From positions 26,042,001 through 26,106,000 of the forward strand of contig CM119372.1 of the NCBI GenBank assembly GCA_051294905.1: DNA of 64,000 bases, read 5' to 3'. Within the stretch, counting starts at the first letter, position 1, and every line of letters begins with the position of its first letter. The position numbers and the translations under genes were made by a program. The notes beneath the pieces are model-generated. The model did no database searches, was not told the DNA's origin, and saw nothing but the letters and a program-made list of their open reading frames with translations. Of the stretch, positions 1 through 64,000 are shown piece by piece. The DNA comes from Botryllus schlosseri (Eukaryota).

Positions 1-160
1 CGACCCCTCCATGCTACCCCAGCAATGCGTGAGCGCCAAGCAAGAAAGTCACGGATATCATGGTTACTTATCAGGTCTTTATTCTGACCGGGCCGGGGAT
101 CGAACTCATGACCTACCGAACAAGAGGCCGGACGCTTCACCATTACGCTATCTTGTCGGC
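1..160 (-). mobile_element. tRNA-derived SINE family A (head + central domain; runs off window start)
   Basis: Minus strand has A-box TAGCGTAATGG and B-box GAGTTCGATCC, then CCGGTCAGAATAAAGAC...CTTGGCGCTCA; similar to 62997-63260 and 44551-44731. The central part resembles the Meta-SINE domain (from memory, unverified). Confidence 0.8.
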
Positions 161-959
161 GCACCATGATGGCCAAAACCGGCGTGTAATCAAAAATCAA
201 GAGTTGAGTGTGGCTTTTGATCTCCGCGGAACCCTTCCGTGGAACACATGTTAAGAATTACTTATCTATTGGTAACTTCACCAGTAAGAAACTATATGCT
301 ATCCCAGCTCTAGTTATAGGACAATGATAGGATGTTCCGCTCTAGTCCCACCCGCATTAATACTATCATTCGAATGACACCTTGCGTCTTTAGACTAGAT
401 TAGTAACTATTGCTACTCCGAAGGTACCTCATACGGACAACGCGCAAACAGGAAGGCACGGAATGATTCGTGTATGAATTGACTTTGTGAAGTCTCACGA
501 CGTCATGTGTTCACGGCTTCATGTTCACACCATCCCTACTACTCGCATGTCATTGCATTCAATATCTCGACAGATTTCACTTACCTATTATGTCTTGCAA
601 GCACGGGTTACTGTTCGGGAAAATAATTCTCTTTCTGTTGTCGTGTAAGAATGTGCTCGCCATCCCTCTGAGACTGCTTGTTTTGATCCACAGGAGGAAA
701 TTAGTTCGGTGCGTCACAACATATTGGTGAAGAATCACTCGGTATCGATGTGCTGCATTCACTCAATTTATGATATAGATAATGATAATATTGTGTTCTA
801 TCGCACAAATGCAAACATGAAAGTACGTGAATGAGTTCTGGAAAGTAAAATTGTTGTGGTGGATCACATTAAGAAAGTTCGACTGTTTTAACCGGGTCTA
901 CGCGCATTTTCGAGGGTATACGAGGTATTACGATTGCAAACAAGACACGAGGTTTAGAG

Positions 960-1454
960 CAGGGCTCGATAACTCAAAAAGGGTGGTGGGCCGCCTGAAC
1001 TCAATATTGAGTTAAAGTATGCCACACAGGTCAACAATCACGTTTTTGAAACTTTACGTCAGCACTACGCCGTGCTCTTTTGTATGGGTGACGGGCATAG
1101 TTACCTCAAACTGCCTCATCGTATAGCCTGAGCTTGTAGCGAAGCCCCAGGTCCTTTTCTAACGTCTCAGTCCTGTCAGTGTCTGGGACATTGCACGTCA
1201 AGGTAATATTCCCATTCATATCAGCTAATTCTTACTCCGTGGAAAGCTATTACCATCGCCGAGGCCGTATAAGCTAATCAGGAATACTGATGTTGGACAC
1301 AGGAGAATAGCTTATTTTATTCAAGAACAGCAATATTCCTAAACTGAAATCAATTTCAGCATTTCAAAACGATTTAAGCATTTTTATGAAATCTCAAATC
1401 AGGTCGCGGCCGCAAAATATGACCTGGTCGCGGGCCGCGTGTTGGTAACCACTG
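960..1454. mobile_element. hAT MITE
   Basis: Ends CAGGGCTCGATAAC / GTTGGTAACCACTG; 8-bp TSD GTTTAGAG at 952-959 and 1455-1462. Confidence 0.75.
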
Positions 1455-2236
1455 GTTTAGAGTCACAAGTCATACTACGATAGGTCTAACACAAGTCATC
1501 AGAGACATCGGAGATCAGGGGTTTTCAAAGTGGGCAAGATCGCCACCTTGTGGCGTTAGCGACCTGTGTAAGGGGTGCAAGCTACAAACGCGGTGGTAGC
1601 GGGGGAAAATCTGTTTGGAAAATCCGTACATTATTAGCTCTGTTTCAGCATAAGGAACAGATATATGAGTATGGGGTAACTTCGTTTGCGTTCACATCGG
1701 GCAAAGCGCAGTTACTGGGAAATCGTTACCAATTCTCTCCCAATATATATCCATGATTATGCAGAAATTAGTTTTCTAACTAACCAACCTATTAACGAAC
1801 AGAATTACTGGTCACGAGGATGCAGTTTTAAATATTTAATTCGCCACAACAAAGTATGATCGCTATGGAGGGGAAATTGATTTCTACGGTTTTATTTCTT
1901 AATTGTGTCCGTCATGAAATTTTTACAGGCGTGTGCCATAGCGTGTATGGTGCTGTATATGAAATGGATCAGCCTAAAATACCATACATGCCACCTTAGT
2001 CTGGGTGTGCTTGTGCAACAAACAAAACAAACAAATTAATGTCGGGTCTAAGGGCATTTGCTACTTGTTTCGATGTCCAGAGTTGTGCTGTGTGAAATAT
2101 GCAGGGAAAATTGTTGTAAATAAAGGACCGTTCACTTGCTCGTAACTGCTAATAATAAAATATAATTACAACCATGCATGAGCCCATTCAATGACTATCG
2201 GAATTGTTAAACTGTAAACCGCAAACTTAAACGGGG

Positions 2237-2715
2237 AGGCGGGTGGCACAGTTGGTTGAGCGCTGCAGTCACGACACCAATGGAGGTGGGTTCGAACCCC
2301 AGTTCTGACCAACTTCTACGTGTTGTAGGTTTCTCTCGGCTCCTCGTCGCCGACCTCACTACTACGGTGGTGCATTGAAAAGCCAAGATTGAAGGTGAGC
2401 ACTGAGCAGTGTGCTAGAAGTCGGCAGGAAGGGCTCCTCATCGCGGGACCCGCTGTAGCAACAGTGTCTTGAAAATCCCAGAAACAAAGTAAGCCACGCT
2501 GTATAAAGTCGGCACCAGAGACACGAAGTTGGATGCATGCGAGGAAGTCTACGACTACAGAGTGACCGTGAAAGATGAAGCGAATGAAGAAGATGCGATC
2601 TAAGATCGAAGATGTGATCGAAGATGTGATCTATACAATAGGCTATCAATGTCGTGATGCATAGGGCCAGATCTGGCGATATGCATCACTGGAATGTCAT
2701 GAATTAATAATAATA
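2237..2715 (+). mobile_element. tRNA-derived SINE family B
   Basis: A-box TGGCACAGTTGG, B-box GGTTCGAACC (2289-2298), body shared with 9157-9397 and 11118-11490, (TAA)n tail. Confidence 0.75.
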
Positions 2716-3334
2716 CCAATATTCGCATCATGTAATTTCGATTCTTCATTTTCCATCATCTGCTCTGTCATCATCTGCTCTGTCTGCTCTGTAACCCTTG
2801 CCAATTCTTCATCTACTGCAATTCTGTAATCTGACCTCTTCATGTATTGCATAGGAATAACAATTTGAGTGCATTAGTGAAATTTTAAAAATTTATTCCA
2901 ATCTCGCCATTTTCTTTTGGGGGCACGTTGCTCCCCCGCTTAGGTGAGTGTTTACCAGTTTTACTTTGAATGAAGAATGTAATTGTACACCATTATACAC
3001 TATTTTCTATCTATTCAAATATATGACTTTGGCTTTGCGGATAGCCGCCGCGTGGCATTTCAGTCGATAAACGTCGCCCACAGCAGTGTTTCGCAACCTT
3101 TTCGACCTCGCGGACCGGTAAAACTACAAAACAGATGTTGCGGACCGGTGAACCTTCAAAAATCAACATTAACCTTCAATTTAATTGCTCCAGATTTATA
3201 CAACCCAACGCCTTTTTGCATGCATATTCAACTTTCCATTTCTTGTTTGATTCAAGATAAATGACCAATCAAGGTGTTTTTCACACAGCTAACAAAATTT
3301 AATTACTTTTAATCATCACTCTTACTTCGAAAAC

Positions 3335-3517
3335 CCAATTTGACTTGAATTGAGACTTGACTTGACTCTACTCGAGTCACCTCCAAAAAACGATTGACTT
3401 GACTTGACTCGAGTCACCTTCGAAAATCGATTGACTTGACTTGAATTGACTCGAGTCAGAATGTGCAATGACTCGAGATGACTCGTGACACGAAGGTAGC
3501 GACTTTATCCCAACACT
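3335..3517. repeat. Fragment of the GACTCGAGTC/GACTT-repeat MITE
   Basis: Same short repeats as the complete copy at 61778-62347. Confidence 0.65.
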
Positions 3518-6091
3518 GCCTGAAGGTTGAAATTTGGCCCGACACCAAATAAGTAATGTCTGCTATAAGCCATACAAACATATGAAAAAAGATTCTATCA
3601 AAATATCGTGACCTGACATTTATAGCGGACCTTGCGGGCATGTCTAACGCACTGATCTCCAATCAGTGGTCCTATTTTTCTCATAATAGTATTTGAATGG
3701 TTCAGAGGTCAGAATTCTTGAATAATCTGCATGCCGAGGTGCATGTGTGTACCCGTACAGTATTGTTCCACTAATGCTCGAGCAGTCAGCTTTTTTTAAA
3801 TTAATGATATATCTTAACAGGGTATCACTTGCAACCATAATTATTCGTGTAGCATTCTAAATCTCGCGCTGACTTGTGCTGCCTTACGATACATTATATA
3901 AATCTGGGACTATCGGGTTGACAATATCATCAAGAAACGTTACATGGCAAATATATATATCCTCACAAAATACTTTTCATATTATACACGGAATGTGACA
4001 CATTAGATTCAATATAACCTCCCTCATTTCGGAAAGAGATATAAAACTACTACCAATACCTTTTTTTTTAAAACTCATCATTAACTTTTAGGAATACTAA
4101 AATCTTGATTCTGGATGTAATTTCGCGATTAACGTTAACAATCCGTCCTGCGCTTCACAATACTGCCCGCGGCAACTTGTAATAGTTCATCGAATGGCTA
4201 AATAACTATACAAAGACTTTTTAATTACAGCATATCGTATCTTGTCAACGAGCAATACAACGATCAAAAACTTCAGCGATTCTGCTTTCATGCATGTCTG
4301 CATAATTCTGTTTCATGTTAAACTACGGGAAAGCGACATAGTTTTAACTCGTCGCGGTACATTAAAAACTGTAAAACTTATTAACGCTTACAGTCCCAAA
4401 GGTATTCTAGATTTACTTATATCTCCTAATCTTCCTAATTAATGGTATAATGCTCATCGAGACGGGAGCTATAGTTAGAATATGAAGGAGAATCTATTGA
4501 TTCCTTCTGATGTTTGAACAATGTCTGATATAACTTCGAAGGCTGACAACCGTAAGCAATTATTTATGGTTTTACCCGCCATTCTGTTCTTTTTCACTTC
4601 AAAAGTGGGAATGCTTTCACAAATAGCTGTGTTACCGTATATCGAGCACCTCCCCAGTACAAAATCCCTCTAGCCTGGAAGCTGATATTCCCTTAAAAGC
4701 ATTCAAAAACGTTATTCCTTCTTGACGAGATGAACTTGCTACAGAATTAATTCTGTCGGGGTCAACCAGAAATATTTCGCATCACTTACAGCGCCTCGCA
4801 CTCGTTGGACTTCTTACCTTTTCAGAATCTCTCTCCCTCGTTCAAGAATTCGCAGACACAAGCGCAGTGTTGCCCGTACGCATATCGTCAAGCGGCTGTA
4901 GATATTGGGTGTCGTAGGAACCCAGCCACCACTTTTATAACGTGTTTATATTGTCAATCAATGGCCACGTCCTAGCTAGTGGCAAAAGAGTCTACTGTAA
5001 CCATCAAAGTATCTACACTGAATTATTTTCTCCGTGTCCAATACATAGATATAAGGTCGAACAGCTGCAATGCGAACCCGCAAATCCCATCCTTATTGCC
5101 ACTACCATCCTAAGAATAAAACGACTTGATTGCGACACACTAAATTGATTTTAAAAGTGCACGTTTACAAGGGCTTGAAAATCTCCGATTAATATAGTGA
5201 AAGCGTGCGATCTGTTCGCACGCCAGAAGCGATGGGCAGGTGATCCAGAATCTGGACTACCCTGATCTATAAAAGTAAATATATATATACGGGACATATA
5301 TGATGAAAGTAAGCAAGAAAACTAATGATGTTCGTGTGGAAGCACAATTTGCTGGCTTTGAGTATAGGCGTACTCACAGAAGTATAAGTGAAAAACACTC
5401 ACACATAACCTCTCATGGAGTTCAAACCTGGAAGATGACGCGCACATGAAACGGTGCAGAGAACTGAGTTTGTGCTATTATATTGCATGCAGTGCGATTT
5501 TCCAACAGCAGCAGTGGATTAGACCGCATATGTGATTGAAATGACAGCTTTGCTATATACATCGCAAATCAAACACACACACACACAAAACACCCGACAC
5601 ACTCCTGGAGTCGTGTCTTCTCAAAACTTATCCCCGCCATAACGTAATCGTGAGAAAGTTTTCACCCTACCAAACTATCTCAACCTAACTAATTCCTACA
5701 AAATTCATCAAAATTCGGCAGTTTTGGAATTATAACGGTATCAGTCATCATGCAACAATAACCAATAAACAACACACGTACATCAATCACTGTTAGGCAA
5801 CATTTCGCGGTTTGAGGACGGAAATACGACGAAGGACTTGTCAAATTGTGCTTCAGATGCGAAAATCACTTCCTGTTCACTGTTGAGACTTCATATGAGG
5901 AAACCTTGCGGGAATGTTTGGGTCCCGGTCATTGTCAGTGTCTGGGCCATTGTCCCGACAACATAAGGTCTCTATGTAATCTTTAGGAATTGCTTTCTCG
6001 AGGGCACGTTGTTGCTATTAACAAGCCGTTTCACCATGAGTATAAAAAATACTTGTGCGAAAGGAAAAATTGCAAGTATGCTGGTATTAGG

Positions 6092-7022
6092 TAGGGATGG
6101 TGTGAACCTCTGAAAGGTTCAGGTTCGTGTGAACGCGAACCTTTTTGAAAGGTTCTGTGTGAACACGAACGTGAACCTCATGACGTCACGTGACGTCATA
6201 TTGCTAATCCCAACCCTATCTTTCAATGAAATGATACCGTATATTAATGTATACGATACCTAGCGAAGACCCGGGCCACATAATGTCACAATGCTGAAGT
6301 ACATATTGGCGTTTTAAACATCGCTTAATGTATCAACTGAGGCAATCAAATGATATAATACTTCCATAAAATCAATAAGCCAACAATTTCGATGAGTACT
6401 TGCCATGGAATATATGCTTATGCCTTAACAGTCTTGGCCAGACCGGACAATGTATTCAGCGTCTGAGTATTGTTACATTGATTTTGAGCAGAGTGTAAAA
6501 CAGGGTTTCTATACTTGCTACCGATATTATCCCATTATTAAGTTATACAGCAGTAGCCAACACCCCAATCGCACGTTTTTTTATGATACAATAAAATTAT
6601 AAAGTCAAGATTGATTGGTTGAATAAGCATCATTCGCTGACTACATTTAGTGTATTTCGCTCATGACGTTGTGTGATTGCGAGTCGAGCTCTTAGCAGAG
6701 AGTCGCTAAATATTCACAAACGAAAATCTGGGTATTTGGAGCAAATTTTTGTAACAAGGCAAGTAAAATTTTTGAGATTGTCAAGGTGCACATTCGTTTT
6801 GTGTTGATTGTTTCTGCTGCCAGCGGCATGCACAGACTGGCCCGCAGTTGAAGTGCAATAAATTTGCACTAAAGATGTCATAATGAAGTGAATATTGAAA
6901 GTATATATGAAAAAGGTTCACAGTGCAGAACCTATCAAGGTTCTGTTGTGAACGCGAACCTCTGAATTTCCGAGGGTCACACACAGAACGCGAACGTGAA
7001 CCTCACGTTCACACCATCCCTA
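6092..7022. mobile_element. hAT MITE family M1 (uninterrupted copy)
   Basis: TIR TAGGGATGGTGTGAAC / GTTCACACCATCCCTA (Ac-like TAGGGATG); perfect TSD GTATTAGG at 6084-6091 and 7023-7030; subterminal GAAC repeats. Confidence 0.9.
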
Positions 7023-8173
7023 GTATTAGGTATTCCTGGATAAACTTACATCTCGATCGCTATCATGTATTTGTAACTTGTACTGTAATTTTATTGTTGG
7101 CTGGGAATGATCTTTAAGTCCATACGGAATTAAGATTTCGGGATAATATTTTTGTGTATTCAATGAAATTTCCGCTTGTTCATGTAGAGGAGAATGAAAC
7201 GATGCTTTGTAATCTTTGCGTGATCACATTGTGGATGGATGGAAAGAAGAATTACATTAGCACGGTGACTCTCAACTTTCTTACTGCATCCCATAAAAGA
7301 GAATCATAATTTGCGACACCCCACACCACAGCACTGGATCGACTTTATGAGGTTTCAGCACATAATGATATAAATTTGCTCCGAATAAGTGGTAACTTTA
7401 CTCCTGTGACCAAACATAGATCTAAATATCGTAATTTACTGTTCACGTTTGTGCAAATTATAACTTAGCGATATAACGGAGCAATAATTAGGTGGTACAT
7501 TTATATCGAAAGAAAAACTACTATTCCAAAACCCTTTACGTACTCATATCTTCAAAACAAATGTTTACGGTGCCAAATTTCTACATGTCCAGCTACTCAC
7601 TGCCCTGTTATGACCGAGTCTGCAGAAAAGTATACCTGCTTAGTAATAACTGCGATACGTGTAACCTGATATACGCTCGGATACTTGGTTAGCACAAGAA
7701 CGTTAGGTCAGGGGGCAGGTAACTTGGGCGTTATCTGTTATGATATTAAATATTAAATGTATCTATAGTAAGGATCGTGCGAACCCCTGACAGGTTCTGG
7801 TTGTGGGAATGCGAAACTTTTTGAAAGGTGCCATGTAAATGCGAGCGTGAACACGAACACGAACCTACGGCATCGTGTGACGTCACAATGATAATTCCAA
7901 CACTACATTTCCGTAAAGTATTGCATCAATATACACAATGCCTATACGGCCGTAAACCAAACTTTACGCTGATTGGTCGAGAGACAGTGGCCATGGATAC
8001 GACGCAGCAACGGAGGACGCTGCATTTACCTAAGCCTAGTTGGCACTACGATGTATTCCTATAGCCGTGTAGACTGTATAAAAACGACAAGATTACAGTT
8101 AAATGTTTATTACTTCATCAATATTAAAATTCGGAAAGGAAATAAAATATTTAATAAGATATACTGAAATATA

Positions 8174-8330
8174 ATGCCGAAATACTACTGTGTTTATGAA
8201 TGCAGTGCCACCAATGGCAATGAACTGGGGAAGAACAGATCTTTCCATTCATTTTCTTCCAACGCAAAGGACAGGAAGGCTTGGGAAGGCAGAGTATAAG
8301 AAGGCAGGATTATTTGTGGCTCACATTTGG
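8174..8330 (+). pseudogene. Second, mirror-image THAP N-terminus in the left TIR
   Basis: ATG at 8174: MPKYYCVYECSATNGNELGKNRSFHSFSSNAKDRKAWEGRV*, then ICGSH. Confidence 0.7.
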
Positions 8331-8494
8331 GCCTGAATTTGATGCCAATAAGAGTCGTTTACTTGTAATTATCTAGCAGCAGTCAAATAAAAACTCTTTT
8401 TCTGTGATTTCTGCCCAAGTTCAAATTTCATGAACTCATCGCATGTGCTGTTACGATACCTCAAGCACGCCAAGGCAGATGAGGTCTGCTCAGC

Positions 8495-9563
8495 TAGAAC
8501 CACTCTATCATGTGAAGCACCCAGATATCCATATGGAAAAAGAACAAGACCTATCTTTGCTACATTTACATGAGTGATCCTTAGTAGTCTTGAATGGCCC
8601 TTTCTTCGTGCAATAATAACCCCCACAATATTGAATACCTGTTCATACTGTACTGTCCTTGAAGTGATTTGAAAAGAGATGTTGCATATGGAGTACCTGC
8701 TGTCTTGTTCCCCTCAAAGCAGTCCAAAACCCTACCAAAATTGCTACTTGTGAGTCGAAGAGCCCTATGTATTTACACCATTCTGCACATCATCTCTGTT
8801 CTGATGTCCTGTGGGCTTATAGGTAGCTAATCTGCATATGACTGACTTCGTTGGCTTCTAACCCTAAGATTCAGGTGATGGATTTGAAGATTCCATTTCA
8901 AGGCTACACGATGGCGATTCTAGATCAGGATCACCAGATGACACTGTAAGATTCGCATGTGCAGCATCCACAACATTGCAGGAAGACAGTTGACACGGCA
9001 TGGAGTTCAGGGTCCGCCTCTTTGCAATGCGCATATCTTCTGCTTCACCACGGAGATTGCGACTGGGAATCGCACCTCTCTTTAGACGTGACTGTATTGG
9101 TGTATCTATAATGCACTAGCAGCAAAATCTTCCTTGCCAAAGTGGTGGTAGCAAATTATTATTATTATTATTATTGTACACAACAGTGGTGCTTTTAGCC
9201 TGTTTAAGGCTTTGTGCTCCACGACATGACAGTATTTGAACTGATCAATGCATTTATTGTTGTCTTTGACATTCTTTCCACTCTCTCATGCATCGGCTCG
9301 CGATTCATCGGGTCTTTAGCTGCTGACTTGTAGCTCGGCTCACTGTGATTTCTGGGCTTTTTAAGTCACTGCAACTGCAGTGAGGTCGGCGATGAGGAGC
9401 AAATGAAGCTTGTGGAAGTAGGCTTGAAATCCTGCCTTCTTACTCTGCATTCCCAAGCCTTCCTGACCTTTGCGTTGGAACGAAATGAATGGAAAAATCT
9501 GTTCTTCTTCAGTTCATTGCCATTGGTGACACTGCATTTATAAACACAGCAGTATTTCGGCAT
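8495..9563 (-). pseudogene. Disrupted THAP zinc finger + YqaJ (lambda-exonuclease-like) ORF
   Basis: THAP: MPKYCCVYKC...FHSF...W...FICYHHFGKEDF...RLKRGAIPS after removing a SINE. YqaJ motifs: EWCKY/RALRLTSSNFG, WG/LHEERAIQDY, GLVLFPYGYLGASHD. Several frameshifts and stops. Confidence 0.75.
9157..9397 (-). mobile_element. 5'-truncated SINE family B inserted in the THAP coding region
   Basis: (TTA)n tail at 9157; TSD AGCAAAT at 9150-9156 and 9398-9404. Confidence 0.75.
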
Positions 9564-10830
9564 TATATTTTAGTATACATTACTAAATATTTAATATCCT
9601 TTCCTAATTTTATTATTGATGAAGTAATAAACATTTAACTGTAATCTTGTCGTTTTTATGCAGTCTACACGGCTATAGGAATACATCGTAGTGCCAACAG
9701 GCTTAGGTAAATGCAGCGTCCTCCGTTGCTGCGTCGTATCCATGGCCACTGTCTCTCGACCAATCAGCGTAAAGTTTGGTTTACGGCCGTATAGCGACGA
9801 CTCAGGTCAGACAGCATTCGAGTAACATATAAGTATATGCTGACTTTTTCAACATCACCGAATATATCAACTGAAACAAACAATTGCTATAATAATTACA
9901 TGAAATCAATATCTTCCGTCGCTTTTCCAACAATTTCGTCGAGGACTAGCAAGGGAATAAAAAGCTTACGCCTTAACGGTCTAGGCTCGACCGGACAATG
10001 TAATTTTAAGGCGTCAGACAACTGCTACATTGATATTTATCAGAGTGAAATTTCTATACTTGCTATAGATACTACCTCAAAATTACAAGTTATGCAGTAG
10101 CCAACACCCCAATTGGACGGATTTCGTTTTTATGATACAACAAACATATCAAATCATGATAGATCCCGCCCGCCTACTAGATTCTATACATTAGACAATG
10201 GTATACATTATTTATAATATTTATATTGTTGATGTCGATCATTGATACATTATTGTAATTTCGGGCCAAGATCACAACATAGAGTCACTAAATATTCATA
10301 AATGGTAAGCTAAATATTTCGAAAAAACTTTTCTAATAAAACCAACAACATTTTGAAATGGCAAGGTAGATGCTCGTTTAGTTCCGAATTTATTTTCGTG
10401 TTGCTAGCGCCATGCATCGAGTGGTCCAAAGTTGGAATGCAAACAATTTCAGCAAAAGATGTTATAATGAAGTGAAAAATTGTAATATATGGATAAGGTT
10501 CACAGTGCAGAACTTACCAAGGTTCGTTTGCAAACGCGAACACAGAACGCGAACGTAAACCTCACGTCTACACCAACTCTATTAGTGTATAGTATAAATA
10601 CTATAAAAGGCATACATACATTTCCACTGTTTTTTTTTATGAACGACTAATCTTGAGCATTTTTACAGTCACAGTTGAACGTGCATCCTTGCCTTAAAAT
10701 TAGGTAAATGTGAAAAGTGGTATCTGCGGGTCGAGATCCTCTGAAATAAATTATCAGTAATAGGTACATATATCAATTGAAATGTCTGCGCCGCGATATC
10801 TTTGCATGTCGTCAACAACGCAAATAAGTG

Positions 10831-11085
10831 GCGAGATACAGCGTTGTGGTACAATCCACAACTGCAACACCAATGGGTTGCGGGTTCGAATCCGACCGAG
10901 GTCGACTCCAGAATTCCTACCTAAGTGTTGAAGTTTAATCTAGGCTCCTCCTCGCCACATGCAAGCGGTGTCTCATAAAAAGCCTAGAGTCAATTAGAGC
11001 TACAAGTCGGCAGGTACGGAATAAAAATGAAGAAAATTGGCCACGTGTAAATGACCACAGTATAGTCGGCAAACACTATGACCAT
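10831..11085 (+). mobile_element. tRNA-derived SINE (family B variant)
   Basis: B-box GGTTCGAATCC; related copies or fragments at 44733-44915, 26825-26870, 29420-29610, 24183-24302 and 15360-15465(-). Confidence 0.75.
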
Positions 11086-11117
11086 GACCACACGATTTGC
11101 AGTAGTTGTATATATAT

Positions 11118-11490
11118 ATTATTATTATTAATTCAAGGCATTTCAGTGGCGCTTATAGCCTTTTTTAGGCCTTGTGCACCACGGCATGGATATTGTACAG
11201 TTCAATGACATTGTCTTTTTCAGTATCTTTGACTTTTTCTTTTTGCATCGTTCATCAATTGCTTCGTAATCGTTCACTTTTTCATTTCAATCCTCAAACT
11301 TCATCGCACTCTCCCATGCATTCAACTTCGGGTCTCGGATGCCGACTTTTTGCAGCGTGGCTTACTGTGTTTCTGGGCTTTTCAAGACACTGTTAGAACA
11401 GCGGGATCAGCGATGAGGAGTCCAGATAAACCTCCGACACATATAAACTAGCCCGAACAAGGGTTCGAACCAACCACCATTGGTGCCACT
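11118..11490 (-). mobile_element. SINE family B
   Basis: B-box at 11461-11471, body matches 2237-2715, (TTA)n tail; sits tail-to-tail with 10831-11085. Confidence 0.7.
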
Positions 11491-13325
11491 CGCATCCCCT
11501 TGTATATATATATAATATCTAATATAATAGTAAGTGGTTCGATGTAAATCTGATGTCACATTTTACTGTATGTCTTCTTATATGCCTTGCGCCATAGAAT
11601 GTTACCGTGATATCTGTGAAGCAGTCGCGAACCAAACACTGTCTCAGATCGCATACGAACCGAACGTTATAAATATTCTTAGGATCGTGCATGTAGGCTA
11701 CATGTCAGTCATTAACTTACCTGGATATTGACTGTACTGGGCTATTGATACAATATTGGAACATGTTGCCAACATTACGCTTAAGGACAGATGGCAGCAG
11801 ATGAAAACGTTTACAGCTCAATGGTAGTAGAAATATTCCCACAATAGATGATCCTGATACAGGCAAAGTTTTCAAAATTCAAGTAATGAATCATCTACTT
11901 CCCAAATTTCAAGATTCGGACTGACAGTAATACAACCACTTCCATTAATGCCGAAGAGATTGGCGGGTATAGTGGCATATCCAATGCATATCACTTTTAG
12001 AGCCTAATACTCAAGTCTAAACTTGCCGGACCTGGACGGGGCTCATGCACCTTCGGACCAAAAGTTATTTTCTCCTTAAGTCAGTAACGACTTTACCTTA
12101 ATTTGGTCCGATAGTTCATAAGCCCCTCGGGACCGTTGATTAATTTGTTCGTCACCAGAAAACAAATTCTGCCAAGGTGTTGAATTTGTGAAACTTAAGA
12201 TTTTCCAATTATTAGAAGATTTGGATAGATGAAAGATTATATGTAATAGAACAAATATCAATGGAAAAGTTATTCAATTTGAGGGGTAGCTTAGCCCCTT
12301 TATGTGACACAGAGCCTGTTCGTTTCGTCCATAAGTGAGTCCAAATATTCGCCCTGAAATTGCTATACTTATTCCAGTCTATGTTAAGCTACGGCATATT
12401 GATTAAAATATATTTCATAATAAAGTAAATAAGATAACATCACATCACCATTTTGTTACCCGTAGGCTATACATGTCCAGTAGCATCATCAAGGTCATTA
12501 TTCGTTAACTGAATGTTACCATATCGTTTCTTAACATGTTAGTCGTCAATAAACTGTCAGCCACAAATGGCAACAAAACATTTCAGAAAATGTGGTCATC
12601 CAAGATAGCTGCCTCCTACCGCCACATGGGTAATGTGTCTACCCCCGCACCTTCAGTCTCGCTCCCCATTGTATATCGAACTCAGCCTGAAATTGTGTTA
12701 TTTTTAGGGTTGGGAACCACCGCGCTATAAATATTATAGCGCAACACATCAAATTATTGAATGACTGTAACATTAGCACGCTCCCACCACCACATGATAA
12801 TAGCCGTACTTACTCCACGCGAGATTTGATGTCTGAAGTAGTGACAACACCGAGAAAAAGTAGTGGCTACTGTGGGAACATTGATGGATATTGACTAGGG
12901 ATGGTGTGAACTTGAGGTTCACGTTCGCGTTCTGTGTGCGAACCGCAGAAATTTAGAGGTTTACGTTCACAAACGAACCTTGATAGGTTCTGCACGGTGA
13001 ACCTTTTTTATGTATTAAAACTTTTTCACGTCATTATAACGTCTTCCGTTGAAATTCTTCACATTTGAACACATGTGGCCCGCGAGAAGGATTTAAATGA
13101 CCCGCAAGGAAATTTTCGAAATTAGTTACCTTATCAAAAATGGATTGCTCATATTGTGAACTTGCAAGGCCAACCAAAAATTTGATTAGTCTGGCTGCAG
13201 CGCTTGGGATGTTGATGACTAAAATATCAGTTCCGACGCATTGGCAGATCCAGGGCCAGAAACATTTTTGGTAAATCTTCGTACATCACGATAATGTAGA
13301 ATATTTGCGGTAGATTTATCTAAAG

Positions 13326-14672
13326 CAGTGGTTCTCAACCTTTTTTGACACGCGCCCCCCTTGGAGATGGTCAAAAAAATCACGCCCCCCCTGACCCCCT
13401 TGCATTTATCGTCATGTCATAAAGTGCACATCATCTAATACAGAGATGGGCAACGTGTTTGATAATCATGGCCGCATTTCGATTGCTTATGTAGCGTAAG
13501 GCCGCATTCCAGGGCATAGCCGCAATGAACGATCTGGACGCAAAATTCCTATGGTAAACTGTCCATATCCATTCCCGGTGAACTCCGGACTATTCTACTT
13601 TTCACATTGGCCTATTGTACGCACCGAAATCGCGTGTGGCAATGTTATGAATAATTGCCGGGAGGTGCACATTGCGAAAATTTTTCAGGCCCGCGAACGA
13701 ATTGTTATTTCTTGCCAATTCCCATTCCGGCTCAGATTAAGAAGGGCGGTACTGCATTAAAATCGAAAAATGAAGTCTTGTTGAATTGCGCGGAGGGCGA
13801 AGAAAATGTCAAGATTAATTAAAATCTCTCGAAAATGCGGGAGTGAATTCGTAATTGCAATTTGCATGTCTACGGCCGCCAACACATACTAATTGAATTA
13901 GGCGTCGACGGCCGCTCAAATTCCTTTCTACGGCCGCAGGCTGCCCACCGCTGAGTATACATAAGGTAGATCTTACGCCAATTTTGAATCTGCATTCCAG
14001 TTGTTGAGTCTTTTACATTGCTGACAAATTTCTCCAAACTTGTTTGAAAATAACAAAAAAACATTGAACAAAACATTCATTAATTAATTTCAAGGTAGGT
14101 CACCATGAGACTAATCCTGATGCTGGTAGTGAGTACAGAGAGCAAGGCGTCGTTCTGTCCCGCCAGGCTAAATTTGATCAGTTTTGTAAATTAATTAAAT
14201 TGTGTTGATTTTTAGCCTAATTGAGGGCGAAACCGCGCAACCTATGTTGTATATAAATCTGTCTTGGGCAGTGCAGTTCGCAAGCTACTAACAAGAGCTG
14301 CCCAGCGCGACAAGCTTTAGGCTACTGTCAAAGCTATGAAGTAATGAATGACTTAGACGTGGGAATTGCTCTCTATATCTCCAAAGAATATCAAAATTTT
14401 ACTCAAATGAAGTTGAAATCAGACTATACTCCGTTGAGCGCGGTTGCTAGAGTTTGTATTTTGCAAGCTTTCTTGAATATGGAATAAATTTCATCTTCAT
14501 TAATCGTCTTCTCATAATGGATGTGAAACACATGTTCAGACACGTGAAATTTATACTGACCTTGTCAATTTCTCGCGCCCCCCCTATACTGACTTCGTCA
14601 ATTTCTCGCGCCCCCCCTGAGAGCCTCCCACGCCCCCCAAGGGGGGCGCGCCCCCCAGGTTGAGAACCCCTG
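13326..14672. mobile_element. hAT (Buster/Charlie-like) MITE
   Basis: CAGTGGTTCTCAACC / GGTTGAGAACCCCTG; TSD ATCTAAAG on both sides; CGCCCCCC subterminal repeats. Confidence 0.85.
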
Positions 14673-16113
14673 ATCTAAAGTAAAAATTTTATTCACGCTT
14701 CGCGCAATATGTTGGCACACGATTTCTTGCTTTTAATATTGTTACTTACCCTCTCCTGAAAATGAAAAAAAAGCCTAATGTACCAGATTGAGTCAAGGTA
14801 TATTCGCAATTACGAGAGAAACTGTCGTCCAACATGCGGCCTTGCGTTTTCGCTCGTAGAAAGGCCGTCGACGATGAAACAAAGGCACAAAATGATTGAC
14901 GCACGTTGGCCGAAGCTTTCGATATCGATATGTCCAGGCGCCGAATAGCCCTGTCCTTGCAAACGCAGCCCAGCGATTTACAGCAGACCCGGAATATACT
15001 CAAGTAACAATATTATTGACCTATTAACTTTGGAAAATTTTCGCGATTGGCGCGGCTAGTGGCCCGCGCAACGTTTGGTCTATTGCAGGGGCGGGCAACA
15101 TACGGCCCGCGAAGGGATTTTGTCCGGCCCGCGGACAGTTTTCCGTCTTACATGATAATGTGGCCCGTGGCCCCTATCTGCCGATATTCCCCACTACTTG
15201 CTAACTAGGTCAAATTTTAGTGACTGTATGTTATTATGTACGCATGTGCGCAGCGTGCGAGAGTAGAGCTTACGAGTAAGTTGGTCGAAGCGAGAACTTG
15301 CATTATCGGCATTTACGATGTACTCAACCTTAATGTCGTTTGTGGTAATCATGCTGTATGCAGACTGCAATGGTCATTTACACCAGGCTGATATTTCTTA
15401 TTTTTGATTCCGTAACCGCCGACTTGTAGCACGGCACACTTCCAGGGTTTTGCAAGACACCGCTTATGCCAGGGTCGCCAACTTAAAACGGGTCACGGGC
15501 CACTTTTCAAAATTCGTAGAGGACGCGGGTCGCATGAATTCAATATCGAAATTAATTAGGCCACACATTTGAACAACGATGCTATTTATCGTCACCTACT
15601 CAACCCTAATGAATTGATATCAAGGTAAATTTAGGGCAACGGGCTTACGAACGCATTGAAATCTTAAATAGGGATTGCACCGCGAGTTGATTGATCAGAG
15701 AGCAGACATGGCGGTGCCTGTATGCAGTGGTCGGGAATCTTTTTGTCCGAAGAGCCATATTGGCCTTATTTCTTTCCATTTTACCTCCCAAAGACCCATA
15801 CATGTCGATCAGATATTACGTCACAATTGAAATTTTCTGACGTCATGGTAGTATTAATTCGAACTCGTCTACTTATCATGCTGGTTGCCTTACTTGAGCA
15901 TGCGAAACTTGAGTTACGAGAACGTAGGTTCGCCGTGATGCTCCTTTTAAATGCGAGAACCTATGATCACATGCGTATGCGACTATGCGTTGGTGGAGTC
16001 AAACATGGTCACTACGGCAATCTATAAATAGGCCTACCCAATCTAAGCTGTTAACGAAGATTTTGAAACCTTCAATTAGTATTCAATTAAATAGTATATT
16101 CATATTGAAATGA

Positions 16114-16157
16114 ACCCGAATATTTTCGGCTGACACTCGTCAGGGGTAATCGTCAGC
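16114..16157 (-). ncRNA. Minimal type I hammerhead ribozyme (mirror copy)
   Basis: Reverse complement of 16530-16573. Confidence 0.75.
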
Positions 16158-16529
16158 AACTAGTAGAGAATTGGAAAGAACATTGTATATCAACAATCGT
16201 ATCACAAAATATGACGTCACCAGCAAGAAATTTCGAATGAGAGAGCGTTCAATGTACTATTTTTAGGTGATACACGAACTCCTTTTGTTGACAGAGTTTT
16301 GGTTGGTGTATTTTGATAAAAGTTGATTCCAAGGCACACAAATGGAATTGTGCCTTGGAATCAACTTTTATCAAAATACACCAACCAAAACTCTGTCAAC
16401 AAAAGGAGTTCGTGTATCACCTAAAAATAGTACATTGAACGCTCTCTCATTCGAAATTTCTTGCTGGTGACGTCATATTTTGTGATACGATTGTTGATAT
16501 ACAATGTTCTTTCCAATTCTCTACTAGTT

Positions 16530-16573
16530 GCTGACGATTACCCCTGACGAGTGTCAGCCGAAAATATTCGGGT
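16530..16573 (+). ncRNA. Minimal type I hammerhead ribozyme
   Basis: GCTGAC-gatt-ACCC-CTGACGA-G-tGTCAGC-C-GAAA-ATAT-TC-GGGT: intact core, stem I ACCC/GGGT, palindromic stem III AATATT, 5' flank GCTGAC pairs with loop II GTCAGC; predicted cut after C16569. Confidence 0.8.
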
Positions 16574-19548
16574 TCATTTCAATATGAATATACTATTTAA
16601 TTGTATATTGAAGTTCTGTACCTCCACGAAGCTCTTCAATTAGTATTGGTATTTTCTATTGATGTTCATTGTTCATGAATGACTAGATTTGGAACATTTT
16701 TCTCCCAAATTCCCACAATTTGCATTTTATTGATCGGAAATAAAGCGCGAAACGAGAGGTAAAGGCACAGACGGGCCAAGCCTCACCATTGATAACGCAC
16801 GCAATTCATCGTAAATAGCTTAGAATTTATTATAACTGATATTAATCCAATGTAACTGTGGCACTGATTCCGAATATTCAAACACTGATCGACTTCTCAA
16901 TTCTCAAAGTATTTAGCCGTAACATATAACGTTGCGCTACACGCCTTCATTGCCAACCAAGAAAGTAGATAGCTATGGCGTTGTTTGTAAATTGAGTTTG
17001 TAATTGGGAATGTCACGTCCACGGCAGTTCATTTCGCGCCGTAGATCAGGAAGACAAAGTGTATTTTAAAACTGTGTTGTCATATTGGTGTCGCCATGTC
17101 TGCTGTTCTCTTTGATCAACCACTGTAACGAGCAATCCAAGATTTTGAGTCGGGTAGGCTACATTGAATTCGCGGGTGATATTGGTCGACAGCGCGACAG
17201 TGACGTAAATTTGAGGATTTTGAAAGGAGTTCGAGCCCCTTAACCAGAGGACGACGTTGCCTTTACCTCTCGAAGACATGTTTATACTGCCACGGGAATA
17301 ATTATTTTGATCGTGATGAAAATTTACTAACAAGTCGCTGCAACATTGACCAATTCAGTACAAAAATATTTGGCAATGAGCCATATCTTATCACCAAAAG
17401 AGCCATGTTTGGCTCGCGAGCCATAGGTTCCCGACCACTGCTGTATGGCAATGCTATATTCTCAAATACACATTGTCTTCCTCATTATCGGCGAGAAATA
17501 ACTTTGACGTGACATTGCTGTCGTTAAAATACATTCATTGAATACGATTTATTCCTTGTACATGTGATTGGCGAATAATGATGTATATCGATACAGCAAT
17601 CCGGCCCGCCAAGTACTGTATTTTCCTATATCCGGCCCGCCGACTGGAGAAGTTGCCCGCCCCTGGTCTATTGCATGAGGCCCTTGGGCGGAAAAGGTTG
17701 GCCACCCCAGGCCTAGGCCTAGGCCATGCAGAAAGTCAACAAATTGTGCTTAGTCAACTACCCAATTGTTCACATCAACGAAATTGATATACTGGGAATG
17801 CATCGATATTTAATGTATATAAACTATCAGTCGCGCGGAATCTATCTACGGAATCTATATGCGTATTGGATCATAAAAACCGAATCCGTCCGATTGCGCG
17901 TCACCATGTCTGCTATTCTTTTTGATCAATCAACGTATGGTACAATCCAAGATTTAGCTGCGCGTGATACCGGGTACATCAAATTCGTGAGAGATATTCG
18001 TCACTGGCGCGAAAGCAACTTGAATTTGAGGATTTGGAAAAGGGGTTCCGAGCCCCTAACCCTGGATACGCCAGTGTCTTGACCAATCAAAGACATGCTA
18101 ATGCTGCCACGAAAATAATTAATGTGGCCGTTAAGAAAATTTACCAACATGATGCTGCAATATTGATAAACTAACTGCAAAATTGGAAATTTGTCAAAGA
18201 GCCATGTCTTATACCCAAAAGAGTCATATATGGCTCGCAAGCCATAGGTTCCCGACCAATGTGTACAATAATATAGTACTTCTGTGAAATGTAGGGTCAT
18301 AATTAACAATATGACGTCGTGGAGTGACGTCATAGGCTTGTGTTCACGTTCTCGTTCACACGAAACAGAACGTTTTAGGGGTTTGCACCATCCCTAATAT
18401 TGACCCCTATTACATTTGATTCCTTCGCATATGATACGTACAAAATTCACATGGCAAAGGATATATATATATATGTAAACAGATACTATATAGCAACTTT
18501 ATTCAGTGCCAGACTCGATAAGAATTCTCAAAAAGATACATATCATCAGTGCTAGCGATCCATTGCTCTATTTCAAGCGAGGATAATTAACTATTATATA
18601 TTTGCACTCGCACAAAATAATCGACTACAATAAAAGAAACGGAAAACAAACGGTCGAAAGTGCAACATATATATAGAGATTTGACGCCCATCGTACGTAA
18701 TTTCTCTATGGATGTGTTACGTCAACGGCGCAGGAACTATTTTGTTCTTGGCACATATAATTGGTCGCTGATATCGGAAATTTTGTAGCACAGTGCTACC
18801 ATTCGTGTTTCTGCATTCGATGTTAATATCAAACATAACGAGCATTGTACTGTGTCCTTCGTTGATATATTCCTTACAGTCTTCAACTTGAGAAGCGTAG
18901 CCATGAGCTATTCTACTTGAGATTGGTGTGTTTGCTGAAGACCGGCATACAATCACATCTACAAAGGGGTTTTTGGACATAAGCAGCTTGTTATACCACT
19001 GTAAATAGTAGCTGAGTAAACATAGATCACATGCACAGCACGTGACCTATTAAGAAGTCTGTCAGATTGCAATATCCAATGCTAACCATCTTTAACTGGT
19101 GTAGTTCACAGATAGCCAAAGCAGTGAAAGGTTGCTAATTGTTGCTTGTAGTAAGAACGGAGCACCAATATTTTTGAAAATAGTCAGCGGAGTAGTCAGA
19201 GGCACAATGCGAATCTTATGTAATGCGGATTGACCGTTTCCCTGGGTATTTTGCGATAAATTGAATTAAAAGTTTAGGGAAACAAAAAGCACAACATGTT
19301 GACTGATACAAAAATGAAAGTCACGACATCTTTCTGTCGGCGCGCATCAGATGGCCGGAAAAGTTTGTGCCGTTCCCTGCATTTCGGCCCGCTTGTCGTA
19401 TTATCTTCTAACTCTCTTGCGACTCCTCTAGTGATTTAATATACTGTTCGTACTCTTCCATGCTCCTCTGCCACCGTTGGACTTGCTCTTCGTATTTTCT
19501 AAGAAATTAAGTAATCATGAGTTGCCCAACAGACCAATATCAGACCAC

Positions 19549-21734
19549 CAGAGGGGGTCAGTAACGAAGTACTTTTACTTTTTCGAAGTACTCAAGTAGT
19601 TTTCCTCTATTTCTGGTACTTACTCAAGTATATCCTTTTTACCTACTTCTACTTCTACTTCGTAATATTTTCTGAACTACTTACTTACTTTTCGCTATTA
19701 TCAGTTTGTCAAGTAGAAGTAGTTTAATCCTCCAATAAGAAAGGTAGCCTAAGAAATTTCGGGGCCGTTTTCACGTAGTACCAACATTTAATTTTCATAA
19801 AAGTCACGTAATACCCAGAATTTACGTTGCGCTTCGCGCACAGTACATATGGAGTAACAAATATGTTCTAACTAAAGCATCACTGAATATAATTTAGAAA
19901 CCGGGTTGCGTGGTTCCGTTCACATCGCATTGTCGCCTATATCAAATATTTCATCACAGTAAGTATGGCCCCCCATAACGTTTGAAACTACCGATTAGCA
20001 ATCAAGCAATTTCCTATTATACCTAGCAGCCCATGACGTGTCCTAATCTGGAAAAGCGGACTTTGAATTTTTTGACGTTAAACCTGTTTTAGCAGACCAC
20101 CGTTGAAACTTTCTGGACAAGAGACATGAAATATATTTTCCGCATTTTAGAAATAGTATTTGTATTTTTCTTTCAATTACGAGTATTATACGTTGAGCTC
20201 TAATTATAGTTTCAGTTCATTTGTCTGGAGAACATACATGTTGAAGTATAAAAGAAAGTGTAGTAGTGCCATACATTTTTCGAAAATAAAGCTATACACT
20301 ATATGGCAGTGGTCGGGAACTTTTTTGCCCGAAGAGCCGCCACATTGGCCCTATTTCTTCCGTCTCAACTCTCAAAGAGCCATACATTTTATTCAACTAT
20401 TACGTCACAATTGAAAATTCGTGACGTCATGGTAGCACTAATTCAAACTCGCTACATGGGATTCCTCGCGTGCGCCATATTTTCTCTGTAAAAACTGGTA
20501 TTTACTGTTCGAAAATAAAACTCGAAACGAGAGGTAAGGCACGGACCGGCCAAGCCTCACCATTGATAACGCAATTCATCGTAAGTCGCTTAGAATTTAT
20601 TATAACTGATTAATCGAATGTGACTATCACACTGATTGCGAAAATCTAAATACTTATCGACTTCTCAATTCTCACAGTATTCGGCGGTAACATAACGTTG
20701 CGCTACACGCATACATTTTATCGTCGTTACTACACAGAGCTATACTTACAAATCAGCTATGGCGTTGTTTGTAATTCGAGTTTGTAATTGTGAATGTAAC
20801 ATCCACAACAGTTCATTTCGCGCCGTATATAAAGAAGACAATGTCTGTTTGAAAACTGCGTTTCGAAATGGGCGTCGCAACGTCTGCTATGCTCTTCGAT
20901 TAATCAACGTATGTCGCACAATTCAAGATTTCGAGTCGGGTACATAGAATTCGTCAGTGATATTGGCCGCCGGCGTGACATCAACTTAAATTTGATGATA
21001 TTGAAAAGAGAGGGGCCGAGCCCCTAAACCTGAAGACGGCATTGTCTTAACCTCTCAAAGACATGTTTATACTGCCACGAGAATAATTATTCTGGCCGTG
21101 ATGAAAATTTACCAACAAGTCGCTGCAATATTAATCAATTCAGTACAATAATGAATATTTGGCAAAGAGCCATATCTTATACCCAAAAGAGCCATATATG
21201 GCTCGCGAGCCATAGGTTCCCGACCACTGCTATGTGGCATTTTTACGATCTGCCACATTTCTCATTAACGTATACTAATTGCGCAAATTGTTAAAGCCGT
21301 ATCCGACACAACTTCTCCGTATTGCTCTTCGACTGAAGTAGGGGCCTTAGAATATGGGGGAGGGCACCATGCCATGATATTATCTAAAACGGGGTGTTCG
21401 AGTAAACAAAGGATAAGTATCGCATTTCCACATCAATACTATCATTTACATCCCATGATGTGGACGACTGCTTATGCATCAATATGAATCAAGCCCTCTA
21501 CACCTTGCGCATAGCCCCATTTGCAGCTTCTGACTGTCCATGCGACTGAATTACGATCGTTTTCACAACTACTTACTTACTTGAGTAGATTTAAAGTCAG
21601 TCAATTCTACTTCTACTTCAAGCAGTTTTAGGTTGCTTATGAAAGAAGTAGTTCTACTCGTACTTGAGTAGATTTTTTCGTCGCTACTTCTACTTGTACT
21701 TGAGTAGATTTCTTGACTACTTTGACCCCCTCTG
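19549..21734. mobile_element. hAT MITE family M2 (AGTAGA/TACTT repeats)
   Basis: CAGAGGGGGTC / GACCCCCTCTG; TSD CAGACCAC on both sides. Confidence 0.9.
20307..21229. mobile_element. hAT MITE nested in M2
   Basis: CAGTGGTCGGGAAC / GTTCCCGACCACTG; TSD CTATATGG/CTATGTGG; the empty site is visible near 38112 in the other M2 copy. Confidence 0.85.
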
Positions 21735-23707
21735 CAGACCACAGACAAAACCACAAACATCAAAAATGAACCAGCGCGGACGTGTTAAATAATGATGAGT
21801 TGCAATGAGCAAAAGTCTGGGATGCTATTTTTTCTGTAGACGGGTGTTAGTTGAAAGAGAAATCTCAGTTCACAGTAATATCTACAAAAATGTATACGCA
21901 AATGTGGCTCATATTGAACACAATATCCTCACGTGACCACCACAGTTCACGCGTGTCCAACAACACCGATGGTCTCAATATGATATCCTTAACAACTCTG
22001 GTAAACACTACTGTACATGAACTGAACATCCTAGTACAATGTTCTTTAGTAAATTAGAGAGATAAATATAGATTACTAACCTCCGTGGATATGTAATCGG
22101 TTGCTAAATACGAACTAGCCATTATGCTGCACACATAACCGACGAGCGAGCCGTTTCTCGCACACAGTGCGAGATCATCATAAAAGACTTCCTGATTTCA
22201 AAAAACTAATTAATTCCCAATTCCCACTTTTAATAAACTTTCAATTTATATATTCCGTATGTGATGTGGTGGTAAGTTTGCAGTATTTTCTATTACATGT
22301 TGTATTCTGTGACCGCATGGTGACATGTGAAATTTGAAGATTTACGAGACGGTGTGCGACATGCAAGTCCTGAGCTCAACTTATTTATGATAGCAAAGTT
22401 TTAAAGCACTTTATATCATATCAGCTACACAAACGCTAGTATTTCTAATATCTATATAGGGTTGAGAAAAATCGCAACATAGGGCATCCCCCAGATTCGG
22501 CATTTGTTTCCGACACGTACTACTAATACGTTCACGCAATTGTCAGAAAATTCAACGAGGTTCAACTTTATCAAGGTTTAGGAAGGCATATAGTGTAACT
22601 GAAAACTTAGAATCCATAAACGTCTGCTCTCCCTAATATGGAGTATACCCTATTATCAGAAGTATTGTTATCGATTTACATAAACAACCCGTGACCCATT
22701 TGAAAATGGCATGATACAAAGTTTTAAAAGTTTTACGGTATATATAGTCGATATGCATAAGAGCAGGTACATCCATATCCGAACAATAAACCACACGATA
22801 GTAACTTAAATATTTGGAGAATTAAAATTGACTCCAAATCGGAAAATCTGAGATGACGCGACTTGTCTAATTTTTTGCACTTGCGTGACTCGAATGTAGT
22901 GACTTGATTCAAGCAGGTTCATATAGATGGTGAATTTTTAGTGACTTAGATTCGTTTTATTGGGCGTACATATACATGACTGTCATGAATTCATAAAATT
23001 GTTCTAACAACCGCCCGGAGCTATATTTAAGGATGCATATCTACGGCTTACTTCATTTTTTCATTCCAGTGATCGTACGTCGCCTTATTTTGCTTGTAGC
23101 AGATATCATTTTCGTCAAACGTTATCTCCATATCTGAAAATAGATTGAATGATTGAGACCAATGTTATTGTGTCCATATATAGAATCCACGCCCAAGACA
23201 AGGCGAGAAAAAGATTTTTAAAACTCATTTTCATGGAAACGCCAATATATTTGCGCTTCATTATCATATATTATGACTCATGCTGAGCATAAGTTCATTT
23301 ATAATAGATTTCTGCTGGAAATCGCAACTATCTTCAGCTAGAGAGACAATCTGACGTTTCATCTTCGTCAGCCAAACAGTCATCGATTCAGTAAGGGTTT
23401 TATCATTTCCAATTGTCATAAATCGCTACATAAATCGGACTTCAAACATAGCCTCCAATTTGTGCACACTATACTGAAAAAATGTGTACGTTTGCACAAT
23501 GATGAAATCAAATGGCTCCAGCCTACAGCCACGAGTCGTGGCGCAGAACCATTAGATGGCGGATACGATTTAAAAAGTTAGTCATCGGGAGTTAGACCTT
23601 ACGTCGCACATCGCGCAGAAGAGTCGCAACAACATTTGGCAGCCATCGCGACCATATTAATGAAGTGATGAAGCTGTATACTATTCATATATGTGCTACC
23701 TATACGG

Positions 23708-25249
23708 CAAGAGCGTGTAACTTTCGCAGTCCGCGGGCCGGATACAGGAAAATTAAGTACTTGGCGGGCCGGATTGCTGAATCGATACAATATTTGCCCA
23801 TTTATCCACATAATACAAGGAATAAATCGTATTTAATGAACGTCTTTTAACGACAGCAATGTCACATCACAGCCATTTCTCGCTGATAATGACGAAGACA
23901 ATGTGGATTTGAGAATAGCGTTGTCATACAGGCGCCACCATGTCTGGTTCTCTGTGATCAATCAACACACGGTGCAATCCTTAATTAAGATTTCAAGACG
24001 TTCGATAAATCCCGTACCCCAAATTTACAAAGATATCAATTCACTAGGGTTGAGTAGGTGACGAGATAGCGTCGCGTTCAACTGTGTGTCCTAATTAATC
24101 TCGATATTGAATTCATGCGGCCTGCGTCCTATACGAAATTTGAATAGTGGCCCGCGACCCATTTTGAGTTGGCAACCACTGGCATAAGCGGTGCCTTAGA
24201 AAAGCCTAGAAGTGTGCCGTGCTACATGTCGGCAGGCAGTTACGGAATCAAAAATAAGAAATATCAGCCTGGTGTAAATGACCATTGCAGTCGACAAACA
24301 CCATGATCACTAGGGCTCTTCAGAAATGACTTTTTTCTCAAATCATACTGGCTACTTGATAAAATTGTTAGATTACCTATTTTAAGCCTACACACAAAAT
24401 CTGGTTCAATTCCAGCCAGTAACCGCTTTGCTACAGGAGAAGAAAGTTTCTATTTATTATATAAAAATAAATAATAAAAATTTGAAAATTTTTTGTTCAC
24501 CCCATGAAAGTGTTAGGCTGTCTATAGAAACGATGCTCACCAAATTTGGTTCAATTCCAACCAGTGGAAGCGGAGTTATTGCCGTCGAAAAATTTGGATT
24601 TGAATAAAATAGTATTTACGGTGACCGATTCTTTGTTTATTTATTATAGTTGTGCTCACCGTAAATACTATTTTATTCAAATCCAAATTTTTCGACGGCA
24701 ATAACTCCGCTTTCACTGATTGGAATTGAACCAAATTTGGTGAGCATCGTTTCTATAGACAGCCTAACACTTTCATGGGGTGAACAGAAAATTAAAAAAA
24801 AAATTATTATTCATTTTTATATAATAAATAGAAACTTACTTCCCCCGTAGCAGCAAAGCGGTTACTGGCTGGAATTGAACCAAATTTTGTGTGTAGGCTT
24901 AAATTAGGTAACCTAACAATTTTATCAAGTAGCCAGTACGATTTGAGAAAAAAGTCATTTTTGAAGAGCCCTAATGATCACCACAAACGACATTCGGGTT
25001 AAGTACATCGTAAATGCCGATAATATAAGTCTTCTGTCTTCGACGAACTTACGCGTAATCTCCACTCTCGCACGCTGCGCAGTGCGCATACATGTATATA
25101 ATAACATACAGTCACTAAAATTGGACCTAGTAAGCAAGTAGTAGGGAATCTCGTCGGACATGGGCCGCGGGCCACTTTATGATGTAAGACGAAAAACAGT
25201 CCGCGGGCCGGACAAAATCTCTTCGCGGGCCGTATGTTGCCCGCCCCTG
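23708..25249. mobile_element. Composite hAT MITE (inverted sister of 15086-17665)
   Basis: TSD CTATACGG at 23700-23707 and 25250-25257; right end GTTGCCCGCCCCTG. Confidence 0.8.
24311..24973. mobile_element. Fold-back (fully palindromic) MITE
   Basis: ~315-bp imperfect arms around a loop at 24625-24655; termini TAGGGCTCTTCA / TGAAGAGCCCTA; TSD ATGATCAC. Confidence 0.85.
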
Positions 25250-27055
25250 CTATACGGTATGAAGCGAGGAGAGAAATTTTCGATCGTATTGGATTTGATT
25301 ATCCATTATCTGTCACATCCAACGCAGCCTTATCTAACCGTTCTGGCATTGTCCGATATATCTAATCAGGAAAGGATTCCTTGTTTATTGCACTAAGTGG
25401 ATGCAGATATTAATCTTGTGAAAATCTGAGTCATCTAATCTGTGACTGGCTGGCTTAACGTTGACATAGAAACATGTTTGATCTCTCACGGTATTATCTC
25501 TTCAAATGTGGAATATTTCTGCTGCTCACTTCAGTACCGAAATGTACAGTCTCTTTGGTTCTCAAATAAGGGTCTGGTCCAGTGAAACTTTTGTATGCTT
25601 CTTCAGATCGGAATACAGTCAGCGGTTTAATATTACCATAGATTCTAGCACATCCCTGTCTCACAGCATAATTCATTTACGCATTCGACAATAATTATTG
25701 AAAGCATCAGTGATCTGTAAATGACATTTTTTACAGTCCAAATGGGCCTTCAAATGATGATTACAATCCTATTGTGCGATGCGTCGTATTATGGTGTAGT
25801 GTATATATTTGGTATATCCGTGAGCGTCGTCATAACTATGCCGGCAAAATGCATTATCGCGAATATCTCCCAATATCGTATACAAAGCATGAACCACAAC
25901 TATTTGATACCATTTCATGTCGCGCTCTCAGGAGGTAATAGTGTTTGTGATAGCTACTATGACTCATTCAAAGACCGTTGCAGGATGTTCATGTGCGGAA
26001 TTGTGGCTTGCGCGCCTTTTTCCATATGATTATGATATAATATGAACACATGTTTCCAGCAACGCAGATGCGACACGGGAATCTTCATGCTCGATACTGA
26101 TTGATAGACGAAGACTTGAAAACTTATGAGCCCTATAAATATCAAGCAATTGCCACAGATTTTTTAAACAATTTTTTCTAAATGCATTAAAAAAAACACA
26201 CTATTTAAAACATGTTTTAGGCAAAGTGCTTTAATGCAGCATTTGTTTTAAATGCAACCCCATAGTTACGATCCAGTCAGTTAATGTCAGTTATGATGTT
26301 TTGAAAAGTATTGAATAATGAATGCCATAATGACATCGTGTTATTCGGAGGTAGTTACCTCCTGTCAAGACATGAATGATCCACCACTGAGGGTAGGGAT
26401 GTATACGTAATATATCAGGATATCAATGACAAATCATTTGCCCCATTTAGCCGCCAACGTCATGTTCTTCGTTCAGTACTATTTACTGGTAATTTAAATA
26501 GCGTAACCAGTAAATAACCTCCTAACCAGGGAAGTATATCGATTATGGTCACAGATTACCAGATAAAACCAATATACTGAACAGTTGAACGACAACCACA
26601 TAAGACCGCGCAGGAATTCCCTGCGTCTACTTCAGGAGTGGGAACCATTTAAGCATTTGAGTATTGCGGGTCACATGAATTACACAAAACAATGTGCGGG
26701 CTGCATGATTTTTTCATTTTCAAATTCCGTATAAAAGAACCTAAACATTTCAGTGATGTTATATCGGCCGGGAAGAACTCTCATATGAGGATCGCTTAAT
26801 GATTCCTTCTATGGCGTATGCTATGACAAGATAGCGTAGTGGTATGATTCACAGCTGCAACACCAATGGGTTATATGTTATATGTTTTCGATCCCTTATC
26901 GAAGATTCTTATTTCTCGCCTCTCTTTGTATATGTCCAGTTGGAATAATTATATTTCATGGATAGCTTTTAAATAACAAAATAAGTAACGAAGTATGAAT
27001 TATGTTTATTGCGATAATACCTTTATGATCGATTTGAAACTAACGTCATGTAGGC

Positions 27056-27848
27056 TAGTAGTTCTCAAACTGTGATACGCGTGCCACCAGTGGTGTCGCG
27101 AGAGCTTTTCAGGTGGTACGTGAGCACATCGGCGATTTTTAATTGTATTAAGTATACAATTTGCTGTCCTTTGCAGAAAACCAATATAAATACACACGAA
27201 GCACAATTACTACAGTTGTGCAGCAATTTCACGATGGTATCGTTGCGCCACACCGTATTCACATTGAAGAGAACAGAGCATCAGGTGATACTGGCTATGT
27301 GCTAACATAGTAATGCAGTAAGGAAGATATTTTTTCCAGCTATCTGGTTAGCATATTAATGCATCAATACATCAAGGTCGATAAATTTCAACTATGTCGA
27401 AACGAAAGTGTAATCTAGAATACAAGTATGGATTCATCGCAACCGAATACGGATGAGAATGTTTGCTGCTGTGTGTCTAGTTAAGTTCAGTTCAATTCAG
27501 TTTATTATGCGTGGTTTGTAAGAAAACTGTTTTAATGCGACCACCTTGCGGCATGCGGTCATTAAATGGCCGAGATCGCCCAATTGAGCCTGGGCAATGG
27601 ACAATGGACATATTGTGCAATGTGCTATGAATAATGTGTTAGGCCTACCCCGCATATACAATCTTGTATACAGGAAACAATTGTATCTAGCAAATTGAAT
27701 CCGCTTTTCATACTATGCATTGGTGTGATGGTGCAGTAACAACGCCGATTATTGGTACATGTGACTAAAATAAGGCATTTTGGGATCTAGGTGGTAGGCG
27801 GTGCAGTAGACGTGGTACGTGACCGGAAAAAAAGCTTGAGAAACACTG
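27056..27848. mobile_element. hAT MITE
   Basis: TAGTAGTTCTCAA / TTGAGAAACACTG; TSD ATGTAGGC/ATGTATGC. Confidence 0.7.
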
Positions 27849-28807
27849 ATGTATGCTACGCGGTAATGATGTTTTACCGCAAAGATAATAAAAAAATCAG
27901 ACAGTAATAGGTCATAAATGCAGCAAATGTTTCAATATTAATTATCAATTTAAACGAGGTAAAATCGAGTTTTAAATCACCACCATAAAGTTTAATTTAT
28001 TTCGGGGAAAAATTCGAGTTGAATATGTGGACCCGGGTCTAACCGTATGGTATTGATTATTCCAACCCACAGGGAAAGCACGAAGCATATGATTATTTCA
28101 CTTTATTTTATATAAATATAGTGAACTCAATATGATGGTCTGAACGAATCACTAGTGTCACTTTTAAAGCCTGTCCCCACGTAGTATGCTGTAACTCGGT
28201 ATATCCTGACCTTAGCAGACATATACTAAACCTGTTTAGGCCTTGCATGCCATACATGGGGTGTAAAAATCACTAAAGTGGGACGAACGTGTTTTGGATC
28301 TTTGCTGAGGCATAGTAAATATTATCTCATAAAGTCTAAACAGGCAATGAGCTCTATGCTACGTCACATTGCTGCATATTTCTGTTGTTAAGATGCATGT
28401 GACATTTCATTATTATAAAATTCAGATTTCGATGTATCTGTCGGACCGACAGGAAAGTTTGCGTGGGCAGCCGCTTGAGAACCACTGCCTTAGATGGTAA
28501 AAATATGAAATTGAGGCGCAGTTAGAATTTGGTTTTGTTCATGCTGTCCGTGCCCATTCCCCATGTATTTTAACGTGCGTGTCGCGGCGCAGCTGTGGAC
28601 CAGGCCCATTCCAATTTCGCACTTACGACAGAGGGATGGCTATTATAACAACGTTATGTCCCTTGTCATGAGAGACATATCTATCTGTTCACACTCACTA
28701 TGCGGCCACATCGCTATCCGTCTTGGTTTGAAACTAGAGTATACACAGCTACGTTCATACTAGAATTGTCAGCTAACACAATTACAATTGAAACCACACA
28801 AGCTAAC

Positions 28808-29143
28808 CTTCGCTTTGAGGCGTGCCCATTGTTTCCTCCGCGGGCTCGTCCACTGGTTTTGCAGCCAATGATGCCGTTGGTTGTGTTGTTGTGGTCGTCG
28901 TTACTGTCGTCTCTATTAATTCAGACGTTTTCGTTGCGAACGGTGGACTGATGCTTAACTGGACAGCACTACAATCTACGCGGTCATTCCCAATATCAGT
29001 AGCTGTTCCGCTGATCTCAACACCGGTTATCCTGTCGACACAGAAGCATTGTCCTCTGGAGAACTCGCACCGCTCTATGTTGTAATTGCCGTCCACATCA
29101 CATAAAGAGGCTATATCGGGTCCTGCTTCGTCTATACATCTAC
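28808..29143 (-). CDS. Internal exon: thyroglobulin type-1 domain + Thr-rich stalk
   Basis: CDVDGNYNIERC...QCFCVDRITGVEISGT...DC is the TY-domain motif; TTTTTT tract; ttacag acceptor and gttagc donor; 336 nt, phase 1-1. Confidence 0.85.
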
Positions 29144-30181
29144 CTGTAACAAGCATAAACATATTTCCCACGCAGTGCTATGTCGAAATGCGCATACAGT
29201 GCCTCGCACTTAGATTAGAAGGATTATCGCGTGCGACGATGTCATTGGTGACATAGTATACCAACATCTTAGGTACGCTATATCGTTAGGTACAGGGCCT
29301 CTAGTTCAGGGGTCGCCTACTCAAAACGGGACTCGCGTCGTTTTTCAAATTTCGTAGAGGCCACGGGTCGCAAGATTGCGACATCGAGACAGAATAAACA
29401 GCAACAACCACGGACTTCCGACTTCCGATACCTAAGTGTTGGAGGTTTACCTAGGCTCCTCCTCGCCACCTCATCCGCGTCAGCGGTGTCTTACAAAAGC
29501 CTAGAGGTGGGCCGTGCTATAAGTCGGCAGTTACGGAAAATGAGAAGAATATCGGCCTGGTGAATATGACCATAGTAGTCGACAAACACCATGAATACCC
29601 AATAACAAACAAACAACCACGGTTTTAAAACTTTACCTCGGTACAGTGCTGTGTTCTCTCTCCCTATCATGGGCTAGGGCCCTACGGGCATAGTTCCCAT
29701 AGTTACCTTATTTTTTAGGCGTCTCGGTTTTGGCAGTGTCTGGGCTATTTCACGTCAACGCATTTTGCCCATTCATAACATTAAACTAAATGCTGTTGCC
29801 ATCGGCAAAGCCGTTTCAGCAAGTGAGGACTAATGGTATCGGGCACAGAAGAATAGCTTATTTTGAAACAACAAAAATATTTCGAAGCTAAAATAAATTT
29901 CATCATTTGGTGATTCAGCATTGACTTCAGGTCAACAAACTTTTCTTTTTCACAAGAGGGTACCGAGTCCCAATGTACAATTAATTTTAACATAAAAGTT
30001 AGATAACCGGGAATGGAGTTAGTCTACCAAGTATATATCATTGACTTTGTCTCTTGAAAGTTTCCCGTACTACGATATCCGCTGTTTGTGGAATAATGCT
30101 TGATCGTGATCGTGGGTACGTAAGGTTATTATAGTACTGTAGGCCAGGGCTCTCCAACCGGGTGTATCGTACACCCTAGGG

Positions 30182-30994
30182 CAGGGGTGGCCAACTTGCG
30201 GCCGTGGAAGGGAATTTGTGCGGCCGTGAACACGTAATTCAATTCGCATGTGTTGGCGACCGTCGACATGAAAATTAAATTAACGAATTGACTCCAGAAT
30301 ATTTGAGAGATTTTAAATAACATTGCAATTTTTTTCGCCCGCTGCGCGCGATTCAAAGTGACTTCATTTTCGATTTCAATGTAGTAGCGCCCTTTCTAAT
30401 CTCAGCCCCACAGTACAGATGTGAACAGCAGAGGAAATTGATACGCCTCATATAGAAATGCCAACTTGGAATCGTGTGGTACTCATGGAAGAAATTTGTT
30501 TCTGGTGCGTTTGGGCGATTCCAATATCGTTCCACTATATACTGACAATCTTGATGGGTGGTCAAGAAATAACAACATGCAACAAAGTGACTAACAACAA
30601 TTGGCCCACCGGAACATCCATCATAATTTATAACGTGCCCTACATTTTTGAAAACACCCCCTCCATCAACTCGGTGAGCTGATCACATGGGCTGAGGAAC
30701 GATAAATGCTTGCTAGGAATATGTGGAACTAGTATTACTTCTGACGAAATACATTGGTCAATCAGAAAAATTTTCGCGCTTCGCGTGACCATAACGAGTC
30801 CCATACATACTATTCAAATCATGACCACTGGCAATTTCGGTGCGTATAGTAAGCCGATCTGAATAAGTAAATTAGTCCGGAGCTCACCCGAAATAGCAAT
30901 GGACAGTTTAACATGGGTATATTTGGCGCCCAGTTAGTTCATTACGACTATGCCGTGGATGCGGCCGTGAATAGCAAAAGGTTGGCCACCCCTT
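30182..30994. mobile_element. hAT MITE nested in 30145-32839
   Basis: CAGGGGTGGCCAAC / GTTGGCCACCCCTT; TSD CCCTAGGG. Confidence 0.85.
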
Positions 30995-31538
30995 CCCTAG
31001 GGTGTACCAAAATGAAGTGTATTGGGGTGTACCAGATCCGTATTAAATTGGAGCAAATATTAGCTGTTACAATAAATAGGCAAGTTTATGCTGCAAAACA
31101 TGTTGACCAGATGTGTAGTGTGTAGTTTAGTGTACATAAGTGATGTGTAGTGTAGATAAGTGCAGGGGTGTAGCCACTAGCCAGGGATCTCAGGGGTTGG
31201 ATTTGAGAATCACTGTGATATAGATGGTGGTCCGGTAACCTCGAACCCAGATTAGTATTTAGCATTTCAAATAAGTTACGGCCTTGATCATCCTTATTTT
31301 AACAGTCCCGAGGTGGCCAACCTGCAGATGTACGCTCGCATGCAGCGGTAAAACCATAATTATGCAGCTCTCTACACATGCAATTAATTCAGCGTGTGTT
31401 GGCGGCCGTCAACATGCGATTTGAAGTATCGGTAACGAATTGGTTTTAAAATCTTTGAATGATTTTAATTAAACTAGAATATTTTATTCACGCATGTCGC
31501 GATTAAGGGTGACTTGGATCTTTCATTTTTAATATAAT

Positions 31539-32038
31539 TACGTGGGAAGAACGTCAAAGCGTCTGCAGGAACGCATAAACCAGCATAACCCCAGATTTAT
31601 CAGAACACGTGTATCACGCTCGGTGAAAAGCTCACCCTTAACTCATTCGCTTAAACTTGATGCTGACCGATCAAAGGCCATTAATTCTGCCATCGGCAAA
31701 CATCTGCTAGATAATCCGATTTGTGCGACTAATTATCGAGACGACATATTTCGCGTCGTTGGGAGGGGCCGTTCACACTTACATTTGTGTGCCTTGGAGT
31801 CGACATTTATCAAATTACACAAACCCAAACTCTGTCGACAAAAGGAGTTCGTGTACCACTTAAAGATAGTACATTGAACGCTCTCTCATTCGAGATTTCA
31901 TGCTGGTGACGTCATATTTTGTGATAAGATTGTTGATATACAATGTTCTTTCCAATTCTCTACTAGTTGCTGACGATTACCCCTGACGAGTGTCAGCCGA
32001 AATATTCGGGTTCATTTCAATATGAATATACTATTCAA
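31539..32038 (+). mobile_element. 5'-truncated Penelope-like retroelement (GIY-YIG endonuclease fragment + 3' region)
   Basis: YVGRTSKRLQERINQH...SAIGKHLLDNPIC...LESTFIKLHKPKLCRQKE (31539-31877); 11-bp TSD TTTAATATAAT at 31528-31538 and 32039-32049. Confidence 0.85.
31969..32011 (+). ncRNA. Minimal hammerhead ribozyme (stem III one A shorter)
   Basis: Same as 16530-16573 except GAAA-TAT-TC. Confidence 0.65.
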
Positions 32039-32971
32039 TTTAATATAATAGTGTAATCTGAGCCCAGGGTGCGAATGGAAACCGCAGAGAAAAATGATGC
32101 ACCTCATAAAGAAATCCCAAGTCTCAATCGTGTGCGTCTCACGAATTAAGTTTTTTCTGGTACGTTTGAGCGATTCCATTACATATTTCTACTATGCCCA
32201 CAATCCTGATGGGAGGTAAAAAATGACATGCAAGAAAGTGATTAAAAAATAGGAAGATGCATCATCATTAATTTTGTGACCAAAATATTCGAATACACCC
32301 CTTCATAAGCTCTGCATGTTAATCTGGTAGCGTGGACTACGAATGGATAAATATTTAACAGTAAGATACGAAACAACCAATATTATCGACTACATTAATT
32401 TTCCGGGCGGAAACTTTTTCGCGCTCTGCGTGACTATAGAATAGGAATCCACATGACTTTTCCTAGCATAGATATTCACGGTTTTAGTGAATATATAGTA
32501 AGCCTGCATGAGTACTCTGCTGTTACAGTTAAAATAAACTTTATACGCAATGTATTAGTGATGGTACAGAACATCACATGGGCCCCCCGCCGTGCTAAAT
32601 TCCGAGTAGCCAATTTAACACGAGTATAATATGATGTCCAGATGTGCCATGACGACTCCAAGCCGGAATGCGGTCGCATTCTATATATGTAATCGAATTA
32701 CGGCCGTGAGTAGCAAAAATGTCAAACACCACTGGATCAAGTTTGGTATACGAAATCAGTGTCTTATGTGGTCAGCGGTGCACGAGTTTCGAGTAAACGG
32801 TAAAAGGGTATACCAAGACGAAAAATGTTGAAGAGCACTGCTGTAGGCCACTCAAATTTAACTTTCGGATGTTGTCATCCACGCCACGCAATTCACATGT
32901 AATGATGCAACCATAACAGATAGTTTGTGACCGGATTGTATCCCCACGAAGTGATCACTGCATTTACTTAC

Positions 32972-32995
32972 TCAGGCAGGTAGATACAGTGGCAC
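32972..32995 (-). CDS. 24-nt micro-exon of the TY-domain gene (C-ATVSTCL-S)
   Basis: ttgcag acceptor, gtaagt donor, phase 1-1; keeps frame between the flanking exons. Confidence 0.65.
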   Translation of the reverse strand: MPLYLPA

Positions 32996-33066
32996 CTGCA
33001 AGTCCACAGAAAGACGTACCATAAACTTTTCACATCACATTTCCCGACTTTCGGAAATATACTTAC

Positions 33067-33130
33067 ATTCTGATAGCGTAATTCCCCGTAGCCACAGTAC
33101 AATAAGTGGATAGATATACCTCTTCTGCAT
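33067..33130 (-). CDS. First coding exon of the TY-domain gene: signal peptide MQKRYIYPLIVLWLRGITLSE
   Basis: ATG, basic then hydrophobic N-terminus, gtaagt donor at phase 1; upstream ttttacag acceptor at 33195. Confidence 0.65.
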
Positions 33131-33603
33131 GATCAGAGTAGGTAGGTAATAAATAACTACGCCGAGATGACAGCTCGACTTTTAAAACAAAGATCTGTAA
33201 AACATGCAACGATCACTCCAGTGTAGGAATGTTTCTCAAGAATAGAATAATGAAATGTGCAAATCAGTAAAGTAACAATCACCCGCGATCCAGTTTGAAA
33301 ATGTTTTATAGCGCGCGCTCAATAAGATTCCGAAAATATAACAGATAAGCGTCAAAAAAATAGCAAATCATCCTAGCAACGATAACTTTGCTCCTAATCG
33401 TGTGCTGGTTAATACTCATTTCACTTGCAACCATCAACGGAGATAGCTATAGAAGTGATTCGTAATTCGCGATAGCTATCACAATCTATATCGGATTGGG
33501 GGCGTATACGAATGGGTACGAGTTCGACTAACACCACAGTGCTTTAATCCGCCTTTTCTGCATGGCCATGAAATGAAACGAGCAATTGATTTTCCGGTTA
33601 AAC

Positions 33604-34799
33604 CAGTGGTTCCCAACCTTTTTGAAATAATCGCCCCGTTATCAAGATCGACACAAATTTTCGCCTCCCAATATTTACGGATTCAAGAAAAAGGACATAT
33701 ATACGGTAATTGATTAAAACTAGGTCATTATTCCGAACAGGTGCTCTTGAAACCGCGTCCATTTTCCGTTTAGTTATGACTGGGGCGATTTTTTTATACC
33801 TAAAAAGGGGAAGACTTTGACCTAAAAATCCCAATTTTGAGATTTTTTACTCTAAAAACTTGATTTTTACCAAATTCTGACCTCATGTATGTAAATTAGG
33901 TGTTTTCCCACATAATGTTAGAATTGTACTACTTATCTTCATTTATGGTTGGAACTGTCTGTCCTTATTAGGTAGTTCGGCCTGAAAAAAAAATATTTGA
34001 ATTAGAAACTGATAAATTCTTACTGAAAAATATTTGTTTTACCGAAATCTGGACCTGTGAAGAATTCCAGTAGTTACATCACGCATTATGGTGGAAATAG
34101 TTATAATTTGTTGTAGTACAACAACGAAAGACGCTTTCCTACATTCTTAAGTAGAAAATGTATGTCCCGACTAAGTAGCTTGCCAAGAATGGAGAAAGAA
34201 CGTTGAACATTCGCAGTTGTTGGCTGGCAACATTGAATTTGTGCGTACACTGCTGGTGACACACCGTGTTGCTTCCTGACAATGTTGTCTATGCATCACA
34301 ATTTTTCATCATGCACTTCTTGATATAAGAACCAGTGCCGCGCAGTTTTACATCAGTTAGTATATTGCGGTACGTAGAGCATAACATCATGTCAACCTAT
34401 TTGTTTCATTTGGCCGTTCATGATTCACAATGAGCAGATAATGGACCGTCTAAAACGGTAGGCCGATAAAGTAGGCTAAAAGCTGTGAAATGTTGTATGA
34501 AAAGCTCATCGACAGTGCAAACATTTACGATACAAATGAAATGAAGGTGGCAAAAAAAAAGGATTTTGTAAACAATTTCGACAATTTTTTGACTTAACGC
34601 TACAATTTTGACATGTCAAAAGCAATCGCCATAGTTATGACTTTTTTAGTCAACTTACGTGTCATATACAGGTGTCGGGCCGTGTTAATTAAATATATCT
34701 CACAGAACGTTCTAACATTTTCGTCCCCATCACCCCTAGTCGCCCATTTGGCATTGTCACCCCCTTGGTTCTCAAAATCGCCCACGTTGGGAACCACTG
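33604..34799. mobile_element. hAT MITE
   Basis: CAGTGGTTCCCAAC / GTTGGGAACCACTG; TSD GGTTAAAC/GGTTTAAC. Confidence 0.8.
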
Positions 34800-36334
34800 G
34801 GTTTAACGAAAAAGCCCTTTTTCATTATCCGCTTAATTCGACCAATGGTGTGCGGGGCCAAAGCGTCCGTACTAAGCACTGTTTTTCCTGTATATATGCG
34901 CATTCAAATACAACTAGCTAGGACTATAATTTCCCGACGCGCAATTCGCCGTCGAAAGACCACTGTTGAGATTAGTGCTTTGTCGGCTTCTTGTAAGCCA
35001 GAGCAGATCCTGGGTTTGGATTGTTATATACATAATACTTGAACACAAATCCTGTCTACAACTGCAGTGGTGGAGATTATCCCGGAGGGCGAATACATGA
35101 GATTGTCGCTGTTGCGTGATGTCAGAGCGGAAACGATGCAAACATTTTCTGATAAATTTATATATCATGCCGGATGAACATTTTTCAGTGACGTGGCTGG
35201 CCTGACTCAATATATCCGATGACACAGGTATATGGGGGCTTCTTATTAAGATCGATTTCTAATTAATTTCAAATAAAATCGACAGAATGAGGGATAGTTC
35301 AATAAGCCGCTGTAACCATACACCATACACCGCTTATCTGGCAAAAAATATGCCAAGCAAGAATCATCATGTACAATGTATGTTGTACATCTCTATAGTC
35401 TGCATATGCGATAGTTTCCGTATGGAACCGCACAGTATAACCGATATATTCAATGCAATTTCAATATTGGCATATACAACTCCTCCACGCGCCTCATATG
35501 TCCAATTGTCCACAATTTTCTTGTGTTCTTTTATTCCTTAACGGCATAGACAAAATTGGTCAAATTCGGACTGTTGAGACGCATTCTTGTAATTCACACA
35601 ATAGGCCTATCTATGCATCCATGGAAAGCCATTTACGAAATCAGTCATACAAAGGTCCTTTATTTGTGAACGGACCGGAACTGCAACTTGAGTTGATCAA
35701 CGCGCTCTTTATTGCGTGCTTTCAATCGGAAAGCAGTCCTGTTGTAGAGGTGTTACTGATAAATATCCATCACAGGCATCTGCCCTAGACACATATGCTA
35801 ATGATGACCGATCCGGTTGTGCTAATATTTGTACAACTGCCTTCACTTGCTACTGCCCACCTCGAATAGTCCCAATCGCAGCTGCAAAACTGCCCTCGCG
35901 ATGCATGAATTACAATGCCTTCCTCAACATAAACGCCTTGAGCTAAACATTTCATTAGCGCAGCAGCAATGATTAAAGTCGTAATTCTGAACCTTGTAGG
36001 ATTCGCCCACGCCCAACTACACGTCTTCCGCGGGAAGTGATAGAGTGAGCGGGGAATGTAAACGTAGATGTACGAGCCGCACAAACTATAGCCTCCGGCG
36101 ATTTTTACGCACACCGTTGCTAAGGAATTACGCGTCATATTAAAGTGAACATACGTCATGTTTGCAGAATCGCAACACTCAGTCCTCACGAAATACGATT
36201 TTCAGGTTGGTTACATTTGAGCTGATTTCATACTAATATCGGTACAGAGGGAATCTCCGGCCGCTATAGGCTTGTAGTTCCACGTCAAAATTTCATCTAT
36301 AACGCGCTGTTTGGTCATTATTGCAGCAAACAAT

Positions 36335-36724
36335 ACATTCATATTGCCAAATTTATTCCACTCGAAGCTTTGCGACTGGCTCTCTTCAGGAGCGGACGCC
36401 AGTAAATGAGGTTAACCAAGTTGTTCGAAATATAGAAATAATTTTGTCGTTGTGACGTAATAATGGCAAGTACACAGAGTCTCGAACGGCAGTAAACAAC
36501 GCACGGTTACGTTACAACACACACATAAATAATCAGCTGTAAAACAGCCGAATGACGAAACAACACTAATGGAAGATTCCCAGCGTGTATTCCTTTTGGC
36601 GACAGAGAATCGGCTTTTGCAGCTTTATAATGGTTGATTCAAGGACCTTTAAATGAAAAAGAGAACGACCACGAGCAATTATGGAAAACTGATTGTTATT
36701 GCAAAGCTTTGCATACTCTGGGTG
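36335..36724 (-). mobile_element. 3' fragment of a second Penelope-like family
   Basis: 36724-36566 translates to HPEYAKLCNNNQFSIIARGRSLFHLKVLESTIIKLQKPILCRQKEYTLGIFH*, homologous to the C-terminus at 31539-31877 (too short for the ORF track); followed by a hammerhead and AATAAA. Confidence 0.8.
36358..36403 (-). ncRNA. Minimal type I hammerhead ribozyme, GCAA core variant
   Basis: Minus strand: ACTGGC-gt-CCGCTC-CTGAAGA-G-aGCCAGT-C-GCAA-AGCT-TC-GAGTGG. Confidence 0.7.
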
Positions 36725-38605
36725 CACTCTGGGCAGAACTACATGATGTTACTTATTCTTAATCACGCATGGTAACGCATGGTCATTGCACTCATTACGA
36801 CTGTCATATATTCCTTACTAAAAGCACCACAAATTGGTAGTACTATAAAACGTAGATTTTATCGCTCCAGCGGTATGGCACAATGTCACTGTCAGACTAT
36901 AAATCACGCATGCGTGAGTAATTATGCCACTGGTAAAGCCCCGTAAGCCAAAACATTGCCTTGTTCACATCATACTTCCGATTCTATGAACAAACTCGAT
37001 CGACAATGATACGAGATAGGGTTGCATTTAAAATAAATAGTATTTTAAAGCAGCACTATTCGACCTTTTTCGGAATGGTACGCCCTTTTAACGTTTACGC
37101 AAATCCTGTGCACCCCAGTTCACCAGATACACCGAATCCTTACTAATCCTAATCGGATTCAAGATTAATAAGGCTGGTATAGGAAATGCTAATGCTAAAT
37201 ACCTATCATCGACCAAAATCCCGGACCACGATCTAACACAATGGTTCGCAATCGGGGGACAACTATGCATTTTCAGGGGTGCCGCGAGAGAGAGAGATCA
37301 GATTTATTTTCGCCTGGACCGTCGAAATACTTTGGCAATGGAGATACGATACAACCTTTAAGCAGAGGTGGTCAGTAACGAAGTACTTCTACTTTTTCGA
37401 AGTACTCAAGTAGTTTTCCTCTATTTCTGGTACTTACTCAAGTAGATCTTTTTTCGCTACTTCTACTTCGTAATGTTTTGTGAACTACTTACTTACTTTT
37501 CGCTATTTTCAGTTTGTCAAGTAGAAGTAGTTTAATCCCCCTATAAGAAATATAGCCGAAGGAATTTTTCGGCTGTTTTCACGTAGTACCAACATTTAAT
37601 TTCCATAAAAGTTATCTAATACCCAGAATTTTCGTTGCGCTTTGCGCACAGTAGAGATGGAGTAGGAACTATGTTTAACCAAAGATATCGCTGAATATAA
37701 TTTAGATACCGTGTTGCGTGGTTCCGTTCACACCGCATTGCCACCTATACCAAATATTTCATCACAGTAAGTATGGCTCCCATAACGTTCGAAACTACCG
37801 TTTCGCAATCTAGCGAATACCTATTATACCTAGCAGCCCATGACGTGTCCTAATCTGGAAACGTGGACTTTGACTTTTTTTAAAAAACTTTAGACCTGTT
37901 TTAGCAGACCACCGTTCAAACTTTCTGAACAAAAGACATGAAATATATTTTCTGCTTTTTAGAAGTAGTATTTGCATTTTTCTTTCAATTACGAGTATTA
38001 TACGTGGAGTTCTAATTATAGTTTTAGTTTTTTTGTCTGTAGAACATGCATGTTGAAGTATAAGAGCAAGTGTAGTAATGCCTTTATGTTTTTCGAAAAT
38101 AAAGCAATACACTATATGACATTTTTACGGTCTGCCATCTTTTAATTAACGTATACTAATCGTGCACAGTGTTAAAGCCTTATTCGACACAACTTCTCCG
38201 TATTGCTCTTCGACTGAACTAGGGGCCTCACAATATGGGGGAGGGCGCCATGCCATGATATTCTCTAGATGGGGTGTTCGAGTAAACAAAGGATTAGTAT
38301 CGCATTTCGATATCAATACTATCATTTACATCCCATGATGAGGACGACTGCTTATTCTGTCAAAAATTGACACCTCTTGGGATGCATCAATATGAATCGA
38401 GCTCTCTGCACCTTCCACATAGCTCCATTTGCAGCTTTTGACAGTTCATGCGAACGATTTACTTGAGTAGATTTAAAGTCAGTCAATTCTACTTCTACTT
38501 CAAGTAGTTTTAGAATTCTTATGCAAGAAGTACTTCTACTCGTACTTGAATAGATTTTTTTCGTCGCTACTTCTACTTCTACTTGAGCAGCTTTCTTGAC
38601 TACTT

Positions 38606-39157
38606 TAACGAAATATATTGGTATAATGCCATCTTAATAATAGTCAATAAGGAGTTGGTAGAACTTACGTAATTCCCTGGACTGAGACCTGATAAGACAT
38701 GTGTGAGTCGTTTATTTGTCGTGTGAATGATAGATAAGAAGTATAAATCGTACGACGTTGGGTTCATTTCGAGATATACGTGTGTATGTATACATTCGTG
38801 GTGATTATTAGCTGGTTCGGAAGTTGATATACATTCATGATTATTAGCTGGTTCGGAAGTCGATAGACATTCATAAGTACTTCGCCAATTGCGAGAAATA
38901 TATATTGCATTTTGAACTGTACGTGATATTCAATAAAGTTACAAGTCGGGGAGACGGAAACAAAATATATTCGTCAGTGTGATCCATCGAATACGTGTGC
39001 CATAGACAGGCTTCGGGGTACGTCAGCCAACAAGGTCGTATACGGCGTAGTTAGGCCGGTCCGTCGAACGAAAGAAGAAACACGCAGCGAATTGTAAACG
39101 CAACCTTCTTGGAGTCAGATATACAATTATACAACTACAAACGTTCGCTCTGCGTTA
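38606..39157 (+). repeat. Putative 5' LTR (TAACG...CGTTA termini)
   Basis: Lies between the insertion junction and the PBS; terminal inverted repeat; AATAAA at 38932; internal ~38-bp tandem duplication at 38789-38874. No second LTR is available to confirm it. Confidence 0.6.
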
Positions 39158-39160
39158 AAG

Positions 39161-39177
39161 TGGTGACCTTCCGACGT
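39161..39177 (+). promoter_or_regulatory. Primer-binding site, tRNA-Trp-like
   Basis: TGGTGACC-TT-CCGACGT versus the complement of the animal tRNA-Trp 3' end, TGGTGACCCCGACGT (recalled, unverified). Confidence 0.65.
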
Positions 39178-39781
39178 TCAATCAATCAAGACCGACCGGC
39201 CGACCGACCGAAGACAATAAATATAAAGATTCGTCTTGCACAGCGGCGAGAAAGACCATACGCATCGCACGACGGTGAAAACGTTCAATCAACAATCAGT
39301 GACGAGGACAGATAACAAAAGTCATCGCGACGTTCTCGCAAGAAGAATTGACAACGAAGAGCGCCTGCGCAGAAGATACGGAGGATTGTACCATATTTGA
39401 AGTTAAGTTGCTTTCCCGGACAGGGTTTTGCATTTATTTCAATTGCAGAGACGGCGTTGTTTAATGGAGCTGTGTCTGTTTTCGAAATAATTGTTTTAGT
39501 ATGAGTATCGAGCTATGTGGTGAAATTGTGTTGTTTGGGAAGTTTTCATGTCCGTTGAACAGGTTAATTATAATTAGAAATTGCTAGTAAGTTTGTGTGA
39601 ATTCCGTATTGTTCATTGTAATTTTGTTTTTCAGTGATATAGCCATTATTTCGTGGTAAAGTCTGAGTTGGCGTTTATGCCGGAATATTCGTCTGTGTGC
39701 AGTGCGACATTTGCGTGTACGGGCAACGAAAAGGTAATCATTTTCAATCCTCGCATGAGCAATTGCTATTCACTGTCATAA

Positions 39782-40699
39782 ATGGAAGTGGAAACTAGTG
39801 ACAGCGAACCGGTGGCTAGAAGAAGAGGCAGAAGGCGCGAGATCACTATCAATAGACCTTTTAACAAACAGGAGCCGGCGCGGTATTTCAGACTGCTAGA
39901 ACATCAGCTCGAGGGCGAGAATGTACGGTCGCAAAAATCTAAATATCTCATTTTGTTGAGGAACTTGAATGACGCGCAATTCGCCGCTATTGACGGAAGT
40001 GTTCCTAGCTCACATGATCCAAATTGCTACGATTTGCTTAAAAAAGTTCTGTTGGACCGTTTTGATGTTCCGATTAATCAGAAGTTGAATAACTTTTATG
40101 CCGAGGTAGTTCCGGGTATGAATCCCAGAGATTTGCGATCGCGGATTATTGAGTGTGCGGGTGCCGATAATTCACCGCATATGGCGGGGTTCAAACGCCA
40201 CATGTTCTTGCAGTACTGCAGGCCCGACATCGCTTTCGCATTACGTGGACATTATAGAGATGATTTTGATACAATGTGTCAGCGCGCGGTTGAGCTGTTT
40301 AATGGGGGGTTGAATCCGGGTAATAACTCCATTCAAACTAATGAAGTAAGTGTGGCAAAACCGGAAAAGGAGCGCGCGGTTGTAAGAGCTGAGGAAGATA
40401 CACAGTTTATCGAGTCGATAAGTAAGCAACTTGCTAGGATGGAGAAGCAAATGGCGGAATTGAAATTGGATGATGTTAAAGTGCAACCAAGTGATGATAG
40501 CGATAACTCTTTGAACCATTCTCCCATGACGCAGAATAGGGCTGAGTCAAACCGCGGAGGCACGCGATATTATCGGGGCGGCAACGTTGGTACCCGAGGT
40601 GGCAGTAATACTGAATGGGTATGCCAGAATCATCACCGATATGGTGATCGGAGCTTTTCAGCCTATCGTGAACGTAAATGTGTTGGTCGTAGTTCATGA
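39782..40699 (+). CDS. gag: Gag protein
   Basis: 305-aa ORF upstream of pol; YDLLKKVLLDRF capsid-like motif; RGG tract; degenerate Cys/His box CQNHHRYG...C. Confidence 0.85.
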   Translation: MEVETSDSEPVARRRGRRREITINRPFNKQEPARYFRLLEHQLEGENVRSQKSKYLILLRNLNDAQFAAIDGSVPSSHDPNCYDLLKKVLLDRFDVPINQKLNNFYAEVVPGMNPRDLRSRIIECAGADNSPHMAGFKRHMFLQYCRPDIAFALRGHYRDDFDTMCQRAVELFNGGLNPGNNSIQTNEVSVAKPEKERAVVRAEEDTQFIESISKQLARMEKQMAELKLDDVKVQPSDDSDNSLNHSPMTQNRAESNRGGTRYYRGGNVGTRGGSNTEWVCQNHHRYGDRSFSAYRERKCVGRSS

Positions 40700-43600
40700 C
40701 TATATGGCAGTGGTTTCTATCCAAGTGGTCCAAGTATTAATTCTTTTGATTTTGAGTATTTGGCTTATGCGTTTGATAAATTAAATGGTTTGAATTTCTT
40801 GAGTGACAGTGGTTCCATGATTTCTAATTTACCAGCGAGTGAACATGTGATTCGGCACTATACGCCGAAGTGGCAATTTCGGGGAGCAAATGGTTCCGTG
40901 ATTAATGCGTATGGCACTAAGACTTTGATGTTGCAGTTTGGTGATAATGAACCACTTGAATGTCCTTTTGTAATAACCGAAGTGTCGAAGCCAATATTGG
41001 GCTGGAATTTTATGAAAAAGCATAAGTTGCTTTTAGATCCGGAACTGGATGAACTCGCGACTCGTGACCGCAGTACTGTAATAAAATTGTCTCAAAATAA
41101 ATTTTCGTCTCTTGTCGCGCATATCGACGCGAGTGAACGCACGCCATACGCTGAGTTACTTAAAGAGTTCCCGGAAATCTTGGTCCGGCAACCTGTTAAA
41201 CGGCGCGAAATGAAACATGTCATGCGAATAAAGACGTTCGGTTATCTAAAATCTCCGAAGCCACGTTCAATCCCACCCCAGTATTTGTTAGAAGTTCGGC
41301 GGCAAATCAAAGATATGTTAGAGCGCGGTGTGATTTCAAAATCGGATTCGGATTTTTGCTCGCCGATCGTGTGTGTTCCTAAACAGAGTCACGTTGAGGG
41401 GAAACCTCCCGGTGTGCGGTTGTGCATCGATTATCGTTATTTGAATTCTCATGTGGCTCCTCAGTGTTATCCATTACCGAATATTGCATCGATGCGTACA
41501 CAAATGGCAGGGGCCAAGGTATTTTCCACTCTCGACATAGCAAGCGCGTACCACAACATTGAGGTGGCGGAGTCAGACCGCCATTTGACAGCGTTTTATG
41601 CTAAAGAAATCGGTAAATTTCAGTACAATGTGTGTCCGTTCGGTTTTCGGTCCAGTGGGGATCAATGGTGTAAATTGGCTTACGAGTTGCTTGGGGACAT
41701 TCCTAATACTTTTCTGTATTGTGACGATATTGTGGTAGCGACGCCTGACGAGAAGTCTCATTTGGAGACGTTGCGAGTAATTTTTGAGAAATTGAAGAGT
41801 GAGTCCCTTTCGTTGTCTATTGAGAAGTGTAAGTTCGGAGCAGAGTCAGTTCGATTTTTGGGGTTTTTAATTGACAAAGATGGCATCAGACCAGATCCCA
41901 AACGAGTTGAGGCGATTGTGAAATTTCCAGTGCCAAAGACTATTCGTGAGGTGAGAAGGATGATCGGCATGATCAACTATTATTCGAGGAGTATCAAGAA
42001 TTGCTCGTCTATTATGCAACCGCTCTATGATTTATTGAAGGGAACTAATGCTCGGAGTAAGCTCAAATGGTCCAGTGTGGCGCAGAATGCATTTGAGCAG
42101 ATCAAAGAAGCTTTGATAGATGCAGCGAGATTGGCTTTTCCGACATTCAAAGGACCTATACAGCTTGTGACAGATGCCAGTCAAGTTGCATTGGGCGCAG
42201 TAATCAATGAGTACCAGAATGGGAGATATGTACCTCTGGCTTTCTTCAGCAAGAGTTTAACTGAGTCTCAGCGAAAATGGTCAGCTGTGAAGAGAGAGAC
42301 GTACGCTGTATACATGGCTCTGCAGCATTTTCGAGATTTTTGCATGGGCAGGTCAGTGAGCCTTGTCACAGACAGTCAGGTGTTGGCTAAGATGATTATC
42401 AATCCGAAGGAATGTGCGGACCCGGCTATGTTTCGGTACCTTGAGTACATTAATTACTTTGTGAACAAAACTACATGTATCCGCGGTATTTTCAATTCCG
42501 TTTCCGATTGTTTGTCTCGTGTTGAGATTAATGAATTTATTGTGCCAGATGGCTTGAAACCTGATTTTATAAAGCGTATTGCAGCTGCACAGAGGCAAGA
42601 CAAGGAATTGGCAGAATTTCGCGAGCGTACTTTGGCTGAGACTGGTTTGCAGTTAAGAGAGTTGAAACTGCTGGGGTGTGAGACGGGCGTTGTTTGTCAC
42701 GTGCCTGATTCCACCGATAAATCCCAGAAGTTTTCTGTAATTCCACGAGTGTGGGTTCCACGTCATATGAGACGGGAATTGTTTGAACATGTACATTCTC
42801 TTTCGCACCCCGGAATGCGCGCGACGTTAGCATTGGCTAAACGGCATTATGTGTTCCCTAACATGGACAAATGGTTACGAGAATCAGTGAGGGCATGTCC
42901 GATGTGTAACAAAAGTAAAATTATTCGTCATGTACGCTCCGCATTAAAGCATGTGCCGCGACGTAGTGATCGCAATGCTGACATTTCAATTGACATCGCT
43001 GGTCCGCTTCGTGAAACGGAAGATGGTAATCGATATTTTCTTATCATCGTTGATCGTGTAACAAATTACACTAATGCAGTCCCCATGAAAAGACAAGATA
43101 CTGACACGGTGATCCGTGCTTTGATAAATGGTTTTGTGAAGGATCGCGGAGCACCCATGGTGATAAGGTCCGACCGTGGTTCAGTGTTTACATCGTATGA
43201 ATGGGAAAAGTTCATGTCGGTGCTTGAATGTAAGCATTCATTTTCGTTGGCACTTTCGCCACAGCAGAATTCGATCTCCGAGACGGGGATCCGGCGAATA
43301 AAGCGCGGTTTGCGTTGCGCTAATAATCCCGCAGCATGGGATCGGCTATTACCTTTTGTGATTTTGTCATTGAATGCCTCGGTGCGAGAGGGATATGATT
43401 ATTCCGCGGCGGAAATGACCTATGGGGAAAATGTGCGCTTGCCGGGAACTTATTTTGAGTATGACCCGAATAAGTTCAAGAATAGTCAAGCAGAGGTACT
43501 TTGTGATGTGCGCGAATTTTTCGAAAACTTGAATTTCAATAAGAGCAACATACGGACGAATGTAAATTCGTACGTCCCGCCAGATCTTATGGCTTGTTCA

Positions 43601-44122
43601 CATGTATATGTCAAAAATGAGAGAGGTAAAAAGACCGCTTTTGACTTCTGGTATGTGGGCCCGTACAGGGTGATCGAGAGATCGCAATCGGGCAAGGCCT
43701 TTACCTTGTTAATCAAGGGAAAGGAGAAGGCTGTCTCGATTGACAGGCTGAAAGTGTGTTACTTTCCTCCATTTGATGTAGATAACGACATGTTCGATGA
43801 TTTTGTGCAGCAGTTTCCGCCCGTTGATGCGGACAAAGTGGTACAAAACTCCGCGGTAGATACGGGCGACGCGTGTGTAGTGTCGTCTAGTTGTGATGAC
43901 AGCGGTAGCGACTGTCCGGGTAGTGTTGGTGACGCGTCTCGAGAGCGAATATCTGATGGCTTACCTGTTGAAGTCGATCGCGATAATAATGGGCATGAAT
44001 CCAAATCTAAGACCCAAACATGTAATGAAGGCAGAACTCTCAACGAGTCAAGTACAAGATATACGTCCAGAGGGAGACGAATTGTTAGACCAAGACATTT
44101 GAATGATTATGTGTTGCAGTAA
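40700..44122 (+). CDS. pol: Pol polyprotein (protease, RT, RNase H, integrase)
   Basis: FLSDSGS protease; RLCIDYR, CPFG, YCDD for RT; TDAS for RNase H; HSLSH...CPMC, ISID, SDRG, GPY for integrase. Open from the codon after the gag stop, with no ATG before the protease site. Confidence 0.95.
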   Translation, partial: LYGSGFYPSGPSINSFDFEYLAYAFDKLNGLNFLSDSGSMISNLPASEHVIRHYTPKWQFRGANGSVINAYGTKTLMLQFGDNEPLECPFVITEVSKPILGWNFMKKHKLLLDPELDELATRDRSTVIKLSQNKFSSLVAHIDASERTPYAELLKEFPEILVRQPVKRREMKHVMRIKTFGYLKSPKPRSIPPQYLLEVRRQIKDMLERGVISKSDSDFCSPIVCVPKQSHVEGKPPGVRLCIDYRYLNSHVAPQCYPLPNIASMRTQMAGAKVFSTLDIASAYHNIEVAESDRHLTAFYAKEIGKFQYNVCPFGFRSSGDQWCKLAYELLGDIPNTFLYCDDIVVATPDEKSHLETLRVIFEKLKSESLSLSIEKCKFGAESVRFLGFLIDKDGIRPDPKRVEAIVKFPVPKTIREVRRMIGMINYYSRSIKNCSSIMQPLYDLLKGTNARSKLKWSSVAQNAFEQIKEALIDAARLAFPTFKGPIQLVTDASQVALGAVINEYQNGRYVPLAFFSKSLTESQRKWSAVKRETYAVYMALQHFRDFCMGRSVSLVTDSQVLAKMIINPKECADPAMFRYLEYINYFVNKTTCIRGIFNSVSDCLSRVEINEFIVPDGLKPDFIKRIAAAQRQDKELAEFRERTLAETGLQLRELKLLGCETGVVCHVPDSTDKSQKFSVIPRVWVPRHMRRELFEHVHSLSHPGMRATLALAKRHYVFPNMDKWLRESVRACPMCNKSKIIRHVRSALKHVPRRSDRNADISIDIAGPLRETEDGNRYFLIIVDRVTNYTNAVPMKRQDTDTVIRALINGFVKDRGAPMVIRSDRGSVFTSYEWEKFMSVLECKHSFSLALSPQQNSISETGIRRIKRGLRCANNPAAWDRLLPFVILSLNASVREGYDYSAAEMTYGENVRLPGTYFEYDPNKFKNSQAEVLCDVREFFENLNFNKSNIRTNVNSYVPPDLMACSHVYVKNERGKKTAFDFWYVGPYRVIERSQSGKAFTLLIKGKEKAVSIDRLKVCYFPPFDVDNDMFDDFVQQFPPVDADKVVQNSAVDTGDACVVSSSCDDSGSDCPGSVGDASRERISDGLPVEVDRDNNGHESKSKTQTCNEGRTLNESSTRYTSRGRRIVRPRHLNDYVLQ

Positions 44123-44732
44123 ATCGCGTAGAATAAAGATATGCGTGATGAAAATTGTGCCTTGTGCATTAATACGCTGTGTAAATGCAGGATTGCTGCA
44201 CCATCGATCGTTGAATCGCGTAAAGTAAAGATATGCGTAGTGAAAAGCGTGCTTTGTGCATTGATATATGATGTAAATGCAGGATTGCTGCATCATGTTG
44301 TGACTCCCGTTGTAGAATGTAAGGTGAGGTCACCGAAGCTCGTTGCTGAAGTATGCGTTGTAGTAATATGTGCGGACATCAAAATGTTTTGCTCGTGTAG
44401 GCCCGCTTATGCTTCACGGAACTTGGCGTCATATTTGAAATCGTCACTGTAGGGTAGAATGGTTGTTGAATTGCTGTAAGCCCTCTGTTGTTACGTACGA
44501 ACAACACGGCTAGGTTATTATGCATTGTACGGACCACCTCTGCCTTTAAATAAGGCCTTTCGCAGTTTGCACCACCAATTTTCTCTTCCGTGCTATCCGC
44601 GGATGCTCAGCGGCTAGCGGGATAGCCGCGGATATCATTTTTTCGAGTCTTTAGTCTGACCCGGCCGGGGATTGAACCCACGATCAACCGATTTCGAAGT
44701 CAGACGCATCACCATCCGCCATTACACTACCA

Positions 44733-44915
44733 GTGACGAGATAGCTTACTTGTAAAATCCACAGCTGCAATATCAATGGGTCGCGGGTTCGAGTCCGACC
44801 GAGGTCAACTCCAGAATTCCTACCTTAGTGTTAGAGGTTTATCTCGGCTCCTCCTTGCCATATCATCCGTGAAAGCGGTGTCTTATAAAAGCCTAGAAGT
44901 GGCCGTGCTACAAGT
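44733..44915 (+). mobile_element. SINE family B variant
   Basis: B-box GGTTCGAGTCC; matches 10831-11085. Confidence 0.7.
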
Positions 44916-45159
44916 CATTACAAACAAATCACTACACTATATCGCTCGGCGAAACCATTAAATCTGCAATCTGAATATTAATAAACCAATATGTTATTTT
45001 GTAAGCTATAGGGTAGGTCATATGAAACAATTTTGTCTTCATGGCCGCTTGAGATCAAATATCCTACTTTGTCAGCTGGATATATTGAGCCATGTGGTGC
45101 ACACCAGTACACACCATCCAAGCGGCACAGCCTTTGAAAGATTATGGTACACCTCAGGG

Positions 45160-46956
45160 CAGGGGTCGGAAAACTACGGCTTGCAACACCGTTCTGTGCG
45201 GTCCGAGAAAGCCTCAGGAATCGTTGTAAAAATAGTGATAAATGCATACTGAAAAATCAAATTACTGTGGGTACTTGATTAAACTCTTTCTTAATATACC
45301 TCAACGTCATATTGATAAGTTATAATTATTCTTACCGCGGTGTTTTTATATTTCATTGATGGCGCGCTAACCCGACCTCGAGGCCAATGCATTTTGAATC
45401 TTTCAATTGCTAAACATCACAGAAAGTGAAACGCAAATGACTTAATTCGCACCAATAGTGTGATTTTAGATTGGCAACCCGAGAAAGTTTATTACTTTTA
45501 ATGCTTTACGTGGAAAATCCGATTCGCAAGTATGTTTGATGGATATATTCGTTCTTTGTATGTGTAGACGTAGGGGAGATGTGGTACCGATGAATCACTG
45601 GGACCGAAAATACTTTGAAAATTATCTATGATAATTCCATGATTACACTCCGTGAACTTGTCTACAATTGCATACTGGCAACATCTTTCCTCACATACAA
45701 AAAAATTCGACGTGCGCGAACTATGGGGTCGCTCACAGATGTTTTTTGTTTTGGGGGGTGTAAACTAAATTTATATCGACATATACATTTTTCTTTGTAA
45801 CCTTCAACACGAACAAACCAGCAATCATTTTTATTGTGAAGTCTAGGGCTTGTATCAGGCTATATAATGGAACCTATTATTTTTTTCAGTACTTTCCTTG
45901 AGTGGATTTTTTTTCGATTCATGTACAAAATTAGTAGGGTGGGGACCGATGATACAATAGCCAAATCAAGCAAAATAATCAAGCATACTAATCATGAAAC
46001 AAATGAAACATGACTACGTACAGAAAATCTTTATGTAATAATTGTATATGATGTTTTATCGCTATAACGAGGTCTTTGGAAGTCACACTGTCGATTTCCG
46101 GGCAATATGTATGTACCCTCAAATTTATAAGTCCAAGCCTAAATCGAAACGTGATTTTATGACAACATTTGTGTCAATATTTAATCTATTTGTTGACGGT
46201 TGCGACCGAAAATTCTTCTTTGGCTTGCTGTAGCTTAGATTATAATACTGAGCAAGAAAAGTTGTCACATCTGAGTTTTTTAGGGTATATGTGTCATAGG
46301 TCCCCGGGTCGTGTGCCATTGGACCCACCGGGTGGGGACCGATGACACGTTCGAGCAACAAATTTTAAACATCCATAAATATTTTTTGAAAAGACGGATA
46401 TTCATGTATATGTGCGCGATAGGTAGAGCTTGTATCAAAGTGCTGAGCCAGCAAAAGATCTGCTGTTTTCGGCTTAACATTTTAGAGCCAGCGATCATTT
46501 TCCAATTTTTGATCCATCGGTACCACATCTCCCCTACTTATATTTATAATATTTATATATTGTAGAAGCGACGATGCTGTCAGCATTGTGTGTGTTGAAG
46601 TTAAACCAAAAGTACAATATGGCAAATCTATGAACATCTCGGTGCTCACAGACTCAAATTTACATCCCCTTCGAGGAATCGGGACAACCGACTTTCGTTC
46701 CTAATTTTAAAAAGGAGGCCAACCAGATAATAAATTCTCGTCAATTTTGCGGACGCGTGTACGTTACCATCAAATCAATGTTTGGTTTGTTTTAAATATT
46801 CAACTACATATACATTATTTCCATGTCGTCGGTCACTAAATCACCAAAAAAACGATATTTAATTTTGGCATAGTATCCCAATTTTATATAGTGCTGCACG
46901 CGAATGGATTCAAATGTTGAGGGAGGGCCACGAGCTAAAGAGTTTGCCGACCCCTG
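45160..46956. mobile_element. hAT MITE (related copy starts at 62799)
   Basis: CAGGGGTCGGAAAAC / GTTTGCCGACCCCTG; flanks CCTCAGGG/CTTTAGGG. Confidence 0.7.
45573..46534. mobile_element. TA-flanked (Tc1/mariner-like) MITE nested in 45160-46956
   Basis: TIR GGGGAGATGTGGTACCGATG with an exact inverted match; TA on both sides; internal GGGACCGATGA repeats. Confidence 0.75.
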
Positions 46957-47792
46957 CTTTAGGGTGTACGGCACACCCAGTTGAAGAGCACTGTTTTAAA
47001 GCATACTTGTCTAAAATATGTTGTGAACAGAACCGGCTTTGAATAACATTGCGTTTATTACAAAACCGTGTAATTATATAATAATGCTGGCCTACTATTT
47101 TCGTAAGGCAATGTAGCTTGATATCGACGTCTACTAGTACTAGAAATAGCGATCCGGTATAGGTATGGCCTGACTTTTCAGCAGCTGGACCCTGTGAACA
47201 ACCCTCTAATACTATGTTATCGAATCTCTTCCCTGACGCATTGAGTTGCGGATAGATGAGAGATGAGCACGGAATTAACCTTAGTCACTTCTGATGTACC
47301 TGTGCTGTTGTCGTATAAAGTGCTTCAGATTGAGTGTATGATGCATTTGGAATATACATTATGCATGTATTTGCATATCCGCACTCATGACGCCAAATGA
47401 CCTGTTCATGCATAACACTGAACATAGTGCGCGCGAGACAATCAACTGCTGTTCCATGTAGCCCTATCGGCCTACTTGATTTCGTCAGGGGAAATACTTC
47501 TCGAATACAAGTATACAGCTACTCTCAACTAGTTTGTCACTTGGAATGCTCACGTGAGCCACGTGATAATGAGGTATTGCATGACTATGGCCTAATAATT
47601 TCTTCAGCTTGAACCCGATAATAGCGGGTTTTATGTATTTAAAACAAGTTGACGTTGCGATTCGTGATAGAAAGGGCACTGATTACACGTGCCTCTACAT
47701 GACGACGTAAAAATTCGTTCAGAGTCAACGCAATATCGCGCAATAATATTAGATACATTTTTCCGGCACCACGGACAGCTCGTCTCTTAGCT

Positions 47793-48126
47793 GGTTCTGT
47801 ACCAATACCGAGAAAACCATTACCGAGAATATACATTACGGAGGATGCCATTACCGAGAATGGACATTACCGAGAATTGTCATTACCAAGAATGACCAAT
47901 GCCAAGAGACCACTGAGACGGCGTTGTCGAGAAATTTATATCTGAGAATCGACACCGAATGTGGCAAAGCCGTGATTCACATGACCTGTACATATGCATA
48001 ACATGCCTGCATTGCATACATTGCATTCTCGGTAATGTCCACTCTCGGTAATGTTCGTTCTCGGTGGTGTCCATACTCGGTAATGGCATTCTAGGTAATG
48101 GTTTTCTCGGTATTTACCGGACACCC
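47793..48126. mobile_element. MITE with inverted arrays of CATTACCGAGAA
   Basis: Direct repeats at 47804-47895 and their reverse complements at 48025-48112; TSD unclear. Confidence 0.6.
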
Positions 48127-51100
48127 TGTTCGCTGCTCATGGATTATCCGGAAGCATGACCAATTTCGTAATACGGTGCGACTTTTAGGGTTACAGGTGA
48201 CTTATCCAGAACGATATTGACGTTTCCGGTATATATGCGACAGCAGCTTAACCGTATAACCGTATTCGCGTTGCTGGCGACATGCAAACATGCAAACAAA
48301 TCATGCAAATAGTAATAATAATAATGGTGACCGAAGGAACTTTTCAAACATGGAAAGAGAGAACAAATAACTCGCCACCATGACGGCCAATACCCTGGCA
48401 ACTATGACACTTATGTGTGTACATACCAGTTTTACTGTGAATAAAGAATATATATAATATATTATGAATTATTATATATGTTTAATAGTTATATAAGCAA
48501 TTAATCATTTTTCGAAGTATAGGGTTATTGAAATTATAAATGTTTTGGTAGGGGTACTGGTGTGTAAGCGGTTAGGAAACACCGGGAAAGGGAATATATG
48601 TTAGAAATTGATGCCTTGAAGGTTTGTGATATTTATTACTTCTGCCCTCATACCTGACTTCCATAAACAAATGATGCATAATTTTTGCATTCCGGTACTC
48701 AGACAAGGCCACTCTGAGCGGCCAACTGCTGTAGCGTATTTTATGCTGGACACCACCTTAACAGACTCCTGTGTCCCAGTGGCCCATGACCTTTCAGAGA
48801 AACACAATTCAAGTTGACAGTAGTATCATCATTAGACTGTATTCGACGTATATCATTCCATGAAAAGTTCTTTTTAGGTAACTTTAATACATGTTCCTAC
48901 TCCTGTGAATCTTCCTATCACTCAGAGTACGGTAATTACGCGAACATATTCACTTCTCTAGCGCTAAGTCTGTGCTCCCAGTCCTGAAGAATATGGAGGA
49001 TTCGAATTCTATATTTTTTTGAATCTGCTGGATTCCGATGAAAAGATGGATTCGTACAAGTATGGAACCACGTAACTGCAAAAGACAGTCTTTGCGATCA
49101 ACTACTCATTGTAGAAACTCTCTTATACGGAGGCAACTTTTCGCAAACGGGTCTATCCATTTCATTAGTCATCACACCGGGAGTACAGTACAAAAATGAC
49201 TCAGATCCAAAACTATTTCCTTTGGAGTACATCGTAAAACTAAATTGTAATTTTGAAAAATTACACTAGAAAGAAACCAGGCATTGTGAGAGAGCAGTAT
49301 CGCGTATTCCAAAATACCACAATGGATTATGAGCGTCTTGGCAGTATATCAGTTTGTGCGCTGTGTCGTTATTGTAGCATTGTAAATTAGATTGTATAAG
49401 TGGTGGCCATGGGTGGGTGTGATTTAAATTCTCCTAGATACCGAACTTATTCACCAAATTAGATCAAGGCAACCAGGGATGACTTTGGGTGACAATGGAT
49501 ATTTTTGAAGAGTACCTCCAAAATGTTGTCCCAGACAGCACGTCGTAGTATTTTATCGAGCGTGCGACTGTTTTCAGAAATACAAGATTCGTATGCGTAA
49601 CTGGAATTCCACGATTCTATATGCGGCTAACGAATTCATTCTGGGAAATCGCTCAATCTCACATTGAAACCTCTAGTGCCTCGCAAAATCGTAATGGTAA
49701 GCATATCTCCTAAAAAAAGAAAACATCAAAGTAAAAGGTTATGCATTCTGGTACGAGAAGCACCTGAATATGCGTTGCAAAGAGAGATCACCTGTTTGCG
49801 TAAACCAAGTCCATCGGTACAGAATAAATTTTCCAATGACTCTGCGCACACACGCCTAGTCTAATCTTAATGTTTTATTGCGAAACCATCGTTCAACTGA
49901 CTATCGTCTCGATTTAACATCTCCGTCTTCTAGAATGTTCTGGGTAGACTTCACTATATAACATCGTAAATAATAGCATGCGTGGATGCATGTGACACTG
50001 AGCATTGCGATGGTGAATTATAGCTTTTAGTAATCCGCTCCACCATTTCATTGAAGAAGTTTACTGATTTGAAACTATATATACCGTTTCTATTATCAAC
50101 AGTGACATTATGTAGTATATTCATCGGAACAATCGGCTAAAAATGACACAGGTTTCCAGCCGGAGGCTACTTTACGTGATGGAACATTCGGTGTAAATTC
50201 TTCACTGTATATAGTGCATTATTTGAGAACACAACCTATTTGTTCAAATAATCCAAATACCCGAGCATTGAAACGTCCGAATGTTTAACTCTATTGATGG
50301 AGAGAAGAGTGTGCCTGCTAGTGTTCATATTTGAATTCGTATATATACAATGACTGTTTAAATCTTTAATACGAATTCACGTTTAACTAAAAGGACTGGA
50401 AAACTCGACCGATACGATATAATTTGAAATTTTCTCAGGACTACAACGCCTATCATACACACGTGCGTGAATCAGATTAGAATAAATCCTCGTTATGCAC
50501 AGATGCCGCAGCAATTAAAAGAGGCATTGCTTCGCGCACGTTAATTGCAAAACTGAATTAAGACCGAATTTCAATTTGAGACTGCTTTTATATTCATAAA
50601 CTGGATATTGCCTCGTATTTTTGCAAGATATAAAACCGATTCAGGATTTTGATTTAGCCTTTGAGCCCATATGGCATATTATAAATTTCCTCATCTCTCA
50701 TACTATGACCAATGGCCATGTTCCTACAACATATATACTACCAGTTCACACAGCTACAACAAAGCAAGGAATTAGCACTCTGACCCCGTGTGTTAAGTCT
50801 GATTTTCCTCATTTACCTCCTGCAGTTTTTAGTAACCACTTGCACCCTCAAAATCGTAAAGGGCACTTTCACCGACATTAAAACTTGAATAAATTAGTAA
50901 TTTAGATTCCGGATATTGGTATGAACGGAAGCCTTAGGAAGATGAATTCTGGTATCGTCCTTGCAGATTCTTCATGGAAGGCAACATTCCCACCATTCTT
51001 GTCCCCCCTCCAATATATCCGTGAGGTTACAGATCTTGTTAGCCGGATTCTGCATTCCTGTTTTACTACCGCGTGTTTATCGCCTGCGTCAATTGTTCGC

Positions 51101-51162
51101 GTGAAGATATTGAACTGTCTTTAGAATGCGGTATCCAATCCTACTATATATTAGCCTACTTA

Positions 51163-52143
51163 TTAGGGATGGTCTGAACGCGAGGATCACGTTCGCGTTT
51201 TGTGTATGAACCTCACCACTTTAGAGGTTCATTTTCACAAACGAAGCTTTTTCATATATTACATTTTTTCAAGTGATTTTAATATCTTTGGTGAAAATTC
51301 TTTTCATTTCAACTTCGGACCACTCACTCTATGCATGGAGCTGGTAGCATAAAATAATCAACACCCAACCATTATGCACCTTGCCAATCTCAAAAACATT
51401 ACTTGCTTTGTTACAATAGTTTGCTCGAAATAATCAGCTTTCCGTTTGAGAATATTTAGTGACTTTCTGCAGTGAGCTTGACCCGCAATCACACAACATC
51501 AAGAACGAAATATACTACATGTAGGTAGTCAGCGAATGATGCTTATTCAGCCAATCAAAGAAATTGATGTGAAGTATACATCGTTGTGTAATGTAAAAAA
51601 TGTAGCAGGCGTATGGGATCCATCTTGATTTGATATGTTTGTTGTAGCATAAAAACGAAATCCACGCGATTGCGGTGCTGGCTACTGTATATTTTGTTTA
51701 TGGGATAATATCAGTAGCAAGTATAGAAACCCGATTTATAATCCACTCAATATCGATGTAGCAATACTCAGATGCATTAGAAAAACATCGCCCAGTCTGG
51801 CCTATATACCGTTCTGGTGTAAGTTTATATTCCCTGGCAAGTCATCGTCGAAATTGTTGGCAAATCCACAGAATATATTGATTTCATGGGATTAATATAT
51901 CATTTGATTGTACAAAATGATAGATTTGGTGACGTTTAAAAAGTCATCATGTACTTCAGCACGTGGCCTAAGTCGTCGCTAGGTAGCCTATCTTGCATAT
52001 CACTTCACTGAAATGTATACGGTTGGAATTAGCAATGTGACGTCACGTAACGCCGCAGGTTCACGTTCGCCTTCACACAGAATCTTCCAAAAATGTTCGC
52101 GTTCACATGACCTTGAACCTTCCAGAGGTTCGCACCATCTTTA
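51163..52143. mobile_element. M1 MITE (inverted orientation, diverged)
   Basis: TAGGGATGGTCTGAACG...GTTCGCACCATC; aligns to the reverse complement of 6092-7022. Confidence 0.75.
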
Positions 52144-53279
52144 TTATCTATCCATGTGCATTCGGTGACCATAAGTGCATCTCACTCGAGCATCAGGTCT
52201 ACTACAGTTTCGTCTTGGTGTTTCGCTTCAGGATTTTCTCGCGGTATTACAGATAGTCCGATAGTGGTGTGTGATTGCGCTTGTGCTGCCACAATGAATC
52301 CTTCTACTGTCTGATTCCTTTGCCTGAGTCTGAACCTAAATCGGTTTCAAATAATTTTTCGTATACATGGCTGTGAAGGCTTTCGATCGATCCTTTTTGT
52401 ACATCGAGGTACATAATACCATTAAAATATCCGTTACATCTGCCCCTAGAATTGGATTGATACCTATCGGCTATTGAAGGAGCAGAGTATGCTTTTCTAT
52501 TGTCGCGGAATTAATACTGTATTTACAGTATAACTATTTTATGTGATATGCGTATGAAATCGTAAGTAGCAAACTATCACATATACAAACGATACACCAA
52601 TAAATCAATTTATTGAAACAAAACTATAATTGACCAAATAAGAGTTTACGGGATGACAGTAGACATATTCACGTTGTGTGAGGCTGTGTTGGTTACAAAT
52701 CCACGCGACCACATGCATCTGTGATATGCGCTTTTTAAGATCGAAAAAGCAGTTATAGTTAAGTTAGCTATACCGGAACAACGCAAATGTAAACCAAAGT
52801 GCGGGCATGAGTATTGAGTGAGTATGAGAGCGAGTAGAAATATCATCATCAGAGGTAGTCCTAAACTTCTTGATAAGAAAACTGAGTGGTTATAAATTAC
52901 TTATATGTAGCAGTGTAGAAGTAGTCTGTAAACATGACAACCTATAAAGCTACAGGTTGCAAATCCCTTAACAATGCGGACTAAATGACATTTTAAGATT
53001 CCTAGCAATGATTGCTATGTGATTCTATCATATTATACACAGATTGCCATGCCATCATATCCATCTCGCATATGGAAATGAAGCCGTACTATTCATTTAA
53101 TTACCGGCTACTTCACAAAATTCGGAATGTGTGATATCAGCATTCGAGTTTAATTAAGTATCGTGCAATCGATCAATACCTGAGTACTGATGAAAATAGG
53201 AACTGCATGAATGATCACGGTATTACTCTCACAAAAAGACATTGGAGCGCATACCAAGAAAATGGACTCGTTGCATAAA

Positions 53280-54290
53280 CTATAGCGATGCAGGTGCATC
53301 TTTTTGAGAGGGTGAAGTCGCGGTAGCTGACACCAGATTACCTTGATCTTCAGACGAAATTCGTCTGCAACACAACAACGCGCGAAATCTACTGAGACGA
53401 GATTCGTGAATTTCGTAACCGGCGCCATCGTCAGACTGACCAGCTTCAACCGCACGTTTTGACTTCACGCAAACTATGACGACATAGGCACTAAATAGTA
53501 GAAATATCATGCCCACGACAGCGGTCACCACTATCAATGCGATGGATAGTTGCTTTGTATCGAGCGTGGGGTCGCACTTCAGTGTCGCAATGGCGTCCAG
53601 AATCATTTTATGCTGCAACGCCCTCGGATAGTTACATTCCCAATTGTCTATTCCTACCGCAATTCCCTTATGCTCAACAATCCAATTAGTGAAAGGAACA
53701 AGTTCGCAATCGCACAAAAAAGGGTTGAGTGATAAGTCTAGTTTCAGAACGGTTGTATTTGATAAGACATCACGGCTAACGGTACGCATTTGGTTCGACT
53801 GCAAATCCAGACTTCGCAATTTCGGTAGTAACATGTCTAGTCGTGTGGAAATGTTCAAAATTTTGTTTGATGAAAGTACAAGATTTTTCAAATTCGGTAT
53901 TATGATATCGACGAAGTTTTTAATTTGATTTTGATCTAAATTTAGGGTTTCCAGTGCTTCACTGTGTCTGAATATAGTAAAGTCAAAATTCGTAATCAAA
54001 CAATTCGACAAATCTGCGGATTTCAATCGCCGTAAACCTCTTACATTTGTCGGTGGAATAACAACCAATGGATTATGATTCGCAACGAGGTGTTCTAATG
54101 ATTCGGTAGAAATGCGAGGGAAATGTGTAAGGTTATTACTCGATATGTCAAGATATAGAAGACTCGGTAAATCAAAGGGATGCACGAAAATAATGTTGTT
54201 ATTGCTGAGAACTAATTTTCTTAGTCGGTTCATATTTGCAAACGTCCCGAGATATAGAATTTCCAGGTGGTTGTCGTCCAAGTCGAGGAT
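53280..54290 (-). CDS. Last exon of LRR transmembrane protein: LRRs, LRR-CT, TM helix, short tail
   Basis: LxxLxLxxN repeats; NPFLCDC...WECNYP...LKC; hydrophobic LSIALIVVTAVVGMIFLLFSAYVVIVCV; cctttgcag acceptor, phase 0. Confidence 0.9.
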   Translation of the reverse strand: MLDLDDNHLEILYLGTFANMNRLRKLVLSNNNIIFVHPFDLPSLLYLDISSNNLTHFPRISTESLEHLVANHNPLVVIPPTNVRGLRRLKSADLSNCLITNFDFTIFRHSEALETLNLDQNQIKNFVDIIIPNLKNLVLSSNKILNISTRLDMLLPKLRSLDLQSNQMRTVSRDVLSNTTVLKLDLSLNPFLCDCELVPFTNWIVEHKGIAVGIDNWECNYPRALQHKMILDAIATLKCDPTLDTKQLSIALIVVTAVVGMIFLLFSAYVVIVCVKSKRAVEAGQSDDGAGYEIHESRLSRFRALLCCRRISSEDQGNLVSATATSPSQKDAPASL

Positions 54291-54684
54291 CTGCAAAGGA
54301 AAGAGATAGGAATCATAAAGTTCTGAACGCAACACTATCGTCCAATTTTGTGCCGCGATGGAACATCTCAATATATATACAATACATGAATGATGGGGCA
54401 TCATTCCGATTGAAAAGCGTTATGGGCATGACTTGTTTTATATTTTGAAGCGTTTCGCCTGTATTATTTGCTAACCAGCTTTGTAATTGTATCCCTCCGC
54501 ACAACATTAAAGTCACTCACTTTCCTTTGGATGCCCAGGAGCAGGAGGAAGGGGGCAGAAATAAAATACCGGTATTACGGTATATCATATTTGACCTGAC
54601 GGAGAGAGTAGGTATATTGGCATCACATATCCTGGGGTGGTTCAACACTGAGAGCTTTGGAAGCCAAGAGTTTAGAGTTTAGAC

Positions 54685-55597
54685 CAGGAGTGTTAAACAT
54701 ACGGCCCGCGGCCCGCATCCGTCTCGCCGGACGATTTCATCCGTCCGCGAAGCAATTCTGAGTAGATTGAAAACAGTGTCTATTATCCAGCAAATTTCTA
54801 ACAAATGTGGGTCGTTTTAGTAAGGAATATTCCCCTTAAATAATCTCTCGAGGCATCAGTTGTACGGTATATTCAAATGCCACATTTTAACCAACCGACA
54901 GCGGTGTTGTGGTTTCACACTACTCACCATTAGGAACAATAGCTGACATTACCACTAATTCCGAGAAGGCATAAAGTACATACAGATTTCAGTGTTTTAT
55001 GGAGAAAAAAATTGGCCAATAACCAAAATGTAGTTATTCAGAGAAGTGAATTAGCAATTGCGAAACCGTTATTTACAGGTTACATGGAGGATATAATAGT
55101 TACGCAGAAATATAATTCAAATATATGTAATGGCACTGCTACATCACTTCTGACTCAAAAGATCCAGGGCCTCGACAGAAACCCTTATCGCGATTTAATA
55201 ATAATGAAGTTGATATAAACGAGCCTGTTTACAGTTAAATCTGTTATGATCAAAATGCATACGCAGGGTTGACGCCAGTATACGACTAAAACATATGGAG
55301 CATAGAAATGTGCCACCTTATATCGTCGCTAAATCCACTATTTCAGCGCTTCATAACTGTCACCTGCCAATCATCGTATTATTGCCGATTCCATTGTTTG
55401 CGAATAGAGATGTTGCAGGAATAAAACGCCTAATATCCGTTATAAAGTGTAACATACAATTTTGTATGGTGATAATAAGATATTCAATTTGACAACAAGG
55501 GCATGGATTATGAGGTGATATTTCGGAATCACTTGATTGCTGCTGGCCGTGAAGGTTTGAATCCGGCCCGCGACGCAAGTGGAGTTTGACACGCCCG
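54685..55597. mobile_element. hAT MITE in an LRR gene intron
   Basis: TSD GTTTAGAC on both sides; CGGCCCGCG subterminal motifs. Confidence 0.75.
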
Positions 55598-56377
55598 GTT
55601 TAGACTTTCAATCGACTAACTTTCATCAGCATTTTATATTCGTGATATGTATATCACGACAGATGAACCACATATATGCCGCATCCGTGACTTTGTCCCA
55701 CCACACAAATCCCGTCTCTCACTGATGGCTCGGTACGTTTTTGACCTTTCTTCAAAACTTAGCGCGAAATTACCAATCCGGTCATGACCACACCTGTTCG
55801 CATATAGTTCAGGATATGTTCTTCGATCGAGCACCATAAGAATCGAACCAATGTATTGACTGGTTGGCCGGCAAGAAAGTGGACGAACCAAGTTAACAGT
55901 TAACTTATTATTTCATAGATTACTTTCCTTCCGATAGTAATTTCTATCGCTGAGATGATGTGTCTTCAAGAGTAAGAATTTTGTCAATATGAGTTGCAAA
56001 TATTTGAATAATATGTAGAAACAAACGACTTGATAAGTAAAGACTAAGTGAGTAATAGTATAGTAAGTAAGTGAGTAAGAGTATTGTAAGTAAAAGTAAA
56101 TGTGCCTAGTTTTAAACGGAGCAGGAGATAGGTGCGGCTAATTCGGAAATATACATTATGATATTGTGGAATATGGTAAACCGAATTGATTATTATTATC
56201 GCGCCCACGATGATAATAAAATTCAGTATTCAGAATTCAGAATTCAGAACAGAAATGATGCTACTATTCAAATATTTAGAGTGCTAATGGAGTAAATATG
56301 ATTGGGCACCTGACAAGAAATAGACCCTTCCGTCATGCAGTATGTTTCCGCAATACTACAAGTCTCGTATGATTTAC

Positions 56378-56962
56378 CTCCAACTTTTCCATGTGATTTA
56401 GTGAAGTTGGTTCAATAATCTCGATGGCATTCGAGTTCAGCTTGAGACTCATCAAATTCGCGAGTCCGGCAAACGTCTTTTGATGAATAAGAGTTAGCAG
56501 ATTCACTTGAAGATCCAGAGCTTTCAAACTATTCAGAGTTACAAACGCGTCCTCTTCGATACTGGCCAAAATATTGCGAGACAGATCCAAAGTAGTCAGG
56601 TGACGTACGTCGATGTCAATCTCTATGTACACAGTATTTCTGGTCAGTGCTTGAATTTTATTGTCGTTGAGACGCAATTCCTCCAGCATCGTAAGATTGC
56701 TGAATGCGAAGTCCTCGATTTCCACGATATCACCGTACGCCAGCGACAGGAAGATCACGTCTCGAAGGTTCTGCAGTTGTTTTCGTGTAACATTGATAAC
56801 TTTTGAATCGGTCATGTCCAACCACTTCAAGTTGTTAGGAAATGTGGGCATTTTGCTGAGCTGATTGTGCGATAAATCGAACGTTGATATATTCACAAGA
56901 CAGTCCAGTGCGTCCACTGATATTGTATCCAGTTTTGCGTTGGACAAATTCAAACTTTGTAT
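56378..56962 (-). CDS. LRR gene exon (about 8 LRRs)
   Basis: IQSLNLSNAKL...MEKLE; cacag / gtaaat; 585 nt, phase 0-0. Confidence 0.9.
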
Positions 56963-58573
56963 CTGTGATGTAAATTTCAATTGGTAATATTAGAAACGGC
57001 CACGATAGGAATGGTTACATTAGTCACGACATTTCCCTATTTAGGGATATTAGAGTTCACATACATAACTTGTGGCCTAAATATATTACTTAAAAGTTTT
57101 AAACGAAACTGCCATAGCATTAACGTAGAATGATTTAAAAACTATAAAGCGAAAATGCAAGTACGTTGATTTCAATTTGTTCACAATTATCCAAATATCG
57201 TGGGGAGTAAAACCCAATAACCGATGTTTTGTAGCTACTAATTACCAGAAATACTCATGTCGGAAATGATTACGATCGCTATGTTGAAACCGACGAAAAC
57301 TCTCTCCCTATCTCACATACAGACAAATACCGGTACACACTCACAAACACAGAGTCAGTCAAAACATTGCACTTAAAAAATTTTGACTATCACCAATATC
57401 ATAAAATCCACGGCTTCTCACAAACTCAATGTAGGTCTTGATCCCAAATGGAGTCGCGAAGAAATGTTTTCGGGAGTCACGAAACTTTATCTGTCACTAA
57501 ACCATCGATGCAATCTACAGCTTTTGTTCAATCAGTTGACCAATACGTTTGTTGCGAATTGTTTTCCAGGCCGGTCAAGTGATCGTCAAGCTCAAGTCAA
57601 GTACAAATGATATGGTCATTACATCAATCTCTACCAAGCCATTAACCTAGTAAAACAAACAAACAAAACTCGCTCCTCTCGGCCTTCTGCGTTCGAGAGT
57701 CAATATCGTATATGCCAGGCTCATACGATTACGCATAGTTCGGTTGGGAATTGGGTATTGGGCTATATTGCGACTGGTGAGAATATCGCGTGTTTTAGGA
57801 TTCCTCTTGTGCCGTCATAAAGCATATATTATGTTCCACTATACCTGTCATCAGTGAATCTAAAGAAATCCAAGAAGTGTTCATTGGCATGAATAACGAT
57901 GGTGGGGCAGGGCAAGACTTCTACAGGGACAATTGTGCTGCAGTGACTTTTAAATAGAAATGGGACAGTCCTGTCACAATGTTTCCAAATTTCATCGTCC
58001 CTTTTCTAGAACTTTTCTAGCTTTTCCTCACTACTCGATTTGAAAAAGAATAATAATCCAAACCGATTGGATATATAGTATGCGGCGTGAGAGTTTCTCT
58101 ATGTATAAGCAAACCAAGAATTGGTGGCTTAATTTTGTCAATGACTTAATTTGGTTGTAATGATACTATGATGCCATTTTACAATATTTTGCATGCGTCG
58201 TTGCTACCAATGGAATATAACCACGAGTTATTTCATATTTGTAATACGTCGAGTCCGAGTCAAGTACATATATTTTAGGGTAGTGATTCTGGTCAAGGCA
58301 CTTGAAAAATGTGACTCGAGTCATCCTAACATTGCTTACAATACTGTTGGCTTTTGTGATGACTAAATTGTGAATATATCCGCCTAGTATACTATATAAT
58401 CCCCTGGAATGCAGATAAAGTTTACATAAGTGATAAATACACTGAGACTGAAACAATGTTATTTACTTCCTGTGGCAATTGTAGACAGTGTGTACGGGAA
58501 AATGTCATGAAATTTGAAAGGGTGCGAGTGCTTAAAAGGTTAGAACTTATGTTTTGGATTGCTGATTACCCAC

Positions 58574-58779
58574 CGACAGAGAATCATTGAAAATACCGTC
58601 GGCTACGGAACCGATATCGGTATAATCCAATCGCAAGTCCAGTAACGACGGCGGGAAATGGTGTTCTTTGGGATTCAAAACCATACGACTGTTGCTTGAC
58701 AAATCCAGATGCTTCAAATATGGGTTGAACCAAATCTGTAAATCTGACGATGATGTTGAAGAATTGCCACTCGCTATGC
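58574..58779 (-). CDS. LRR gene exon
   Basis: LKHLDLSSN, LLDLRLDYT; tttcag acceptor (an in-frame alternative lies 18 nt upstream); gtgggt donor; phase 1-0. Confidence 0.75.
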
Positions 58780-59984
58780 CTGAAATTTGATGACAATCTT
58801 TCAAGAGAATTTACGGAAAGTATATCAAAATCTTACGGAAGGAGGAAAGGGTGATTCATATAGGTCAGGGCTCACAAACTTAAATGTGCTCGCAGGCCCA
58901 TTTCCTAGTTTCTGAAGACGCCGCGGGTCGCATCATCGCTAATAGCGGTATTCAATGTATAGTTTCCAACTAAACTTTATTTGACGGGACCTTGCAGACT
59001 AGAATCACACAAACGTCCTGAAAATGTAATTTACTATTGTACTAATCACATTTTCAAATAATTTTGTATATTTTTTTTCTGGGCATAATTTGTCAAAAAA
59101 ATATTGAGTAATAGACACCATGCGAGAGGACACATACACCATGACTTCGTAAAGGCAGTCACATTGTAATATTGCAGCTACTGGACATTTTAAGTACCAA
59201 CATTATAGGTAAAATATTTGGAAATCTTCAAAAGATTAATCTGATATCAAAGCATCTGAACGGTGTTTCCTGGTTTTTGGTATAGTCCTAATAAGTAGGC
59301 TGTTGTTCATGTCAGTGCCAAAGTCAAATTAAATGAGAGTTATATTTTCTTTCGGTTATCGGAGCAGATCAATAACAAATTAATTATAATAATTATTGTA
59401 CCACAGTACCATAGTGATAGCAGTGTTTCTTAACCTTTCTGGCGATCGTATACCCCTCGAGTCATGTTACGAACGGTCGCACCAAATTACAATTCTCAGT
59501 CACGAATCATCGACGGATCATGTTTTATCATAATGAACTAGAAATGTGACATAAAAGCTGGTCTTCCACCGCTTGGTAATCTTTGAAAGTGATGGGAGGG
59601 TGAACTTTGATGACATTTCAGATTTTGGAGTAGTTTTAGAGTGAACTTCAAGTTTTCAAAAGATATGCAGCAGTTGAATATATTGTCGAATACTCAAAAA
59701 TCCAAAATTCTGACACGAATTCTGGTGTTTCATAAAAACGTTTACATTGTGGAACCTACTGATGTTGTCTTGTGAACCCGTAGGCTACCAGAACAGAACG
59801 CTCGCATTGGATTGAAAGTCAGCCATCCGGAAATACCATCTGTAATTTCTATACTTGATTATTACTACATATATTTATTTTCAAATAGGTTCTATTTCCA
59901 ACCGATTGTGGGATTATTACCAGGGATGTTGCTAAATAATGAAATAATCTTCCCATAGCAGGGACGAATTGAATATACGCTTAC

Positions 59985-60215
59985 TTCCATAAGTATCCGC
60001 ATTTCCCATCATTAAAGGAGGTTCCCGGAGGTAGCAGTTGTTCATCGACAGTGATTTCAAGTTAGTCAGCTTCGAGAAACTGTCACGAGACAGATGCCTG
60101 CAGAATACCCGCGAGAGGTCCAGAAGTTCCAACGATCCCATTCCATCGAAAAACCTGTCTTCGAACGAAACCGAGGAGCCGGCGGCATTGTCGCTCAAGA
60201 CGAGAGAGCTTAAAT
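59985..60215 (-). CDS. LRR gene exon
   Basis: LSSLVLSDN, LELLDLS, LKSLSMNN; ttgcag / gtaagc; 231 nt, phase 1-1. Confidence 0.8.
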
Positions 60216-60574
60216 CTGCAATGGGTCAAGATTTATTCAGAATTCACATGCCGTTGTTTGATATCGAATTCAGGAAACTGTCTTGCAGGCTTTCGTGACA
60301 TCTATTATAGGGAATATACCCGCCGAGTCTACTATATATTCCCCTGGAATGCAGATAAAGCTCAACCTGTATATTTTGTTGCCTTTAAGGGCGCCCCACT
60401 TAAGCTTTAGCCCACCGTAGCTTTGGGGGTGTGTAAGGACAGCACTGGTGAAGATTTGAGGTGTCGAGGAGGAGACCAAAATTAGTTGAGACGTTAGCTT
60501 CTCGGTGGCATACGACCATATGTCCATGAATTTGGAGATGACAAAATATAATTCAAATAATCTTGAACACCTAC

Positions 60575-60661
60575 TTTTCAAGTGGTCGAACGAAGATTTC
60601 CTAAACCTCAAGATGCCATTGCAACGCAAGTCCAGAGTAACCAATGAGGGAGGCAAGTGTA
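60575..60661 (-). CDS. LRR gene exon (single LRR)
   Basis: HLPPSLVTLDLRCNGILRFRKSSFDHLK; tttcag / gtaggt; 87 nt, phase 1-1. Confidence 0.75.
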
Positions 60662-60753
60662 CTGAAATTTAGAAATGCGACGTCAATATTAAACCATGGT
60701 TAAAGATTAGGAATGTAGCGCAGTCGCAAATGTACACAAAACATTACACACAC

Positions 60754-60939
60754 GCCATTCTCCAGAACCCACTAGCATTGACATGAGACTGTTTGGTAAT
60801 ATTTCAGGACAGCTGACAGTAGAGATGAAAGTGTGGTGAGCTGACAGGGTTTCAAGAAACGATGTAAATTGCAGACCATTTTCAACCGAGATGGGTGTTT
60901 GGGTCAGGGCATCCCAAAGCGGGAATGGCGGAGAGTAGG
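60754..60939 (-). CDS. Probable LRR gene exon; upstream exons unresolved
   Basis: FLETLSAHHTFISTV..ILPNSL; candidate tgtag acceptor and gtgtgt donor keep the frame (186 nt). Confidence 0.5.
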
Positions 60940-61777
60940 CTACATCAAGTTGACACATACAAACATTTCACTCCGAAACTGAGGAAAGTTCAATGTTCAT
61001 ACTTCACGTATACGTTGGTCAGAAATAAAACATGTAATTTGATTTCACACATCGGTCACAGATCTTATTTCTGAAAAATGGTGGTATTCCCGATAATTAA
61101 AATTATAATCTGTCGTAATGTTGTTGGTCGCAGTTATCTCCCATCTTCAATTCATTACTGCACATGCACAGTGCACACTGCGCAGTGACATGGCGGTGAA
61201 ATGAGATAATATTCGTGAAGAGGCAACGACAGCACGCGATGTGGATATCCGAGTCGAGTAGTCACCGGCTTGGTAGTCTTGCATCAATATTTCGCAACAA
61301 ATAAACAAAAACTTCAATATTTTGCAATAGAGAACAAATGTGTGTGATGTGATGTGATGTGAGCCTACCCAGCCGATTTTGATTGGTGAATCTTCACGGT
61401 GGAGTTACCGATGAATGAAATGTTGAGTTATATTTTTATTTCCCAAACCATTTCTGGTGCTTGAAATTCGAAAACTTTTGTTGAAAAGCTGCTTCCAGCG
61501 TCTATATACATACGTATAGTCGACAATCTTGTTAAGCCTACTATGAAGAAAGGCAATATATATACTAGGGGTATGACTTGAAAAAAAACAAGATTTTGTG
61601 TTTCCTGTAATCACAAATGATGAACTTTTGTCGCCTGATTTGAAAATTCACAAAAGTGAAGATTGTTTAAACAAAAACCTCCCGCACATAAATTTTCCAG
61701 TTTTCACTGTATGAAGGATATGCTTTCTTTTGTAGATACAGACTATGTAATATATATAACGACTGATTGAAATTTAC

Positions 61778-62347
61778 CAGGGTTGCAATGACTCGAGTCA
61801 TGACTCGACTCGAGTCCGACTCGAGTCACGATTTTCTGATGAATTGACTTGACTCGAGTCATTTTTTCAAAATACGGAAATGACTCGACTCGACTCGAGT
61901 CAATCTGTGTATTGACTCGACTTGGACTCGAGTCATTGCGCAGGACTCGAACCAAGTCATTGACACGAGTCTCAGACGGCCAAGACCGACATTTCATTGT
62001 AATTCCAGAGCCAACACACTATTGGGATTTCGTCTGTTCGTACTGGTACTTGAAAATGCGACCAGAAACTGCTAAGAGTGAGGAAAATTGGTATATTTTA
62101 AATGCGAACCATTCGATATCACCAAACAGAGTTATAAAAAGTAGGTTTACCAAGATTTTAACTGGAAACTGAACAGTGAACACAGTGACTTGGACTCGGA
62201 CTCGAGTCATCATTCCATGACTCGGACTCGACCCTTTGCTCGCTGACTTGGACTCGGACTTGACTCGGTGGTGAATTGAAATGACTCGACTTGACTCGAG
62301 TCAAAACTATAAAAGTGAGATTGACTTGTGACTTGGTTGCAACCCTG
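61778..62347. mobile_element. hAT MITE with GACTCGAGTC repeats
   Basis: CAGGGTTGCAA / TTGCAACCCTG; TSD AAATTTAC. Confidence 0.85.
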
Positions 62348-62798
62348 AAATTTACCTGACACAATTCCAATTGCGCAGATAGAAAATAGTATTTTGGTAA
62401 TTTGTGATTATCCATATTGAATTAAGCCTATGGAGTTCTCGATTACAGTCAAAAATAAATAATCATTAATTTCGATTCTAGAGGTAGACTGTATATATCT
62501 CGTAATTTCAATTTGCCTGACATAAATCAAACTGGGTGTTAGAAAAAGCGAAAGTAGAACATATTTTCTGCGGTCTAGAAAACCGATTAGAGGAATATGA
62601 TGCATAGGAAAATTTGAAAACGTCATATCGTATGTTACTCAGCATCTGTTGATATACTAGACGGCGGAATGGCGTTGTAGTAAAAATGCAAAATGCAATG
62701 ATGAGCAAAGGTTTTGATAAATCACATTATACTGGTTGCCAACATCATATTATCGAGTCATAAATCAGATATCATAGTTATGCAATCCAACGTCTTGA

Positions 62799-64000
62799 GC
62801 AGGGGTGGGCAAACTACGGCCCGCTACGCCGTTCTGTGCGGCCCGCGAGAGTCCAAAGAAACTTTTTAAAAAATTTGATAAAATGAGTACTAAAAATCGA
62901 ATTAATGCATGGACTTGATTAACTTTTTCTTAATATATTTCACCATGATAATTCTAAGACAGTTGTTTTCAAACTGGTGGGCGCGCCCTTCTTGGGGAGA
63001 GAGAGAAAGAGAGATGATATTCTTTTTCGCCTGCACCATCGAGATGCTTTTGACGACGGAGTTGCGATACGGCCCCATGAGGTCATCTAGTCTGCGCCCC
63101 CGTTTTTTTTTCTCCTCCATGCTATCCGAGATTGCTGAGCGCCTAGCAGGATAGCTGCGGATACCAATTTTCGAGTCTTTTGTATGACCCGGCCGGGGAT
63201 CGAACCCACGACCTACCGCTCGAGAAGCCGGACGCATAACCATTACACTATCTCGCTCGGTGGGGGCGTGAAAGCATCTGAAGATGGGCACGAAGCTGAG
63301 GTAAACTGAAAAAAAATTTCGCGCTCGGCGCGATTTTAATCCAATTCATAGTTATTGCTATGTATTTAGTCTGAATTACATATTTGAAAATCTCTCATCC
63401 ACAGTCGTAACCTTCCATGGCATCAAAACCCGTTAGGTTTGCTAGCATCCTGTTTGCGTTTTGTGATATGACGGTGAGGGGGGCGCGAAATCTCTGACCA
63501 TCATACGGGGGCGGGGCGTGTCTTAAAAAGTTTGAGAACCACTGATCCAAGGTAAATACTTAATATCACAGCGGGATAGCTGCAACGAGATTGACATAAT
63601 TTGGATCACCAGTGGGATTTCAGATTGGCCACTTCATTTTCATTTATTTCAGTGATATGCTTATAAAAAACGATTCGGGCGTGTCTTAGGTAGATTCGTT
63701 GTCTGTATGCGTAGAATGGGGGTATTTATATTTTATCTACACATAGTAGAAGCGTGTTTGAAGCTAACTGGTTATGATGCTGTCAGCATTGTGTGTCCTG
63801 GAACTGAGCCAAAAGTAGAATTCGAAAAATCTATGAACAGATCGCTGCTCACAGATTTATATTTCAATCCTGTTCTAAGAATCGGGCCAACCGACTTTCA
63901 ACTCTATAGTTTTAAAAAATTGGTTATTGAGGTCCGCCAGCCTATGAAATCTCGCCACTATATGTTTCTAACGCATGTACGATATCATCAAAGCAATATT
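62799..64000. mobile_element. hAT MITE running off the window, with a nested MITE (~62960-63544) and SINE
   Basis: Starts CAGGGGTGGGCAAAC; similar to 45160-46956. Confidence 0.65.
62997..63260 (-). mobile_element. SINE family A, near full length
   Basis: A-box TAGTGTAATGG, B-box GGTTCGATCC, central CATACAAAAGACTCGAAAATTGGTATCCGCAGC..., (TC)n tail. Confidence 0.8.

Follow-up and report, generated by a model that had tools for sequence, protein, structure and literature searches.

The hammerhead ribozymes described so far from Penelope elements are poor self-cleavers, reportedly without tertiary contacts. Hammerheads with a short, palindromic stem III that are associated with Penelope-like elements (PLEs) and cleave as dimers were reportedly described by Lunse, Weinberg and Breaker in 2017. 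The minimal hammerheads of metazoan PLEs (Cervera 2014) are type I motifs in the pLTRs of elements that encode a reverse transcriptase (RT) and a GIY-YIG endonuclease. They have a conserved core (occasionally a U3-A8 variant), a G10.1-C11.1 pair and a palindromic stem III, and they occur in thousands of truncated copies. Their helix II is long (7–8 bp in Schistosoma mansoni, and at least 3 bp in the supplement rows examined), and A9 is followed by an extra base. Dimer cleavage has been reported for motifs with a short palindromic stem III (PMC4209133), and passages of PMC6155905 state that Penelope-type minimal hammerheads usually lack tertiary contacts.

Other hammerheads are braced by base pairing. 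In those of Perreault et al. 2011 (PMC3088659), which include types I, II and III, a Watson-Crick pseudoknot serves as the contact between stems I and II, and excerpts of that paper report that a hammerhead with a 1-bp stem II requires its 6-bp pseudoknot for fast cleavage. That example is type II and metagenomic, and the analysis of pseudoknots versus stem length, as excerpted, excluded the repetitive eukaryotic type I set. In the crystal structure of the PK hammerhead (Zhan et al. 2024, PMC11300833, PDB 8YDC), helix II gives way to a 6-bp pseudoknot helix, formed by a loop that A9-G12 and G10.1-C11.1 close; the partner strand, in the passages describing it, comes from the loop of an additional helix IV, which an AUA4 triplex linker connects to helix I. 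Finally, the Poseidon element PAc of Anolis (Frangione et al. 2024, PMC11167929) has a hammerhead at its pLTR-ORF junction. Passages of that paper report that the RNA was cleaved only with the help of the element's protein, that insertion in vitro did not require cleavage, that uncut RNA was the template, and that two start points of reverse transcription yielded a tail; they do not mention a pseudoknot.

We analysed a 64,000-nt stretch of the Botryllus schlosseri genome ("the window"; contig CM119372.1, positions 26,042,001 to 26,106,000) and related loci. We think that its hammerheads are probably the terminal-repeat motifs of one Penelope/Poseidon-type clade in which a conserved 6-bp pseudoknot stands in for most of helix II and braces the core, and in which the palindromic stem III closes only when two copies pair. 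The components are known separately, as pseudoknot-braced microbial hammerheads and dimer-forming Penelope hammerheads. We did not find a pseudoknotted PLE hammerhead in the literature or supplements that we examined (a set outside which lie Lunse 2017 and Cervera supplement file 1), and the Lunse 2017 set may already contain such a subtype. Going by passages that cite that paper, the Lunse hammerheads resemble ours in their short palindromic stem III, dimer cleavage and Penelope association.

The host element and its copies in the window

Long copies of the host encode an RT and an endonuclease. In proteins P0001-P0003, RVT_1 was above the cut-off in all three and GIY-YIG was matched weakly, in one. 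They contain KPDKG (the DKG motif) and two cysteines within the GIY-YIG core, and lack a CX2-5CxxC linker. By its RT and GIY-YIG domains, its DKG motif and the absence of a Cys-rich RT-EN linker, the host is predicted to be an EN+ PLE of the Penelope/Poseidon group. The pLTRs are arranged in tandem in loci L061 and L067. Other marks of this group, namely an inverted 5'-truncated partner, a tail of 30–40 nt at one end and a target duplication, are present in the window, where the tails measure 34 and 70 nt. In a tandem array, an 850-aa ORF starts 19 nt past the predicted cut. More generally, the cut is predicted to fall 14–21 nt before the start codon of the following ORF, whereas that of PAc falls 26 nt inside the ORF, according to excerpts of PMC11167929. 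The position directly before a start codon is absent from the preliminary description of this DNA.

That description had reported four working hammerheads from two Penelope families. The architecture is real: the strings given for family 1 and its predicted cut can be read directly at 16530-16573 (Table 1), those given for family 2 are present at 36403-36358, and the motifs do lie downstream of the stop of the endonuclease-type ORF (by 91 nt in family 1 and 162 nt in family 2). The state of the individual copies is another matter. At 31969-32011, the conserved core is present, but the A run is one A short, so stem III is no longer the palindrome AAUAUU that had been reported. The core of the family-2 copy had been taken as intact, but GCAA replaces the invariant GAAA (A13 to C, position 36372); 35 of the 36 other aligned copies have A at this position and one has G, and 4/4 RNA reads that span the site have the A form. 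The copies at 16114 and 16530, which had been counted separately, are arms of one mirrored insertion with a 14-bp target duplication, so they are not independent. Only this mirrored pair is fully intact (2/4 window copies are damaged), and its perfect 259-bp hairpin would pair the whole motif. The window copies are presumably inert leftovers. The genome also contains at least six families with the braced layout, rather than two. The 44-mer at 16530-16573 has 2,539 exact copies in the genome. (A repeat of CUGACGA just upstream was considered as an alternative core and rejected, as it has neither stem I nor stem II.)

Table 1. Family-1 and family-2 features in the window (positions are those of the window; percentages compare with the named locus)
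Feature	Positions	Strand	Remarks
Family-1 type I hammerhead, intact	16530..16573	+	predicted cut after C16569
Pseudoknot 5' strand	16530-16535	+	GCTGAC
Linker	16536-16539	+	GATT
Stem I	16540-16543 / 16570-16573	+	ACCC / GGGT
Core	16544-16550	+	CTGACGA
G10.1-C11.1 pair	16551/16559	+	
Pseudoknot 3' strand, in loop II	16553-16558	+	loop II is T then GTCAGC
GAAA	16560-16563	+	
Stem III palindrome	16563-16568	+	AATATT
Identical mirror of the 16530 hammerhead	16114..16157	-	left arm of inverted insertion; predicted cut after 16118
Inverted repeat arms	16080-16338 / 16349-16607		259 nt, 100% complementary
5'-truncated family-1 3' end	16349..16642	+	98.6% to long copy in locus L061; last endonuclease-domain codons, stop (16436-16438), 3' UTR, hammerhead, and 70-nt tail that is the beginning of the following ORF (ATG 16584-16586)
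Inverted 5'-truncated partner	16080..16352	-	99.3% to L061; short 34-nt tail
14-bp target-site duplication, left copy	16070..16083	+	right copy 16634-16647, overlaps tail end
Older family-1 fragment	31539..32046	+	90.6% to L061; partial GIY-YIG domain (Pfam E 0.0011, below cut-off); stop 31875-31877
Decayed family-2 fragment	36319..36776	-	86.8% to L064; ORF end frameshifted, stop 36568-36566; next ATG 36342-36340
Family-2 hammerhead	36403-36358	-	pseudoknot ACTGGC/GCCAGT; stem I CCGCTC/GAGTGG; palindrome AAGCTT

Co-variation of the pseudoknot and the other helices

The copies share one layout, which lies between an ORF stop and the next start; its pseudoknot and stem I co-vary, and within our sample it is restricted to one clade. 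Among 52 copies selected by the core alone, and at a fixed spacing of 8 nt, all six pseudoknot positions pair in 35 copies and at least five in 41. The mean is 5.1 pairs, versus 1.1–3.8 in ten shifted registers. Stem III is palindromic in 51 of the 52. We also compared 14 representatives, some of them from other organisms. All six pseudoknot pairs have two-sided changes, with much of the change at pairs 2, 3, and 6 coming from one to three lineages. Across these representatives, 93.8% of cells pair, versus 75.2 ± 2.6 if shuffled (reached by 0/500 shuffles), and in the anchored register 76/78 cells pair, which 0/100,000 strand permutations equal; because the representatives were hand-picked and are mutually related, these counts are not probabilities. 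In the same register, co-variation is also seen at pairs 1, 2, and 4 of stem I. The preliminary description had proposed Penelope-type hammerheads with a conserved pseudoknot helix and had named conservation of the core and helices across family copies as a check. This is borne out, with co-variation that extends far past the two sequences it relied on.

The type I core (C3 U4 G5 A6 N7 G8 A9, then G12 A13 A14 A15, then U16 H17) is complete at 16530, 16157 and 31969 and in copies elsewhere in the genome. Stem I, at the open end, is 4–8 bp long, 10.1-11.1 is invariably G-C, and A15.1-U16.1 is present. Helix II is 1 bp (2 bp is possible in some families), without an extra base after A9. The 8-nt spacing, with no A-rich linker, is found in 13/13 representatives. 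In families G and X2, the palindrome is 8 nt long and has central U-U mismatches, and family G has the paired U3/A8 core variant.

The motif shares with the metazoan PLE hammerheads (Cervera 2014) its type, its place in the pLTR of RT and GIY-YIG elements, the core with its occasional variant, G10.1-C11.1, the palindromic stem III, and the thousands of truncated copies. Helix II differs, being 1 bp instead of long and lacking the extra base, and the conserved pseudoknot is additional. Like the metagenomic example of Perreault et al., the motif combines a 1-bp stem II with a 6-bp pseudoknot, but it is type I. As in 8YDC, the pseudoknot helix is predicted from co-variation to replace helix II above G10.1-C11.1. 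Unlike in 8YDC, the partner is an unattached 5' strand at 8 nt from the core, neither a helix IV nor an AUA4 linker is conserved, and stem III is reduced to a palindromic stub. (Families A and B could in principle form a helix IV around the pseudoknot strand, with 4–5 mostly weak bp, but C, D, and E could not; we rejected it as a shared feature.)

Cleavage and the role of the pairing

By analogy with published hammerheads, such as the 1-bp stem II example of PMC3088659, we infer that the motif cleaves itself and that the pseudoknot compensates. We propose that tandem transcripts would bring together two hammerheads, some 2.7–2.8 kb apart, which would exchange strands at the palindrome. The pseudoknot would stack on the single G10.1-C11.1 pair and keep stems I and II parallel, and cutting after C17 would free a unit-length RNA that begins 14–21 nt before the AUG. 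All 18 sampled family-1 insertions extend 28–73 nt beyond the predicted cut, in two classes (28–38 and 60–73 nt). Since the inserted copies were templated by RNA left uncut at the site, we expect cleavage to be slow, to come late, or to be reversed. In one raw single-cell RNA run, picked by its species label, ends did not pile up at either family's site, and 2,525 reads gave continuous depth across the site; such libraries are poorly suited to capturing cut ends, so this result is weak. Nested folding programs favour inactive folds for monomers and dimers, and pseudoknots are outside their models.

A bolder version is that this animal Penelope clade has a fully braced, dimer-gated hammerhead that is fast without protein, in contrast to the slow minimal hammerheads reported to date, and that the cut before the AUG sorts tandem transcripts, with cut units going to translation and uncut or re-ligated ones to reverse transcription. 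We put this forward tentatively and rather doubt it. With its simple Watson-Crick brace, this clade offers a 44-nt system in which brace, dimer gate, and catalytic core could be disrupted and restored one at a time.

We also considered that the 6-bp pairing might be an off-switch, or a hairpin that prevents misfolding: it would form first during transcription and govern access to the core, instead of bracing the active fold. Both pairing strands are indeed transcribed before the 3' strand of stem I, and in families D and E the minimum-energy fold is the pseudoknot pairing as a hairpin whose extension covers core bases. The core heptamer recurs in the 5' strand of family 1, where loop II is also able to pair with the core. 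However, the extension over the core is impossible in families A, B, and G. Furthermore, stem I co-varies across families while the spacing stays at 8 nt, and the same geometry is activating in the experiments excerpted from PMC3088659. We consider an off-switch improbable. It is similarly unlikely that the main reason for retaining the fold is to bind or position the element's protein, with cleavage being rare or confined to the protein-bound RNA. Such a signal would fit the two tail classes from uncut RNA, the lack of read ends at the site (given the poorly suited library), and the anole hammerhead, which is protein-assisted and unnecessary for insertion according to passages of PMC11167929. 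But the catalytic residues are conserved across families, including as the paired U3/A8 of family G, which fits selection on the active site.

A further reading is that the pseudoknot renders the monomer itself active, with stem III being just the A15.1-U16.1 pair closing a four-base loop. The AAUAUU duplex of family 1 is very weak (predicted at only -0.2 kcal/mol), and most sampled copies are solitary or inverted: an opposite-strand partner is found at 11/30 family-1 loci, and a second same-strand copy within 1.5 kb at 0/30. Against this reading stand the near-universal palindrome, which has been retained through a two-sided change (AAUAUU vs AAGCUU), and the tandem occurrence of long copies. 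We regard an active monomer as very unlikely, and we prefer the braced hammerhead that closes stem III between two copies.

Distribution and abundance

In a FastTree protein tree of 46 rows (L119, with short coverage, was left out, and the tree has no named reference elements), the 11 rows with the pseudoknot form one clade with support of 1.0. In the 35 relatives that are more distant, helix II is long, as is usual. The braced layout is present in 3/3 close relatives from other organisms whose contig reaches the 3' end; the external copies L152 and L153 have mismatches in the core or pseudoknot. Viral contigs contain the same brace with 7–11 nt spacing (16–18 nt in viral examples of the 8YDC type) and a full monomeric stem III, in contrast to the palindromic stub in Botryllus. 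We found no related loci in viral contigs, and the AAGCTT pattern had 18 matches there, of which 2 passed a loose filter and neither was convincing.

A descriptor of the core plus pseudoknot hits 4 sites in the window, whereas 300 dinucleotide shuffles yield none. Ordinary minimal hammerheads with a long helix II were not in excess in a pattern search of the genome (282 vs 417 for the control). A loose pattern that allowed for other kinds of stem III had 2,953 genome matches (vs 1,505), and the matches listed were mostly unrelated repeats. (Repeated motifs in L316-L320 and L323-L325 have no pseudoknot, stem I, or match to the element's ORF and were excluded.) Rfam's hammerhead models had no match at E ≤ 5 in the window or at E ≤ 10 in 111 nt, probably because they expect longer helices. 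The Rfam matches in the window were to miRNA models, driven by the hairpin of the inverted repeat, plus chance matches; we rejected them. Genome-wide, the core pattern matches 8,407 times, versus 16 for a reversed-pattern control, and its AAGCTT subtype 1,105 times versus 0. As this layout escapes both Rfam models and descriptors that call for a multi-pair helix II, about 8,000 motifs in this genome would be missed.

Conservation of the pseudoknot

The motif is real: a structural variant of the known Penelope hammerhead, specific to one clade and predicted to cleave itself. The core pattern takes no account of the 5' flank. It matches the genome at 8,407 sites, versus 16 for the reversed pattern. 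We examined pseudoknot pairing in 52 loci from the heads of two core-pattern lists (a few families dominate, and the loci are not independent): 35 pair at 6/6 positions and 41 pair at at least five, with spacing fixed at 8 nt. The mean was 5.1 pairs in the true register versus 1.1–3.8 in shifted registers.

The proposed co-variation of the helices was borne out by the pseudoknot, stem I, and the palindrome. In 14 representatives of our choosing, all six pseudoknot pairs showed two-sided changes, and 0/500 shuffles reached this score. Once the register was anchored, 76/78 cells paired across 13 of the 14. Furthermore, a 46-row tree groups all 11 pseudoknot rows in a single clade (support 1.0); the remaining 35 have hammerheads with a multi-pair helix II (labels assigned by us). 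Of 107 related loci from other collections, three were close relatives that include the 3' end; each of these shows the layout, with mismatches in two of them.

Elements and copies

We first found 1,098 candidates for family 1 and 1,203 for family 2 (40 scored per family). The genome contains 2,539 exact copies of the family-1 44-mer and 171 matches to the family-2 pseudoknot-plus-core pattern. The preliminary description recognized two families, but further patterns revealed at least six (A, B, C, D, E, and G). Longer copies encode a reverse transcriptase and then a GIY-YIG-type domain, without the cysteine-rich linker found in Neptune and Nematis. By the criteria of PMC8557442, this absence points to the Penelope/Poseidon group.

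In long tandem copies, hammerheads are spaced 2,692 nt (L061) or 2,778 nt (L067) apart, and the AUG follows the predicted cut by 14 nt in family 1 and by 19 nt in family E, whose ORF is 850 aa. (The distance is 21 nt in the window's family-2 copy.) So the motif is downstream of one ORF, as originally stated, and is also the leader of the next.

Family G (L309–L315) is a further Penelope family with a paired U3/A8 core variant. Its pseudoknot is CGTGCC/GGCACG, and its 8-nt stem III carries U-U mismatches at the centre. Another 27 Penelope-like loci (L232–L258) lie within prokaryote genome bins and are probably animal host contamination.

A core-plus-pseudoknot descriptor found four sites in the window, versus 0 in 300 shuffles, and these copies are mostly damaged or trapped. 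The sequence confirmed the layout of the first family-1 motif and its predicted cut after C16569. The motif at 16114 is also present, but it is not independent: it is the exact mirror of the first, and the two lie in the arms of a 259-nt perfect inverted repeat. These arms form an inverted insertion whose tails measure 34 and 70 nt, with a target duplication of 14 bp on its flanks. Its inverted, 5'-truncated layout with a one-sided tail matches Penelope-like insertions as described in PMC8557442. A transcript across it is predicted to fold back on itself as a single long hairpin, with the entire motif base-paired. The 31969 copy had been read as having the palindrome, but it lacks one A, so the palindrome is lost. 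The core of the family-2 copy has GCAA where GAAA is needed; 35/36 other aligned family-2 copies have A at that position.

Rfam miRNA matches at 16261–16426 (E down to 2.6e-12, under gathering scores) were rejected as artefacts of the inverted insertion. Also, a repeat of the core heptamer CTGACGA (16544–16550) lies 13 nt upstream (16531–16537), formed by the 5' strand of the pseudoknot with two more bases, so loop II could pair with either. We speculate that a short duplication may be the origin of the pseudoknot brace.

Proposed mechanism and comparison with known hammerheads

We propose, by analogy with published systems at every step, that two motifs of a tandem transcript would pair via the palindrome and would then cut just upstream of the AUG. 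For a hammerhead whose stem II is a single pair, fast cleavage depends on its 6-bp pseudoknot (PMC3088659), and in a crystal structure the pseudoknot helix takes the place of helix II (PMC11300833). Palindromic stem III stubs act as dimers (PMC4209133). The cut position has a precedent in a fungal virus, whose hammerhead cuts 7 nt upstream of a start codon (PMC13725137).

However, all 18 sampled family-1 insertions retain 28–73 nt beyond the predicted cut (in two length classes), so their template RNA was uncut or re-ligated there. This counts against a simple picture of tandem cleavage before the AUG. It agrees with the anole element, whose template is uncut RNA and whose cleavage needs protein (PMC11167929).

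RNA reads covering the site on both strands, from a single-cell library that is poorly suited to this, showed no end pile-ups at the predicted cut. Of the reads over the site, 62% extend into unrelated sequence, which is what element fragments within host transcripts would give. Nested folding predicts inactive alternative folds. Four single-cell reads join an adapter, presumably the template-switch adapter, to family-2 antisense sequence; this junction may mark an antisense start, or it may be an artefact of strand invasion at a GG site.

In its predicted working the motif resembles pseudoknot-braced hammerheads, but it falls outside the 8YDC type (PMC11300833), having neither helix IV nor the AUA4 linker. 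The published minimal Penelope-like hammerhead has a long helix II, which our motif lacks; Penelope-like hammerheads usually lack tertiary contacts, according to a review (PMC6155905). In viral contigs, a filter for pseudoknot plus stem I retained 21/139 pattern matches. By our reading, seven of the 21 are the long-linker type and four (L461, L446, L356, L410) are type I with a one-pair stem II, a 5'-flank pseudoknot at 7–11 nt spacing like the Penelope motif, and a full stem III. We found no pseudoknotted Penelope-like hammerhead in the literature searched. Lunse et al. 2017, outside that comparison, reportedly describes 5' flank/loop II pseudoknots as common among previously known hammerheads and may therefore already cover this subtype.

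Other features of the window

No long terminal repeat pair was found within 38800–45500, around the retrotransposon-like frames. The gag and pol frames are in the same phase, with a single UGA then CUA between them, a context known from readthrough sites.

Features of the window
Feature	Position	Strand
Family-1 motif	16530–16573	+
Mirror of family-1 motif	16114–16157	-
Family-1 copy, palindrome lost	31969–32011	+
Family-2 copy	36403–36358	-
Adapter junction	~36414–36423	+
LTR-retrotransposon-like gag (DUF7041) and 1,140-aa pol (RT, RNase H, integrase)	39782–44122	+
Leucine-rich-repeat host gene exons	53280–54419; 56333–56989	-
tRNA-like short repeat, three copies (probably a SINE)	68–153; 44640–44725; 63168–63253	
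Diverged direct duplication (87–94%)	19549–21726; 37363–38609	
Two long inverted-repeat elements	7942–9794; 24304–24980

Follow-up and report, generated by a model that had tools for sequence, protein, structure and literature searches.

A Ty3/gypsy LTR retrotransposon lies in the window, the whole stretch of 64,000 nucleotides of Botryllus schlosseri DNA that was analysed. Its gag and pol genes share one reading frame and are separated by a single TGA followed by CTA, and the features described below make it likely that the family produces Gag-Pol by programmed UGA readthrough. With less confidence, we lean towards a broader reading, in which a deep-branching animal lineage beside the CsRn1 clade would have independently swapped the ancestral -1 frameshift for structure-free UGA-CU readthrough, converging on the signal of the fission-yeast element Tj1. 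The coding features and the junction are:

39782..40699, forward strand: gag, 305 aa, with a DUF7041 (PF23055) domain (E 1.3e-7, above the cut-off)
40622..40681, forward strand: degenerate CHCC-type nucleocapsid knuckle, third Cys missing in the window copy
40697..40702, forward strand: candidate readthrough signal, an in-frame TGA with CTA after it, kept across copies (TGA-CTG in a diverged subfamily)
40700..44122, forward strand: pol, 1140 aa, with no ATG of its own ahead of the protease
Asp codon at 40805 (D-S-G), within 40700..44122, forward strand: pol protease
YCDD at 41717, forward strand: pol RT (domain match)
DAS at 42173, forward strand: pol RNase H (domain match)
H2C2, rve, and GPY at 43658, forward strand: pol integrase (domain match and motif)

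The gag reading frame runs from the ATG at 39782 to the TGA at 40697-40699 (305 codons), and the pol frame, which is the gag frame, goes on with CTA TAT GGC until it is closed by a TAA at 44120-44122. Decoding of the stop would give a Gag-Pol fusion of 1446 codons. The order of the pol domains downstream of gag (PR-RT-RH-IN) is the Ty3/gypsy layout. The TGA is the sole stop in the gag-pol frame across 40300-41300; a TCN serine codon lies directly 5' of it, and the +7 base after it is U, compared with the stronger UGA-CUAG. A first-pass annotation of this DNA had described gag and pol as in frame and split by one TGA-CTA, and all its coordinates hold, the frame being open to 44122. It had also stated that no ATG precedes the catalytic Asp: the first in-frame ATG past the TGA is indeed at 40817, four codons downstream of the Asp codon (40805), and the residues ahead of this ATG correspond to the first protease strand, which is conserved in relatives. 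A frameshift is unneeded, as the annotation had argued, gag and pol being in the same frame; no X-XXY-YYZ slippery heptamer was found in 40400-41000, and -1 frameshifting is ruled out for the window element.

Counted from the first Cys in the knuckle-like motif, the stop is 25 codons further on, and it lies 36 codons ahead of the protease Asp. In relatives with pol in the -1 frame, the gag stop is 22-47 codons past the first knuckle Cys, and the Cys-to-Asp distance (61 aa in the window) is 40-66 aa in 17 fused proteins. Single-base changes can create a stop in gag-pol by 591 routes, of which 6 fall in the knuckle-protease linker, one gives TGA-CTR and none does both; the first-pass annotation had held that chance would rarely place a stop at the nucleocapsid/protease boundary.

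The stop was then followed in other copies. Part of the element was present in 20 of the 24 runs listed, which come from 9 studies. Contigs were aligned to 40300-41200 (901 bases) at 80% likeness for three runs, X1 (446 contigs), X9 (38) and X13 (55), which represent three studies and two organism labels, X9 carrying the second; X1 may be the source of the window itself, and X13 was taken as RNA by guess. No variant was found at 40697-40702 in the best-supported 40 of 143 rows from these runs; a minority of copies may carry a sense codon there. Record 13 of X13 covers 40613-40733 with 0 differences; record 20 of X9 covers 40484-40753 with 5 differences, four placed away from the stop and one unplaced, and most differences of record 18 of X9 are unplaced. 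Contigs about 80% identical to the window represent a second, diverged subfamily, in which the TGA is in exact register and followed by CTG, a junction that rests on two single contigs among the loose-end rows listed, one in X1 (at 40706) and one in X13 (at 40720). Compared with the window, 18 of the 44 letters of 40676-40719 are changed in this subfamily (by-eye count), and the serine codon before the TGA is changed in its third base only.

Because TGA-CT is common to both sides of the subfamily split, the stop is older than this split of about 20% divergence. In conclusion, the TGA is an inherited, family-level feature and not a private mutation. Comparison of sister copies for the stop context, proposed in the first-pass annotation, therefore showed TGA-CT to be kept, also in the subfamily about 80% identical, among the best 40 of 143 rows. 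The depth of this conservation reaches about 80% nucleotide identity, no relative above about 40% identity having been found outside the host runs. In one X9 contig of the diverged subfamily, 112 letters of the gag linker (40491-40604) are swapped for 193, marking a length-variable region of Gag.

Sequence changes downstream of the stop were mostly silent. Within 40700-41200, 24 of the 29 listed variants are synonymous, compared with 21% expected at random (p 3e-12), 5 are non-synonymous, and none of the 29 creates a stop past the TGA; these counts use the best 40 of 143 rows, and many of the variants share the one subfamily split and are not independent events. Purifying selection acts on pol downstream of the stop in the TGA-bearing lineages. 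Before the TGA, 4 of 11 listed variants are synonymous and 7 non-synonymous; unlike pol, the Gag C-terminus is variable, in its altered knuckle as well as in these 7 of 11 gag variants.

In the mechanism that we propose, most ribosomes would end at the UGA and release the 305-aa Gag, while a few percent would decode the UGA via a near-cognate tRNA, aided by the CU context. The resulting 1446-aa Gag-Pol would be packaged via its Gag part and then cut by the protease, so that the proportion of Gag to Pol would be governed by readthrough, as it is by -1 frameshifting in relatives. The signal may reside mainly in the local context, because no downstream fold stands out: a stimulatory structure 3' of the TGA, suggested earlier as a feature to look for, was not found in single-sequence folds (z +1.49; z -1.3 to +2.1 over 30 windows). 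In the available part of PMC13517186, downstream structure is described as only conditionally required for UGACUA. The first-pass annotation had inferred a Gag-Pol of about 1446 aa made by UGA readthrough; its layout, the conservation of TGA-CT and selection on pol all support this, and the decoding itself is what we infer from them.

Against readthrough, a phase-matched donor/acceptor pair is present on paper:

40346..40756, forward strand: candidate alternative splice pair, phase-0 GTAAGT donor at 40346 and phase-0 GAG acceptor at 40755-40756, skipping the stop in frame

A minor splice from the donor at 40346 (or at 40382) to the acceptor ending at 40756 would fuse residues 1-188 of Gag with the complete protease. 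The donor (GAA/GTAAGT) is at phase 0, with 0.2 such hexamers expected in gag, and the acceptor, which has 10 pyrimidines out of 12 and a branch-like TTAAT at 40737, is the only phase-0 AG among the 5 that occur from the stop to the Asp. However, it is a GAG and not a YAG, and three letters at 40382 are missing in many copies. The spliced joint is absent from the listed contig rows, including those of X13, in which an unspliced contig spans the stop; on the other hand, contigs lose rare forms and X13 is RNA by guess only. Splicing would also leave the in-frame position of the stop, its identity as TGA and the kept CT unexplained, and we consider it unlikely to be the source of Pol.

Separate synthesis of Pol is another option: a subgenomic or trans-spliced RNA could be translated from a non-AUG start, the TTG at 40760, or ribosomes could reinitiate once past the gag stop. 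Initiation at 40760, a codon with G at +4 and 15 residues before the Asp, would yield a near-complete protease, but the T at -3 makes the context weak; the T>C change at this position (CTG), present in all three covered runs and in many copies, is equally a plain synonymous Leu change. Precedents of a kind are given in the available text of two sources, which place a minor promoter in the Tca2 junction (PMC2194720) and 60-165 bp between the ORFs of same-frame Anopheles elements (PMC2582038). However, a free Pol requires another path into particles, and the conserved CT after the TGA is not accounted for, which makes separate synthesis of Pol quite improbable.

The stop could be an old inactivating mutation, in copies that spread passively with Pol from an unseen fused or frameshift sister family. 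The window copy, with its degenerate knuckle and without a recognisable 3' LTR, would fit such a history, decayed relatives with in-frame stops (such as locus L028) are known, and variants at the stop were judged from the best 40 of 143 rows. Nevertheless, all 1140 pol codons are open, the listed variants are synonymous in 24 cases out of 29, the stop was in place before a split of about 20% divergence, and random nonsense reaches the linker by 6 and TGA-CTR by 1 of the 591 routes, so that a defect of this age is very doubtful. Finally, reading of the UGA as selenocysteine, or its RNA editing, accords with the identity of the codon but is extremely improbable, the TGA site being a variable linker with no conserved Cys or Trp position and a comparison of 38500-45000 with Rfam finding nothing at E up to 1.

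We searched for relatives of the element. HMMER over 1.84 billion representatives gave a top identity of 41% among the 150 matches listed, an integrase-region search of shorter proteins gave one match (36% identity), and a search for Gag homologues gave no match. Close relatives were not found by DNA scan in viral contigs or prokaryote genomes, nor in metagenomes with a single-protein query. With a five-row alignment as query, 545 of 606 metagenome stretches were confirmed, and 78 loci of 28-37% identity were retained, several of which are near-duplicates. In these loci pol is in the -1 frame in 67 cases and fused to gag in 4; one carries a stop within the protease, and the remaining 6 were unscorable. 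A loose match to a slippery heptamer is present in 66 of the 67 loci with pol in the -1 frame. The TGA-CT junction of the window was shared by none of the 72 scorable loci: gag ends with TGA in 6 of the 67 -1-frame relatives, and CT follows in none (by-eye count). In locus L028 an in-frame TGA occurs within the protease, 4 codons ahead of the Asp; it was taken as a sign of decay.

In a quick tree built from 93 RT-RNase H rows, for which 11 of the 78 loci were dropped because of short alignments and in which no named CsRn1 reference was included, the window element was the long-branched sister to 72 CsRn1-type rows (SH-aLRT 96, end branch 3.2). Because of this long branch outside the CsRn1-type rows, we provisionally file the element as CsRn1-related and not as a member of the clade. 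In two near-identical CsRn1-type loci, L053 and L058, gag is fused to pol and the knuckle begins with C-x-N-H, much as in the window element; these loci are not its nearest relatives in the tree. Two others, L067 and L068, carry a tandem peptide repeat before the protease, at the expected site of the knuckle.

The remaining parts of the element are:

38620..39159 (left edge approximate), forward strand: probable 5' LTR, ending in AAA, TATA-like at 38742 and 38899, AATAAA at 38932
39161..39174, forward strand: primer-binding site, tRNA-Trp-like over its first 8 bases (TGGTGACC; 8-mer match)
44122..44296, forward strand: tandem pair of 83-nt repeats at 92-nt spacing, 83% identical, directly after pol

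The first 8 bases of the primer-binding site fit the CsRn1-clade consensus, as given in the available part of PMC2582038, and the related loci, the bases after the eighth diverging; this 8-mer is the commonest PBS-like match in the 78 loci (47 matches). The same source describes AAA ends in CsRn1-type LTRs. The earlier LTR reading had to be corrected: no LTR pair was found for this copy in the 64 kb window, and although both ORFs are intact, the 20 kb downstream contain no 3' LTR that would pair with the 5' LTR-like region. The window copy looks 3'-truncated and, with no 3' LTR found and a degenerate knuckle, may be inactive. The Gag zinc knuckle described earlier was likewise revised to a degenerate CHCC type: C-x2-H is present, the third Cys is absent from its canonical place, and CX2HX9CX3C is not matched. 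The interior of the knuckle differs among other copies. No env ORF and no chromodomain match were found in the window element.

The leader of 620 nt before gag contains six short upstream ATG ORFs (2-34 codons, 39464-39781), which may damp gag translation or splice out from a GTAAGT at 39587. Dispersed repeats begin at about 44580, beyond the 83-nt tandem pair. Elsewhere in the window, leucine-rich-repeat ORFs (LRR_8) on the minus strand at 53280-54419 and 56333-56989 are probably exons of host receptor-like genes; a perfect inverted repeat of 259 nt around a 10-nt loop (16080-16607) and a nested inverted-repeat block (24304-24980) are probably foldback or MITE-like elements; and a dispersed 86-nt repeat with a tRNA-box-like core (68-153, 44640-44725, 63168-63253) is probably a SINE.

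The element resembles members of the CsRn1 clade (CsRn1, PwRn1, AgCR1-14) in the start of its PBS and its AAA LTR end, as far as these are documented in the available text of PMC2582038 and PMC3630058. It is also like them in its CHCC-like knuckle, GPY integrase and lack of env, and its RT-RNase H groups with CsRn1-type loci. It differs by its long branch beyond the sampled clade, by 40% identity at best and by the degenerate knuckle of the window copy; an imperfect CHCC motif is also reported for 3 of the 14 AgCR elements in the part of PMC2582038 available. The same text describes six Anopheles AgCR elements whose gag and pol share a frame and which descend from an ancestor with a -1 frameshift, and its counts are inconsistent (9 plus 6 of 14 AgCR elements). 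It places 60-165 bp between the two ORFs, and the portion available gives neither the stop context nor readthrough. A 2003 survey, as summarised in the accessible part of PMC5009743, counted pol in the -1 frame in 28 of 51 animal elements.

The closest parallels for the junction are fungal. In the fission-yeast Ty3/gypsy elements Tosmo1-3, Tcry1 and Tj1, GAA-TGA-CT(A/G) lies between gag and pol, an arrangement interpreted as programmed readthrough, according to the available text of bioRxiv 10.1101/2022.12.06.519325, and Tj1 lacking the stop is reported not to transpose (PMC4600332, also available in part). As in these elements, one in-frame TGA is followed in the window family by CTA or CTG and then by an AUG-less pol. 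The fission-yeast elements, as described in those sources, are fungal, self-priming and Tf1-related, with GAA before the stop, whereas the window element is from an animal, its PBS is of the tRNA type, its Gag is of the DUF7041/CHCC type, and its stop is preceded by TCN. The signal of the window element most likely arose independently of the fission-yeast elements, which are absent from our tree.

Other systems share part of this arrangement. Gag, a stop and pol follow each other in one frame in Candida Tca2 and in gammaretroviruses. Readthrough in MLV uses UAG and a pseudoknot. For Tca2, the available part of PMC2194720 reports that the flanks failed to direct readthrough in S. cerevisiae, and a gag-UGA-pol junction by itself may therefore not direct it. 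The UGA-CUA hexamer is that of the Type II viral signals of Sindbis (UGA-CUA-ACC) and PSIV (UGA-CUA-UGU), the window sharing UGA-CUA-U with PSIV, for which the available text of PMC13517186 describes no stimulation by downstream structure. The carriers of these Type II signals are RNA viruses, and alphaviruses add an extended stem-loop, which was not detected in the single-sequence folds of the window element. Rice gypsy elements are named as readthrough candidates in the accessible part of PMC2754532.

Readthrough as a mechanism is already known, in the Gypsy superfamily as elsewhere in biology, and the novelty implied by the first-pass annotation for UGA readthrough in Gypsy was overstated, the fission-yeast TGA-CTA/CTG elements and the same-frame gag and pol of Anopheles CsRn1-like elements being already described, as far as the available parts of these sources go. 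No explicit account of UGA-CU readthrough in Gypsy or CsRn1 elements of animals turned up in the literature searched, which leaves out most subscription journals and Repbase entries. What is new is a probable independent switch from -1 frameshifting to readthrough in an animal CsRn1-related lineage.

If the reading is correct, this would be, within the literature searched, the first animal Gypsy element for which UGA-CUR readthrough between gag and pol is made explicit. It would add an animal case to the few Gypsy elements in which stop-codon readthrough apparently fixes the proportion of Gag to Pol, and would point to readthrough in the same-frame CsRn1 elements of Anopheles too. As 67 of the 72 scorable relatives sampled have the -1 layout, the window lineage and these relatives would form a natural pair for asking how recoding strategies replace each other, and the minimal UGA-CU signal is offered for readthrough tests in an invertebrate chordate. 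For annotators, the finding would be a warning that such elements are not dead on account of the TGA alone.
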